DNA of 52,310 bases from a virus (taxonomy: Duplodnaviria > Caudoviricetes). Shown piece by piece: positions 1 to 52,310 of the stretch. The translations under genes were made by a program, and so were the position numbers. The notes beneath the pieces were generated by a model. The model saw nothing but the letters and a program-made list of their open reading frames with translations, did not search any database and had not been told where the DNA came from. The DNA lies in IMG/VR virus record IMGVR_UViG_3300013113_000097, positions 1 through 52,310 of that record; one strand, written 5' to 3'. Position 1 is the first letter of the stretch; every line of letters begins with the position of its first letter.

Positions 1-198
1 CAAACTGAACCAACACAGAGCGAGATAGACGCAGAGGTTACAAGACTTCAAGGTGTCTATGATGGTAACAAGTATCAGCGAGATAGAGCAGCAGAATATC
101 CAAGCATTGCTGACCAACTTGATGATATATATCATAATGGTGTTGCTGGTTGGAAAACTACAATCAAAGCAACTAAAGACAAATATCCAAAGGGGTAA
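1..198 (+). CDS. 3' end of a small tail-fibre-associated (XkdW/chaperone-like) protein, 5'-truncated
   Basis: Frame 1 is open from base 1 to TAA 196-198: QTEPTQSEIDAEVTRLQ...YQRDRAAEYPSIADQLDDIYHNG..WK..IKATKDKYPKG. This pattern typically alternates with small tail-fibre genes in marine phages. Confidence 0.65.
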   Translation, partial: QTEPTQSEIDAEVTRLQGVYDGNKYQRDRAAEYPSIADQLDDIYHNGVAGWKTTIKATKDKYPKG

Positions 199-201
199 AT
201 A

Positions 202-741
202 ATGCCTACAGAGATTAGTGGCTCAACTGGAGTCAACAAAATACAAGACGGAACAGTTGTAAATGCTGACATAAACAGTAGTGCGGCTATTGCTGGTTCT
301 AAATTGGTAATGCCTACTGGTAGTGTATTGCAAGTAGTACAATTTTCAGGCACAGCAAGTAGAACTGTGATTTCGAGTACAGGTTCTTGGACAAGTCATT
401 TTTCACTAGCAATAACACCAAGTTCAACAAGTAGTAAAATTTTAATTCACGCAACTGTACCTGCTATGGTTTCTGGTAGTAGTAATTTAAACAGAGGTGG
501 TTTTCGATTACAAAGAGGTTCAACTACGATTTGGAATACTGACAGTTTTAGAGAGCATTTGCAATTTAGGAATGCAGACACTGAAGGTAATTCAATTCAA
601 AATGTTATGTATTTAGATAGTCCAAGTACTACTTCAGCAACTACTTATACTTTTCAAGGTCATTTAATGACGGGTAGTGGGTTATATATGTTTAGTAAAG
701 CAGAAGGTTCTAATATGATACTTATGGAGATAGCGGGATGA
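202..741 (+). CDS. Small tail-fibre/tail-associated beta-rich protein
   Basis: 179 aa, Ser/Thr/Gly-rich, with GSVLQVV...ITPSSTSSKILI...YLDSPSTTSATTY...LMEIAG, a pattern common in marine phage tail-fibre cassettes. Confidence 0.6.
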   Translation: MPTEISGSTGVNKIQDGTVVNADINSSAAIAGSKLVMPTGSVLQVVQFSGTASRTVISSTGSWTSHFSLAITPSSTSSKILIHATVPAMVSGSSNLNRGGFRLQRGSTTIWNTDSFREHLQFRNADTEGNSIQNVMYLDSPSTTSATTYTFQGHLMTGSGLYMFSKAEGSNMILMEIAG

Positions 742-926
742 CGGCTAAGCAACAAGTACAAATAGATAAACATGAAAAACAAATAGTAGATTTATATAAA
801 GATGTTAGAGAAATTAAAAATATGCATCTAAAATTTATGTCAATGGGTAAAGGTCTGTTAATTGGTTTTGGTTTAATGATCGCAACAGATTTTGGTTTAG
901 GAGAGTTGTTACTTAAATTATTATAA
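738..926 (+). CDS. Small coiled-coil protein with a C-terminal TM segment (holin/XhlA-like candidate)
   Basis: 62 aa, heptad N-terminus followed by hydrophobic GLLIGFGLMIA; ATGA overlap with the upstream gene. Confidence 0.45.
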   Translation: MTAKQQVQIDKHEKQIVDLYKDVREIKNMHLKFMSMGKGLLIGFGLMIATDFGLGELLLKLL

Positions 927-937
927 AGGAGAATATA

Positions 938-1051
938 ATGCAACCAAAGAACAAGAAAGGACAATATATAAAACAAACGTTTTCAAACAAAGTTAAATAC
1001 GTTTTTAACGTAATTATTTGGAAAGTAGAGAAATGGGTAAAGCCAAGCTAA
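938..1051 (+). CDS. 37-aa hypothetical protein (not in the ORF track)
   Basis: AGGAG RBS, ATG at 938, MQPKNKKGQYIKQTFSNKVKYVFNVIIWKVEKWVKPS*; fills the intergenic gap exactly. Confidence 0.55.
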   Translation: MQPKNKKGQYIKQTFSNKVKYVFNVIIWKVEKWVKPS

Positions 1052-1052
1052 T

Positions 1053-1484
1053 ATGATAGCTTTTATAACAAGTATAGCTCCAATAGCGTTAGGCTTTGTT
1101 GCTAAACTTATAGCTTTAAAGAGTCAAGCAGCATCTGAACAACAGAAGTTGATGATAGAGTCAATGCAAGCACGCAATGACGCTATTAATCAAACTAGGG
1201 CTTGGGCAGATAAAGAAAGCCCTATGGCTGCTTGGAATAGACGAATTATTATATTAACTATACTAGGACTAATAATATTCACACAGATAGCACCCGTATG
1301 GTTTAATATACCAACAGCAATACCAATAGTTCATAAAGGATTTAGCTTCTTTGGACTTGATATAACGCAAGATGTAATTGAATATCAAGTAATAAATGGC
1401 TTAATTAAGTATGACGAAATATTTGCCTGGGCAAGTATGATTATAGAGTTTTATTTTGGTGCACAATTAGCAAAGGGGAAGTGA
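1053..1484 (+). CDS. Holin-like membrane protein
   Basis: 143 aa with 2-3 hydrophobic segments, a W.RR motif and C-terminal FYFG, resembling 3TM holin-type proteins. Confidence 0.5.
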   Translation: MIAFITSIAPIALGFVAKLIALKSQAASEQQKLMIESMQARNDAINQTRAWADKESPMAAWNRRIIILTILGLIIFTQIAPVWFNIPTAIPIVHKGFSFFGLDITQDVIEYQVINGLIKYDEIFAWASMIIEFYFGAQLAKGK

Positions 1485-1485
1485 T

Positions 1486-2070
1486 ATGGAAACATTAACG
1501 ACTTACGCATTACAGTTTTGGCAGTTTAGTTTAGTAATTGTATTAATAATTATTGGAGGTCTTTGGAAGTTCTTAGATAGACATGTAGAACCTAATCTAA
1601 AGTTTAAAGCAATAGACATGCCTCATATGAGACCTATTCCTATACCTACTAAAGGTAAAGGGTTTTGGGGAGGACTTAAAGTCTGGTTATTTGTATCACG
1701 TAAGTGGGAAATAGTTAAAGACTATCATTATATTGTTGATGGGCAAGAACTAGTAATACCAAAAGGCTTTGTATTTGATGGAGCATCAGTTCCTAAGTTT
1801 TTACATACCTGGTTATCACCAATGGGTGTACTATTAGTTGGAGGTTTGATACACGATTACGGTTACAAATATCAAACATTACTATGTAAAGGTAAAAAGA
1901 AGACTATTGGTTTAAGAAATCAAAAACAATTAGACATAATATTTAGAGACGTAAACATAATACAAAATGGGTTCAGGTTAATTAACTACTTAGCTTATTA
2001 CGGACTAAGATTAGGTGGATTTGCAGCTTGGAATAAACATCGTAAAGTAAACGCTAAATGGAATAAATAA
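1486..2070 (+). CDS. DUF1353-family protein with an N-terminal membrane anchor
   Basis: IPKGFVFDGASVP...LIHDYGY...D.IF...Y.GLR.GG motifs characteristic of DUF1353. Confidence 0.75.
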   Translation: METLTTYALQFWQFSLVIVLIIIGGLWKFLDRHVEPNLKFKAIDMPHMRPIPIPTKGKGFWGGLKVWLFVSRKWEIVKDYHYIVDGQELVIPKGFVFDGASVPKFLHTWLSPMGVLLVGGLIHDYGYKYQTLLCKGKKKTIGLRNQKQLDIIFRDVNIIQNGFRLINYLAYYGLRLGGFAAWNKHRKVNAKWNK

Positions 2071-2071
2071 A

Positions 2072-3517
2072 ATGGCAGCAAGCAAAGAACATTTAAAAGA
2101 GATTAATAAAGATTATAAGCTTAAGAGAACTGATGAAGTAACTTCAGCAGGTAACCGAGTTTATCTAAATACTAAAACAGGAGAGAAACATTCTGAGATT
2201 GTTATAACTATAGAATATCCTGAAGGAAGTGGAAATTGGGTTAATGTTCCTAGCTTAATTAATGGTAAAGTTTATACTACTAAAGGTGTTATTAGAATGC
2301 TTGATACAGGCAGAGTAAGACCTAATAGTAGTCATATAAGTGAAAATGACGCTATTGAAGCTGCAGTATATCGTAGTAATAATCTACAATCTAATACTGG
2401 AGAAACTTTAAAACCAAATAATGAATTAGCTGATTTTGATCCAGTTAGACAAGCTTTTATAGATGAAAATGTAAATGCATTTGCAAGTACTTTTCCAACT
2501 AGAGAAGAAAATCCTAATGGATTATTTAGAGTACCAACAGAACTTGAAGAACGACTTAATCAACAAATTCTTGGTACAGATACAGCTTCGATGGAAGAAA
2601 CTGTTGCTAATAATAACAATCTTAAACAATTAGCAGCAATTATGGACAGAGCAGAAGCTGAAAAAGATGATAGCAATAACAATGTAAATTTAGTGCGTAG
2701 TCAAACAGAAAGAATAACTGGGCAAGAAAATCAAGGTGAATTAGATGCAGAAGCTGCAAGTAAAAGAGCAAGTCTTGAAAGAATGTATCAAATAATGGAT
2801 AGAGCACAAAATGAAAAAGATGATAGTTATTTTTATAATCCTGATAATCCAGATTTGAATACTCCTTGGAAAAACTGGAATGCTAAATACCGTATGGAAG
2901 ATATACTTAGAGGAACTGGATTAAAAGGTGCTGAAAACCCTACAATGAATCGCTATACACAAACACCAGTATCAGCAGCAGATCAAGCTATGTTTGATAA
3001 AGCTAAAGAAGAAAGAAGACTTTTACATATGGGTAGGGCTATGTCATCTTATGAACCAAGATATACACCCCCTATAGATACAGGAAAAAGAGTGAGAAAA
3101 GAATTACTTCCTCCTATGCCATTAGGTAACGCTCCTGCTATGGATGATACTGCAGATATTGAAGCAGGTATGAAAACTAAGTATACATTTTCAGAAGGTC
3201 CAAGTACTAGAGGACGAAAAAGAAAAAAGCCTATATTTAGCTTTAATATGTCTCCTGATGAAAAAATGAAAGATAACAGAAGTTTAAAAGGATTAGCTCC
3301 TAAATACGGAGAAATGCCAGGATTTAAAAAAGCAGAAAATGGTAATTACTGGAGTGCAGATGAAAACTCTGAATTTTGGAAAACAGATGCTGGATATGAA
3401 AAAGCAATGGAAACTTGGGGTGCTAGTGGAAATCCATTACCTACATTTGTAAAAAGACCTGCTAGAAAAGAATTAGATGTACAAGCAATTAAAAACTTTT
3501 TTAAACCTAATAGATAA
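2072..3517 (+). CDS. Hypothetical 481-aa hydrophilic protein, possibly virion-internal
   Basis: Long ORF with no Cys seen, located upstream of the portal; contains an internal repeat (IMDRAEAEKDDS / IMDRAQNEKDDS). Confidence 0.7.
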   Translation: MAASKEHLKEINKDYKLKRTDEVTSAGNRVYLNTKTGEKHSEIVITIEYPEGSGNWVNVPSLINGKVYTTKGVIRMLDTGRVRPNSSHISENDAIEAAVYRSNNLQSNTGETLKPNNELADFDPVRQAFIDENVNAFASTFPTREENPNGLFRVPTELEERLNQQILGTDTASMEETVANNNNLKQLAAIMDRAEAEKDDSNNNVNLVRSQTERITGQENQGELDAEAASKRASLERMYQIMDRAQNEKDDSYFYNPDNPDLNTPWKNWNAKYRMEDILRGTGLKGAENPTMNRYTQTPVSAADQAMFDKAKEERRLLHMGRAMSSYEPRYTPPIDTGKRVRKELLPPMPLGNAPAMDDTADIEAGMKTKYTFSEGPSTRGRKRKKPIFSFNMSPDEKMKDNRSLKGLAPKYGEMPGFKKAENGNYWSADENSEFWKTDAGYEKAMETWGASGNPLPTFVKRPARKELDVQAIKNFFKPNR

Positions 3518-3834
3518 TGGATATTAAGTTTCATAGATGTACAGTTTTACAAAATGGCAATGCTTATCTATACTATAGGCATGATAAGCGTATTAATGGA
3601 TACTTAGCTTTAACAATAGCAATTGGAGATAATTTCAAAGATAAAAAGAATTTTGCAAAATTATTAAAATACTTTTTTAATGAAATTATTATTAATGATG
3701 ATCTTTATGTAAGTTTTGCAGATAATGATAAGGGTTACTTTAAATATATTGATAAAACTCCAATAGAGTTTGAGAACCATATCATTTATAAAGTTAAACG
3801 ATATAATAATGGACAATTTGAGGAAGAAGCATAA
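3517..3834 (+). CDS. Hypothetical protein
   Basis: 105 aa, coupled by TAATG overlaps on both sides. Confidence 0.65.
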   Translation: MDIKFHRCTVLQNGNAYLYYRHDKRINGYLALTIAIGDNFKDKKNFAKLLKYFFNEIIINDDLYVSFADNDKGYFKYIDKTPIEFENHIIYKVKRYNNGQFEEEA

Positions 3835-5963
3835 TGGCAAAACAACATGATTTAGATGTAGATTTAAGTGAACCAAAGAAGCTTGTAGATTGGAAGAATC
3901 CACCTGATTTATTAGAACTTAAAGCTGATTATGATGAAGCTCAGTCATCACATACATCACATGTATTAGATGTTGATAATTGGATAAGTGCTTTAAATGG
4001 TGAGCAAACAATTAATAATAAGAAAGGTAGATCAAAAATTGTCCCTAAACTTATTAGAAAACAAGCTGAATGGCGTTATGCTGCATTAAGTGAACCTTTT
4101 TTATCAACAGATGATTTATTCAATACGTCTCCAATGACATTTGAAGATAAAGAGTCTGCTATACAAAATGGTTTATTATTAAATTATCAAATCAATTGCA
4201 AAATAGATAAAACTGCTTTTATTGATGAGTATGTGCGTACAGCTGTAGATGAAGGTACTGTTATTGTTAAAGTAGGATGGACATACGAAGATGAGACTAT
4301 AGAAGTTGAAGTTCCTGATTTTGAATATCAGCCATCACCAGAATCAGCACAAATGCATGAACAGCTACATCAAATGATGGAAGCTGACCCTCAAAAATAT
4401 AAACAAGATATTGCACCAGAAATACAAGAAGCTCATAGATTAACTATGGAAACAGGTGTTCCAATGATGGGTGTACAAGTAGGCTCTCACATAGAAGAAC
4501 AAATAAAAGTTCTTAAAAATCAACCTGATTTAGAAGTATGTGATTATAACAATGTAATCATTGACCCGACTTGTTTAGGTGATTTAGATAAAGCTAATTT
4601 TATTATTTATAGTTTTGAAACATCTATGGCTGAACTTAAAAAAGATGGTAGATACTCAAATCTAGAACATGTTATTTTAGAAAATGCTGCCCCATTAGCA
4701 CAACCAGACCATAATTTAGAAGATGAAACTAACTTTAAGTTTAAAGATGATCCACGTAAAAAGATTATTGTTTATGAATATTGGGGATACTGGGACATTA
4801 ATGATACTGGTGAAGTAGAACCATTTATTGCTACGTGGGTAGGTGATGTACTAATTAGGATGGAAAGTAATCCATTTCCTGATAAAAAGTTACCTTTTGT
4901 AGCAGTTCAATATTTACCTGTACGTAGACATATATACGGAGAACCTGATGGTGCATTATTAGAAGATAATCAAAAGATTATTGGTGCTGTAACACGAGGT
5001 ATGATTGATATTATTGGTAGGTCTGCTAATGGTCAAATGGGTATTCGTAAAGATGCATTAGATGTTACTAATGCTCGTAAATTTGAACAAGGAGCTGATT
5101 ATAAGTTTAATTCTAATGTAGACCCTAGACAAGCATTTCATATGGATACTTATCCTGAAATACCTAACAGTGCTCTTAACATGCTTAATCTTCAAAACAA
5201 TGAAGCTGAGTCTTTGACAGGTGTTAAAGCATTTAATAGTGGTATTAGTGGCTCAGCATTAGGTAATACAGCTACTGGTATTAGAAGTGCATTAGATGCA
5301 GCGTCTAAACGTGAGTTAGGAATACTTAGAAGATTAGCAGACGGTATTAATCAAATTGGTCGTAAGATTATATCTATGAATGCAGAGTTTTTATCTGACC
5401 AAGAAATAATAAGAGTAACTAATGAAGAGTTTGTTGCTATTAATCGTGAAGACTTAGGTGGTATGTATGATATTAAATTAAATATATCTACAGCTGAGGC
5501 TGATAACGAAAAAGCACAAGAACTATCTTTTATGTTACAAACAATGGGTAATAATATGGACCCATCTATGTCACAGATAATATTATCTGATATTGCTAGA
5601 TTACGTAAAATGCCTGATTTAGCAAAACAAATTAAAGAATATCAGCCACAACCTAATCCAATGGCTGAACAAAAAGCACAACTTGAATTACAATTACTAC
5701 AAGCTCAAATACAAAATGAAAGTGCAAAAGCAGCTGAGAATGCAGTAGATGTAGAATACAAGAAAGCTAAGACACAAACAGAAATATCTAAATCTAGAAA
5801 CTTAAATAGTAAGTCTGATTTAGAAGACTTGAATTTTGTTGAACAAGAGTCTGGAGTTGGCAGACAACATGAAGAAAATATGAAAAAAGTAGATCAACAA
5901 AATACAATGGATAATAAATTTGCAGATGCAATAATTAACGATCCAATGTTAAATCGGCAGTAA
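3834..5963 (+). CDS. Portal protein (N4 gp59-like)
   Basis: GRSKIVPKLIRKQAEWRYAALSEPFL, YGEPDG.LLEDNQKI.GAVTRGMID.IGRSANGQ and GIRSALDAASKRE motifs of N4-like portals; synteny fits. Confidence 0.95.
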   Translation: MAKQHDLDVDLSEPKKLVDWKNPPDLLELKADYDEAQSSHTSHVLDVDNWISALNGEQTINNKKGRSKIVPKLIRKQAEWRYAALSEPFLSTDDLFNTSPMTFEDKESAIQNGLLLNYQINCKIDKTAFIDEYVRTAVDEGTVIVKVGWTYEDETIEVEVPDFEYQPSPESAQMHEQLHQMMEADPQKYKQDIAPEIQEAHRLTMETGVPMMGVQVGSHIEEQIKVLKNQPDLEVCDYNNVIIDPTCLGDLDKANFIIYSFETSMAELKKDGRYSNLEHVILENAAPLAQPDHNLEDETNFKFKDDPRKKIIVYEYWGYWDINDTGEVEPFIATWVGDVLIRMESNPFPDKKLPFVAVQYLPVRRHIYGEPDGALLEDNQKIIGAVTRGMIDIIGRSANGQMGIRKDALDVTNARKFEQGADYKFNSNVDPRQAFHMDTYPEIPNSALNMLNLQNNEAESLTGVKAFNSGISGSALGNTATGIRSALDAASKRELGILRRLADGINQIGRKIISMNAEFLSDQEIIRVTNEEFVAINREDLGGMYDIKLNISTAEADNEKAQELSFMLQTMGNNMDPSMSQIILSDIARLRKMPDLAKQIKEYQPQPNPMAEQKAQLELQLLQAQIQNESAKAAENAVDVEYKKAKTQTEISKSRNLNSKSDLEDLNFVEQESGVGRQHEENMKKVDQQNTMDNKFADAIINDPMLNRQ

Positions 5964-5977
5964 TTTTGAAAAAAGAG

Positions 5978-5986
5978 TGATATAAT
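5978..5986 (+). promoter_or_regulatory. Extended -10 sigma70-type late promoter candidate
   Basis: TGaTATAAT in the gap ahead of the gp58-gp57-capsid genes. N4 late genes are transcribed by host sigma70 RNAP. Confidence 0.6.
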
Positions 5987-6040
5987 CGCGAAAAAGGAGA
6001 ATTTTACTACTTTGTTTTTATCTCAATAAGAGGACACACG

Positions 6041-6385
6041 ATGAGCACAGAAGAACAATTGCAAGAGTTAGAAGATAATATGCAGCAAGCTAAGCATTTT
6101 ATCGAAGTCAAAAATAGTTGCGTAAAACTTTTTAAAAATAGAGAATTTAAAAAAGTCATACTAGATTACTATTTCAAAGAAGAAGCAGCTAGATTGGTTA
6201 TGGCAAAAGCTAGTTCTTTAAATAAAGAACAACAAGCTGTTATAGATAATATGATATATGGAATTGGAGCATTAAGTAATTTCTTTGATAGTGTACTGAC
6301 TAGAGGTACACAAGCAGAACAAGCTTATAAAGAAGATGAAGATGCTAGAACTCAAATATTACAGGAGGACTTAAGCAATGGCTGA
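6041..6385 (+). CDS. N4 gp58-like conserved protein
   Basis: 114 aa, L..N.EFKKVI.DYYFKEEAARLV; lies between portal and gp57. Confidence 0.75.
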   Translation: MSTEEQLQELEDNMQQAKHFIEVKNSCVKLFKNREFKKVILDYYFKEEAARLVMAKASSLNKEQQAVIDNMIYGIGALSNFFDSVLTRGTQAEQAYKEDEDARTQILQEDLSNG

Positions 6386-7598
6386 AGTAAATAGTCCTCT
6401 AGGAATGGATGATGAAGAATTCCTAAAACAAGATTTAGGTGAACTTGAAGCTCAATTAATTGCAGCGGAAGAAGCAGAAGAAACAAAAGCTCAAGAAAAC
6501 ACTGAAGAAATTGATACTCCTGAAGAAGAGCAAACTTCTGAAGAGGTAACAAGTGAAGACGAAGAAGTAACTCCTGATGGGGTCGACCCCTATGAGGAAA
6601 CGGATGAGTCTGAAAGTAATACGGAAGAATCTGATGAAGAGATATTAGAAGATGAAGTAGCTGACCTAGATGAGGATACTCAACTAGAAGACGAAACATT
6701 AGAAGATGCTATAGAGTTAGAGTCGGAAGATACAGATGCTACTGAAGATACCAATGCAGCTAAAAACGAGAAGGATACTTCTCAAGCTGAAATTGATTAC
6801 GAAGCAGCATATAAGCGGATAATGGCACCATTTAAAGCTAGCAAACGAATGATGCAAGTCGATAATATTGACGATGCAATAGCGTTAATGCAAAAAGGAG
6901 CTGACTATCATAATAAGATGAAAAGATTAAGTCCTAATCTTAAGATAGTAAGTATGTTAGAAAAAGAAGGATTGTTAGAACAAAGTAAACTTAACAATCT
7001 AATTGATATTTCTAAAAAAGACCCTAAAGCAATTGCTCAGCTTATAAAAGAAAGTGGCATTGATCCGTTAGATATAGATACTGATGAGGAAACAACATAT
7101 AAACCTAATAACTATGGTGTATCTGATAAAGAATTTAAGATAAATCAGGCAATTGATGATATTAGAGATACCCCATCTTTTGATAAAACTATAAACATTT
7201 TAGCTAAAGAGTGGGATAACGAAAGTAAAAATCTAATATCAGATAATCCAGAGATTATATCTATTATTAATGACCACGTATTTAACGGAGTCTTTGATAA
7301 AGTTCAATCAGTTGTTGATACTGAACGTGCATTAGGACGATTAAATGTACCTGATGTTGTTGCTTATAGACAAGTAGCAGAACACTTACAGTCTCAAGGA
7401 ACACTACAAAGTCAACAGGAATCTGTTGTACCTCCTCCTGCATCTGTACCGAAGGCTAAAGCAAAGGACCCTGCTGTTGTAAAACAAAAACGTAAAGCTG
7501 CAGCAGGAACAAGAAAGACTGCAGGCAAAACTGAATCAGTTGGAACTAATTACTTAGGTATGACTGACGAAGAATTTATGAAGTTAGCCGATGTATAG
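6378..7598 (+). CDS. N4 gp57-like protein (putative scaffolding protein)
   Basis: Very acidic N-terminal third, then Y..IMAPFKA...LMQKGADY..KM; the motif LGM(D/T)DEEF occurs at both termini; lies directly upstream of the capsid gene. Confidence 0.85.
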   Translation: MAEVNSPLGMDDEEFLKQDLGELEAQLIAAEEAEETKAQENTEEIDTPEEEQTSEEVTSEDEEVTPDGVDPYEETDESESNTEESDEEILEDEVADLDEDTQLEDETLEDAIELESEDTDATEDTNAAKNEKDTSQAEIDYEAAYKRIMAPFKASKRMMQVDNIDDAIALMQKGADYHNKMKRLSPNLKIVSMLEKEGLLEQSKLNNLIDISKKDPKAIAQLIKESGIDPLDIDTDEETTYKPNNYGVSDKEFKINQAIDDIRDTPSFDKTINILAKEWDNESKNLISDNPEIISIINDHVFNGVFDKVQSVVDTERALGRLNVPDVVAYRQVAEHLQSQGTLQSQQESVVPPPASVPKAKAKDPAVVKQKRKAAAGTRKTAGKTESVGTNYLGMTDEEFMKLADV

Positions 7599-7634
7599 TC
7601 TTTCTCTTTTAATATACAGCTATAGGAGAATAAT

Positions 7635-8921
7635 ATGGCTTTAGAATACGGCACAGGCGCAAATGGCGCCAGTAATGTAGGTGCACAAGCGCGCACTGAC
7701 TTTTATTTTAAGAAAGCGCTCATTAAAGTACGTGACATTCAGTACTTTATGCCATTGGCAGATGTTAGGGCTATGCCTAAGCATCATGGTAAGACAATCA
7801 AGCAAGATGTATATCAACCATTACTAGATGATTTGAATACAACAGACCAAGGTATTGATGCTGACGGTCTAATTCAAACTAGTACTAAGTTCATGGCTTG
7901 GGATAAAGCAGGTACATTACAATCAGGTGGTACTGGTTGGACAGCAGCAACTGCAACTCATGCTGGTTATTATGCAACTCAAGCTAATGCAACTACTGCA
8001 GCTGGTACTGGTGGTAGTACTAAGCAAATGTATGGTAACCTTTACGGTTCATCAAAAGATGTTGGTGTAATCGCTGATCGTCTACCAGCATTAACTGAGA
8101 ATGGTGGAAGAGTTAACCGTGTAGGTTTCAAGCGTACACAAATTACTGGTTCACTTATCAAGCAAGGTTTCTTCACTGAGTACACTCAAGAGTCTCTAGA
8201 TTTTGATTCAGACTCTGAGTTGTTGTCTCACATCACTGAAGAGATGATGGTTGGTGCAACAGAAATGACTGAAGCACAATTGCAGAAAGATCTAATCAAT
8301 ACTGCTACTTCTAGCGGTACTGCTTATTTCATTGGTGGAGCAGCAAAAGCTAACGTTAATGCTGTAGCAACTTACAATGACTTGATGACATTGTCTATTG
8401 CGCTAGATAACAACAAGACACCTAAGCAAACTAAGATTATTTCAGGTTCTCGTATGACAGATACTAAAACTGTTAACGGTGGACGTGTTATGTACATTGG
8501 TCCAGATTTAATTCCAATGGTACGTAAGATGACTGATATATCTGGTTCAGGTGTTGGTTCAGGATTTGTTGGTGTAGAGAAATACGCTGACGCTTCTACA
8601 ATCCTTAACGGTGAGATTGGTTCAGTAGACCAGTTCCGTTTTGTTGTAGTTCCTGAAATGCAGTATGATTCAGGTGCGGGTGCATCTAATGCAGACATTT
8701 ACCCTATGCTTTGTGTAGGTGACGGTTCATTTACTACTATCGGTTTCCAAACTGATGGTAAGAGCCTTAAGTTCACTACTACTCACAAGAAGCCAGGTAA
8801 AGAGACTGCTGACGTGAACGACCCTTACGGTGAAAAGGGTTTTTACTCAATCAAGTGGTACTATGGGTTCATGGCTCTACGTCCTGAGCGTCTAGGAATC
8901 ATTTGGTGTAAAAAAGCTTAA
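7635..8921 (+). CDS. Major capsid protein (N4 gp56 family)
   Basis: QYFMPLA...[21 protein letters not shown]...[15 protein letters not shown] and [21 protein letters not shown] motifs. Confidence 0.97.
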
Positions 8922-8929
8922 TTAAGCTT

Positions 8930-8962
8930 GTCTTCCTCACATACTACGTATGTGGGGAAGAC
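8930..8962 (+). terminator. Strong stem-loop after the capsid gene (terminator or mRNA stabiliser)
   Basis: GTCTTCCTCACATAC-TAC-GTATGTGGGGAAGAC, 15-bp stem with one G:U; the weak U-tail suggests read-through. Confidence 0.65.
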
Positions 8963-8979
8963 TTAATATAGGAGATATT

Positions 8980-9597
8980 ATGAACATAGACGAAATGACA
9001 TCCAAACAAATTAGTGATGAGTTACGTAATCACGGTGTAAATATGCACTTTAACAGTAAAAGAGAAAAGTTAGTGCAAGCACTAGAAAATATTAATAATA
9101 GCGATGAAATAAATATAACTATGAATACAAAACAATCAACTGCTAAAACAGATGAAGAAATAGCTGCTGAAATGGGAGTTACTATTCTTACTGATGATAT
9201 GATAGATAATTACACTTATAACGGCATTGAGTTAGAAGGTTTACAAGCTGCAGAAGGATTAAGTTTAATTAGAGTTATAGTTAGACCAAATGATCCATTA
9301 AAAGTAGATGCTGTAGGTGATATATTTACAGTAGGTAGTAATGTTATTAATGATGGTCAAGCTGTTAAAAAATATATTCCGTATAACAATGATGAAGGTT
9401 GGCATATACCTAAGATTTTATATAATCATCTTAAAGCAGCAGAATGCCAAATCTTTGCAAGAACAACTCGTAATGGTCAAGAAGTTATGGAGCCTAAAAA
9501 TATTAAAGCATACAATGTTGAAGTGTTACCTCCATTAACACCAGAAGAAATTGACAAGTTACGTGTTAAACAAAAAGCAACAGGATCAGTAGGATAA
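8980..9597 (+). CDS. N4 gp55-like protein
   Basis: L.RV.....DP.K....G.IFTVG.....KKYIPY....GWHIP...EVLPPLT.EE...L...Q motifs; GGAG RBS favours ATG at 8980. Confidence 0.85.
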   Translation: MNIDEMTSKQISDELRNHGVNMHFNSKREKLVQALENINNSDEINITMNTKQSTAKTDEEIAAEMGVTILTDDMIDNYTYNGIELEGLQAAEGLSLIRVIVRPNDPLKVDAVGDIFTVGSNVINDGQAVKKYIPYNNDEGWHIPKILYNHLKAAECQIFARTTRNGQEVMEPKNIKAYNVEVLPPLTPEEIDKLRVKQKATGSVG

Positions 9598-9601
9598 TAT
9601 T

Positions 9602-10132
9602 ATGGCATTAACCCAAGCAAACTTAACACAAGGCAGTGGCTTAACAGTTACTAATAACGTAGTCACAGGTACTGGTGTATTTGATGATCTGATGGAAGCT
9701 GTTACTACACACTTAGAAGCACAATATCAGTTAGGTAGAATAACAGGTTCAGATTTTGCAACAGTTTACTTGGGAGCAATGCAATCAGCACTACAACAAT
9801 CAGTAGCATATACAATAGGACAAGAAAAAACAAATGCAGAAGTTGCTTTGTTAACGCAAAAACAAACAACTGAATTTGCTCAAACTCTTGTAACAGGTAA
9901 CACTACACCTAATGCTAATAGTGTAATGGGTAAAGACATTACATTAAAAGCTGAACAAGCTAAAGGATTTAAGTGGAATGCTGACCAGAAGTATCTTAAA
10001 ACTTTATTAGATGCTTGGGCTATTAATACTAATGTAGCTGGTACACCAGTAACAACAGTTACTGCTCTTAATTCTGGAGGAGTAGGAACTGATCTAAATG
10101 CTCAAATTGCTAACGCAGAACCTACAGGGTAA
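9602..10132 (+). CDS. N4 gp54-like structural protein (short version)
   Basis: GTGVFD.LM.A...HL.AQY..GRITG.D.A.VYLG and C-terminal K.LLDAW motifs; synteny fits. Confidence 0.85.
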   Translation: MALTQANLTQGSGLTVTNNVVTGTGVFDDLMEAVTTHLEAQYQLGRITGSDFATVYLGAMQSALQQSVAYTIGQEKTNAEVALLTQKQTTEFAQTLVTGNTTPNANSVMGKDITLKAEQAKGFKWNADQKYLKTLLDAWAINTNVAGTPVTTVTALNSGGVGTDLNAQIANAEPTG

Positions 10133-10704
10133 TGTCTAACAGATTGCGCAACAATGTTATAGCTTTAGGTATTGTTGCGTGTTTTTGGGTTATCTTTGTA
10201 TTGCCTGTAATGGCAGTAGATGAAAGTTCAATAACACAAAATACTACGTCTACTGTAACAACTACAGGTACAAATGAGACTACAGTTAAGTCTCCACCAC
10301 CTTCAGCTATATCTCCTAATGTAGGTGGTAACAATTCAGATTTGTGTACGATATCTTCTAGTGGTGCTTTAGGCACACAGATATTATCTTTAAGCTTAGG
10401 TGCTACATACACCGAAGCAAATTGTCTTAGATTAAAAAAAGCAGGTAGATTATATGATATGGGTATGAAAGTAGCCGCTGTATCTATAATGTGCCAAGAT
10501 AAAGATGTATGGCAAGCGATGATGGATGCAGGTACACCCTGTCCTATTGATGGCTTGATTGGTGAAGAAGCTAAACGAGCATGGGAAGTTAGAACTGATT
10601 TAGTACCTATGCCAGAGGATGAAGATGAACTTACTGCACAAGAAAAACGTGATAAGGTACTTAGCATCATGGGTGCTACTGCTGCTGCCTTTATCTTCTT
10701 TTAG
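10132..10704 (+). CDS. Envelope cassette gene 1: exported Cys-paired protein
   Basis: Signal peptide (...VLPVMA|VD), Thr-rich linker, SPPPSAISP, 4 Cys in the mature part, hydrophobic C-terminus. Confidence 0.75.
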   Translation: MSNRLRNNVIALGIVACFWVIFVLPVMAVDESSITQNTTSTVTTTGTNETTVKSPPPSAISPNVGGNNSDLCTISSSGALGTQILSLSLGATYTEANCLRLKKAGRLYDMGMKVAAVSIMCQDKDVWQAMMDAGTPCPIDGLIGEEAKRAWEVRTDLVPMPEDEDELTAQEKRDKVLSIMGATAAAFIFF

Positions 10705-11512
10705 CTACACATTCGGCTACACACCTAACGCAGCAATCAACGGCTTACAGTGGTCAATGACTCCTATCTATTTAGGTACTAATGCTATTGGCGGAATGGA
10801 TATCTCAGGAGTAACTTACAAATACACACCTATTAAAGTTAAAGAAGATGATTATATTGTAACGCTTGAAAACGATAAAGTAGGTGGTGGTTATGTATTT
10901 CAAGATGTACAGGATTGGTCACAAAGAGAAGGTGGTGTAGAAGTCAGAAGAACAATTGCTTTACCATACACACCTATTGCAGTGTTTGGTGATGGTAGGC
11001 TTAAACAAGAAGGAACAGGTAGTATAGAAAATCCTGAAGTTAGATACATATATAGATTTGACCCTTGTTTTGATCCACAGAGTGACCCTAACTGTCCAGG
11101 TTATAAAAAACCTGAACCACCTAAATTACCTGAAATACCAGATTATGATGCATTACAAGATGAATCAGTTCAACTAGCGCAAGCAGAAGTTGATAAAGAA
11201 TTGTTAAAGGAGGAAGACGAAGAAGCTAAAGAAGAAGATGAAGAAGAAGAAAAAGAGCAAGAGTTAGAAATGCTTTTGGCTACTGCAGAAAATGCATTAA
11301 CTATTGCAAATGACATATCACAATCTGCTTTATTACAATCTATAAATCAAGCAACAAACATTAACACTTACTATGTCGCAACCATACCAGGTAAGATATA
11401 TAAAGAAGCTATTGTTTTACAAGATAAAGATATAGTGGATAATAGAAAAGCTTTAAGAAGTCTAGGACAAGATAAACTAATGAATACAATGATAGAGGAG
11501 CAATATCGATGA
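10649..11512 (+). CDS. Envelope cassette gene 2: exported protein (beta-rich domain, DPC..CPGY motif, acidic stalk)
   Basis: Probable GTG start giving signal peptide MIRYLASWVLLLLPLSSFS|Y (track start is 10619); 2 Cys. Confidence 0.7.
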   Translation: MIRYLASWVLLLLPLSSFSYTFGYTPNAAINGLQWSMTPIYLGTNAIGGMDISGVTYKYTPIKVKEDDYIVTLENDKVGGGYVFQDVQDWSQREGGVEVRRTIALPYTPIAVFGDGRLKQEGTGSIENPEVRYIYRFDPCFDPQSDPNCPGYKKPEPPKLPEIPDYDALQDESVQLAQAEVDKELLKEEDEEAKEEDEEEEKEQELEMLLATAENALTIANDISQSALLQSINQATNINTYYVATIPGKIYKEAIVLQDKDIVDNRKALRSLGQDKLMNTMIEEQYR

Positions 11513-12000
11513 AGAAATTATTAATAGCATTAAGTTTAATAATTGGAGCTACTCCAATTTTAGCAATAGACATAGATGGAAGTGTTCAAAGTAGATGTAC
11601 TGTTGCAGATGTAACACCAGGTAAATATGGTAACCCTAACGCATACACTTTAACAACAGACCCTTCAAGCGCAGGTCAAGTTCCTGTGGTGCGTTTTGAT
11701 ACTACGTTAGCTAACGCATACTATGCACAAGTAAGTTATCCTACTAGCTTTAGTTCAAGTCCTTCATTGTCTGACAATGTAACGTGGACTGGTGCTGTAA
11801 CTGTAAAAGCTACGGGTGAAAGTGGTATGAGTGGATATCAGTCTGCATCAACTACAACAGGTGCAATGCGTCAATATGGACTTAGCGTAGCAGGTAGTGT
11901 TTGGATACAGTCAACATCAGTAGCTACTTATGGTGGTAACCGTGCATTCCCAGGTGGTACGTATAAAGCAGTAGTATTAGCTGAATGCGTAGCTCAATAG
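11509..12000 (+). CDS. Envelope cassette gene 3: fimbrial subunit-like (Csu/SCPU-like) exported protein
   Basis: Signal peptide MKKLLIALSLIIGATPILA|; N-terminal I.GSV.SRC.V and C-terminal PGGTY.AVV.AEC pilin-like strands; Ser/Thr-rich and beta-rich. Confidence 0.6.
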   Translation: MKKLLIALSLIIGATPILAIDIDGSVQSRCTVADVTPGKYGNPNAYTLTTDPSSAGQVPVVRFDTTLANAYYAQVSYPTSFSSSPSLSDNVTWTGAVTVKATGESGMSGYQSASTTTGAMRQYGLSVAGSVWIQSTSVATYGGNRAFPGGTYKAVVLAECVAQ

Positions 12001-12359
12001 GATTATGTTTACTGCTGCTAAGCGGAGCAGTACTAAGTCATGAAATGACACCTACATATCCTAAGTGGGGAGTTAGTGGTATAGACGATGTAAAAAAGAC
12101 AACTATGCGGTTATGGAATGCAAGAGAAGATGTGCAGTATTATGAAATAGGAGTGTTTACAGAAAAGTGGAAACCAATTCCTTTTGTTACTGCATATCGC
12201 ATTCTTTCTATAGATTATTTAAAAGAAGTAAATTTTGATGTATACATAAAAGAAGAACATGTAGATAAAGCTAGATACATATGTTCATTATCTAAATTAA
12301 GAAGTAAGAACGAAAGTAAAACTTTATTAGCTACTAGAATATGCTCAAAATTCAAATAA
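11985..12359 (+). CDS. Envelope cassette gene 4: PapD-N-like single-domain chaperone candidate
   Basis: Signal peptide, then MTP...TMRLWN......YEIGV......PF....IL, resembling domain 1 of pilus chaperones; 2 Cys in the mature part. Confidence 0.5.
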   Translation: MRSSIGLCLLLLSGAVLSHEMTPTYPKWGVSGIDDVKKTTMRLWNAREDVQYYEIGVFTEKWKPIPFVTAYRILSIDYLKEVNFDVYIKEEHVDKARYICSLSKLRSKNESKTLLATRICSKFK

Positions 12360-12769
12360 AATGTTTACTGTTAATTTTGTTAAGCACACAAGCTGTAGCT
12401 ACTAGTACATCTCTTAATTTACAATTGCCAGGTAGTACTGCTAGTCACGGTACAGATAGTGTTAAAGCTGGCGACATAGACTGTTCTAATAGCATAGGCG
12501 GGAGTACTAATTTTGAATTTGGTTTGACAGGTATTGTGAATAACGCAATAGCACCTATTATTGGTAAAAAAGATCCAGATAACCCACAAACAAAAGACTT
12601 AGGTATTTATGCTAGAATAATAATACCGCTAGATGCACCAAAAGAAAGAATTAACTGTAATACGCTTTATCAATTAGAATTGCAACGTAGAAGACTAGAA
12701 GTAGAAAAGTTACGGCAAGAAATTGAATTGTTAAAAGCATTACAAGAAACAGGGGAGTTCGACAACTAA
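12341..12769 (+). CDS. Envelope cassette gene 5: exported protein with a beta-hairpin and C-terminal coiled coil
   Basis: Signal peptide (...TQAVA|); two Cys flank the alternating strands NFEFGLTG and LGIYARIIIPL; heptad C-terminus. Confidence 0.7.
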   Translation: MLKIQIKCLLLILLSTQAVATSTSLNLQLPGSTASHGTDSVKAGDIDCSNSIGGSTNFEFGLTGIVNNAIAPIIGKKDPDNPQTKDLGIYARIIIPLDAPKERINCNTLYQLELQRRRLEVEKLRQEIELLKALQETGEFDN

Positions 12770-13236
12770 TGGATGATTTAGAAAAGAAAATTAAAGAAGT
12801 TGAAGACTTACGTACTAAACAAGTCAAAGTAAAAGGCTTTAGATTTAGTTGGGCTAGTATTATGGCACTGTTTGCTTTAATTTCTACAATCTTAGGTTCA
12901 TTGTATGGAGGCTTTCTTTTATATCAAAAAGTCGAAGCATTAGCAAATTTGGACTTAGGAGACATTAGTGCTTCTATGGCAAAGACTTCTGCTGATGTAT
13001 TACGTATTGAAGAACATGCTAATGCAATTAAAATAGAACTTAAAAAAGATATGACTGATTTACGCAACAGTCAGTGGAATCTTGAATCTAAAGTGGATAC
13101 AAAGTTACAATCTGTAGATACTAAACTTACTAATTACGATACTAAGTTAGATAGGTTTGAAATTAAAGTCGATAATACTAAAGAAGACTTAATGAAACGC
13201 ATACAACAAAGCCTTGATAATCCTTTAGCTAATTAA
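12769..13236 (+). CDS. Envelope cassette gene 6: membrane-anchored coiled-coil protein
   Basis: Basic N-terminus, one TM helix (about aa 28-51), long heptad region ending LDNPLAN. Confidence 0.7.
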   Translation: MDDLEKKIKEVEDLRTKQVKVKGFRFSWASIMALFALISTILGSLYGGFLLYQKVEALANLDLGDISASMAKTSADVLRIEEHANAIKIELKKDMTDLRNSQWNLESKVDTKLQSVDTKLTNYDTKLDRFEIKVDNTKEDLMKRIQQSLDNPLAN

Positions 13237-13238
13237 AA

Positions 13239-16200
13239 ATGGGTTTATGTGATGTAATTGAAGATGCTATTGAAGACATTGTCGATGCAATCGTTGATGT
13301 CGTAGATACTATTGTCGATGCTGTAGTAGGTGTTATAGATGCAGTACTATCTCCTGTTGCTAATCTATTAGGATATGAAGATGGTGAAACAGATAGTGAT
13401 GATGTAGAACTATTTGAAATACATAACCAAGCTTTATTTGCAGACCCTGATAAAAAAGCTTCTGCAGAAACTGTTGTAAAAGCTATTACTCAAGGACAAG
13501 ATATAGCTGAAGCTTTAAGATTTGCTACACTATTTCAAAATGGCAAACAAAACATTAGAAAATTTATCAAGTATATTGATGATGGTGATTATTTTGAAGA
13601 CTTTCCAACTCTAAAAGGAAATGTAATGACTGTCGACTATGATGAAGTCGATTCTGTGTTAACTACTCTTAATAGCGCTCCGTGCACAATATCTAATGCT
13701 AAATTAGGTACATTGTTTGTAAACCCTTGGCAAAAATATTGGCTTCAAGAAAATAAAGCATATGTACACGAGACTAGTACATTTACACATAGTGGAACTA
13801 GTTACACTGTTAACGTTGCTAATTCTGTATATAACAGTAGTAGTAATGATTACACATTACGTACAGGAAGTCCTTTAGCAAACTTTACTGCATTTAATAT
13901 ACCTAGCAAACCTACGGGACTACATTACATAGTAAATTACTATTTAGACAGTGCTCCTAGCGTAAATAAATTATTTGTATATAAAGTCGGTGCTGGTACT
14001 TATAGTGGTTTAGATGATCCAAATACTCAAATTACTACTACTGGTACAGAAACACTCAGTGTATTACCTGCAATACCTTTACGTTTAAATAATACTAATT
14101 TTAATGCTTCAGGACAAAGTACTAGTAAACGCGATAGCATAATAGGATTAGCTGATACTGTAGGTTTAGACGCTGAAAATATTATTGACGAAGTTATGGC
14201 AGATGTTGCTGCTACTAACATTGCTAACTATCAAAATAAAGTAGACCATGTTTATTTAAATTTTGGTGTTAGAGTCTGGGATACATCACAAATAGCGATG
14301 AATTATGGCTTTAGATTTTTAAGTACGTTATTCCCTGGTCAAGGTGTAACTAAAGCTATTTATGATAGTACACCAAGCTCGGATGACAAACCTTATAATA
14401 CTATTCTTGTAACACAAGGTGATTATAAGTTAGCATTTACCTGGGCTTACATTACATATGCTAATTACACTGTAGCACAGATTAATAGTGCAGGTGCTGG
14501 TTCAGATATATATGATAAATATTATTCAGACGCAAGCAGATTTGATAGTAGCAATAATTTATTAAGTACTTATTACGTTTCATCAGGTATAAAAAGCTAT
14601 AACGTAGGTTATTTTGTTTCTAATGCTACTGAGTTAGCAGCGTTTATTGCAGGTACTCTTACTCAAGAATCTTCTTATTCTTCGGAAGCAGCCAATTGGA
14701 TGCAACCTACACAAGGAATTAGTTTTTCAGGAACAATAATAAATTCAGACAATAGTATTAGTACTTCTGGCGAAGTTAAACCATCTGAAATATATGAACG
14801 TGTACCTACTCCTACTACTCAAGTAATAACAAACAATACGACTTATTACCCAGTTGCTACTTCTGCAACGTTAAAAATCGAAATATCTGGTGGTGGAGGT
14901 GGGGGAGGTAGTGCTGAAAGAGGAGGTAGTGGTAGTAATGGACATAGTGGAGGAACAACTTACGCAAGAGTATATAATGCAGGAGGCACACTATTAAACA
15001 CTTATTCTGCTTCAGGTGGAAGCGGAGGAGGAGGAAATAGTATGGGTGAAACTTCTGTTGGAGATCCTGGAGATAATTTTGGTGGTCCTGGCAGCAATGG
15101 AGTACCTTCAGGAGCTCATTCCTCATTTTCAGGAAGTGGAGGACAAAACTATAATGATTCAGCTGGTGGTCATGCTTCAGGTTATTCAGCAGGTGGAGCA
15201 GGAGCTGGTGACGATGGTGGATGGTTCTATCAAGATGATTCTGGAGCAGGAGGCAATAGAGGCGCTTACTATACTGTAAATCACACATTAGCTAATTCTA
15301 CTGATTATGTTGTAGTTAGTATTGGGGGTGGAGGTGCAGGTGGACAAAGTGGAAATGATGGTGGAAATGGTAGTGCAGGACTTTGTGTATTAACACCATT
15401 ATCAATTACATCTGGAGTAAAAAAGATTAGTAAAGCTAACGAACCTACTACTGTAGGTACATCATTTACTTACTATCAAAATGTAGTTAACGGTATGAAC
15501 ACATACACTGTGCACTCACCTAAAAGTATGTTACGAGTAATTGATTCACAAACTAGTAAGTTTAAGATGGTTAACTTTGATTTAACTGACCCTACTGGTT
15601 TGATGATACCGTTTTCATACGAAGTTATTAAAACCTTACCTAATGACCATGTGTCTAGTTTGTTTGTAGCAAGTGCGCATATATCGTTATATGTAGCTGA
15701 TGTACAAATAATTGAACAACCTGTATGGTCAGGGTTATTAAAAATAGTACAAGTTGTATTATTCTTAATGGCAATCATATCAGGTCAGTTTGCTGCAGCT
15801 CAAGCTATTGCAGCTATGATTAAACAAATAGTAATTAATTTAGTTATAGAAAAGATCATTATTACTATTGCTAAAGAAGTAAGTCCTGAATTAGCATTTG
15901 CAGTAGCTATCTTTATTGGATATACAGTTAGTGGTGGAAAAGGAATAAACTTTAGGGCATTTGAAGATGTAGCAACTTTAATAGGTAATACAGCTGATTT
16001 AATATCAACAGTAATAGAAACTACAGTAGAAGGCTTACAAGAAGATTTAACACTTGAATGGAATGCAGAAAAAGAAAGACAAGAGAGTTTAGAAGACCAA
16101 TTAGCTGAATTAAATGAAGAATATAGTCCTAACACTATAAGACATTTAAGTAACTTAGTTAATGTAAATATGCAATCTACTATTAATCCTATGATGCCTA

Positions 16201-16307
16201 CAGAATACTTAGCTTACTATAACAATTTCCATGTTTTAGGATTTGAAGATTACAATTATGATAATACTTGGGATGTTTTATATGAAACTCAAGTAATGCA
16301 GACTTAA
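13239..16307 (+). CDS. N4 gp53-like structural protein with an inserted glycine-rich domain
   Basis: Position upstream of gp52/gp51/gp50; P.IPLR, DHVY.NFGV and LMIP motifs; hydrophobic C-terminal region; Gly-rich block at about 14860-15400. Confidence 0.8.
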   Translation: MGLCDVIEDAIEDIVDAIVDVVDTIVDAVVGVIDAVLSPVANLLGYEDGETDSDDVELFEIHNQALFADPDKKASAETVVKAITQGQDIAEALRFATLFQNGKQNIRKFIKYIDDGDYFEDFPTLKGNVMTVDYDEVDSVLTTLNSAPCTISNAKLGTLFVNPWQKYWLQENKAYVHETSTFTHSGTSYTVNVANSVYNSSSNDYTLRTGSPLANFTAFNIPSKPTGLHYIVNYYLDSAPSVNKLFVYKVGAGTYSGLDDPNTQITTTGTETLSVLPAIPLRLNNTNFNASGQSTSKRDSIIGLADTVGLDAENIIDEVMADVAATNIANYQNKVDHVYLNFGVRVWDTSQIAMNYGFRFLSTLFPGQGVTKAIYDSTPSSDDKPYNTILVTQGDYKLAFTWAYITYANYTVAQINSAGAGSDIYDKYYSDASRFDSSNNLLSTYYVSSGIKSYNVGYFVSNATELAAFIAGTLTQESSYSSEAANWMQPTQGISFSGTIINSDNSISTSGEVKPSEIYERVPTPTTQVITNNTTYYPVATSATLKIEISGGGGGGGSAERGGSGSNGHSGGTTYARVYNAGGTLLNTYSASGGSGGGGNSMGETSVGDPGDNFGGPGSNGVPSGAHSSFSGSGGQNYNDSAGGHASGYSAGGAGAGDDGGWFYQDDSGAGGNRGAYYTVNHTLANSTDYVVVSIGGGGAGGQSGNDGGNGSAGLCVLTPLSITSGVKKISKANEPTTVGTSFTYYQNVVNGMNTYTVHSPKSMLRVIDSQTSKFKMVNFDLTDPTGLMIPFSYEVIKTLPNDHVSSLFVASAHISLYVADVQIIEQPVWSGLLKIVQVVLFLMAIISGQFAAAQAIAAMIKQIVINLVIEKIIITIAKEVSPELAFAVAIFIGYTVSGGKGINFRAFEDVATLIGNTADLISTVIETTVEGLQEDLTLEWNAEKERQESLEDQLAELNEEYSPNTIRHLSNLVNVNMQSTINPMMPTEYLAYYNNFHVLGFEDYNYDNTWDVLYETQVMQT

Positions 16308-16385
16308 TAAAAAGAACTATACAAGGCTATAATTATGATGTATGATTATAACAACTTTATTTGTAAACTCTAATCGGAGAGAATA

Positions 16386-16865
16386 ATGGCAATTAATTGG
16401 GAAGAACAATACCCTTCTATATATGGAAATGTAAATAAAGTTCAAGGCTTTAATAATTCAGGAGCTGCTACATTTGATGGGATTCCTAGTTTTGGTAATG
16501 CAGGTATGGACATGGGTTTTGGTGGTCAAGATGTACAACGAGCTTTATTAAATAATAGTGGTTACAATTTTTCAAATAATCTTGATAGAACAGTTTTGAA
16601 TCCTTCAGGTTCAGGTTTAGGTAAATACTTTACTGCTGATAACATGAATGCTTTTGGAAGTGCTATAAGTGGATTAGGTCAATTAGCATCTGGATGGGCT
16701 GCATTAAAAAACATAGGTCTACAGAGAGATGCTTACGATACAATGAAAGACCAATGGGAGCGTAATTACGCAGACCAAGCTAAAGTAACTAACAATATGA
16801 TTCAAAGAAGAAATGATTGGGCAGCTGCACAAGGTATGCCTACTTCAGATAATTACGTAGGTTAA
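16386..16865 (+). CDS. N4 gp52-like small virion/ejection protein
   Basis: 159 aa, Gly/Asn-rich, no Cys, K.QW..NY..Q.K.TN motif; synteny fits. Confidence 0.75.
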   Translation: MAINWEEQYPSIYGNVNKVQGFNNSGAATFDGIPSFGNAGMDMGFGGQDVQRALLNNSGYNFSNNLDRTVLNPSGSGLGKYFTADNMNAFGSAISGLGQLASGWAALKNIGLQRDAYDTMKDQWERNYADQAKVTNNMIQRRNDWAAAQGMPTSDNYVG

Positions 16866-16878
16866 TTAGGAGAATAAC

Positions 16879-18012
16879 ATGGCTGCAGTAACTTGGAAAA
16901 ACATAGCTCCTATGAATCCTTCAGGGATTCTAAATTCAATGAACCAATCAGCTCGACAAATTGGTGAAGCAGGTACAGGCATACAAGAAGCTATATCAGG
17001 ATACGTTGACGATAGACAAAAAAGTGAAACAGATGCTTTTGTAGCTGATTTAATGAATGCTGGTAGTCAAGAAGAACGTGATGCTATGATTGGTGCAGCT
17101 AATCAATCTTGGTTAAATTTAGATCAAGTTAATAAAACTAATTATGAGTTAGGTGCTCCTGATAGAGAACAAGCTGCTTATGAAAAACAATTAGCTACTC
17201 AACATTATTTTAATAAATTAATGCAAGGAATAGAGCATGAAGATGCTATGGAATTGGCAGCAGTGCCAAAAACATCAACAAGGAGTAGTAGCAGTTCATC
17301 TAACATAAGTGCATCTGATGCACAAAATCCTGGTGACCCTAAAAATGAATTATTTGAAGATTTAGAAGATGAAAATCAAGGTGGATTTTTATGGATGAAT
17401 GCTTGGACACCTTTTGGAAGTGACTTTGGTGAAAAAGAACAAAAACAAATTGTACGTTATTCAAATAAATTCTTAGATAAATATGGAAGTGAAATTAGTC
17501 GTGATGAATTAAATAAAGCATTTAATACACAAACTATTGAATGGGCAGATAGACCATTTGATGATGACATGACATTTACATTAGACGGTAAACAGTGGGA
17601 TTTTGCTGAAAAAGGTTCTCAAGATGCTTTATATGAAAAACTTATGCAAGTTAAACGTAATGAAGCGTTAGAACAAGGTAAAGATGCAAGTAAATTTATA
17701 ACAAGTAAATCTATTGTTAAAAGTTTATATTTTGATGAATTTGTTGAAAATAATCCTAAACTTGATAAAGGTCAATTAGAAAAAGTATTCTTTAAAATTT
17801 GGAATGAAAACGAAGGACAAAAAATTGATAAAAATGATTTTAAAGAAAAAAGCGCTGAAACAATCTTTGGAGATGTAAGTAACAAAGAAGATTTAAGAAA
17901 ATATGGTTACGGTGGTGAGTGGGATGGTGGCTGGTATACAGGTCCTGGTAGCGGTTATATGGATTTCATTAAAGAAAGAGAAGAAATACAAAACCGTGAC
18001 TTAAATAAATAA
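16879..18012 (+). CDS. N4 gp51-like ejection protein
   Basis: N-terminal MA.VTWKNI motif, no Cys, immediately precedes the vRNAP gene. Confidence 0.75.
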   Translation: MAAVTWKNIAPMNPSGILNSMNQSARQIGEAGTGIQEAISGYVDDRQKSETDAFVADLMNAGSQEERDAMIGAANQSWLNLDQVNKTNYELGAPDREQAAYEKQLATQHYFNKLMQGIEHEDAMELAAVPKTSTRSSSSSSNISASDAQNPGDPKNELFEDLEDENQGGFLWMNAWTPFGSDFGEKEQKQIVRYSNKFLDKYGSEISRDELNKAFNTQTIEWADRPFDDDMTFTLDGKQWDFAEKGSQDALYEKLMQVKRNEALEQGKDASKFITSKSIVKSLYFDEFVENNPKLDKGQLEKVFFKIWNENEGQKIDKNDFKEKSAETIFGDVSNKEDLRKYGYGGEWDGGWYTGPGSGYMDFIKEREEIQNRDLNK

Positions 18013-18016
18013 ACAA

Positions 18017-21000
18017 ATGGCAACAAATAACGCCATAGATGAAGCTTACTTACAAAGTTTAGCAAATCAACAAAGTACTGTATTAGATAAGGTACTATCA
18101 GAACAAACTGAAAGTTTAGATCAGTTAGTTAATCGTAAAAAAGAAGAGTTAGGTCTTAAATCAGAAGAAAAGACTAATGACTTTATATCTCAAAATATAA
18201 ATATTGATGATATCACAGATGCTGATACTTTACGTAATTTTGGACGTTTATACGGTGGTGGCAAAGGATTTAGTTTAGATGCATATGAAACAGCTAAATA
18301 TGATGAAAATAATGAACTAATACCTTATCTTGGAAGTATAGAACCTACTGATGGCAGTAAACGTAGTAAAAAGTGGGATCTACATCGTATATCTTATGCT
18401 AAAAGAAATGGCATAAAAGATTACACAATGGTGTCTCAGAGAATGTTAAATGAAGAGGCAGCTAAACAAACTGAAGAATTTAAACGTCTTTTACTCGAAG
18501 GACAAAATACTAGTAGTGGTCAAATAGCCGTAGACATCCGCCAGGATGGCGAAGGCTATTATGGTAGACCTTTAATTACTGTACGTAATCCTGAAACAGG
18601 CAAAATCATTAATGAAGTAATGAATACGCCTAAAACTAATGCTATGTTTTATAGTCAATATAATGTAGATTCTTATATTGATGGTGTACAAAAATTAGAA
18701 GAAGCTACAAGAAGTTTTAATGAAAAAACTTATAGTGGTGAAGGATTTTGGATAAGTGCTGGTAAAGGTTTAAGCCAAGGTATAGATGGGTTGCAAGCTA
18801 CTGGTTGGGGAATGGCAGCTTTAATTGCTGATTCAATACCAGGTAAAAGAGGTGAAGCTACTGCTACTTGGTTTATTGAACAGTATTTACGCAACTTAGA
18901 AGAAGCACAAGCAAATGGAGCACAACTTCCTAAAGTAGAGGATGTAGATTGGTCAAATCCAAATGAAGCTTTATCTAAATTTGGAGCTTTACTTGGTGAA
19001 GCTATGCCATCTATTGCATTAATGATAGGTACTGGTGGATTAGGTGGGTTAGTTGCTAAACAAGCAATTAGTGCTGGAGTAAAAGGTGCATTAAAAAATA
19101 CAACAAGCAGTAAATTTAGAAACTGGATGACTAAAACGCTTATACCTAGCGTACAAACAGGTAGAGCAGCTGGTGCTTATCTTGGTGCTACAGGTTTAGA
19201 AACAGGTAGTATATATGGAGATGTAGCTGCAGCTGGTAAAAGAGATTCAAGAGCACGATTAGGCTCATTAGCAGGTGGTACTATAGCAGGAGCTTTAGAA
19301 GCTTTTTATCCTATTAAACTAATGCGTAAATTAGGAATGGGTAAAGCTGCTAAAAGTCAAACTAATAGTTCTCTTAATAAAGTTCTTAAAAATAATTTAG
19401 GTGATAACGCTAAAGGTATAGCAGCAGGTATTCTAACTGGTGGTTCTCAAGAAGGTACAACTGAATTTTTACAGTTCATTGTAGAAGAAGTAACTCAAGA
19501 TTTAATTAAAGAAGGTCATCTACCTGACATGAATAGTGCAGAGTTTAGGTCAGGGCTATTAAATTCTTTTGTAGCAGGTTTAGTTCCTGGTTCTACGTTA
19601 AGTGGTGGAGCTAATTTAATAAATGAAGTACAAAATAGACTTGCAGGCGATCAAGGAGCTACTGCTAGAGCTTATCAAAATATCCAAAGACAAGTACAAG
19701 AAGCAACAAATCAAGAAGCTACAGGAGGCAAAGACCAAAAATCTGAAGAGATATTAGTAGATACAGTTAGTGATATAGAAAAAGTTAGTCAAGACTTAGG
19801 TGTTACTTTACCTGACGATTATGCTAAGAAAGTACCTATTGAAAAAGCTGTATTCCTTGCAGACGCTTTAAACAGGCTTGAAATTCAACAAAAAGACTCA
19901 AGTGGTGGTACAGCCGACTCAAACGTAATTAACGCTAAAAACACTATTAATGAAGCTCTAGACCAACTTAATACAGGTGAAGTACAGATTGATATTAAGC
20001 AAAGAGCAAAAAGAATTGATGATAGTGCTCAAGCAAGAATAGATAGAATAAATGCACGTACTGAGCAAAGAATAAACGAAACAACACCAAGTGGAAAACC
20101 AAAAAGTGCAAAAGCAATAAAAACTATTAAAGATAAAGCAGCTGTACAGATTGCTAATATAGAAAAAGCTAGAGATAATGCAATCAATCGATTAGGTAGT
20201 AAAAAAAGAGCAGCTAAAAAAGGAAGTGCACCAGCTCGTAGTAGTATTGTTTCAGCTGCTAAAAGAATACGAGCAATCAATAAGATTCTTAATAATAAAC
20301 AATCTAATTTATCTAAAGCTAAAAGAAAAGAATTAAATAGAGAGCGTAATCAATTAGGCGTACTCATTAATAACTTAACTAAAAAGAATGAAGTTAATTT
20401 AACTAAAGGAGTTATTAAAGCAGGACAAGATGCAATAGGAAGTTTTAAGTTTCAAAAGAAAGTAACTCAAACACAGACTAATGAAGAATTATCTGATTTA
20501 ATTGATGTAGCGCAAGCCGCTTATGACGACTACATTAATACAAAAGAAGATAATTTATCTGTTAAAGATCGCGAAGAGAAGAAATCTAATCTATTAGGTG
20601 CTTATAGTGAAATAAACAAAGCAATAAAAGAATTACAAAAAGATAAAAAAGAAACTACTGATAAAGAAGCTTTAAAAGAAATTGATGTAAAACTTTCTGG
20701 TTTTGTACAATTAAGAGAGAATATTGTAAGTGAATTAAATAAACTTAATAAAGAAGAAACTAAAAAACAAGAAACAACTACTGAACAAGATACTGATTCT
20801 TTAGATATAGATATATTAAACGAAGGAGTTGATAATGCTACATTAGGTAGCTTACAAGGAGCCCAAAAAGAACAAGCTGAAAGAAAAAATAAAGTTAGAG
20901 ATAGTTTTAGAGCAATAAAGAAAAGACTGAAAAATGCTAAAAAGACTTTATTAGATGTACATGATGAAATCACAAATGGTCGTAAAGGTAAATTTAAAGG

Positions 21001-24000
21001 TTTAGAAACTTATTTAGAAAATGCTAAAAACAATGTATTTGAAGAAACTCAATTTGATGATTTTGTATTAGGGTTAGAACTTAAATATAAAGCTTGGCAA
21101 AAAGCTAAAGCTATATTTAATAGAAAGAAAAACAAAACTGACGTATATGTAGATAAGAATACTTATAAAGTATATTCAAGCCGTAAGCAATTACCTGATT
21201 CTGATTTAAATAATTATTGGTACATCAATGATAAGAGTGATGTGTTAATTGAACTATTAGAATTAGAAATTGAATATGCAAAAAATATAAAAGCAGTTAT
21301 CGCTGATGTACTTAATAATGTAGATAGCAAGGTTAAAAATAAAGAATTAAATGATACTATCATTGCTAATCAAAAGAAGATTGATGAGATTATCGCTAAG
21401 AATCAAGAAGATACAGGAAGTCTTGATGATATAAAGAAACCTAAAGCTAAGCCTAAAAGTAAACCTAAAGCTAAACCTAAAAAAGAAGCAAAAGATTCAG
21501 ATAGCGCGACTGCTCAAGAAATTGAAGATATTATCTTAGAAGCTGAAGAAATTATAGACGAAGATGTATCTACTGATGAATTAGCAAATCCTAAAGAGCA
21601 GACTAGAGCTAATCGTAATAAACGTTTAAAAGCTTATCAAACTAGAGTTATAAATCTTATAAAAAAATTAAGTGCTGAAAGAGATACTCTTAAAGATATA
21701 TTAAAAAATAAAAAACCTTTTAACAGAGTTGAAATACAAGATAAAGTAGATGCATTAAATTACAAAATTGCTAATCATAAATTAGAGCTTAAAAATTTTA
21801 TAGCGGCAGAACTTAGGCAAAAGTCAGCAAATCATTTTTTAACTAAATTTGCTAATACTTTTGCAAAACTAAGAGATACAGTATTAAGTGTTACTGATTT
21901 GTTTAGAATTAAAGATATAGAGCGTGATTCTTTCTTCTCATTTAATCAAAACAAAAACTTAGATGAAAAATCTATTAAGCTTTTATTAGAAAAAGTCAAA
22001 GTAGACCCAGAAAGTGATTACGGAAAAGCACTAGTAAGTCAATTTATTGAGTTTAAAAAAGCATTTAACTCAATTAACTCAGGTTTAAATAAAACAGATC
22101 TTGCAAATGGTTTGTTAGCAAAACAAGCTTTTAAACTGTTTTCCGATAAAGATGGAAATTTACCAGATGAAGTAATTTTTGCAATGATGCTTAGCACTAT
22201 GCATTATGCAGCAGTAAATGTAGGACATAGTAAATTTAGGGCTATGTTTGAAATAGCTGATTTACTTTATGGAGACGCTAAACAAACAGATAGATTAGGC
22301 AAAGAAGAGATTGCTATTTGGGGTAATGCAGGTATTTTTACTAGAAATGCTAGTAAAGATATAGGTTTAGAGATGTTTGATCTATTAAATGTTAAATTTG
22401 AAAAAGACTCTGAAAAAGAGTTTTTGAAGAACATTGCTAAAATTGAAGAAGATTCATCCTTTAGAGGCGTAGTAATTAGAGATTCTAACTTTAGAAATGT
22501 AGCTAGTACATCTTTAGGATTATTAGCAATACAAACTGCCAGGAAAGTAAATTCTAACGGAAAAAAAGATAAAGGTTTATTTAGATTAAGACGTGGTAGT
22601 TACCCAATTAAACATTTTGATAATCCTAATCTTGCTTATATAAATGAATTACAAGAAGATGGTGAGCAATTTATACAGTGGAACACAATACAAATTAAGG
22701 ATTCTGATTTATTAAAGTTATTTAAAGACAATACTGATGAACTTCAAAAAATTAAAGGTGCTGATAGCAATATAAAAGATATATCTTTTAGTGTTCCTAA
22801 AAATGTACAAGAAAGAACAGATAATAGCTTTTTTAAACTTGGTAAAAAAGTAAAAAATCTTATTAAAAAGTTACAAAATGTTGAGTGGATAGGAAAAGAA
22901 TCTGAATTAGATTTATTTATCAGTTTAATGAATCTAGATAAAAATGGTAACTTAATTAAAGATGAAGAAGGTAATTTAGTAATTAATGACGCTTTAAAAG
23001 AGTTAATAGGCTACAAAGAACTTAGTGAACAGCATTCAGAAAATAGAGAAGCTGTTGACTCTGCAAATAAAGAGAAGCTAAAAGATATTGAATATATCTT
23101 TGATTACTATAACAATAGAGAAAAAGGTGGTTTAAGAGGCTTTTATTTTCGATATAAAGCTCAAAGTCAACACAGACTGCGTATAGACAGTAATACTATC
23201 AATCCACAACGTAGTAAGATAATGCGAGCTCTGTTTAATCCAGTAAATTCTGAATCTAAGATAGAAACAGATTCTGATAGAGCGATGTTTAAGTTAGGTG
23301 TTGTGCAAGCATTTGGTTACAACATTAAAACATTAGAAGAAGGTATTAATATATTTAATGCTATTAATCAGAACGAAGCTGTTAAAAATGCTATAAACGC
23401 AACCCCTGAAAACTTTTCTAATGCTTTAACTGAGTTAATGAAAGAAGATATTGTTGATGGGGCAAGTACACACTTAATTGAAGCAGTAGTTGCTTTAAAA
23501 AATTATGATGATAAAGAAGCATTTACAACTACATTAGGTGTTGAAACTGATGGTATTACAAACGGTTATGCAATTGGATTATTACAATTTTTAGATGGTA
23601 CACCTGAAGAACTAAAAGAAGCTTTAGAAAGAATTGGTGTATTTGTCGATCAAAAAGATGCTATTAATACTTACGAAAAATTCATTGCAAGTGGTAAAGA
23701 TGATGTTTATCAAGCATTTTCTAGAAAAATTGTAGAAGCTATACAAGAATTATCAGTTATTGAATCAAATGCTGTAAATGCATTACATGGTCAATTGTTA
23801 GAAAAAGATGGAAGTCTCAGTAAATTTGCAAGAGATTTAGCTAAAAATCCAGTAATGATTAGTAACTATGGTGCAGGTGTAGAAAAAGTTATTAATGCAG
23901 TAATAGGAAAAATTGTCCCTGACTTATATGATACTTTAGCTAAACACCAAACTGCGTATAACAAAGCAACTAATAAAGCAGAACGTGATGCTGTTATGGA

Positions 24001-27000
24001 TGAAATTTCAACTATTAAAGCTGCTTTACTTGCAAGTACAGGTATTGATATTAATTTTGCAGAAAAACTTGCAAACAATAAATTATATGATTTTAAATTT
24101 AGTCCAAAAAGAAAAGCTAAGATAGAAAACTATTTTAGGTCAATATATGCAAATGAAAAGACTAAATTATTTAAAAACGCTTTAGAAACTTTATTAAAAC
24201 CTATCAAAGAATCAAGAGAGATTCTTGTAAAAATAGTAGAAGCAGAATTTTTTATATTCTATTCTGAATTTCAAAAACGTACTTCTGAATTTCCAAAAGG
24301 AAGTTTAACTAATTCAGCTATAAGAATGCATATTGCTGCAGAGCTTGCAGATGACCTTATGCCAAGAATGAATAGTCCTTGGAGTGAAAATGAAGGAGAA
24401 CTATTACAGTTAATTAAACAAGTTGATACTATTGGAACACGTGTAGAAGTTCAAACTGAAGAGTTTGACAATGTTATTTGGGATAAAAGTTCTCGTGAAT
24501 TTAAATTTATTAAAAGTGAATCAGAAGCTCGTATTGGCAGCAATACTGGAACTACTGACCTTGCTGAACCTGGTGTATCCGCAGTAATAAATATGATTCA
24601 AAACATGGATTCAGTAGTATTAGGTGATTTGCTAGAACAAAAACAACAAGTATTACCTATCTATGATGCAGTCATATCTCCAATTAAAGATGCTATTAGT
24701 AATGCTCAAAAATATAATGAAAGCTTTATAAAACGTAACATTGAGCATGTAATGTTAGAAGAAACATTAGCTCAATATAAAAAAGTAGTAGCTAATGCAA
24801 GTAAATATGGAATTGATTTACAAATAATTGATAAGCAATTAAAAACAGAATCTTTTAGAGGAAAACAAATTGTTAAAGAACTTACAGAATTAAATGAAGA
24901 TATTGAAAAAATCGAAATTGATATTGATAAGTTAAAAAACAAAAAGAAACTTACACAAAAACAAGAAAATTTCTTAAGAATACAGAGATTAAGATTAGAT
25001 ACTTTATTAGAAAATAAAGTAAATTTAGAAGAAGAACAAGCTACGTTAACTATAAAAGGCTTAGAAGAAGTATTAGAAGATAAAATTTTACAAAGACAAA
25101 CTAATTTAGAAGCTTTAATAGAAAAATATGGTGATATAGATACATGGGTTATATCGCAAATGTTTTTACCTGAATCATTAGTTGATCCAAAATCTAAACC
25201 TAAACGAGAAGTAAAACCTACTAGACCACCTGTGAGAGTTGGACTTAGAGGTACTAATTTAAGTGAAGAAGTTATTGATGGTTTTAAAGGAGCAAAAGAT
25301 GCTGCTATTCAATTATCTAAATCTAAAAATCAAACAGCTTACGTAAGAAAAATAGCTAAATTGTTAATACCGCTATTATCTGATACAACTGTAGTAAGTT
25401 ATGATTTTGAAAGATATGGAAGAAGTTCTGAAGCAGTAGATGGCACAGAAAGGTCATATCATCATACAAGTGGTCAGCCTATGCGACCTAATGTAATTTT
25501 AATAGAACCTAAAGCAGGTTCAACAGTTTTATTACATGAACTTATACATGCAGCAAGCCAAAGAATTTTAAAAACAGATGCTAAAGATAGAACTTTACGC
25601 CAAAATAATGCTGTTAAAAAAATGTGGAAAGTTCGAGAAGCAATTAAAAAAGAGTATGAACGCGATATGGGTTTAGATGGTAAACCTGCCAGAGGAGATA
25701 TTACAGGAGAAGAAGAAAACAGTATTAAATATTTAATTTATGGTGGTATTGAAAATTGGGATATATCTCAAATAAATGCTCGTAAACGTATGAGTAAAGC
25801 ATTTGGAAACCCTGAAGGTTTAAGAGATAGTGAAGCATTAGCTGAATTCTTAACACAAACTTTAACTAGTGCATATGCACAACAATATTTAAAACGTAAA
25901 AAAATTACAAATAAATCAGTTTGGACAAGACTAGTAGAAACTGTACGAGATTTATTAGGAATTAAAGATGATTCATTGTTAGATGAAGCTTTAAGTATAA
26001 GCATAGAAGGCATTGAAGCACTTAAAGAAGATGACCAACGAAGCCAAGTTGATTTGTTTGATAATGAAGATAAGATTGATGAAATCAAAGTTGATGAAAT
26101 AATTGCAGATGCTAAACGAAAAGAAAAAGAAAATAAAGAAGCAGATGATACTAGTTTTATAGATGTAGATATTTTAAGCCAAATAGAAAATGATAGTAGA
26201 TACCAAGATTTAGTTGATAAAGACAAAAAATTAGTTAAAGATTTATTAGTTGTTAAAGCACAGCTAATAGATAAAATAAATGAATTGGGTGTAGATATTG
26301 TATTTGGTTTAAGTGATCCGTCTCAAGTAGAACAAGAAAGAAAGCAACTACAAAAAGAATTAAAAGAAAATACTAAAAATATTGAATCAATTCTTGATAA
26401 CAAAGAAGAAGATGATTTTTTATTTACAGAACATTTAAACTCAATAGATAATATTGTTGATAATGATTTAAAAGAAATTTATAAAACAAATTCTTTAAGA
26501 GAAAATTTACAATCAATATTTGAAACATTAGGTTTAAGTGGAAGAGATTCTTATCTTAATAAAGGCGATCAACAACGTCAAGAAGGTCATTTACAACGTG
26601 TTTTAACAGAAATTATTAGTGAAGCAGGCATAATCTTAGATGATACTACTTTAACTTTAAATGAAAGCACTATAAAAGCTCATGGAGAAGCTAACATTGG
26701 TGAATCTTCAGTAACAGTCAACTTTAATAAATTTAGACCTGAAACACACTCTGAGCAAACTGCACAAGAGGTTTACGTGCACGAGTTGCTACATATACTA
26801 ACTAGATTTGCATTAACAAAAGATTCACGAATAAAAGAAAAAGTAGAACGTATTCGTAATGAAGTTAAAGCAGAGCTAGAAAAATCTGATAAACCTTACG
26901 AATTATTTTTACGTAAAGATGCTGAAGGCAACATTATTTATTTAACTGATAAACAGTTAGAAATAGAAGCAGCCCAGGCACAATATAACTATCTATTTGG

Positions 27001-29977
27001 TGATGCTGTGCCAGCAGATGCAGTTTTAGATGAGTTTTTAGCTTATTCATTAAGTAATAAGTTTATGGTTGAAAAACTCAATACAATGGATTCTCAAGTA
27101 ATTCCATTATGGAGCAAAGATGAAAATACTACTGTAGTTGAAAAACTTGTACAATTCTTTACAGAAATTTTAGACAGGATTAGGGGTGTACTATCAGGTA
27201 AAACTAAGCCTCTTAATCTTGAAGAACAAATTTTTGAGTTAGCTAAAGATATTGTTGTAGTAAATCAATCTAAAAGAGATGAATTAGCACGAGCACTTAA
27301 GTTAAACAAAGCAGCTGGTGTAATAGATAGTGGTAATGAAGCAATTAGAAAATTTGCTAATGATGTTGCAATTGGTGCAATAAAGAAAGGAAGTGACGCT
27401 TATATTGCAGCAATAGATAAACTAACTAAAAATGGTAAAGTAAAAGGATTTTTTGCAGATGTTTTATATGATAGTAAATTAATAGCATATTTTGGATCAT
27501 CATACAAAGACTTTGTAGATAACCATCCTGCAGTACAAGAAAAACTAAATGTAATTTTCCGTAACTTCAAACCAAATACTCTAAAGAATTTAAGTTCGCT
27601 TAAATCAGATTTGTTTGGCGGAGTTAATCAAGATTTTATTAAGTTACTATATAGATCGCATAATGAAATTGATTCTAATCGTAGACAATATAAAGAATTA
27701 ACTAAAGAATCTTTGCAAAAAGTATTTAAAGATTATGATTCTTTAACAAATATAGAAAAAGAAAGTTTAACAAAGGTTTTCTTAAAAACTGATTTATCAA
27801 CATTAGTAGCAAGTGGTGAATTTACTACAGAAGAAGTAATTGAATTGATAAAAGATAATAGTGTTTTAGATGATTTAATTCTTAAATATCGTAAACAATT
27901 AAAAATTAATAAAAATAGTCATTATAGATTACAGACAAGTCAATTAGCTAAATACATGATAACGGGTAAAAATAAAAGCTATAACCAAATGTTAAATGCT
28001 GCCAATATTTACCAACATGGTTCTAAAAAGAAAAGAACGTATTCAAAAGAAGAAGCTGATAATGAAATACGCGATTTAGACATTTATATCAGTTTATTAG
28101 CTTTACGAGATCAGAATCTTCTAAATGCTAAAAATGAAGTAAATGCAGTAATTCAAAGAGAATTCGATGCAGACCCTACACATAATGGTATTCATGGATT
28201 AATTAACTTACATATATCATTTAAAGCAGAATCTTTAAAAGACGGATTTGATAATAATCCAAGTTTAATGACTAAAGGTTATATAGCAACAATAACTGAC
28301 CCAGATACACAAATAGTTATTGAACCTGATGACCCTGCAACAAATGCAGAAATGGAAAGAAGAGGTTATACATTTATATCTAAAGTTGATGGAGTAGGTG
28401 CAGAACCTTGGTCTTTATGGATAGTTAAAAATAATCCTGAATTAACAAGAACTAAAGGAATTATTTCAATGACTTCTAAACAATTTAAAGGTACGTCATT
28501 AAAAGAAATCTTTAGTAGAAACCAAACAACTAAAAGAGGCATTATGGATGCCTTGAATAAATTTAATAGGCAACAAACAAAAAGAGCAAACAAAGGAATG
28601 CTTTCACAAAAATACACAGCAATTCCTGTTGTAGATGGGTTTGGGAGAATTGTTGATTACAGAATAACAATAAATCATGCATTATCAGAAAAACATTTAC
28701 AACAAGAATTATCTTTTGATGAAGTATTGCCGACAATGTTTAGCCAACTTCAAGATAAAATTAAATCTGAACAGATAAATAAAGAAGCAATAAAGTTACT
28801 ATACACTTACGGTAAAGAGAATCGTGAAACTAACCCAAGTAAATTTATTAATATACTTGACGCAAGATATAGTGATGAATACTATCAACCTTTACCAAAA
28901 CAAGCTAAGTTTGAAATAGAAAATTTTGCAACAATAAACAAAAAAACAAGAAAACCAGAATTTTGGGTTGAAAGAGGTTATTTAGATACTGTATTTGGTT
29001 ATGTTAATCCATCAGTAGCAAATATATCGTTTTTTAATAATAAACCTAAAACACAGCGATACGTTAAAGTAACAGAAAAACTTGTTAAAGAAATGGTGTC
29101 TTTAGCAGTTGTTAACGTTGTAATTAAGATTCCTATTGTTCCTGCAGTTAACTTTGCAAGTAACTTTGTAACATCAATGTTATATGGGGTTCCACCTACT
29201 TATTTGATTAAGAAGTGGCGAGAAGGTATTCTCGAATTGAATAACTATAAACAAGACGCTAAAGAGCTCAAGTTATTAGATATTGAGATTTTGAGTAATC
29301 CTGCATTAGAAAATGATGCAAAAACTCAAAAGAAAAGAGAAATTTTAGTTAAAAAGATTAATAAAAATCCAGTATCAGGGTTTGTTGATGCTGGTTTATT
29401 TACTTCAATTACTGAAGATATTAACCAAAATGAATTTACTTATAGAAATAAATCTTTCAATAAGCTTAAAGAAAAAGGAAATAAATTAATATCAGGAAAA
29501 TTATTTGATGTAGCTAATCACGCTTATTTAGGTGAACATACTGCTATATTTAAAGCATCAATGCATTTTTTACAAATGAGTGATTTTATTGCACGATATG
29601 CTTTATATAAACATCAAGTAGAAGTAAAAGGAATAGATAAAGATAAAGCTTGGAAGACAATGGTTGAAACATTTGTAAACTACGATCAACCTTTAAATAG
29701 ATTTGTAGCTTATGGAAATGATATGGGTGCAATACTATTTGTTAAATACTGGTTACGTATTCAACGTGCAGGTATTAATTTAATAAAAGAAAAACCATTA
29801 AATGTAGGATTACTCTGGGCAAGTACTGGTTTATTAAATATGGATATAGAGACCATACTTGATTCTAGCTTGCTTACAGGTAACTTTATGCCTACATTAG
29901 GTGGTTTTGAAAAGATATTTGAAGAAGTTGTAATTCCTCCAGGACTAGAAATACTAGCTGGTGAAGGATTTAGTTAA
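18017..29977 (+). CDS. Virion-encapsidated RNA polymerase (N4 gp50-like)
   Basis: 3986 aa; motif A ETDGITNG (about 23542), motif B RDLAKNPVMISNYGAG (about 23830), motif C IYDA (about 24660); no cysteine found by eye. Confidence 0.96.
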   Translation: MATNNAIDEAYLQSLANQQSTVLDKVLSEQTESLDQLVNRKKEELGLKSEEKTNDFISQNINIDDITDADTLRNFGRLYGGGKGFSLDAYETAKYDENNELIPYLGSIEPTDGSKRSKKWDLHRISYAKRNGIKDYTMVSQRMLNEEAAKQTEEFKRLLLEGQNTSSGQIAVDIRQDGEGYYGRPLITVRNPETGKIINEVMNTPKTNAMFYSQYNVDSYIDGVQKLEEATRSFNEKTYSGEGFWISAGKGLSQGIDGLQATGWGMAALIADSIPGKRGEATATWFIEQYLRNLEEAQANGAQLPKVEDVDWSNPNEALSKFGALLGEAMPSIALMIGTGGLGGLVAKQAISAGVKGALKNTTSSKFRNWMTKTLIPSVQTGRAAGAYLGATGLETGSIYGDVAAAGKRDSRARLGSLAGGTIAGALEAFYPIKLMRKLGMGKAAKSQTNSSLNKVLKNNLGDNAKGIAAGILTGGSQEGTTEFLQFIVEEVTQDLIKEGHLPDMNSAEFRSGLLNSFVAGLVPGSTLSGGANLINEVQNRLAGDQGATARAYQNIQRQVQEATNQEATGGKDQKSEEILVDTVSDIEKVSQDLGVTLPDDYAKKVPIEKAVFLADALNRLEIQQKDSSGGTADSNVINAKNTINEALDQLNTGEVQIDIKQRAKRIDDSAQARIDRINARTEQRINETTPSGKPKSAKAIKTIKDKAAVQIANIEKARDNAINRLGSKKRAAKKGSAPARSSIVSAAKRIRAINKILNNKQSNLSKAKRKELNRERNQLGVLINNLTKKNEVNLTKGVIKAGQDAIGSFKFQKKVTQTQTNEELSDLIDVAQAAYDDYINTKEDNLSVKDREEKKSNLLGAYSEINKAIKELQKDKKETTDKEALKEIDVKLSGFVQLRENIVSELNKLNKEETKKQETTTEQDTDSLDIDILNEGVDNATLGSLQGAQKEQAERKNKVRDSFRAIKKRLKNAKKTLLDVHDEITNGRKGKFKGLETYLENAKNNVFEETQFDDFVLGLELKYKAWQKAKAIFNRKKNKTDVYVDKNTYKVYSSRKQLPDSDLNNYWYINDKSDVLIELLELEIEYAKNIKAVIADVLNNVDSKVKNKELNDTIIANQKKIDEIIAKNQEDTGSLDDIKKPKAKPKSKPKAKPKKEAKDSDSATAQEIEDIILEAEEIIDEDVSTDELANPKEQTRANRNKRLKAYQTRVINLIKKLSAERDTLKDILKNKKPFNRVEIQDKVDALNYKIANHKLELKNFIAAELRQKSANHFLTKFANTFAKLRDTVLSVTDLFRIKDIERDSFFSFNQNKNLDEKSIKLLLEKVKVDPESDYGKALVSQFIEFKKAFNSINSGLNKTDLANGLLAKQAFKLFSDKDGNLPDEVIFAMMLSTMHYAAVNVGHSKFRAMFEIADLLYGDAKQTDRLGKEEIAIWGNAGIFTRNASKDIGLEMFDLLNVKFEKDSEKEFLKNIAKIEEDSSFRGVVIRDSNFRNVASTSLGLLAIQTARKVNSNGKKDKGLFRLRRGSYPIKHFDNPNLAYINELQEDGEQFIQWNTIQIKDSDLLKLFKDNTDELQKIKGADSNIKDISFSVPKNVQERTDNSFFKLGKKVKNLIKKLQNVEWIGKESELDLFISLMNLDKNGNLIKDEEGNLVINDALKELIGYKELSEQHSENREAVDSANKEKLKDIEYIFDYYNNREKGGLRGFYFRYKAQSQHRLRIDSNTINPQRSKIMRALFNPVNSESKIETDSDRAMFKLGVVQAFGYNIKTLEEGINIFNAINQNEAVKNAINATPENFSNALTELMKEDIVDGASTHLIEAVVALKNYDDKEAFTTTLGVETDGITNGYAIGLLQFLDGTPEELKEALERIGVFVDQKDAINTYEKFIASGKDDVYQAFSRKIVEAIQELSVIESNAVNALHGQLLEKDGSLSKFARDLAKNPVMISNYGAGVEKVINAVIGKIVPDLYDTLAKHQTAYNKATNKAERDAVMDEISTIKAALLASTGIDINFAEKLANNKLYDFKFSPKRKAKIENYFRSIYANEKTKLFKNALETLLKPIKESREILVKIVEAEFFIFYSEFQKRTSEFPKGSLTNSAIRMHIAAELADDLMPRMNSPWSENEGELLQLIKQVDTIGTRVEVQTEEFDNVIWDKSSREFKFIKSESEARIGSNTGTTDLAEPGVSAVINMIQNMDSVVLGDLLEQKQQVLPIYDAVISPIKDAISNAQKYNESFIKRNIEHVMLEETLAQYKKVVANASKYGIDLQIIDKQLKTESFRGKQIVKELTELNEDIEKIEIDIDKLKNKKKLTQKQENFLRIQRLRLDTLLENKVNLEEEQATLTIKGLEEVLEDKILQRQTNLEALIEKYGDIDTWVISQMFLPESLVDPKSKPKREVKPTRPPVRVGLRGTNLSEEVIDGFKGAKDAAIQLSKSKNQTAYVRKIAKLLIPLLSDTTVVSYDFERYGRSSEAVDGTERSYHHTSGQPMRPNVILIEPKAGSTVLLHELIHAASQRILKTDAKDRTLRQNNAVKKMWKVREAIKKEYERDMGLDGKPARGDITGEEENSIKYLIYGGIENWDISQINARKRMSKAFGNPEGLRDSEALAEFLTQTLTSAYAQQYLKRKKITNKSVWTRLVETVRDLLGIKDDSLLDEALSISIEGIEALKEDDQRSQVDLFDNEDKIDEIKVDEIIADAKRKEKENKEADDTSFIDVDILSQIENDSRYQDLVDKDKKLVKDLLVVKAQLIDKINELGVDIVFGLSDPSQVEQERKQLQKELKENTKNIESILDNKEEDDFLFTEHLNSIDNIVDNDLKEIYKTNSLRENLQSIFETLGLSGRDSYLNKGDQQRQEGHLQRVLTEIISEAGIILDDTTLTLNESTIKAHGEANIGESSVTVNFNKFRPETHSEQTAQEVYVHELLHILTRFALTKDSRIKEKVERIRNEVKAELEKSDKPYELFLRKDAEGNIIYLTDKQLEIEAAQAQYNYLFGDAVPADAVLDEFLAYSLSNKFMVEKLNTMDSQVIPLWSKDENTTVVEKLVQFFTEILDRIRGVLSGKTKPLNLEEQIFELAKDIVVVNQSKRDELARALKLNKAAGVIDSGNEAIRKFANDVAIGAIKKGSDAYIAAIDKLTKNGKVKGFFADVLYDSKLIAYFGSSYKDFVDNHPAVQEKLNVIFRNFKPNTLKNLSSLKSDLFGGVNQDFIKLLYRSHNEIDSNRRQYKELTKESLQKVFKDYDSLTNIEKESLTKVFLKTDLSTLVASGEFTTEEVIELIKDNSVLDDLILKYRKQLKINKNSHYRLQTSQLAKYMITGKNKSYNQMLNAANIYQHGSKKKRTYSKEEADNEIRDLDIYISLLALRDQNLLNAKNEVNAVIQREFDADPTHNGIHGLINLHISFKAESLKDGFDNNPSLMTKGYIATITDPDTQIVIEPDDPATNAEMERRGYTFISKVDGVGAEPWSLWIVKNNPELTRTKGIISMTSKQFKGTSLKEIFSRNQTTKRGIMDALNKFNRQQTKRANKGMLSQKYTAIPVVDGFGRIVDYRITINHALSEKHLQQELSFDEVLPTMFSQLQDKIKSEQINKEAIKLLYTYGKENRETNPSKFINILDARYSDEYYQPLPKQAKFEIENFATINKKTRKPEFWVERGYLDTVFGYVNPSVANISFFNNKPKTQRYVKVTEKLVKEMVSLAVVNVVIKIPIVPAVNFASNFVTSMLYGVPPTYLIKKWREGILELNNYKQDAKELKLLDIEILSNPALENDAKTQKKREILVKKINKNPVSGFVDAGLFTSITEDINQNEFTYRNKSFNKLKEKGNKLISGKLFDVANHAYLGEHTAIFKASMHFLQMSDFIARYALYKHQVEVKGIDKDKAWKTMVETFVNYDQPLNRFVAYGNDMGAILFVKYWLRIQRAGINLIKEKPLNVGLLWASTGLLNMDIETILDSSLLTGNFMPTLGGFEKIFEEVVIPPGLEILAGEGFS

Positions 29978-30182
29978 ACAAATCATCAACATCTTTTTTA
30001 TTGTCATCTTCATCTAAATCATATAGCATAAGTCTTACAACAAAATATACTACAAACATAATAAATATGACTGCTAGTATAGGTATTGCAATAACCGACA
30101 GGGCTAAAATTGCAATAATAAGCACTGTAAACCCTGTCGTACCAGCTATTAGTTTAAGATTCTTCGGAAACTTCCACTTCAT
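29970..30182 (-). CDS. Small two-TM membrane protein
   Basis: Likely start MKWKF at 30182; long hydrophobic stretch and acidic tail; overlaps the vRNAP end convergently by 8 nt. Confidence 0.6.
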   Translation of the reverse strand: MKWKFPKNLKLIAGTTGFTVLIIAILALSVIAIPILAVIFIMFVVYFVVRLMLYDLDEDDNKKDVDDLFN

Positions 30183-30411
30183 CGTTAAATAAAGCACTAG
30201 GTGGTTTAATACTTGATGCTTTCTTATCCGTAGTTTCAGTAGATGATTCCGCATTATCAATTATCATGACTTCTGCAGTAACTCCTGCATTAGCACCTCT
30301 GCCTACTGTTATAGTAGTTTCTATATCAGTATAGCTATCGATAATGTTTTTATCTTGTAGAAGCCCTCTAATGGCACCATGAATATCATTGTTGTTTAAT
30401 TTAATAATCAT
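30154..30411 (-). CDS. Hypothetical protein (position of N4 gp46)
   Basis: 85 aa, AGGAG RBS, T.GRG.NAGVTAEV motif; directly downstream of SSB. Confidence 0.65.
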   Translation of the reverse strand: MIIKLNNNDIHGAIRGLLQDKNIIDSYTDIETTITVGRGANAGVTAEVMIIDNAESSTETTDKKASSIKPPSALFNDEVEVSEES

Positions 30412-30419
30412 AGTACTCC

Positions 30420-31121
30420 TTAATTAAATAGCTTCTTACCTGCTGGCTTTGCAGCTGCAGATGTAGTAGCTGTAACATCTTTAACTCTATTTAGAGTTTT
30501 ACCAGTGTTACGTTCTGCCCACTTAGGCATCATGACTGCCTCTTTAGCATCTTTAGCCTTTTCAACTACAGTTAAATCAGAATCTGGGAAATAAAATTCT
30601 TTGATCTGATTCTCATCTCTAGTCTCAGCAGAATCTACATAGTTACCCGTGCCATCATTGACACGCTTGTTGACAGTTTGTTTAAGGACTGCAACTTTAA
30701 CTTGTTTACCAAGCAAAGAAGTAGCTACGCTCTTCTCTGTAGGTTTTTCTTTCTTCTCGTTAAAGTCATAGACGTTAACCATTTTCTTCTCACTACTTTC
30801 AAATGCCTCATTGAGGTCTTCTCCTGTAATGATTAGAGCCAGATTATTAGCTAGTGTATAGCCAGGTAAGTAGTCTTTCTCACCTTTTTGGTTTATAAAG
30901 TGAACTTCTTCCTTGCGATTAGTAAACCAAACAGTTTGTTTTAGCTTCTTACCATCTTCGCCTAGCAAAGTTACATTCAAAGAATGAGCTCCGCCTTTTG
31001 ATTGGTCAAAGTATGCCATATCTACTATTGTTTTATATACGCCAGAGTCCCACAAATATGAGCCTCCACCTAGTGAAGTTTCTTTTAATTTTATATCATC
31101 GTGCATACTGAACTTGCCCAT
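30420..31121 (-). CDS. ssb: Single-stranded DNA-binding protein (N4 gp45-like)
   Basis: LGGG....SGVY......AY...S.GGA, K.YLPG, N.I..F and C-terminal KKLF motifs typical of N4 SSB. Confidence 0.9.
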   Translation of the reverse strand: MGKFSMHDDIKLKETSLGGGSYLWDSGVYKTIVDMAYFDQSKGGAHSLNVTLLGEDGKKLKQTVWFTNRKEEVHFINQKGEKDYLPGYTLANNLALIITGEDLNEAFESSEKKMVNVYDFNEKKEKPTEKSVATSLLGKQVKVAVLKQTVNKRVNDGTGNYVDSAETRDENQIKEFYFPDSDLTVVEKAKDAKEAVMMPKWAERNTGKTLNRVKDVTATTSAAAKPAGKKLFN

Positions 31122-31198
31122 AATACAAATCTCCCTTAGTTACTGTGAATAAAAATCTATAAAGGTAGTAACAGAACCCTCTATAAATTGGTTAAATA

Positions 31199-31213
31199 CG
31201 GTGCGGAGCACCG
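31199..31213 (-). promoter_or_regulatory. N4-type hairpin promoter candidate upstream of ssb
   Basis: Template (+) strand CGGTGC-GGA-GCACCG, the same C-GGA-G triloop core as N4 vRNAP promoters. Confidence 0.55.
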
Positions 31214-31375
31214 CTATAGAATAAGATATAAGCACTTTTTATATAGACTATTTAGCTTACTCAGGCTGTAGCCTTGCTAGCCTCTAGGACTAGCGTCTCC
31301 ATAAGTTAGGATACTCTTCTAATAGTAAAGCACTACCTATAGTATTAAAAAAATAAGTATCCTAGCTTATGAAGA

Positions 31376-31531
31376 CTATTTTTTCTTACGTCTTCTACCT
31401 GCGGCTGCAAGTTTTTGAAATTTAGCTTTACCGTGTTTCTTTCGACCTATGTGTGCTGCAAGTGCTGCACTGCCTACTTTTTTCTTTAAAGCTTTGAATC
31501 TTTTACCACTTCCTAACTTTGCTTTTGTCAT
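31376..31531 (-). CDS. 51-aa extremely basic protein (not in the ORF track)
   Basis: MTKAKLGSGKRFKALKKKVGSAALAAHIGRKKHGKAKFQKLAAAGRRRKKK*; ATGA overlap with the upstream gene; no acidic residues. Confidence 0.75.
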   Translation of the reverse strand: MTKAKLGSGKRFKALKKKVGSAALAAHIGRKKHGKAKFQKLAAAGRRRKKK

Positions 31532-31776
31532 CTTTTTCTTTTTTTCTTTTCTGCAGCTACACTTGCTGCTGTTTCTGCATATGCAGGACGACTAGCTTTT
31601 TCTTTTACGTTAGATCTCATATCTGAAATACTACCAGTACCTACTCTTGTATTATATTTTTTCTGATTTTTTACAACAGCTTTACCAAGTCTTCTTTTAG
31701 GTGTTGCAGGAAATTCTTTATCATTATTTCGTTGAGTATTGCCCATCATTGTATTTTTTCTTGCTGCTCTTGCCAT
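31528..31776 (-). CDS. 82-aa basic protein
   Basis: AGGAG RBS before MARAARK at 31776; Lys/Arg-rich. Confidence 0.7.
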   Translation of the reverse strand: MARAARKNTMMGNTQRNNDKEFPATPKRRLGKAVVKNQKKYNTRVGTGSISDMRSNVKEKASRPAYAETAASVAAEKKKRKR

Positions 31777-31931
31777 AATAATTTCTCCTAAATTTAAAGA
31801 ATGGCTACGTGTGTATACGATAGTAGCCGTACCGTTGAAAAATTTGACTAGGAACAAGTTTAGGTAGAAATCCGTAACTACCTATCAAAAAACTAGTCAA
31901 ATCTGAAATACACTTTCAGGGAGACGAGTTA

Positions 31932-31940
31932 ATTCTATCA
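31932..31940 (-). promoter_or_regulatory. Extended -10 promoter candidate (TGaTAGAAT)
   Basis: Minus-strand motif about 155 nt upstream of the basic protein genes; same form as the motifs at 5978 and 50835. Confidence 0.45.
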
Positions 31941-31945
31941 TAAAA

Positions 31946-32116
31946 TTAACTGAGTCCCTGTACTTTATATTGTTGTTCTAGCTCTTCTAATGATCTTTGT
32001 TCACATCTAGACATATAACGCTCATAAGCGTCATCATAATTTAAGCCCCCTCTACTTGCTCTATCTGCATAATCTAGAGCTAATGCTTCGCATAATTGTT
32101 CTTTTGTTAATTTCAT
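31946..32116 (-). CDS. 56-aa hypothetical protein (not in the ORF track)
   Basis: MKLTKEQLCEALALDYADRASRGG...QGLS*; TAATG-coupled to rusA with a GGAG RBS. Confidence 0.6.
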   Translation of the reverse strand: MKLTKEQLCEALALDYADRASRGGLNYDDAYERYMSRCEQRSLEELEQQYKVQGLS

Positions 32117-32577
32117 TAATTATCTCCAAATGGACTCATGGGTGGCATAGGTGCAGGTCTAGCTTTACTATCTAGTTCTGTAAATGTGCAATCAATACTA
32201 GGCTCTGTTGCCCATAACATTGTAGCTTTAAGCATTACGATCTGCTTGTCATCATCATAATAAATATTATTAAGTGAATCTAATATAGCTTTACAATAGT
32301 TATCAATATCAGCATGATTGTCACAATATGCCCCATTTTTAGCTTCTTTCTTTTTCTTTGACCAAGACTTAGGTATTGGTACATTAAACTGTAATTCAGC
32401 AAATATGTTGCCTGTCATAGGTATAGTTTTAATATCTGCAGTCATAACAGCCATATCTTTTTTAAACTGAGTGTATTTTTTACCGTAATAAGTAGACCAT
32501 CTAGTAACTCTAGGTCTACTAGCAGGAACAGGTATTATGTTAAATTTGACATGCATACTATCCCCAAGTTCCATCAT
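32116..32577 (-). CDS. rusA: RusA-family Holliday junction resolvase
   Basis: PVPASRPR, PKSWSKKKK, DIDNYCKAILDSLN and DDKQIV motifs; the true start may be 32556. Confidence 0.92.
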   Translation of the reverse strand: MMELGDSMHVKFNIIPVPASRPRVTRWSTYYGKKYTQFKKDMAVMTADIKTIPMTGNIFAELQFNVPIPKSWSKKKKEAKNGAYCDNHADIDNYCKAILDSLNNIYYDDDKQIVMLKATMLWATEPSIDCTFTELDSKARPAPMPPMSPFGDN

Positions 32578-32947
32578 CTCTAACTTGGGCTGTTTTCTTA
32601 CCTCCCCAATACTCTACAGCATGACCTTCACTAATAAGTGTTGCACACATATCTACATCGTCTTCTGTATAAGGTACTGCTAATATTCTGCCGTATTTCC
32701 CTTTACCTAATGACTTAATAGTTATAGAACCTGAACAAAGTTCTATTAAGCGTTCTTTAGCTTTTAAGCCTAAAGCTTTCTCAGCTAAGTTCCTGGTACG
32801 AGATTCAGGTGTATCAATACCTGCTAGTCTACATCTTTGTTTATGTAACTTAACATCAAATCCTAGATCAAGTGTTACATCAATAGTATCACCATCTACA
32901 ACTCGTTCTAATGTAGCTTTGTATACAAACGGTGTGACTTCAGCCAT
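32558..32947 (-). CDS. Thermonuclease (SNase) family protein
   Basis: VVDGDTID, RLAGIDTPESRT, GKYGRIL and LISEGHA motifs. Confidence 0.92.
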   Translation of the reverse strand: MAEVTPFVYKATLERVVDGDTIDVTLDLGFDVKLHKQRCRLAGIDTPESRTRNLAEKALGLKAKERLIELCSGSITIKSLGKGKYGRILAVPYTEDDVDMCATLISEGHAVEYWGGKKTAQVRDDGTWG

Positions 32948-32948
32948 G

Positions 32949-33101
32949 TTATTTCTCCTTAAAAGCGTTATTAAAGATTTTCCAAAAGTCCTGGTTATTC
33001 TTTAAAGTTTTCTTTATACGAGGTGTAACACGATTTTGTCTTTCTTTACGCTGTTGTTCAAAATTTTTACTTAATTTTGCTTTTCTTCTCGTATCAGGCA
33101 T
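32949..33101 (-). CDS. 50-aa basic hypothetical protein (not in the ORF track)
   Basis: MPDTRRKAKLSKNFEQQRKERQNRVTPR...FKEK*; fills the gap. Confidence 0.55.
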   Translation of the reverse strand: MPDTRRKAKLSKNFEQQRKERQNRVTPRIKKTLKNNQDFWKIFNNAFKEK

Positions 33102-33411
33102 TAGTACTATGTTCGTTCACAGTTAACCAAACAACTCTTTTATCATCTTGTAAATAGTTTAAATCACTCTCAACAAGTAATTTTTTTCCTTTTAACTCTA
33201 ATACAGCTCGTTTTATTGTTGATAACGACTTGTCAGCAAAGTGGCTATGATTTACTATATTAGTAATACAAGTACTATGTGCTGCAGCAGTAAAAACATA
33301 AATATCTTTAGCTGTACTTGTTAAATTATAACCCTGTAAAGCATCATTAATCTTTCTTTGTGCTAATTCTTTTTTACGCCACATAGATGCAAAGCTTTTA
33401 ATAGATTTCAT
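33094..33411 (-). CDS. Winged-HTH (MarR-like) DNA-binding protein
   Basis: SLSTIKRAVLEL..K.L......DKRVVWL pattern. Confidence 0.6.
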   Translation of the reverse strand: MKSIKSFASMWRKKELAQRKINDALQGYNLTSTAKDIYVFTAAAHSTCITNIVNHSHFADKSLSTIKRAVLELKGKKLLVESDLNYLQDDKRVVWLTVNEHSTNA

Positions 33412-33421
33412 ATAGTCTCTC

Positions 33422-33691
33422 CTAAACTAATTTAACATATTTAACGTTTATTTCCTGATTAGGCTTACTACTAGTAGGATAATCATTTAATAAATAAGAT
33501 GGCACTGTACCAATTTCGTTTAATAAATCTTGTAGACCAAAAGTAACATCTTGATTTACAATGTTTAAAAACATTGGAGATACAAAAGCTGCAATCTGTT
33601 CTTTACTTCTACTTTTAAAATAGTAAGTAAAAAAAGTATGCCTGTTTATGCTGTAGATTTTATCCATTAGCAAACTCCTTAACTTCAACAA
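33422..33691 (-). CDS. Hypothetical protein
   Basis: ORF within the operon; the start may be the internal MDKIY. Confidence 0.55.
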   Translation of the reverse strand: MLKLRSLLMDKIYSINRHTFFTYYFKSRSKEQIAAFVSPMFLNIVNQDVTFGLQDLLNEIGTVPSYLLNDYPTSSKPNQEINVKYVKLV

Positions 33692-33848
33692 CTACCTCGA
33701 TTTCTTCAGGAAAACCTACTGTTCTTCCTGCTGCATCAATAACTCTATGTAATTTATAGATTTTAGTTGTATCAGGCATATTGTCTGGATCTGGGACACT
33801 ACTTGGACTTTCAATTAAATCTTTTAATTTTAAAACTTGTAAACTCAT
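33660..33848 (-). CDS. Hypothetical protein
   Basis: 62 aa with AGGAG RBS. Confidence 0.6.
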   Translation of the reverse strand: MSLQVLKLKDLIESPSSVPDPDNMPDTTKIYKLHRVIDAAGRTVGFPEEIEVVVEVKEFANG

Positions 33849-33856
33849 AGTATCTC

Positions 33857-33973
33857 CTAAATTATGTAACGTTCGTATTGTTCAAACCATAGTGCTATAT
33901 ACACAACACTAACTGTAGTTATGCTTAGTAATAAAAAATTAAGCACAGTAAATAGTAATTTTAAAGCTGACAT
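33857..33973 (-). CDS. 38-aa single-TM protein (not in the ORF track)
   Basis: AGGAG RBS; MSALKLLFTVLNFLLLSITTVSVVYIALWFEQYERYII*. Confidence 0.55.
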   Translation of the reverse strand: MSALKLLFTVLNFLLLSITTVSVVYIALWFEQYERYII

Positions 33974-33981
33974 ATTGTCTC

Positions 33982-34182
33982 CTAATTTAATAAATTTAAT
34001 AATAGTGTGTTACCTTTCTTAGTGAGTATGTCACGTGTGTCGGCATACACCTTAAGACGCTGTTTTAAATCTTCATTACCAGCAAGTACCTCACTCATAA
34101 TATCTATTGACAGTGAACTATCGTGTAGCTCACCGTCAACAAATTTCATTAAATCTTCATCTGAGAATTTTTTAGTCGTCAT
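33982..34182 (-). CDS. Stand-alone anti-sigma-domain-like mini-protein
   Basis: SDEDLMKFVDGEL......I...LA.NEDL.QRL..Y...R..L matches the N-terminal pattern of ECF anti-sigma factors. Confidence 0.55.
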   Translation of the reverse strand: MTTKKFSDEDLMKFVDGELHDSSLSIDIMSEVLAGNEDLKQRLKVYADTRDILTKKGNTLLLNLLN

Positions 34183-34891
34183 AATATTCGTGCAACCTAT
34201 CTAATATATGCTGTAGGTTGTTATCAATAAATGTTTCTTGTGTGTCCCACATTCTCATAGGACTTCTAATACGCTCATTAACAGTATCTTTAGTCAACTT
34301 AGTTTGATATACATACTTGTATTCCAATAGCTTTTCTTCATCATTATAAGACAGCATTGGTGATTTGTAATCTTCTAAGTTTTTAAGAGGTACTTTCTTG
34401 CAAGCAATGACAGTACTAAAATAACTTTCTACGCCAGTGTTCATAAGCGAACCTTTGACTTTAACCATAGTCTCATTGACCATTTCAGCCTCATTGAATA
34501 TGTCTGAAGTGTGGGCGATAAAGATAATGTTTTTGTTAGAATTAGCTACATTTTGTGCCATCATGTTTTTCATGAACTGTGCGTATTGACCCCATGCTTT
34601 CATTGTATTTGTAGATGTAAGTACTTTAGTACTTTCATACATATCCATTAAGTATGTAAGACTGTCAATGACAATAGTATGTATCTTGTCATTATCTTGT
34701 ACTGAATCAATAGCATCAGGTACATCAGTAGGGTCAGTAATTGTATATTCTTTAAACTTAGATTTAAAAGGCAACTTTTTGTTGTTTTCACAGTTCAAAT
34801 ACATTACACCCTCTGGGTTTTTTAACATTTGTAAGCTTGCAGACTTACCTGTAGCGGATTTACCACATAACAAAACTAGATTGTTATTCAT
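34172..34891 (-). CDS. AAA-family ATPase (N4 gp44-like, Sak4-like)
   Basis: GKSATGKS Walker A, YLNCE, IVIDSLTYLMDMYES, VKGSL and ERIRSP motifs. Confidence 0.88.
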   Translation of the reverse strand: MNNNLVLLCGKSATGKSASLQMLKNPEGVMYLNCENNKKLPFKSKFKEYTITDPTDVPDAIDSVQDNDKIHTIVIDSLTYLMDMYESTKVLTSTNTMKAWGQYAQFMKNMMAQNVANSNKNIIFIAHTSDIFNEAEMVNETMVKVKGSLMNTGVESYFSTVIACKKVPLKNLEDYKSPMLSYNDEEKLLEYKYVYQTKLTKDTVNERIRSPMRMWDTQETFIDNNLQHILDRLHEYYDD

Positions 34892-37035
34892 TATTTATTC
34901 TCCTTCTGAAGTATTTTTTTATCAATTGATCTCATAATCTTTGAATGAATTTCTTCTTGACTAATAGGGTCAGCAATCTGTTCATTAAAAGTTATAAGTT
35001 TGTTTGCAATAGCATCTCTTGGATAGCCATTGTCCATTAGCATAAAGCCGTATCTAATAATCATAGATGCTCTGTTACCTACTTCGATACGGTCAGAGAA
35101 CCATCGCTCCATATTACTCATGCCTTGAGCATCGAGAATTTTTTGTTCTTGCTCGATAGCTTTTTTAGTTTGAGGTATAAATAAAGTAGCATCTAATAGT
35201 TCTCCATCATTGTAAAAGTAATGACCATCATGTGACATCCACTTGCGTGCAATGTCTTTTGTTGCTGTATCGCAATCAAATGGTAACCAGTTAAAGACAT
35301 TCTCCATAAACTTAGAGTAATCTCTTGGTTTAAGTTTTAGATAATGTGACATAGGAAAGATAATCCTAAATCTATTTTCTTTCTCAGTATGTCGTTTAGT
35401 TGTAGCAAATAGTACTTTGTATTCACTTAGTAACTCTTTAGCAGAGTTCAAACTACACTCACCGTCAATGTCTAGTATTAGTAGATTAAAGCCTGGTATA
35501 GCTTTTTCACTACTACGATAGCCATCTAAGAAATTATGAGCAGTATAGTGATAGCCTGCAGTACTAACAAGTTCATGCAAGCGACTAAATTTAGTTACTG
35601 CACCTTCATAATCTTTAGTTATGTCAGTACTGTAAGCTACTTGTATTTTATCTAGATCGGTTTCTTTCAAAGCTTCGCCAGATAAAAACTCAATATCATC
35701 AATATAACTTTTACGAATAATGATATTATTTTTGTAGCCCCAAGCAATAGCCAGTGACAACATATCTTTCTTTTGTGCCTCTGCTCCTCGATAGAATGGT
35801 AACTCTTCAATCAAATCTACTTGAGTAAGCTCTTTGCCTACATCTGCAATATATCTTGCAAGACGGGCATATGAACCTTCTTTGTTAATGATTTTATGAA
35901 ATTGTTTACCTGAGTCTTCTACAAGTTGTATAGCACTATCTAGATGATATTGTGTAATTGACTTGCTACCCTCAACAAATGCGTAAGCACCTGCTAGTTT
36001 CAATGCTTTGTAATAGCGATGTGATAACTCAGCTTTCTTAATATCTTCATGTACTTTTAACTTAGAAGCTCTACCTTCACAATTAATTTTGTATTGAAGT
36101 AAATGAATTGTGTCTTCTTTAGTTAAAGTTAGTACAGTATTAAACTTGTTTCTATCTGCTAAGTTAGTAATAACTTGGCTAATACGTTGTGTGTCTTTAA
36201 CAATATTAGTAGATGTCAAAGCATCATACAACTCTTCTGCTGTTTGTTTCTTAAAGTCATTTAGAGTATTTGTATAACCAAATAGCATTCTACGAGCATA
36301 GCCTGTCTCAAGCATTTGCTTAAACTCTTCTTCTGTTTTGCTACCATCTAATAACTTAGTTGGTGTACCGAACAGCATAAGATTTGTTGGTGTTTTGCCT
36401 ATAAGTTCTTCACCACGCTTGTTGTCAGATGTATTCTTAGTAAGTTTTTGTTTGACTTTACCTACATCATACAACTCTAAGAAAGTATTAAGCATTTCTA
36501 CATTGCTAGTAAGGTTTGAACCTACCTCATCTAACTCTAGATTCATAGAACCTGCGTTAGACATTAGCAATTTAAGTCTCATCTGTTTGACTGCTGGTGC
36601 AGTACCACTGTCAAAACTAAATGCTAGTGTACCTAGAGCATCATATTCTTTTTGTACTTCAGCCATAGCCTCATCAGAAGATAGATTAGGATTAGTCATT
36701 TGACGTCTAGCTGCAATTTGTAGTAATTCTGCATTACTCTCACCAGGCAATACATCTCTCAAAAATCTTGTTCTGAAGCCATCAATGATGTCTTCTTCCA
36801 TAATATTAGTTGAGAAACCTTTGCCTGTACCTGACGGCATTAGATTTAAAACATATGAGTTAACAGGTATAACCCCCCTATCACGTGTTTCAATATTACA
36901 TCGCATCATAGAAGTTACTTTAGATAAGTAATAAGCTACGAGTAATCTAAAAAAGTGACGATTCTGTGATTGTGTTTTAGCGACAAGTATGTCTACAATC
37001 TCTTCAGAGAATTTAAAGTAAGTAGGTTTTGACAT
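34891..37035 (-). CDS. N4 gp43-like DNA primase
   Basis: SGTGKG.S, FDSGT.PAVKQ.R.KLL, DEVGSNL, FLELYDVG.VKQKL.KNT and TTKRH motifs; GAGG RBS favours the MSKPT start at 37035. Confidence 0.9.
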   Translation of the reverse strand: MSKPTYFKFSEEIVDILVAKTQSQNRHFFRLLVAYYLSKVTSMMRCNIETRDRGVIPVNSYVLNLMPSGTGKGFSTNIMEEDIIDGFRTRFLRDVLPGESNAELLQIAARRQMTNPNLSSDEAMAEVQKEYDALGTLAFSFDSGTAPAVKQMRLKLLMSNAGSMNLELDEVGSNLTSNVEMLNTFLELYDVGKVKQKLTKNTSDNKRGEELIGKTPTNLMLFGTPTKLLDGSKTEEEFKQMLETGYARRMLFGYTNTLNDFKKQTAEELYDALTSTNIVKDTQRISQVITNLADRNKFNTVLTLTKEDTIHLLQYKINCEGRASKLKVHEDIKKAELSHRYYKALKLAGAYAFVEGSKSITQYHLDSAIQLVEDSGKQFHKIINKEGSYARLARYIADVGKELTQVDLIEELPFYRGAEAQKKDMLSLAIAWGYKNNIIIRKSYIDDIEFLSGEALKETDLDKIQVAYSTDITKDYEGAVTKFSRLHELVSTAGYHYTAHNFLDGYRSSEKAIPGFNLLILDIDGECSLNSAKELLSEYKVLFATTKRHTEKENRFRIIFPMSHYLKLKPRDYSKFMENVFNWLPFDCDTATKDIARKWMSHDGHYFYNDGELLDATLFIPQTKKAIEQEQKILDAQGMSNMERWFSDRIEVGNRASMIIRYGFMLMDNGYPRDAIANKLITFNEQIADPISQEEIHSKIMRSIDKKILQKENK

Positions 37036-37036
37036 G

Positions 37037-37312
37037 TTATTCCTCGTAAGCACCTTGTTTGCTAACAATACGGTGATAGACACTTCTACTTTTGTTAAGG
37101 TCTAATTTATTATTGCAAAACTTTGTAAATTCAGAATAAGTTTTAACTCCATACTCTTCTTTAAGAGCATATAGTTTTTGAATTTGATCGATTTGTTTAT
37201 CTGTGAGTGGATAATTATCTCGTTTTTTACGAGTTTTAATTTTAGGTATTAGTATCTCTTTGGATTTTTTGGGTTTACTAAACCAATTTTTTATGTAGTA
37301 CCAGGTGTTCAT
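37037..37312 (-). CDS. Hypothetical protein
   Basis: 91 aa, ATGA-coupled to the upstream gene. Confidence 0.6.
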   Translation of the reverse strand: MNTWYYIKNWFSKPKKSKEILIPKIKTRKKRDNYPLTDKQIDQIQKLYALKEEYGVKTYSEFTKFCNNKLDLNKSRSVYHRIVSKQGAYEE

Positions 37313-38292
37313 AAAACTAGTCTCCCTTGTTGTATTAAATTTTTAGCTTGCGTACAGATTTCTGATACTTCACAGTATCTGCAAGCTTTTACTTCGCCTC
37401 GTACAGTAACAACTGTACCTACTCCACCATCATTAGCTAGTCTTAAATTAGCCTCATCTAAACTGTCGTAGTTTTTAGTGGCTCTAGCCATTTTGGCAGG
37501 GTTCTTGTAATATTTATAAACAGTTTCAGATTCCCACAAATCATCTTTGTCACACTCTGGTAACTCTTCTTGTGGTTTATCCAAGTAACTTGTTAATAAA
37601 TCTAATTTCTCAGAAATAAAATGTTCTGTTTGTTCTGTTGACCAAATAGGATATTCTTTTGTTATCACTCTAGTTTGAGGATAACTTGGATCTCTAGCAG
37701 CTTGTGCTGCTGACCAATCAGTAAATATGTATTGGATGTGTACAGCATTGTCTGTAATTCTGTCAGGTGCTAACCATTTGTAGATACTAGCTTGCTGTGT
37801 ATATTTAAGTGCGTTAGAATCAAAGATAAACGACCATACAGACGTACTTTTGTAATCAGATACAGTACCATCTACAACTAAGTCATATTTACCAGAAATA
37901 ATGTAATCTTTTATTTCTTTTTCATGACGTTGTTCTATGTAAATAGGTATTTGACCATCTTCTACCTTATCTGGATTTATAACAATCTTTTCATCTAAGT
38001 TAGATACTTGTAATGCTTGCAATGCCTTACTGATATTGCCTCTATTACTCCAAGCTTTTTCTGCAATAGCATGTATAGCAGAGCCCATTCTAGAACTTAC
38101 TAAGTCCATAATGTCTACAGTCTTATCTAAACCTTTGTTCTGATGAGACAGTATCAATGCTCGTAATGGCTTAAGTAAAGATGTAGCACTAATAACATTG
38201 TCACGTTTGTCGTAATCATAATCGTCATGCATTAGCCATACAGCTAACGGCATAGACACATTGTTTTTGTTGGTATATTTAAATGCCATCAA
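37309..38292 (-). CDS. PD-(D/E)XK exonuclease (N4 gp42-like)
   Basis: LAVWL..DDYDY, ISATSLLKP, GKYD......DYKSTS and C-terminal CRYC....IC motifs. Confidence 0.85.
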   Translation of the reverse strand: MMAFKYTNKNNVSMPLAVWLMHDDYDYDKRDNVISATSLLKPLRALILSHQNKGLDKTVDIMDLVSSRMGSAIHAIAEKAWSNRGNISKALQALQVSNLDEKIVINPDKVEDGQIPIYIEQRHEKEIKDYIISGKYDLVVDGTVSDYKSTSVWSFIFDSNALKYTQQASIYKWLAPDRITDNAVHIQYIFTDWSAAQAARDPSYPQTRVITKEYPIWSTEQTEHFISEKLDLLTSYLDKPQEELPECDKDDLWESETVYKYYKNPAKMARATKNYDSLDEANLRLANDGGVGTVVTVRGEVKACRYCEVSEICTQAKNLIQQGRLVL

Positions 38293-40765
38293 TAATCTCC
38301 TTTATTTTTTCAATACTTGCGTTGTTGGGTAAAGTAAATTGTTTATCCCAAGACTTACCTATTTCTAGGTTAGCCTCCATCTTCACTTCATTTGAAAAAA
38401 TGCTCGGATGAGCATTCCATTGCATCTCTTTAATCAAAGTATCATTAAGAAACTTCACAGACATTGGATCATCCTTGACTAAAAAGTAGGCTGCATCATG
38501 AATTGTGTTGATTGGATATATATCATACACCATATCAGACTGCTCCAAGATATTATTTGTAGCAATAAGAGCCCTATTTATGAGCATTCCCCAGGACTGT
38601 GTTACAGCGTTGTTTGCGCTTCTAGCCTCTGCTACAGCAGCATATGGTGTTAATGTAGTGTTATGTACAGTTGTAGCTAATAATGGACACTTTATTCGTA
38701 GTCCAAATGCACACTCCATGTAGCCATGTTTACCTGCAAAATCTATGTTTTTCTGGGTAAATATGTCAGAAACAGAGTACAAATCATGATACTGTCGTTC
38801 TATGAGTTGAGCTTCTTTTTTCTCGATACCAATGTTAGTAACAAGAGTATGCCATGTACCACTGTAAGTTAGTGCAAAAGTAGGACCTTTTGATTTTTGC
38901 CTAAGTTCTGGATACTTATCTTCAATAGAATTAATGCTTTCGACAGTGTCTTTAATGTCAGGCATTTGATCTTTGAAATAAGTATAAGCTCTTAGACTGT
39001 GACCATCATAGCCATCTGTATACACTTTAATTTTATTTGGGTCTTTAGTTAGCAAAGCATTGACTCTGTCTTCTAGACTACTAAAGTCTGCACCAGCCCA
39101 TAAGTAGCCTTCTGGTGCTTTAAAGCAAGACTTAATAGCTTTACCATAGATACTATTACTAGGCAGATTCTGTAAATTAGGGTCACTAGAACTTAGTCGT
39201 CCTGATTGTGTACCACCTAGTTTTAGACTGCCATGTAAGTAACCATCTTTTGTGTAAGATTTAAATGCTTTGATAAATGTACTTAATATCTTACTAGTTT
39301 GATTAATGCCTATAAGATGTTGTAGTATCTCTTTATGTGATTCTTCTTTAGCTACATGTACCAGTTTCTTAAGAGTTTTAGATCCAGTTGCTGGTTGTTT
39401 AGTATCTGTAAAGTCAATTGGTTCATACTCTAATTGTGTGTAAAACAATTCTCTAATGTTATTATTAGATTTAGGATTGAACTCTAGATCCATAAAGTCA
39501 CTGTAAGGTCTACACTTACGTTTAAGCTTACTATTAACTTCTGTCATTGTTCTATGTCTAAATGCCCAGTTAAACTTTATTATTTCTGGATATTTAGCAA
39601 TAGCTGATACGTGACTATCATGTTTATCTTGTAATTCTTTTTCAACTTCTAGAACTTTACTATCATCGATAGGTAAGCCTACAAGCATCATCTTGAGTAA
39701 TACTTCAATAGATGGTTGAAAGATAGTTGTGTAAGGCTCAAGTAAATCTTCTGCAATAACAATATCACGATATTTGTCATAGACATACCATGTAGCTAAA
39801 CAGTCTTTTAGATTGTATTCTAGTAAGATATCTACAGGTAATTTACTAGCGTCTTTAACATCTACACCATAATTACCAGCAAACTCTAGAGAATTAGACT
39901 TTAGATCTAATTTAACCTCTGTTCTGCTGTTTTTAGCAATGTAGGTATACAACATGCTGTCTTCAACATTTTTAAACGCATATAAGCCTTTATGCATTTC
40001 AACACGAGAACCTGGCTTGTCTGGAAAAAACTGATGAATAATATGTTTGCAGTCAAACAATGCATTATGAAATATCATTGTTCCTGCATACAGTATAAAA
40101 AACTGTCTCAATAAAGTTTTATCTACATCTTTCATGTAGATTACACCACCATTATGTTTATCCCAGGCAAAAGCAATACTAAGAATTTCACTACCTAGAT
40201 GTAATCCTGTAGTTTCTATATCTATAGTCAGTGCAGGTTTCCCCATAAGTTCTACTATGAAATCTTCAGCATCTTCTGATGTCATTACATATCTAGAACT
40301 GTGAATAATGTTTGGTTTTTTAAAACCTGTAATAGCTGTAAGACCTTCTTTAATAAGTTCTTCATTGCTAGGATTGTAGAATAGTGATTTGTAATTAGGT
40401 ACTACAACAGCTTTAAAGTTCTCATAGCCATCAAATTTAGGTTTAAATGTCTCACCATAGCAATCTGTTATCTTAGGTTTTTTGATAAGCCATTTAAAGT
40501 AGCTAGTATCAGCAACAATAAGATTTTCAACAGTCCCTATTTTATTAATCTTAGATAATAGCATTCTAAGATAGTTCTTACCTAGATCTGCTTTTATCTT
40601 ACTATCTTCGTATAATAGACCATAAACTGCAATATTATCTTGATTTAAACCTCTATTTTCTAAAGGCGTAATATAGTGTTTTCTAAGATCACTTTCTACA
40701 ATAGCATCTTCTTTAATTAAGATGAGCGTAGTAATCTCTCCACTACCAAAATGGATATTTCGCAT
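38279..40765 (-). CDS. Family A DNA polymerase (N4 gp39-like)
   Basis: ExoI DIETTGL, HNA.FD, YN..D; GT.SGRLSSSDPNLQNLP; motif A DFSSLEDR; motif B RQKSKGPTFALTY; motif C IHDA. Confidence 0.96.
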   Translation of the reverse strand: MRNIHFGSGEITTLILIKEDAIVESDLRKHYITPLENRGLNQDNIAVYGLLYEDSKIKADLGKNYLRMLLSKINKIGTVENLIVADTSYFKWLIKKPKITDCYGETFKPKFDGYENFKAVVVPNYKSLFYNPSNEELIKEGLTAITGFKKPNIIHSSRYVMTSEDAEDFIVELMGKPALTIDIETTGLHLGSEILSIAFAWDKHNGGVIYMKDVDKTLLRQFFILYAGTMIFHNALFDCKHIIHQFFPDKPGSRVEMHKGLYAFKNVEDSMLYTYIAKNSRTEVKLDLKSNSLEFAGNYGVDVKDASKLPVDILLEYNLKDCLATWYVYDKYRDIVIAEDLLEPYTTIFQPSIEVLLKMMLVGLPIDDSKVLEVEKELQDKHDSHVSAIAKYPEIIKFNWAFRHRTMTEVNSKLKRKCRPYSDFMDLEFNPKSNNNIRELFYTQLEYEPIDFTDTKQPATGSKTLKKLVHVAKEESHKEILQHLIGINQTSKILSTFIKAFKSYTKDGYLHGSLKLGGTQSGRLSSSDPNLQNLPSNSIYGKAIKSCFKAPEGYLWAGADFSSLEDRVNALLTKDPNKIKVYTDGYDGHSLRAYTYFKDQMPDIKDTVESINSIEDKYPELRQKSKGPTFALTYSGTWHTLVTNIGIEKKEAQLIERQYHDLYSVSDIFTQKNIDFAGKHGYMECAFGLRIKCPLLATTVHNTTLTPYAAVAEARSANNAVTQSWGMLINRALIATNNILEQSDMVYDIYPINTIHDAAYFLVKDDPMSVKFLNDTLIKEMQWNAHPSIFSNEVKMEANLEIGKSWDKQFTLPNNASIEKIKEIIDGI

Positions 40766-40778
40766 AATAAGTCCTTAA

Positions 40779-41006
40779 TTAATGAATAGTATCTTTAATA
40801 GTTTCTGAATCTTCAAAGTCATGAAACATACTTAAAAGTTCAAGAGATTTATGCATATACAACTCTGAGCGTTCTTCATAGTAAGCTACTGCATCTTCAG
40901 TATCTACACTGTCAAAGTCTTCGATATTGTTAACTGCTACGTATTTTTCAAAACATAGCGCCTTAGCAAGAGTTTCTACTAAGTATTCTAAAGGTATTTT
41001 ATCCAT
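40779..41006 (-). CDS. Acidic hypothetical protein
   Basis: 75-aa ORF within the operon. Confidence 0.6.
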   Translation of the reverse strand: MDKIPLEYLVETLAKALCFEKYVAVNNIEDFDSVDTEDAVAYYEERSELYMHKSLELLSMFHDFEDSETIKDTIH

Positions 41007-42126
41007 TGTTTAGATAGATCGTCTCGCCTACAGGTTGTACATCAGGGTTATCATCTGTACATATCCATATAATTGGGTAATCTCCTACATCACGAACAGT
41101 GTTTGCATATAAATCAGTAAAATAGATTAATAGATCAGGATTAATTTGATTACAGTGTTCAATTACAGGCTGAAAATCTGTGCCTCCATATCCATGAAAT
41201 TCTAATTCTAAGATGTTATCATACTTTTCTACATCATAAATATTATGTATTTCTGCATCACAATCTATAATAGTTAGTTTTTCAGGTCTGAAAGTTTCAC
41301 GGATATTTTCGATTTCAGTAAGCATTTCAGTTAAATCTTCTTGGCTTACACTACCACTAGTATCAATAGCCACTACAACTTCACCTAAAGTGTAAGAATG
41401 CTGACTAGGTAAGTAGTAATCAGGATAAAAGCGCTTACTAGGTCTAGACCAAGAATAATCATCTTTTGCTAAATCAGACATAAACCTTTGTAATATCTCA
41501 TACCAAGGTAGTTTAGGATTTATTAGATCATCTATAGCTCTTGCTATTTCTCCTGGTATTTCACCTTTGTCTTTATTAGCTATTTTAGACTGTAGATGAG
41601 CTTTAATAACCATATCAGTTATTTTGTCAGATACATCACCTTCATCTAAACCTGGTGGTGGCTCAAGCAAATCTACATCAAAATCACCACCTGGACCTCC
41701 TTCAGGTTCTTCATCTTTAATAATGTTGTAAACTTCTTCAGTGCTCATTTCTGCAAACCTAGGGTCTAGTAAACCTCCTCTTGGGACAGTAATGCCACTT
41801 TTTTCTAACATGTAATTAATAACGTAATCACCTGCTTTATTCCACAGTACTTTATCTCTGTCACCAAGTCTGGTTAAATGATTAAAGGCTACATGCCACA
41901 CTTCGTGTGCCAGTAGCCCAGTACGTTCTTGTGGTGAAAGCTTATCAAGAAATTCTGGATTGTATAGAATAGATATTCCATTAGTACCAGCAGTAGGTAA
42001 CTTGTCAGTAAACTCATGTTTTAGACTTAGACAAATAGTAGATAAGAAGACTGATTTAGTCATCAAATCTATCTTAGCATGTCTAAGTTGAGTATCTGCT
42101 TGTTCGTGTTCCATTGTATTAACCAA
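40999..42126 (-). CDS. Metallopeptidase-like/VWA domain protein (N4 gp25-like)
   Basis: TAGTNG, LAHEVWH, WN.AGDYVIN, DTSGSV (MIDAS), GGTDF and FTD motifs. Confidence 0.9.
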   Translation of the reverse strand: MVNTMEHEQADTQLRHAKIDLMTKSVFLSTICLSLKHEFTDKLPTAGTNGISILYNPEFLDKLSPQERTGLLAHEVWHVAFNHLTRLGDRDKVLWNKAGDYVINYMLEKSGITVPRGGLLDPRFAEMSTEEVYNIIKDEEPEGGPGGDFDVDLLEPPPGLDEGDVSDKITDMVIKAHLQSKIANKDKGEIPGEIARAIDDLINPKLPWYEILQRFMSDLAKDDYSWSRPSKRFYPDYYLPSQHSYTLGEVVVAIDTSGSVSQEDLTEMLTEIENIRETFRPEKLTIIDCDAEIHNIYDVEKYDNILELEFHGYGGTDFQPVIEHCNQINPDLLIYFTDLYANTVRDVGDYPIIWICTDDNPDVQPVGETIYLNNG

Positions 42127-43147
42127 ATAGTTTGTCTGCGTTTTTACTAATCCAATCTTGAATAATAGGATTTTGTTTTAACTCAGGTGCTATAGAATAA
42201 ATATCTTTTAATACAACTACTTGAAACTCAATTGGTAATTTCTTAATAACTATCATAAGAGGTTCAATTGTATCATCATTACAATGATGACTGATAAGAG
42301 TAGTCATTGCATATTGATGTCCTGGTTCATTAGGAATAGTAACCATTGTTGGATTTTCAATCATATCTTCGATAGTAGGTAAATCCTTGTAAACATCACA
42401 GAATGCTCTAAATTCAGTAGCTGGACCTTCACCTACAGTACCTGTAAGAACTGCATGGTCTGTTTTACTAAATTTAACCTTATCTTTAATAATTTTAGAT
42501 AAGAATTCCCATGTACGTGGTGAAGCAAACGTATCGTCTGCATGACTAGGATTAAATTTATGAAGAAGCTCAGGTCTAAACTTAATAAATGATATGACTC
42601 TGTGGTCAATATCTGCTGCATTAGCCCAATCTAGCCAAGCTTCAGGGTCTACCATAAGATTCAAATGAATCATTCTGGATTGCATAGCAGTAGATAGTCT
42701 ATTTACAATAGCTTTATCTGTTGATTTATTACCTGCACATACAATAGCTACACGCTTATGTAAGTTATGAGCACCAATTTGTCTATCTAAGACTAGCTTG
42801 TATGCTGCTGCTTGTATAGATGGTGGAGCTGCATTGATTTCATCTAGAAATAGTAACCAGCCTTCATATCCATCTGGAATTTGGTCTAGTTTTTCTAATG
42901 GAAATGTAGTTGGTGGTGCATAATCCATACGTTGTCCATCACTTTGCAATGTAGGAAAGCCATTCAAATCTGTTGGATCTGATTGTGCTAACCTCATGTC
43001 AATTAGCTTTAGATTATGTTTTTTAGCAACTAGCTTAACAATGTCAGACTTACCAATGCCTGGTGAGCCTACTAGCATAGGTGTTAGTTTTGATAGTAAT
43101 ACACTGTCTAGTGCTTCTACCATTGCAGAAGATGAGATTTCAATCAT
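42119..43147 (-). CDS. MoxR-like AAA+ ATPase (N4 gp24-like)
   Basis: GSPGIGKS, DPTDL.GFP, LLFLDE, AGN...D.A.V and SPRTWE motifs; paired with the VWA gene. Confidence 0.9.
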   Translation of the reverse strand: MIEISSSAMVEALDSVLLSKLTPMLVGSPGIGKSDIVKLVAKKHNLKLIDMRLAQSDPTDLNGFPTLQSDGQRMDYAPPTTFPLEKLDQIPDGYEGWLLFLDEINAAPPSIQAAAYKLVLDRQIGAHNLHKRVAIVCAGNKSTDKAIVNRLSTAMQSRMIHLNLMVDPEAWLDWANAADIDHRVISFIKFRPELLHKFNPSHADDTFASPRTWEFLSKIIKDKVKFSKTDHAVLTGTVGEGPATEFRAFCDVYKDLPTIEDMIENPTMVTIPNEPGHQYAMTTLISHHCNDDTIEPLMIVIKKLPIEFQVVVLKDIYSIAPELKQNPIIQDWISKNADKLFG

Positions 43148-43156
43148 TAGTGCTCC

Positions 43157-43804
43157 TTAATTATTCAATAAGTTTTCAGTTAGTCGTTGTTTAAGATTAC
43201 CTGGTACAGCCACTTCATCTGGCAGTTCTACTGGCAACCTAGTTTGTTTAGGCTTCCTAGGTGGCTCTGGTGGTATGTATTTTTGTAAAGTACTAGGAAA
43301 TACTTTACGCAACTTAGTTGTTGTATTATGGATTTCCATAGTAGTTTCTAAGTATTTACGCATTTGCTTTTTTTCTTGTTGAATTTGATATTCTTCAAGT
43401 CTCAAAGCAAGAACTTCTTCACGCATACCATCTTGTAATGGAATATCAAGCTCTTGAGAATTCCAACCAGTACCTTTTGTCATAACAGGTAATTTAGCAT
43501 CTGCATACTGTGTCCAAGTAGTTTTTGCACAAGTATTATCCCAATTTTCTTCAGCTGTTGTTATTTGTGCTAATTCTCTTGCTTCAAGAGTTAGCTCAGG
43601 AACTTCAAGTCTGATAGTATCACTTGATACAACCATACCATCAGGCAACTGATTGATAATTGGCATTAAAGGTTTAATCCATTCAGAATGGTTACGTAAA
43701 ACTAATGCACCTTTTTTATCAGCAATTTTTTGCATAGGTGCATCATATAAATCTTTAAGAACAGCATCTTTAAGTTCATGCTGTTTTTGATGTGACATTC
43801 TCAT
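43157..43804 (-). CDS. Hypothetical protein, possibly Nmad5-like
   Basis: C-terminal T..KLRKVFP...KYIP pattern. Confidence 0.5.
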   Translation of the reverse strand: MRMSHQKQHELKDAVLKDLYDAPMQKIADKKGALVLRNHSEWIKPLMPIINQLPDGMVVSSDTIRLEVPELTLEARELAQITTAEENWDNTCAKTTWTQYADAKLPVMTKGTGWNSQELDIPLQDGMREEVLALRLEEYQIQQEKKQMRKYLETTMEIHNTTTKLRKVFPSTLQKYIPPEPPRKPKQTRLPVELPDEVAVPGNLKQRLTENLLNN

Positions 43805-43998
43805 GTTGTCTCCTTGGGTTTATTAATAAAGTTAGTTAAATGGCTGGAAGCCATATTTGATCTACGTTGTTTATCACGCACTTTTACAAACTCATCTACA
43901 TAATCCATACTATTAGCTTTTGGATTAATAGGTTCGTAATTATCATTTAAGTAGCCTTTGTCTTTAGCCCACTCAGCATATGCTTTCATTTGTCCCAC
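43801..43998 (-). CDS. Hypothetical protein
   Basis: GTG start with AGGAG RBS, ATGA-coupled downstream. Confidence 0.6.
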   Translation of the reverse strand: MGQMKAYAEWAKDKGYLNDNYEPINPKANSMDYVDEFVKVRDKQRRSNMASSHLTNFINKPKETT

Positions 43999-44007
43999 GA
44001 TATTCTC

Positions 44008-44238
44008 CTAATCGTTTAGTTTTAAAAATTTTCGCCAGATTTCATTGACGATTGTGTAATCAGATGGTGATAATCCTTTCCACCAATTACCATTGACGTT
44101 TAGTAATGTCTTACTATTAGTATCATCAACATTACCATTTTTAGTAACTCCGTATAAATTGCCATCAAAGTCAATATATTCGTCTTTACTTTTTAAAAAA
44201 ATATATTTGCTCATTACATCTCCGCTGTAAAGTGACAA
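44008..44238 (-). CDS. Hypothetical protein
   Basis: ORF within the operon; the start is probably the internal MSKYIF. Confidence 0.55.
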   Translation of the reverse strand: MSLYSGDVMSKYIFLKSKDEYIDFDGNLYGVTKNGNVDDTNSKTLLNVNGNWWKGLSPSDYTIVNEIWRKFLKLND

Positions 44239-44639
44239 TCCTGACCAGGATTCTCATTGAAATAAAGTAATATCTGTGTGCCAAGATTTAATCTTGCATA
44301 GATTGTAAGTAATTCTCTTAAAAAACCTTCATTGATATGAATACCCCATTTTTCTTTATAAAATTCGATAATCATGTCATCGTTGTAACCAGCATTTTGT
44401 AAAAAGAATTCGTTTAAATGTTCGTAATTACCTCTTAATTGACGTTTACAAAGATCAATACCTTCTTTCACCTTGTCAATATCAGAAAAATAAATAACAT
44501 AATCAGTAAAACCTTCATGATAATCACTGTCTGTGTTCTCCTCTGTAATGTCTATTGCACCAAAGTATTCACCATCATCGCTAGACTGTACAGCAAACCA
44601 GAATTTGCCTTCTATGTCGCCATCATAATGTCTACCCAT
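44214..44639 (-). CDS. Phage hypothetical protein
   Basis: MGR.Y.GDIEGKFWFAVQSS.D...FG N-terminus; TAATG-coupled. Confidence 0.7.
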   Translation of the reverse strand: MGRHYDGDIEGKFWFAVQSSDDGEYFGAIDITEENTDSDYHEGFTDYVIYFSDIDKVKEGIDLCKRQLRGNYEHLNEFFLQNAGYNDDMIIEFYKEKWGIHINEGFLRELLTIYARLNLGTQILLYFNENPGQDCHFTAEM

Positions 44640-44938
44640 TAGTCTTCTCCTAGATTTGGAAATATTTCGATATCCTCTAACAGTAACTGTGTACGGTTTT
44701 GAGGATTGTCTTTGTACAACAACGCTGGTAAGGTTTTAACTGTAATTGCATCAGATTTTAAAAAGTTATCTGCTGAATATATAAGTTCAAAACCTCCTTG
44801 TAATCTAACCATTTGAATACCAGGATGTCCTTTAGATGTAGAAATAACAGAAGTAGTAAAGAATTCGTGACTATCTTCTTTCATTTTATATAGAACCTTC
44901 ATACCAGGCTCTATTTCATCAAATTGTAAGAGTTCCAT
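44639..44938 (-). CDS. Hypothetical protein
   Basis: 99 aa, TAATG-coupled. Confidence 0.6.
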   Translation of the reverse strand: MELLQFDEIEPGMKVLYKMKEDSHEFFTTSVISTSKGHPGIQMVRLQGGFELIYSADNFLKSDAITVKTLPALLYKDNPQNRTQLLLEDIEIFPNLGED

Positions 44939-46317
44939 TATTTTACAAATACAAGTTTATCAAGTGCTCTTGTACAAGCAACATAATAAAGATTGTCTTC
45001 TTGTTGCCTTTCCCACTGTACATTTGTTTTTTGCTTAAAATAATCACAAGTATCAGCTTTTATAAAATAAACTGTGGGCGATTCAAGACCTTTAGATGCA
45101 TGAATAGTCATTAGTTTTCTACAACTAGCACTATCTGAGTGCATACCTAAATTTTTAACAAATTGAGCAATATCATTAGGACTAGTAGCTACATTAATAA
45201 TAGCTAATAGAGTGTCATATTTATTTTCTATGCTAGCAATGCTCCATTTAAGACCTTTTGCTCTAGTAATTTCTTTTTCATACTGATTAACAACATTTTC
45301 TCTCATGCCAGTAAGGCTCTGAGCTCCATTAAATACTCTATTTAGGTCTCTTTTAAGTTGATTAATAAAAGTACCGCCAATAGAGAAATGTTTGTTTTCT
45401 TGAATGAATTTGTAAGCAAGCTTAACTAAATTACTATTTGTTCTACTAATAATAAAACATTCATCTGGAAAATCTATTTCAGCGTTTCCATTGACTGAAT
45501 CAACTTGTCCTCCTGTTTTATTACTAGTAATAGCAGGTACTATGTGTTTAACAGTAGAAATGATTTCAGTAGGACATCTGAAACTTTCAGTTAATTCATA
45601 CTCAACAGGATTATAGTGTTCTCTAATCTTGTCCATAGCATATGGATCACTGCCTCTGAAACCATAAATAGCTTGATTAGTGTCACCTACAAACACAATG
45701 CGTTTAGTAGGAATACACGTTAAAAATGCTATTTGTTGTGGATTTAGATCCTGGCACTCATCAATAAGAACAATTTCATATTCTTCTGATTTCCAGCCAT
45801 TATCAATAGGGTATTGAAGCATGTCATTACCACTAATAACAGTAGTATTTTCTTGACCTCGTGCTAATATCTCTTTTGCTTCATCAATATAATTGTGACT
45901 AATTTTAAATCTAGCACAAGTTTCTTTCCAAGAATCTCTAGAAATATTACCATTCATATCCATATGTTTACTAACTAATGAGCTAGAACTAGGATGTGCA
46001 AAGCCAAATTTACCATATTTGTTAAAATCAACTTTTGCATAAGGGTAATGTTTTTTGACCATTGCTAAACCAAAAGCATTAAATGTTTTGCATTGCCAAC
46101 CTAAAGGTAATTTAGGCACTACATCTTTAACAATAGCTTTGTTAAAAGCTAGATAAATGCCTTTTTTGTATCTTGTAGCTAGATGCATAAGCGTAGCAGT
46201 CTTACCACTACCAGCTACAGCATTTACTATCACTGTAGGTTCGTTACTATCTACAACAGCCTGTTGTTGAACAGTTAAATTATGTTGCTGATTTCCTGAA
46301 AGAGTGAATTTTTTCAT
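44938..46317 (-). CDS. Superfamily 1 (UvrD/Rep-like) DNA helicase
   Basis: AVAGSGKT, IDECQD, VGD.NQAIYGFRG, L.ESFRC, TIH.SKGLE and YVA.TRA motifs. Confidence 0.93.
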   Translation of the reverse strand: MKKFTLSGNQQHNLTVQQQAVVDSNEPTVIVNAVAGSGKTATLMHLATRYKKGIYLAFNKAIVKDVVPKLPLGWQCKTFNAFGLAMVKKHYPYAKVDFNKYGKFGFAHPSSSSLVSKHMDMNGNISRDSWKETCARFKISHNYIDEAKEILARGQENTTVISGNDMLQYPIDNGWKSEEYEIVLIDECQDLNPQQIAFLTCIPTKRIVFVGDTNQAIYGFRGSDPYAMDKIREHYNPVEYELTESFRCPTEIISTVKHIVPAITSNKTGGQVDSVNGNAEIDFPDECFIISRTNSNLVKLAYKFIQENKHFSIGGTFINQLKRDLNRVFNGAQSLTGMRENVVNQYEKEITRAKGLKWSIASIENKYDTLLAIINVATSPNDIAQFVKNLGMHSDSASCRKLMTIHASKGLESPTVYFIKADTCDYFKQKTNVQWERQQEDNLYYVACTRALDKLVFVK

Positions 46318-46508
46318 TGTTTGTTCTCAATTAAATTTTCTGTACGATATACATTTATCTGTTGTCTAACCTGGCAAACACTAGCATCTTGAAAGTAAGC
46401 TAGAGGTACTGCAAATACTTCTACAGCCATCTTATCAAGTGAGCATGTACCTTTATGATTATTAAGGCAACCTTTGAGCTCACAAGTATCAATTTTAAAA
46501 AATTGCAT
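46314..46508 (-). CDS. Small Cys-containing hypothetical protein
   Basis: C....C.....G.C pattern, G-rich RBS, ATGA overlap with the helicase. Confidence 0.6.
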   Translation of the reverse strand: MQFFKIDTCELKGCLNNHKGTCSLDKMAVEVFAVPLAYFQDASVCQVRQQINVYRTENLIENKQ

Positions 46509-46590
46509 AGTCCCCCCTAGGGTTTAGATAAATTTAGTAAAAAGTATATCAAATCAATAGTACAGAGTTAAGTTTGATATATTTGAAACA

Positions 46591-46605
46591 CCGTTCGGAG
46601 AACGG
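46591..46605 (-). promoter_or_regulatory. N4-type hairpin promoter candidate upstream of the replication operon
   Basis: Template (+) strand CCGTTC-GGA-GAACGG, just downstream of the RNAP terminator. Confidence 0.55.
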
Positions 46606-46616
46606 GTACGGACTAA

Positions 46617-46659
46617 GAAAAAAATGACAGACTCATCTCGCAATTGAGACAAGTCTGTC
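46617..46659 (-). terminator. Rho-independent terminator after the RNAP gene
   Basis: GACAGACT..CTC/GAG..AGTCTGTC stem; a U7 run follows on the minus strand. Confidence 0.75.
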
Positions 46660-46680
46660 GAACTAACTAAATATGATTCA

Positions 46681-48462
46681 TTATGACAGCATATATTCGC
46701 TATTTAGAATCTCTTTAGCTAAATTAGTAGAATGTTTTGTAACAGGTACATAATTACCACTAATTTCACTAAGTATGTCAGATAACAGATCACTATTAGC
46801 AATCTCTGCTAGTATTTCTCTGTATGTTTGACACACTATTTGTAGATAATCTGGACTAAATACGAAACAATCATGGATATGGACAAGTTGGATTTTGAGA
46901 GCATGGCATCGTCTAACCATTTCTCTAGCTACATAGCCATCAACACTATGTACTATATTAGCAACTAAACTTCTATAGTTCTCAGAAGGTTGTTGCTTGT
47001 TATATCTATATGTGAATGTACGATGATTAAGCTCATCAACTTCAATACGGATATTGGTCATTTCAGTAACTGGTACTTTAGCTACATGACCATCTGGTAA
47101 TGTCCACATATGCACATCAGAGTCAAAATCCCAATATTCATTGATAGCCTCCATAACATCTAACGCACCTGGTAAAGTATCGTCTAATGACGCGTAAAAT
47201 GCCTCTAATTGAGGTTCTGTGAATGTTTCTTTGGGATTAGCTTCTGAGTTATAGAATGTAGTCATAACAGGTTTCTTGACATCGCTACGTGTTACTTGGT
47301 CTATAGGTTTTAGTAGCTTATTCATTTTGTCTGTAACAGATTGATAGATATCTTCTCTATTACCTGTATTAACCATATTACAGGCTTTAGCAGTCACTTT
47401 ACAACCTGATAATGCAGACATAACTTGTAAACCTGATGCAGTTGCGTCAATACTCATAACATAACCAGTAGGAATACCTTTCTTACTGTCTAAGTATGCT
47501 TGTATTGCTTTAGAACCTAGTATTGGTTCGTCAAATGTATCAATATCAAAGTTTAGTTGTTGATTAAACCAATTGATACGCTCTGACCAAGTTAGTTTGT
47601 CTTGTCCAGCATGACCAGCAATAGCAATTTTAAGGTTATCCAGGTTGTTAACTACTTTCTTATTGAATAACGATAGTAATGCTTTGCCATACTCGTTAGA
47701 TTGCACATTTAGGTCATAACCTGATGAGTATGATCTACCTCGTTTGTCATAACGCCATACGAAATAGAATGGTTTACCAAAGTAATCACGAACTACACGC
47801 TCGAATTGCTCACTATCCATAGCTTCATTAGTATTAACGAAGTTAGTATAGGTTGGTATGTCTATTGTCCAAGCAACTGATTGTAATAGATTGAGTGCAT
47901 CATAAGCTTGAGGCTTGTTGTGATGAGTGCCTTTGCCTAGAATAATAGATTTACGCTCCCATAACCATCCACCGTCTGTATTGGATATCCAATCATTAGG
48001 TTTCTGTAGCATTGGTGGCAAGTATTGTAATACATTTAGTTTATCAACAGTGTCACGTGTCAATTGATATTTCGGTACTATCTCAGTACTATCGTCATTT
48101 AACTTAATATCATATAATTTACCATGACATATAGATAGTATTTCAGCACCTGTTTTAACTGCATTGATTTGATTACGATAACCTAGCGTCATACCTAATT
48201 CAGTAGCTATACCTTGAATAGGTTTTGGTCTAGGTGATGATAGTACTATAGCTAATATACTATTTACTATCTCAGCAGTTTCAGGTAGGTTGTTGACACG
48301 GTCTTGTTTAGACTGATAATAAGTATTTGATCTATACTTATGTATTGCTAAACTAAGTGCTTGAGTAATTTTTGTCGGTATTTCATCTAATACATCATGT
48401 AGTATTAGGTTGTTACGCATTCTCTTTGAGTATTCCAACTCGTTGTGTAATTGAATATTCAT
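46681..48462 (-). CDS. T7-like RNA polymerase: single-chain equivalent of N4 RNAPII (gp15+gp16)
   Basis: One ORF holds YDKRGRSY, motif A IDATASGLQ, motif B R..VKKPVMT.FY and motif C IHDCF. GGAG RBS favours the start at 48462 (593 aa; the track gives 48498, 605 aa). Confidence 0.92.
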   Translation of the reverse strand: MNIQLHNELEYSKRMRNNLILHDVLDEIPTKITQALSLAIHKYRSNTYYQSKQDRVNNLPETAEIVNSILAIVLSSPRPKPIQGIATELGMTLGYRNQINAVKTGAEILSICHGKLYDIKLNDDSTEIVPKYQLTRDTVDKLNVLQYLPPMLQKPNDWISNTDGGWLWERKSIILGKGTHHNKPQAYDALNLLQSVAWTIDIPTYTNFVNTNEAMDSEQFERVVRDYFGKPFYFVWRYDKRGRSYSSGYDLNVQSNEYGKALLSLFNKKVVNNLDNLKIAIAGHAGQDKLTWSERINWFNQQLNFDIDTFDEPILGSKAIQAYLDSKKGIPTGYVMSIDATASGLQVMSALSGCKVTAKACNMVNTGNREDIYQSVTDKMNKLLKPIDQVTRSDVKKPVMTTFYNSEANPKETFTEPQLEAFYASLDDTLPGALDVMEAINEYWDFDSDVHMWTLPDGHVAKVPVTEMTNIRIEVDELNHRTFTYRYNKQQPSENYRSLVANIVHSVDGYVAREMVRRCHALKIQLVHIHDCFVFSPDYLQIVCQTYREILAEIANSDLLSDILSEISGNYVPVTKHSTNLAKEILNSEYMLS

Positions 48463-48784
48463 AGTGTCTCCGTTAATAAGTGAATAATACATAGACATAC
48501 TCCAACTAGTATCGGCATGCCTATGTATTAGTTTTGTTAGGGTTGGTTACCTAACTCTTCGGGTTTAGTTTCGGACACCGCAATATATGTTTACGGAACT
48601 AGCAGTAAGTGCTTCGCAATGGTATCCTATTTGAGGTTTAGCGTCTTAGATATCTATTAGACTACTTTCGATTACTATCTTGGTACTATCTACAGATATA
48701 AGCGTTATTGAAGTGACGCTTACACTTAGTACAGGTCATGCATTAACTCAATACTACATGACCTGCACATATGATTATAAACTA

Positions 48785-49192
48785 TTATAAGTCATCAATC
48801 ATACTGTCAGCTTCACTCGCTGTCATTGGTAGCGAAATGTCACTTAGCTTAACTTTACGCAAAGTAGCTTTTAGTGATTTAAGCTCTTGTTTAACTTCGG
48901 ATGCTTCTGACTCATCATCTAAGTCATTCTCCCAGTAGTTAATAAAGCCTGCATTACGCACAACTCCTTCCTTGTTACTAATAGCAAGTTTGAAGTTAAC
49001 ATGACCTTGATTATTTTCAGCAGTGACATCTACCTCTGCTTTAGTTATAATCTTTAGTACTTGTTTTGCATTTATGTGAGCAAATGTACTAGTTGGTCTG
49101 AACTCAACACTATCTGAGTCATTGATGGCTATATAGAACTTAGATACACCATTAGTTCTAGTCTTACGGTTTGTGGATTTAACGATACTCAT
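48785..49192 (-). CDS. Early protein, possible gp2-like ssDNA-binding activator
   Basis: 135 aa, early position before the RNAP gene, AGFIN motif, acidic C-terminal part; the functional assignment is weak. Confidence 0.5.
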   Translation of the reverse strand: MSIVKSTNRKTRTNGVSKFYIAINDSDSVEFRPTSTFAHINAKQVLKIITKAEVDVTAENNQGHVNFKLAISNKEGVVRNAGFINYWENDLDDESEASEVKQELKSLKATLRKVKLSDISLPMTASEADSMIDDL

Positions 49193-49342
49193 ATATTTCT
49201 CCTATATGGATTTGCTAGCATTAAAGGAATATCAGTCATACGCTAGCAATACGACTGACATGGATTGAAATACTTTCTACGAACTATCAAAGATGCCAAG
49301 TTTTAGACTCACAACTGATAAAGTCATGAGTCATAAATTTGA

Positions 49343-49453
49343 CTAGTGATATTTTCTAAACATGACAAACATAACAGCTAATGCAATTGCACTAACTGTT
49401 AGGAATGCCATAATTAGCATATCTTGAACCAGTATGATTGAATCATATGACAT
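49343..49453 (-). CDS. 36-aa single-TM early protein (not in the ORF track)
   Basis: AAGGAG RBS; MSYDSIILVQDMLIMAFLTVSAIALAVMFVMFRKYH*. Confidence 0.55.
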   Translation of the reverse strand: MSYDSIILVQDMLIMAFLTVSAIALAVMFVMFRKYH

Positions 49454-49725
49454 GATAGCTCCTTGGTTATAACTGCTATATCTTCACGCGTTGTGAGATT
49501 TGCGACCTACTTAGGTTTAGTTAGCAGTTCTTTCTATAATTACATTCCTAGCTCGACAGCGTTTAGGTGGTACTCGTGGCGAATGCCTCTTATAGAGTTA
49601 GTTAATAAGGTAGGGCTGTTTACTTGCACCCTAACAAGTCACTCATCATGAAGAAACTAATAGAAATAACATGAACGATACAGCAATGAAGGTTATGAAT
49701 ATTACCGCTTCATATATTTTGTACA

Positions 49726-49977
49726 TCATGCTTTCTTCTTAGGTCGACCAGCTTTCTTAAGAGCATGGGTCTTTCTGAACTCGTTTAAGTTATACTCTGT
49801 TTCTAATAGAGCAATCTCAACTGATTCGTCTAAAGCAGTATTAATAATTTTAAATGACTGCCTAGTCGTATGCTTAAGACCTTCATCACCAACTGTTAGA
49901 CTAACTAATTCAGCTGAATCTTGGACTGTCTGACCTAAAGCTCCGATGGTATTACCAATGACTTTAAATATTTGCAT
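49726..49977 (-). CDS. Early hypothetical protein
   Basis: AGGAG RBS; ends with an AT-hook-like KKAGRPKKK. Confidence 0.7.
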   Translation of the reverse strand: MQIFKVIGNTIGALGQTVQDSAELVSLTVGDEGLKHTTRQSFKIINTALDESVEIALLETEYNLNEFRKTHALKKAGRPKKKA

Positions 49978-50024
49978 TTTATTCTCCTGTGATTAAATTG
50001 ATAAATGATAAATCTCATATGAGA

Positions 50025-50042
50025 CCACAACTGCGACCGCAG
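50025..50042 (-). promoter_or_regulatory. Early hairpin promoter candidate
   Basis: Template CC-ACAA-CTGC-GACC-GCAG; N4-like layout of CC, four A-rich nt and a hairpin. Confidence 0.5.
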
Positions 50043-50090
50043 AGGATGACAGTGACTATCATGTGACTACTGTGTAATGTGTAAAAGTGT

Positions 50091-50132
50091 AAAAAATAAA
50101 CAAGGGAAACCCCGTTGTTTGGGGTTCCCTTG
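50091..50132 (-). terminator. Rho-independent terminator after the first early gene
   Basis: CAAGGGAA(A)CCCC/GGGGTTCCCTTG stem; a U-rich tract follows on the minus strand. Confidence 0.75.
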
Positions 50133-50146
50133 GTAACGATGGATCG

Positions 50147-50398
50147 TTAGACTTTAATGTCAAACTCTGAATCCTCGTCATCCTCAGCATCTGGATCATA
50201 CGCAGGTCTTTGTGACATCGTTACCTGGTTGGTCGCGATAAGATGCAAGATGTTATCTTCGATTTGGCGGTATTTCTTTGCATTCAATTCATCAAGTGCA
50301 TTAAAGTGACCAACCAGTTGATTACCTAAGAAAACTTCATTGACTTTTAGGCGTTCATTATTGCGTTCATAAGCTTTACGTTTCATATTATTCTCCAT
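50147..50398 (-). CDS. First early gene, small protein with an acidic tail
   Basis: 83 aa (GGAG RBS favours the internal MKRKA start); C-terminus DPDAEDDEDSEFDIKV. Confidence 0.7.
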   Translation of the reverse strand: MENNMKRKAYERNNERLKVNEVFLGNQLVGHFNALDELNAKKYRQIEDNILHLIATNQVTMSQRPAYDPDAEDDEDSEFDIKV

Positions 50399-50429
50399 TG
50401 ATTATAAAAGTTTTATTTGGTAACAAGTA

Positions 50430-50447
50430 CCACAATGACGCCAGTCA
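50430..50447 (-). promoter_or_regulatory. Early hairpin promoter candidate
   Basis: Template CC-ACAA-TGAC-GCCA-GTCA; same CCACAA leader as the site at 50025. Confidence 0.55.
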
Positions 50448-50454
50448 TCATAAG

Positions 50455-50546
50455 TTTGACTGCGATATAGTGAACGGACACACTGAATACGATAAAAAAT
50501 AAAGATAGTTAATGACAGTACATAGGGGGGGTATATCGCAGTCAAA
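50455..50546. repeat. Perfect 15-bp inverted repeat with a G7 run in the spacer
   Basis: TTTGACTGCGATATA (50455-50469) and TATATCGCAGTCAAA (50532-50546); G7 at 50525-50531. Confidence 0.85.
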
Positions 50547-50759
50547 GTCTGACAACCTAAGTTTACTTGACTCGTAGTAAATTATGTAATTTTTCTATAG
50601 GCAAAAATAGCACACTTAGTCCCTGGGATCTTTAACGCTATTCTATGCGACAAGCTGTAGTTGGCGGTAGCCAACGGAGGCTTGGAGCTATATAAAAAGA
50701 TATCTCTTAAGAAGGGAAGCGCTACAGACCCTATTCCAACAACACCGAGGTTGACCTGA

Positions 50760-50820
50760 GAGTTAACTTTTGTAGTTTAAAAGTTATCTGTGGAGTTAAC
50801 TTTTGTTAATTAGTTTACTT
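50760..50820. repeat. Operator/iteron-like repeats
   Basis: GAGTTAACTTTTGT at 50760 and 50793, an inverted variant AAAAGTTATCT between them, and AGTTTACTT at 50812. Confidence 0.7.
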
Positions 50821-50834
50821 GCTAGGGGATATTG

Positions 50835-50843
50835 TGTTATACT
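50835..50843 (+). promoter_or_regulatory. Extended -10 promoter candidate (TGtTATACT)
   Basis: Directly upstream of the first rightward gene. Confidence 0.55.
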
Positions 50844-50875
50844 TCCCCTGTTGAGTGTACTTTTCAGGGAGAACA

Positions 50876-51241
50876 ATGCAGACACCGTATACTGCAGGCT
50901 GGGCAAAGATACCTTTAGACAATCTGTTGATAGTTAACGAGCTAATCGGCTCGTCTTCTATCTTCAGTGTTTACTGTTGCATGTTTAGGAAGTTACCGTT
51001 GAACGGGGACAATATATGCAATATAACACAAGCAGAGATATGCGAGACGTTGGGCATTAAAAAGAGCTATGCGTCACGTTCTGTTAAAAGGTTAATCGAT
51101 TTAAAGGTCATAGCTAAACATTCAAGTAAACACTATATGCTGAATCCTCAGTATACAATCCGTAATAGTAACGATGACTATTTTAGTTTAATGAACAAGT
51201 TTGAGAAGTTGGTCAAGGAGGACGAACATGCAGACAGCTGA
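50876..51241 (+). CDS. RepL-like winged-HTH protein
   Basis: TQAEICETLGI.KS..SRSVK.L....VI......YMLNP motif; GGGAG RBS favours ATG at 50876. Confidence 0.7.
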   Translation: MQTPYTAGWAKIPLDNLLIVNELIGSSSIFSVYCCMFRKLPLNGDNICNITQAEICETLGIKKSYASRSVKRLIDLKVIAKHSSKHYMLNPQYTIRNSNDDYFSLMNKFEKLVKEDEHADS

Positions 51242-51551
51242 TAAACAACACTTTATTATTGTAGGCTACGAGCTGGGGGCGGGGTTGTCGGAGGGCAACC
51301 TGCACGAGACTGTAGATATAGTATGTGACTGTCTCCATCCAGATAACACTGTTGATGATGCAATTGAAGATAGAATGTCTAAAAAAGACATTAAAGAACT
51401 AATAGATCAACAATTTATAAAACGAAGAGATGATTGCTATATTGCCAACCCTTTGTTACTATACTGCGTTGATGACGATTATTTTTTAGATGAAAAGCGA
51501 TACGCTGCGCAAATTAAAGCGGCAAAGCTATATTACGGGATTGAGCGATAA
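51228..51551 (+). CDS. Second, degenerate RepL-like/wHTH protein
   Basis: IKELI..QFI......YIANP motif; AGGAGG RBS before MQTAD. Confidence 0.55.
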   Translation: MQTADKQHFIIVGYELGAGLSEGNLHETVDIVCDCLHPDNTVDDAIEDRMSKKDIKELIDQQFIKRRDDCYIANPLLLYCVDDDYFLDEKRYAAQIKAAKLYYGIER

Positions 51552-52291
51552 TGGATTTAGTTAAGAAAGATAATGGGGCAGTACTAACAAAAGAACAGCT
51601 ACAAGCTAGCATGCCTAAGAAGTTTCGTCACAATGTGACAGATGAGATGATAGATTTCATTAATAGTACAGAAGGCGATGAGTTTAGAGACATCTACAAA
51701 GAAAACCTGGTTGGGTTTGCTGATGTGATTGAAAGCGGGCGTTATAAGATGTTAGATTATGTTAACGCTGTTAAGTTTGTTAGTTATAAGTTAATCGGGG
51801 ACTCTAATACGATAGCTTACGCTAAAACGTTTCCTGACCGTTATCAGAGATTAGTAGATAAGAATACGCCTATGAAAACGATTGCATCGTTTTCTACGGC
51901 TTATAACAAGGGAGACCTTGTACATAAGATTTTAGAAAGGACTTTGGTGCCTGTTCATATTCTTAATATGGATATACATCAAGAGGCGATTAATACTCAG
52001 GCAGAGCTCATGCGCACTGCTAAAAGCGAGACCGTGCGTCAAAAGGCTGCCGAGTGCTTAATCACACAACTGAAAGCGCCAGAGGCTGCAAAGATAGAAG
52101 TTGACGTTAGTTATAGCAATTCATCTATCGATGAGCTCCGTGAGACTACTAGGGCGTTAGCGCAACAACAATTGAAGATGATACAAAGTGGTGCAGTAAC
52201 AGCAGAGCACGTTGCGCAGAGTGACATTATTGCTAGGAAACAGAATAGTGTCGAAACTGAATATGAGGAGATATCGAATGAAAATTCTTAA
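51551..52291 (+). CDS. N4 gp69-like conserved protein (normally adjacent to terminase)
   Basis: GRYK..DY.NAVK.VSYKL.G.....AY..TFP.RY, YNK..LV..I.E...VP..ILN and A.SE.VR..AA..L...LK.PE motifs. Confidence 0.85.
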   Translation: MDLVKKDNGAVLTKEQLQASMPKKFRHNVTDEMIDFINSTEGDEFRDIYKENLVGFADVIESGRYKMLDYVNAVKFVSYKLIGDSNTIAYAKTFPDRYQRLVDKNTPMKTIASFSTAYNKGDLVHKILERTLVPVHILNMDIHQEAINTQAELMRTAKSETVRQKAAECLITQLKAPEAAKIEVDVSYSNSSIDELRETTRALAQQQLKMIQSGAVTAEHVAQSDIIARKQNSVETEYEEISNENS

Positions 52292-52310
52292 TATAGTATT
52301 ACTAGCACTG
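52278..52310 (+). CDS. 5' start of the next gene, truncated by the window end
   Basis: GAGGAG RBS, then MKILNIVLLAL... (signal-peptide-like). Confidence 0.45.
   Translation, partial: MKILNIVLLAL

Follow-up and report, generated by a model that had tools for sequence, protein, structure and literature searches.

Six coupled genes, O1 to O6, form a mobile cassette that one sub-clade of marine N4-like phages carries as an insertion between its tail-tube and tail-plug genes. Here we investigated this cassette within a stretch of viral DNA of 52,310 bases (the window), where it occupies positions 10132-13236 on the plus strand between a gp54-like and a gp53-like gene. The reading we favour, held tentatively and with somewhat less than even confidence, is that the cassette encodes a Sec-exported, lysis-linked envelope complex that would work like a spanin. 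We found no published description of the cassette. Its role, once shown, would annotate thousands of genes now listed as 'hypothetical' and could reveal a new way to open or manipulate the Gram-negative envelope from the periplasm. How phages without spanins breach the outer membrane is a largely open question on which the cassette bears, and its carriers include phages of SAR11 and of roseobacters, which rank with the commonest virus-host pairs of the ocean.

Gene order, coupling and mobility

The genes on both sides of the cassette are N4-like. The left flank is a gp54-like tail-tube gene (9602..10132, plus strand; phrog_2050, virion structural protein, E 3e-36) and the right flank a gp53-like tail-plug gene (13239..16307, plus strand; phrog_2220, E 2.2e-52); passages of PMC13434306 describe N4 gp54 as the tail tube and N4 gp53 as the tail plug. 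Between them, all on the plus strand, follow O1 (10132..10704, 190 aa; phrog_20531, E 3.9e-13), O2 (10619..11512, 297 aa, the largest ORF of the cassette), O3 (11509..12000, 163 aa), O4 (11985..12359, 124 aa; phrog_25455, E 2e-4), O5 (12341..12769, 142 aa; phrog_37374, E 8.5e-7) and O6 (12769..13236, 155 aa). The overlaps measure 1 nt (gp54-like/O1), 86 nt (O1/O2), 4 nt (O2/O3), 16 nt (O3/O4), 19 nt (O4/O5) and 1 nt (O5/O6), and a 2-nt spacer separates O6 from the gp53-like gene. All six coupled genes that a sequence-only reading had placed between the two flanking genes were thus recovered. Its statement that gp54 and gp53 are adjacent in N4 was borne out as well, since in N4 itself the two are separated by a 3-nt gap and the cassette is missing. 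A promoter and terminator scan gave a result no better than that for shuffled sequence; late expression of the cassette is suggested by gene position only. RNA-library contigs cover parts of the cassette, which is not proof of transcription.

The cassette is colinear in more than 100 viral contigs, mostly on non-N4 backbones. Across 144 loci with the same gene order, in which some contigs are counted twice, O1 occurs in 135, O2 in 130, O3 in 122, O4 in 116, O5 in 111 and O6 in 99, and only 7 of these loci have N4-like flanks. Among 80 gp54-bearing loci, O1 or the cassette follows gp54 in 24 and gp53 directly follows it in 50, while 6 are too short to tell; the cassette is missing at 50 of the 74 informative N4-like loci. 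Elsewhere it is flanked by tail fibre and 2OG-Fe(II) oxygenase genes or by helicase and thymidylate synthase genes. A core of O1, an O2-type protein and O6 is present in T7-like, T4-like, lambdoid and HMO-2011-type pelagiphages, where its neighbours are often endolysin and holin-like genes. The distribution strongly indicates that the universal core consists of O1, an O2-type protein with a variable N-domain and a conserved C-terminal domain, and O6, and that O3 to O5 are an accessory sub-module accompanying the short form of O2. The sequence-only reading had called the cassette a self-contained module, had proposed a search for conserved six-gene synteny and had not recognised it as a described N4-like module. 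Gene order kept in more than 100 viral contigs on several unrelated backbones supports the self-contained module, and the cassette is absent from N4 and 50 N4-like relatives.

Exported products and their architecture

Signal-peptide calls were made with a home-made heuristic that considers the n-region, the hydrophobic core, the -3/-1 site and the uncharged-run length. By this heuristic, O1 to O5 all begin with a basic n-region followed by a hydrophobic core (best 8-residue Kyte-Doolittle mean 2.6-3.2); small residues occupy positions -3 and -1, with predicted cleavage at VMA|VD in O1, SFS|YT in O2, ILA|ID in O3, VLS|HE in O4 and AVA|TS in O5. Three of the five (O1, O3 and O4) pass the strict flag, as do 2 of the 47 other candidate genes, and O2 and O5 miss it on one sub-criterion, the uncharged-run length. 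A signal-like N-terminus was found in 103 of 108 distinct relatives of O1, 90 of 94 of O2, 75 of 80 of O3, 69 of 78 of O4 and 58 of 61 of O5. Lipoprotein-type signals occur instead in 11 of 80 distinct O3 and 5 of 61 distinct O5 orthologues, so that within both families signals alternate between signal-peptidase-I and lipobox types. The mature chains contain 4, 2, 2, 2 and 2 cysteines, respectively, which are invariant or nearly so in the family alignments. Signal-like N-termini in the five proteins and the even cysteine counts, both proposed earlier, were found and are kept across relatives. Because signal-like N-termini and paired cysteines are conserved, the products of O1 to O5 are almost certainly exported, and these predicted features argue strongly for export through Sec and disulfide stabilisation in the periplasm.

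No component was assigned by Pfam, NCBIfam, PADLOC or solved structures. O1, with at least 598 relatives in IMG/VR, has a Ser/Thr-rich stretch after its signal-like N-terminus, a conserved SPPPSAISP motif, and a helical domain with four invariant cysteines followed by a hydrophobic C-terminal tail; its AF2 model is poor (pLDDT 59.7). In O2, the signal-like N-terminus is followed by a variable beta-rich N-domain, a C-x8-C loop, a Glu-rich linker and a conserved C-terminal domain ending in QY[KRN]. The long start of O2 is favoured by N37 and W45, two invariant residues that precede the alternative Met47, at which one public gene call begins. Its C-terminal half is common to the O2-type proteins of 436-853 aa found in three-gene cassettes: full-sequence E-values range from 1.6e-13 to 7.9e-18 in 5 of 10 such proteins and reach 2.4e-6 and 8e-6 in 2 further ones. 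The N-domain is thus swapped between cassettes and the C-terminal anchor kept.

O3 belongs to an abundant family of 3445 proteins and has invariant C30 and C160; the model (pLDDT 89.5) predicts a generic, secreted beta-sandwich with a mature length of ~145 aa and an alternating V-x-I-x-G-x-V pattern at the mature N-terminus. The predicted mature N-terminus of O4 is an invariant His (HEMTPTYP), and the protein has two invariant cysteines; a second invariant His is absent from the family alignment, and the 31 aligned members have no Pfam family in common. O5 combines a conserved mature N-terminus (SSSLNLQLP) and two invariant cysteines with a C-terminal heptad helix. O6 contains a single hydrophobic span (26-53), no cysteine and a helical, heptad-rich remainder, a coiled coil of variable length with an invariant C-terminal Q..LDNPL; matches to coiled-coil families were weak only. 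No other protein of the window combines an N-terminal span with a coiled coil after it. The span, the heptads and the weak family matches accord with the earlier description of O6 as a membrane-anchored coiled coil, and they strongly suggest a bitopic inner-membrane protein whose coiled coil lies in the periplasm.

Lysis-gene linkage and competing explanations

The window contains three further genes that bear on the role of the cassette: X1 (738..926, plus strand), a coiled-coil protein of 62 aa that has a membrane span at its C-terminus and is genetically linked to the cassette in other phages; X2 (1053..1484, plus strand), a holin-like multi-span membrane protein of 143 aa; and X3 (1486..2070, plus strand), with an N-terminal membrane span and a DUF1353 domain (PF07087, E 3.3e-11, 43.1 bits, cut-off 22.5). 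They lie ~1.8 kb from the portal gene, next to which N4 has its lysis genes gp60-63. X1 directly follows O6 in many loci; where at least 1.5 kb of downstream sequence was available (n = 94), O6 is followed by X1 and/or X2 in 49, often with X3. The complete lambdoid podovirus MW202481 has, in order, X1, O1, O2-type, O6, SprT-like, X2 and lysozyme, the latter with a hydrophobic, SAR-like N-terminus. The X2-like gene is directly upstream of the lysozyme gene in MW202481, where the two overlap, and in Baldr, whose lysis cluster consists of X1, X2 and lysozyme. Lysozyme genes have X1-like neighbours in Baldr and HTVC033P, and in HTVC033P X1-like, lysozyme and membrane-protein genes lie just upstream of O1. 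Mosig has the order X2-like, O1, O2-type, O6, X1-like, and in locus L168 a GH108-type lysozyme (read by eye) adjoins O6. Judged by X1/X2, placement in a lysis cassette is seen in the 49 of 94 loci; it is seen also in MW202481, HTVC033P, Mosig and L168, and is absent in the window, HTVC202P and Baldr, where the cassette lies away from endolysin or holin-like genes, and in L068, where, as in L054, it lies among replication or uncharacterised genes. Among the roles listed in the sequence-only reading, a release aid fits these neighbourhoods best.

Lipoprotein o-spanins were searched for in five genomes, all cassette-bearing (the window, MW202481, HTVC202P, Baldr and HTVC033P), with a home-made lipobox scan, two earlier versions of which missed controls and the final version of which finds lambda Rz1, lambda Bor and N4 gp60a (3 of 3). 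Its sole match in the window was an antisense 47-aa ORF inside O6, and it returned no credible o-spanin in MW202481, HTVC202P, Baldr (complete) and HTVC033P (50,000 of 53,075 bases). No o-spanin gene is embedded in, overlaps or lies just downstream of O6, where the gp53-like gene follows. The window possibly covers only part of the genome, in which case spanin or endolysin genes could be encoded beyond its ends. It may also be that SAR11 phages have no recognisable spanins, with or without the cassette; ~15% of phages infecting Gram-negative hosts carry none, according to bioRxiv 10.1101/515445. CRP-810 and locus L076 may own a separate spanin-like pair besides the cassette, since an extra lipoprotein gene lies beside O1 in both, together with a short membrane coiled coil in CRP-810.

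We propose that the cassette proteins would form an envelope-spanning complex belonging to the lysis and egress gene set of the phage. O6 may act as the i-spanin; like i-spanins, it is predicted to be a type II protein of the inner membrane with the coiled coil on the periplasmic side. The outer partner would be the exported protein encoded just upstream, that is, O5 in this phage and the long O2-type protein in three-gene cassettes, both of which end in a charged heptad helix. After the action of the holin and of a wall- or membrane-degrading enzyme, the complex would breach the outer membrane or bring about its fusion, standing in for the missing lipoprotein o-spanin. Mobility, export signals, lysis linkage, the lack of a canonical o-spanin and the O6 architecture count for this spanin-like reading; the lack of homology to N4 gp60 and lambda Rz, the number of proteins (three to six) and the separation of cassette and lysis genes in some phages count against it. 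Possible too, if rather less probable, is that O1, O2 and O6, with O3 to O5 as add-ons, constitute an undescribed phage-specific machine, Sec-exported, disulfide-bonded and envelope-spanning, that serves the outer-membrane lysis step, or some other function in the envelope late in infection, and whose mechanism has no relation to that of spanins or disruptins. The O2 N-domain would then tune it to the host envelope. The gene set is found in thousands of aquatic phages, pelagiphages and roseophages among them, from podo-, sipho- and myovirus lineages.

Lambda Bor/Lom-type morons, T5 Llp and T4 Sp and Imm block phage entry or hide the receptor. The cassette might likewise remodel the envelope for superinfection exclusion or mask receptors against re-adsorption of progeny, the exported proteins residing in the periplasm or at the outer membrane and the O2 N-domain being a host-specific binder. 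We consider this unlikely. Insertion polymorphism in N4-like phages, placement in accessory-gene regions, the exchange of the O2 N-domain over a constant anchor and the predicted adhesin- or carbohydrate-binding-like sandwich of O3 would suit it, and morons often lie beside lysis or tail genes, as lambda bor adjoins Rz/Rz1. Yet the exclusion proteins named are single small proteins rather than conserved sets of three to six genes, PADLOC gave no match for the cassette proteins, the phages concerned are mostly lytic, and the recurrent linkage to holin-like X1/X2 is left unexplained. That linkage, also to endolysins, is accommodated by control of lysis timing, in which periplasmic proteins would sense the envelope state or superinfection and restrain or trigger X1/X2, like T4 RI/RIII. 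According to bioRxiv 10.1101/2025.11.12.688109, N4 shows lysis inhibition by factors given as unknown. LambdaSo, for its part, is reported to need an extra 65-aa membrane protein, Lcc6, for lysis. Five exported proteins are nevertheless many for a regulator, the cassette has no homology to any antiholin, and the long coiled coil of O6, variable in length with an invariant C-terminus, resembles a periplasm-crossing spacer rather than a sensor, which makes timing control distinctly doubtful.

Still less probable is a periplasmic metal or nutrient module, in which O4 would bind metal via its N-terminal His, a feature of copper-binding histidine-brace proteins, and O6 with the O2-type protein would be a TonB-type transducer. 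One O2-type protein has a Pro-rich spacer and a depositors' 'tonB' label, and some phages carry the cassette beside 2OG-Fe(II) oxygenase and ferrochelatase-like accessory genes. However, comparison of the 31 O4 members with the CopC, YcnI and LPMO families gave no match even at E 1, the second His is lacking, the label rests on low-complexity sequence, and the lysis-gene link is again unaccounted for. The pilus-like structure proposed earlier fared poorly: that infected cells would bear such a fibre, or an adhesive structure, built from O3 subunits is in our view very unlikely. Most of the highest-ranked Foldseek rows for O3 against the PDB are chaperone-usher pilins (FimF, CfaB, the PapG pilin domain, CS17, Caf1 and CsuE; E 1.7e-3 to 5e-2), and in a language-model search a spore-coat-U (SCPU) cluster came 23rd (score 0.95), with SCPU in 15% of its members; the strand pattern at the mature N-terminus also fits. 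O3 gave no match at E up to 1 against Pfam including SCPU (PF05229), and its fold is generic. Chaperone-usher systems comprise an outer-membrane usher of ~800 aa and a PapD-like periplasmic chaperone of ~230 aa. The largest cassette ORF has 297 aa, and none of the ORFs matched an usher or chaperone in Pfam at E up to 1. Most improbable of all is that the products belong to the virion or are ejected, their hydrophobic N-termini serving to insert into membranes and not as signal peptides. The position in the window between tail-tube, tail-plug and ejection-protein genes would fit, and passages of PMC13434306 describe the N4 ejection proteins as membrane-active. N4 and its 50 relatives do without the cassette, however, elsewhere it lies far from virion genes, and cysteine pairs, -3/-1 motifs and lipoprotein-signal switches point to export. 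The sequence evidence thus strongly suggests that the products are not virion parts.

Comparison with known systems

O3 resembles chaperone-usher and SCPU (Csu-type) pilins as a predicted secreted beta-sandwich of ~145 aa with an N-terminal alternating hydrophobic strand, but its Foldseek and language-model matches to them are weak. X3 passes the Pfam threshold for DUF1353, the domain of the TtaP phospholipase A2, and differs by its added N-terminal membrane span. Parts of PMC11525133 refer to DUF1353 proteins of prophages and list a lysozyme domain as one of the DUF1353 fusion partners. With phage morons (lambda Bor and Lom, T5 Llp, T4 Sp and Imm) the cassette shares insertion of accessory genes in late operons, products with signal peptides acting in the host envelope, and presence/absence polymorphism among close relatives. 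These morons are single genes, whereas the cassette comprises three to six translationally coupled genes in many phage families.

The comparison that bears on the spanin-like reading is with the two-component spanins lambda Rz/Rz1 and N4 gp60/gp60a. Neither N4 gp60 nor lambda Rz shows sequence homology to O6, whose profile gave hhalign probabilities of 0.3% and 0.2%, respectively, with these two families. O-spanins are small and Pro-rich, whereas the candidate outer partner of O6 is encoded upstream and is predicted to be helical and disulfide-bonded. The three to six components are far above what a known spanin needs, and the cassette of the window lies within the virion operon, at a distance from X1-X3. 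The likeness lies in the span, coiled coil and conserved C-terminus of O6, in candidate partners that are probably exported and in some lineages lipid-anchored, and in the linkage of the cassette to holin-like and endolysin genes in several phages.

Genomic setting of the cassette

The window phage is N4-like (Schitoviridae). Of the 477 phage records matched by its portal protein, most are named N4-like phages; identity is at most 56%, a ceiling that also holds for the nearest isolates. A 3986-aa ORF (18017–29977) occupies the position of the N4 virion RNA polymerase gene, and the gp55-, gp54-, gp53-, gp52- and gp51-like genes follow the N4 order. Coding strand and GC skew both switch at about 30 kb: the + strand carries the late genes, the giant polymerase gene last, and the − strand the other genes (about 30.1–50.4 kb). 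The approximately 19 late-region ORFs scanned yielded no gene for a terminase large subunit, an endolysin or a tail sheath, and a 481-aa ORF between X3 (described below) and the portal region (2072–3517, +) had no Pfam or PHROG match. With 52,310 bases, against 70,153 bp in N4 and 68–73 kb in the N4-like records compared, the contig is the shorter one and may therefore be incomplete.

The sequence-only reading had placed a self-contained cassette of six exported proteins (10132–13236, +) between two genes that are neighbours in N4. Its anatomy was confirmed, far beyond what chance would give. In N4, gp54 and gp53 are indeed only 3 nt apart; the roles assigned to them follow PMC13434306. In the window, the gp54-like tail-tube gene (9602–10132, +) is followed by O1 (10132–10704), O2 (10619–11512), O3 (11509–12000), O4 (11985–12359), O5 (12341–12769) and O6 (12769–13236), and then by the gp53-like tail-plug gene (13239–16307, +). 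All junctions of O1–O6 are overlaps of 1–86 nt or a 2-nt spacer on the + strand, and the long start of O2, which overlaps O1, is backed by the invariance of residues that precede the alternative Met47. The plug protein itself has a long Gly-rich low-complexity stretch at about residues 545–700 (GGGGGGGSAERGGSGSNGHSGG...) and four hydrophobic spans close to its C-terminus.

Scans of the window for promoter-like sites (47 versus 45.8 ± 4.8 in shuffled sequences) and terminator-like sites (8 versus 4.8 ± 2.4) gave no signal. Contigs from four marine metatranscriptome runs (two studies) covered pieces of O1, O3, O4, O5 and O6 thinly and the capsid gene more deeply, a kind of coverage from which neither transcription nor its relative level can be concluded. 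Over the Glu-rich linker of O2 (11128–11421), contig depth in four marine RNA libraries was far above that of the neighbouring bins. Because the contig sequence flanking this bin has no match to the window, unrelated GAA-rich sequences are the probable source of this depth, and the linker is a trap for read-mapping studies.

Export signals were sought with a simple home-made scan. All of O1 to O5 combine a basic n-region with a hydrophobic core and a −3/−1 site of small residues. The strict flag was raised by O1, O3 and O4 and by 2 of the 47 remaining candidate genes in the window; one rule alone, on the length of the uncharged run, excluded O2 and O5. Signal-like N-termini recurred among distinct orthologous sequences of O1 (103/108), O2 (90/94), O3 (75/80), O4 (69/78) and O5 (58/61). 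In alignments of the six families, with 19–39 diverse orthologues each, the signal regions vary in sequence and keep their hydrophobicity. The residues right after the predicted cleavage site are conserved (V-x-I-x-G-x-VQS-x-C in O3, HEMTPTYP in O4, SSSLNLQLP in O5), and the mature-chain cysteines, numbering 4, 2, 2, 2 and 2 in O1 to O5 as originally counted, are all invariant or nearly so. Some orthologues of O3 (11/80) and O5 (5/61) carry a lipobox, e.g. LTGC|S, in place of the signal, which in some lineages puts both proteins at a membrane surface; such switching of signal type within one orthologous family would be hard to explain without true export. O6, also recognized correctly as membrane-anchored, has a single span (residues 26–53) and no cysteine. 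Its orthologues vary in coiled-coil length and keep a terminal Q..L(D/E)NPL.

A mobile module with a three-gene core

The cassette is a mobile module and not a module of the N4 virion. At least 598 relatives of O1 and 63 of O3 were confirmed in IMG/VR. Across 144 loci searched by tblastn, a set in which certain contigs were fetched twice, O1 was found in 135, O2 in 130, O3 in 122, O4 in 116, O5 in 111 and O6 in 99, always in the same order, so that the synteny and the self-contained character of the cassette both held on other backbones. N4-like flanks were present in only 7 of the 144. Where IMG/VR loci have a gp54 relative (80 loci), O1 or the cassette follows it in 24, in closer relatives with gp54 identities of 58–98%; gp53 follows directly in 50, and six are too short to tell. 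Elsewhere the cassette lies downstream of tail-fibre and 2OG-Fe(II) oxygenase genes (L013) or of helicase and thymidylate synthase genes (L068).

An O3 profile retrieved 3445 proteins from a set of 5.8 billion, with no Pfam domain among the 120 matches listed, and tblastn of O3 against 50,697 phage records gave no match. A scan of 185,579 prokaryote species, one genome each, yielded only 36 cassette loci. By title, all are metagenome bins, MAGs or single-cell assemblies, with mutually inconsistent taxon labels and not one cultured isolate among them; therefore, no cellular parent system was seen and no cellular ancestor of the cassette was found in this set. No published description turned up in the literature searched either, and as far as these searches reach the cassette is undescribed.

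O3, O4 and O5 always co-occur, and only with the short O2. Widespread besides is a three-gene form consisting of O1, a larger protein in the O2 position (O2-type) and O6. It occurs in the N4-like loci L053 and L076 and in L020, L026 and L038. Isolates with this form are the pelagiphages HTVC115P, HTVC033P (HMO-2011 type; PMC9038755), the siphovirus HTVC202P, Baldr with its T7-like tail genes and the T4-like myovirus Mosig, as well as MW202481, a complete lambdoid podovirus from a freshwater spring. The O2-type proteins (432–853 aa) differ among cassettes in their N-terminal part, often with repeated C-x8-C motifs. The C-terminal half of O2 matched five of ten tested at full-sequence E-values of 1.6e-13 to 7.9e-18 and two more at 2.4e-6 and 8e-6. 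An origin as fusions of O3, O4 or O5 was ruled out, since they show no similarity to these proteins. Read by eye, the protein encoded directly upstream of O6 (O5 where all six genes are present, the O2-type protein in pelagiphage forms) ends in a charged heptad helix.

Roseophage CRP-810 has relatives of O1 and O6, with a different gene lacking a clear signal peptide in the O2 position; CRP-207 is another cultured roseophage carrier. The public annotations of CRP-810 and MW202481 look wrong or incomplete: CRP-810 gp51, annotated 'lysozyme', is a membrane coiled coil of the O6 type with NKNPLGR as its C-terminus, gp53, annotated 'OmpA family protein', is an O1 relative, and an 86-aa lipoprotein ORF (L181, 4615–4875) is not annotated. 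The record of MW202481 (L182/L183) has no annotation for O1 or O6 and calls the O2-type gene 'tonB', a name apparently prompted by a Pro-rich spacer. Some variants contain an extra small lipoprotein gene (L039, 7222–7602; L079, 9184–9549; L076, 1887–2039) that separates O5 from O6, follows O6 or precedes O1; the products could be lineage-specific outer-membrane partners.

Probable lysis genes around the cassette

The neighbourhood of the cassette points to lysis. Of the 94 loci that extend at least 1.5 kb downstream, 49 have relatives of the window genes X1 and/or X2 after O6, often with X3. X1 (738–926, +; 62 aa) combines a coiled coil with a C-terminal span and X2 (1053–1484, +; 143 aa) has several spans; neither belongs to a Pfam or PHROG family. 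In Baldr, HTVC033P and MW202481, lysozyme genes are flanked by relatives of the two, and X1 and X2 probably represent the holin-type proteins found in many marine phages. X3 (1486–2070, +), directly downstream of them, has an N-terminal membrane span and a DUF1353 domain (Pfam E 3.3e-11). The phospholipase A2 TtaP belongs to this domain family (PMC11525133); X3 could be a lysis enzyme that attacks the membrane. The PHROGs label for its family, 'tail assembly chaperone', looks doubtful.

In Baldr, the X1-like, X2-like and lysozyme genes form an evident lysis cassette. The gene order in MW202481 is X1, O1, O2-type, O6, SprT-like, X2 and lysozyme, the X2-like gene overlapping that for the lysozyme, a protein with a hydrophobic, SAR-like N-terminus. 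In HTVC033P, genes for an X1-like protein, a lysozyme and a membrane protein lie immediately upstream of O1; in Mosig, the order is X2-like, O1, O2-type, O6, X1-like; and in L168 a GH108-type lysozyme (read by eye) adjoins O6. Not every carrier shows this linkage: the trio is directly upstream of the terminase gene and away from lysozyme or peptidase in Baldr and HTVC202P, and L068 and L054 have the cassette among other genes.

Candidate functions and known lysis systems

Anatomy, conservation, mobility and gene linkage are observed, whereas the functional steps that follow are inferred throughout. Tentatively, we favour a lysis-linked, spanin-like envelope complex, which would consist of O6, the product of the gene upstream of O6, and O1/O2. 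O6 is the sole window protein in which a coiled coil comes after an N-terminal span. Outer-membrane partners were sought with a home-made lipobox scan in which lambda Rz1, lambda Bor and N4 gp60a are all picked up (two discarded versions missed lambda Rz1 and/or N4 gp60a). In the window it returned one 47-aa antisense ORF inside O6 (12924–13067, −; lipobox-like start ALAC), which is probably a chance ORF because among 101 cassette loci it recurs solely in L088, whose O6 is identical. MW202481 gave two ORFs antisense to capsid-region genes, HTVC202P a 32-aa early-region ORF with a mature part of 7 aa, Baldr a 38-aa antisense ORF, and HTVC033P (50,000 of 53,075 bases) none. None was accepted as an o-spanin; in this set, made up of cassette carriers only, 4 of 4 scanned genomes thus lack a canonical o-spanin candidate. 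Against a replacement of spanins counts the additional lipoprotein gene that adjoins O1 in CRP-810 and L076. A complex prediction for O1 (60–190), O2 (200–297) and O6 (54–155) scored 0.00, which means 'no answer' and speaks neither for nor against binding.

Other roles were weighed against this complex. Superinfection exclusion or receptor masking is rather unlikely. Control of lysis timing would share the holin-type neighbours; we regard it as improbable. A periplasmic metal or nutrient module is a still weaker candidate. Residue 19 of O4, the predicted first mature residue, is His (HEMTPTYP) in 31 of 31 aligned orthologues, and an N-terminal His is a hallmark of copper 'histidine-brace' proteins; no family match of O4 backs this reading. 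Pfam, NCBIfam and PADLOC gave nothing above threshold for any of O1–O6, Pfam searches with every member of the O4 and O1 alignments revealed no meaningful shared family (weak sub-threshold MerR_1 matches in 11 of 21 O1 members, best E 0.016), and PHROGs places O1, O3, O4, O5 and O6 in families of unknown function.

A fibre or pilus is very unlikely. The all-beta model of O3 (pLDDT 89.5) drew mostly chaperone-usher pilins as top Foldseek rows (best E 1.7e-3, TM 0.36–0.43), none reaching E 1e-3, and had no match in BFVD at E ≤1e-3; we read the model as a generic adhesin- or carbohydrate-binding-type sandwich. The pilus-like system proposed in the sequence-only reading finds little support, and its self-contained cassette of exported envelope proteins stands. 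The O1 model was poor, the ESM Atlas held no usable match for O2, and PDB sequence searches with O1, O2, O4 and O5 profiles gave nothing below E 0.28. A search for longer, fused forms of O1 yielded 430 proteins, with no informative extra domain in the best 120. That the six are virion proteins, as their place between two tail genes might suggest, is scarcely credible for a module with signal-like N-termini that travels among such different phages.

The spanin-like complex can be set beside known lysis systems. Neither N4 gp60 nor lambda Rz showed homology to the O6 profile. The lysis genes gp60–gp63 of N4 adjoin the portal gene; in the window, X1–X3 lie about 1.8 kb from it. X1 and the 65-aa Lcc6 of phage LambdaSo are alike in size and topology only.
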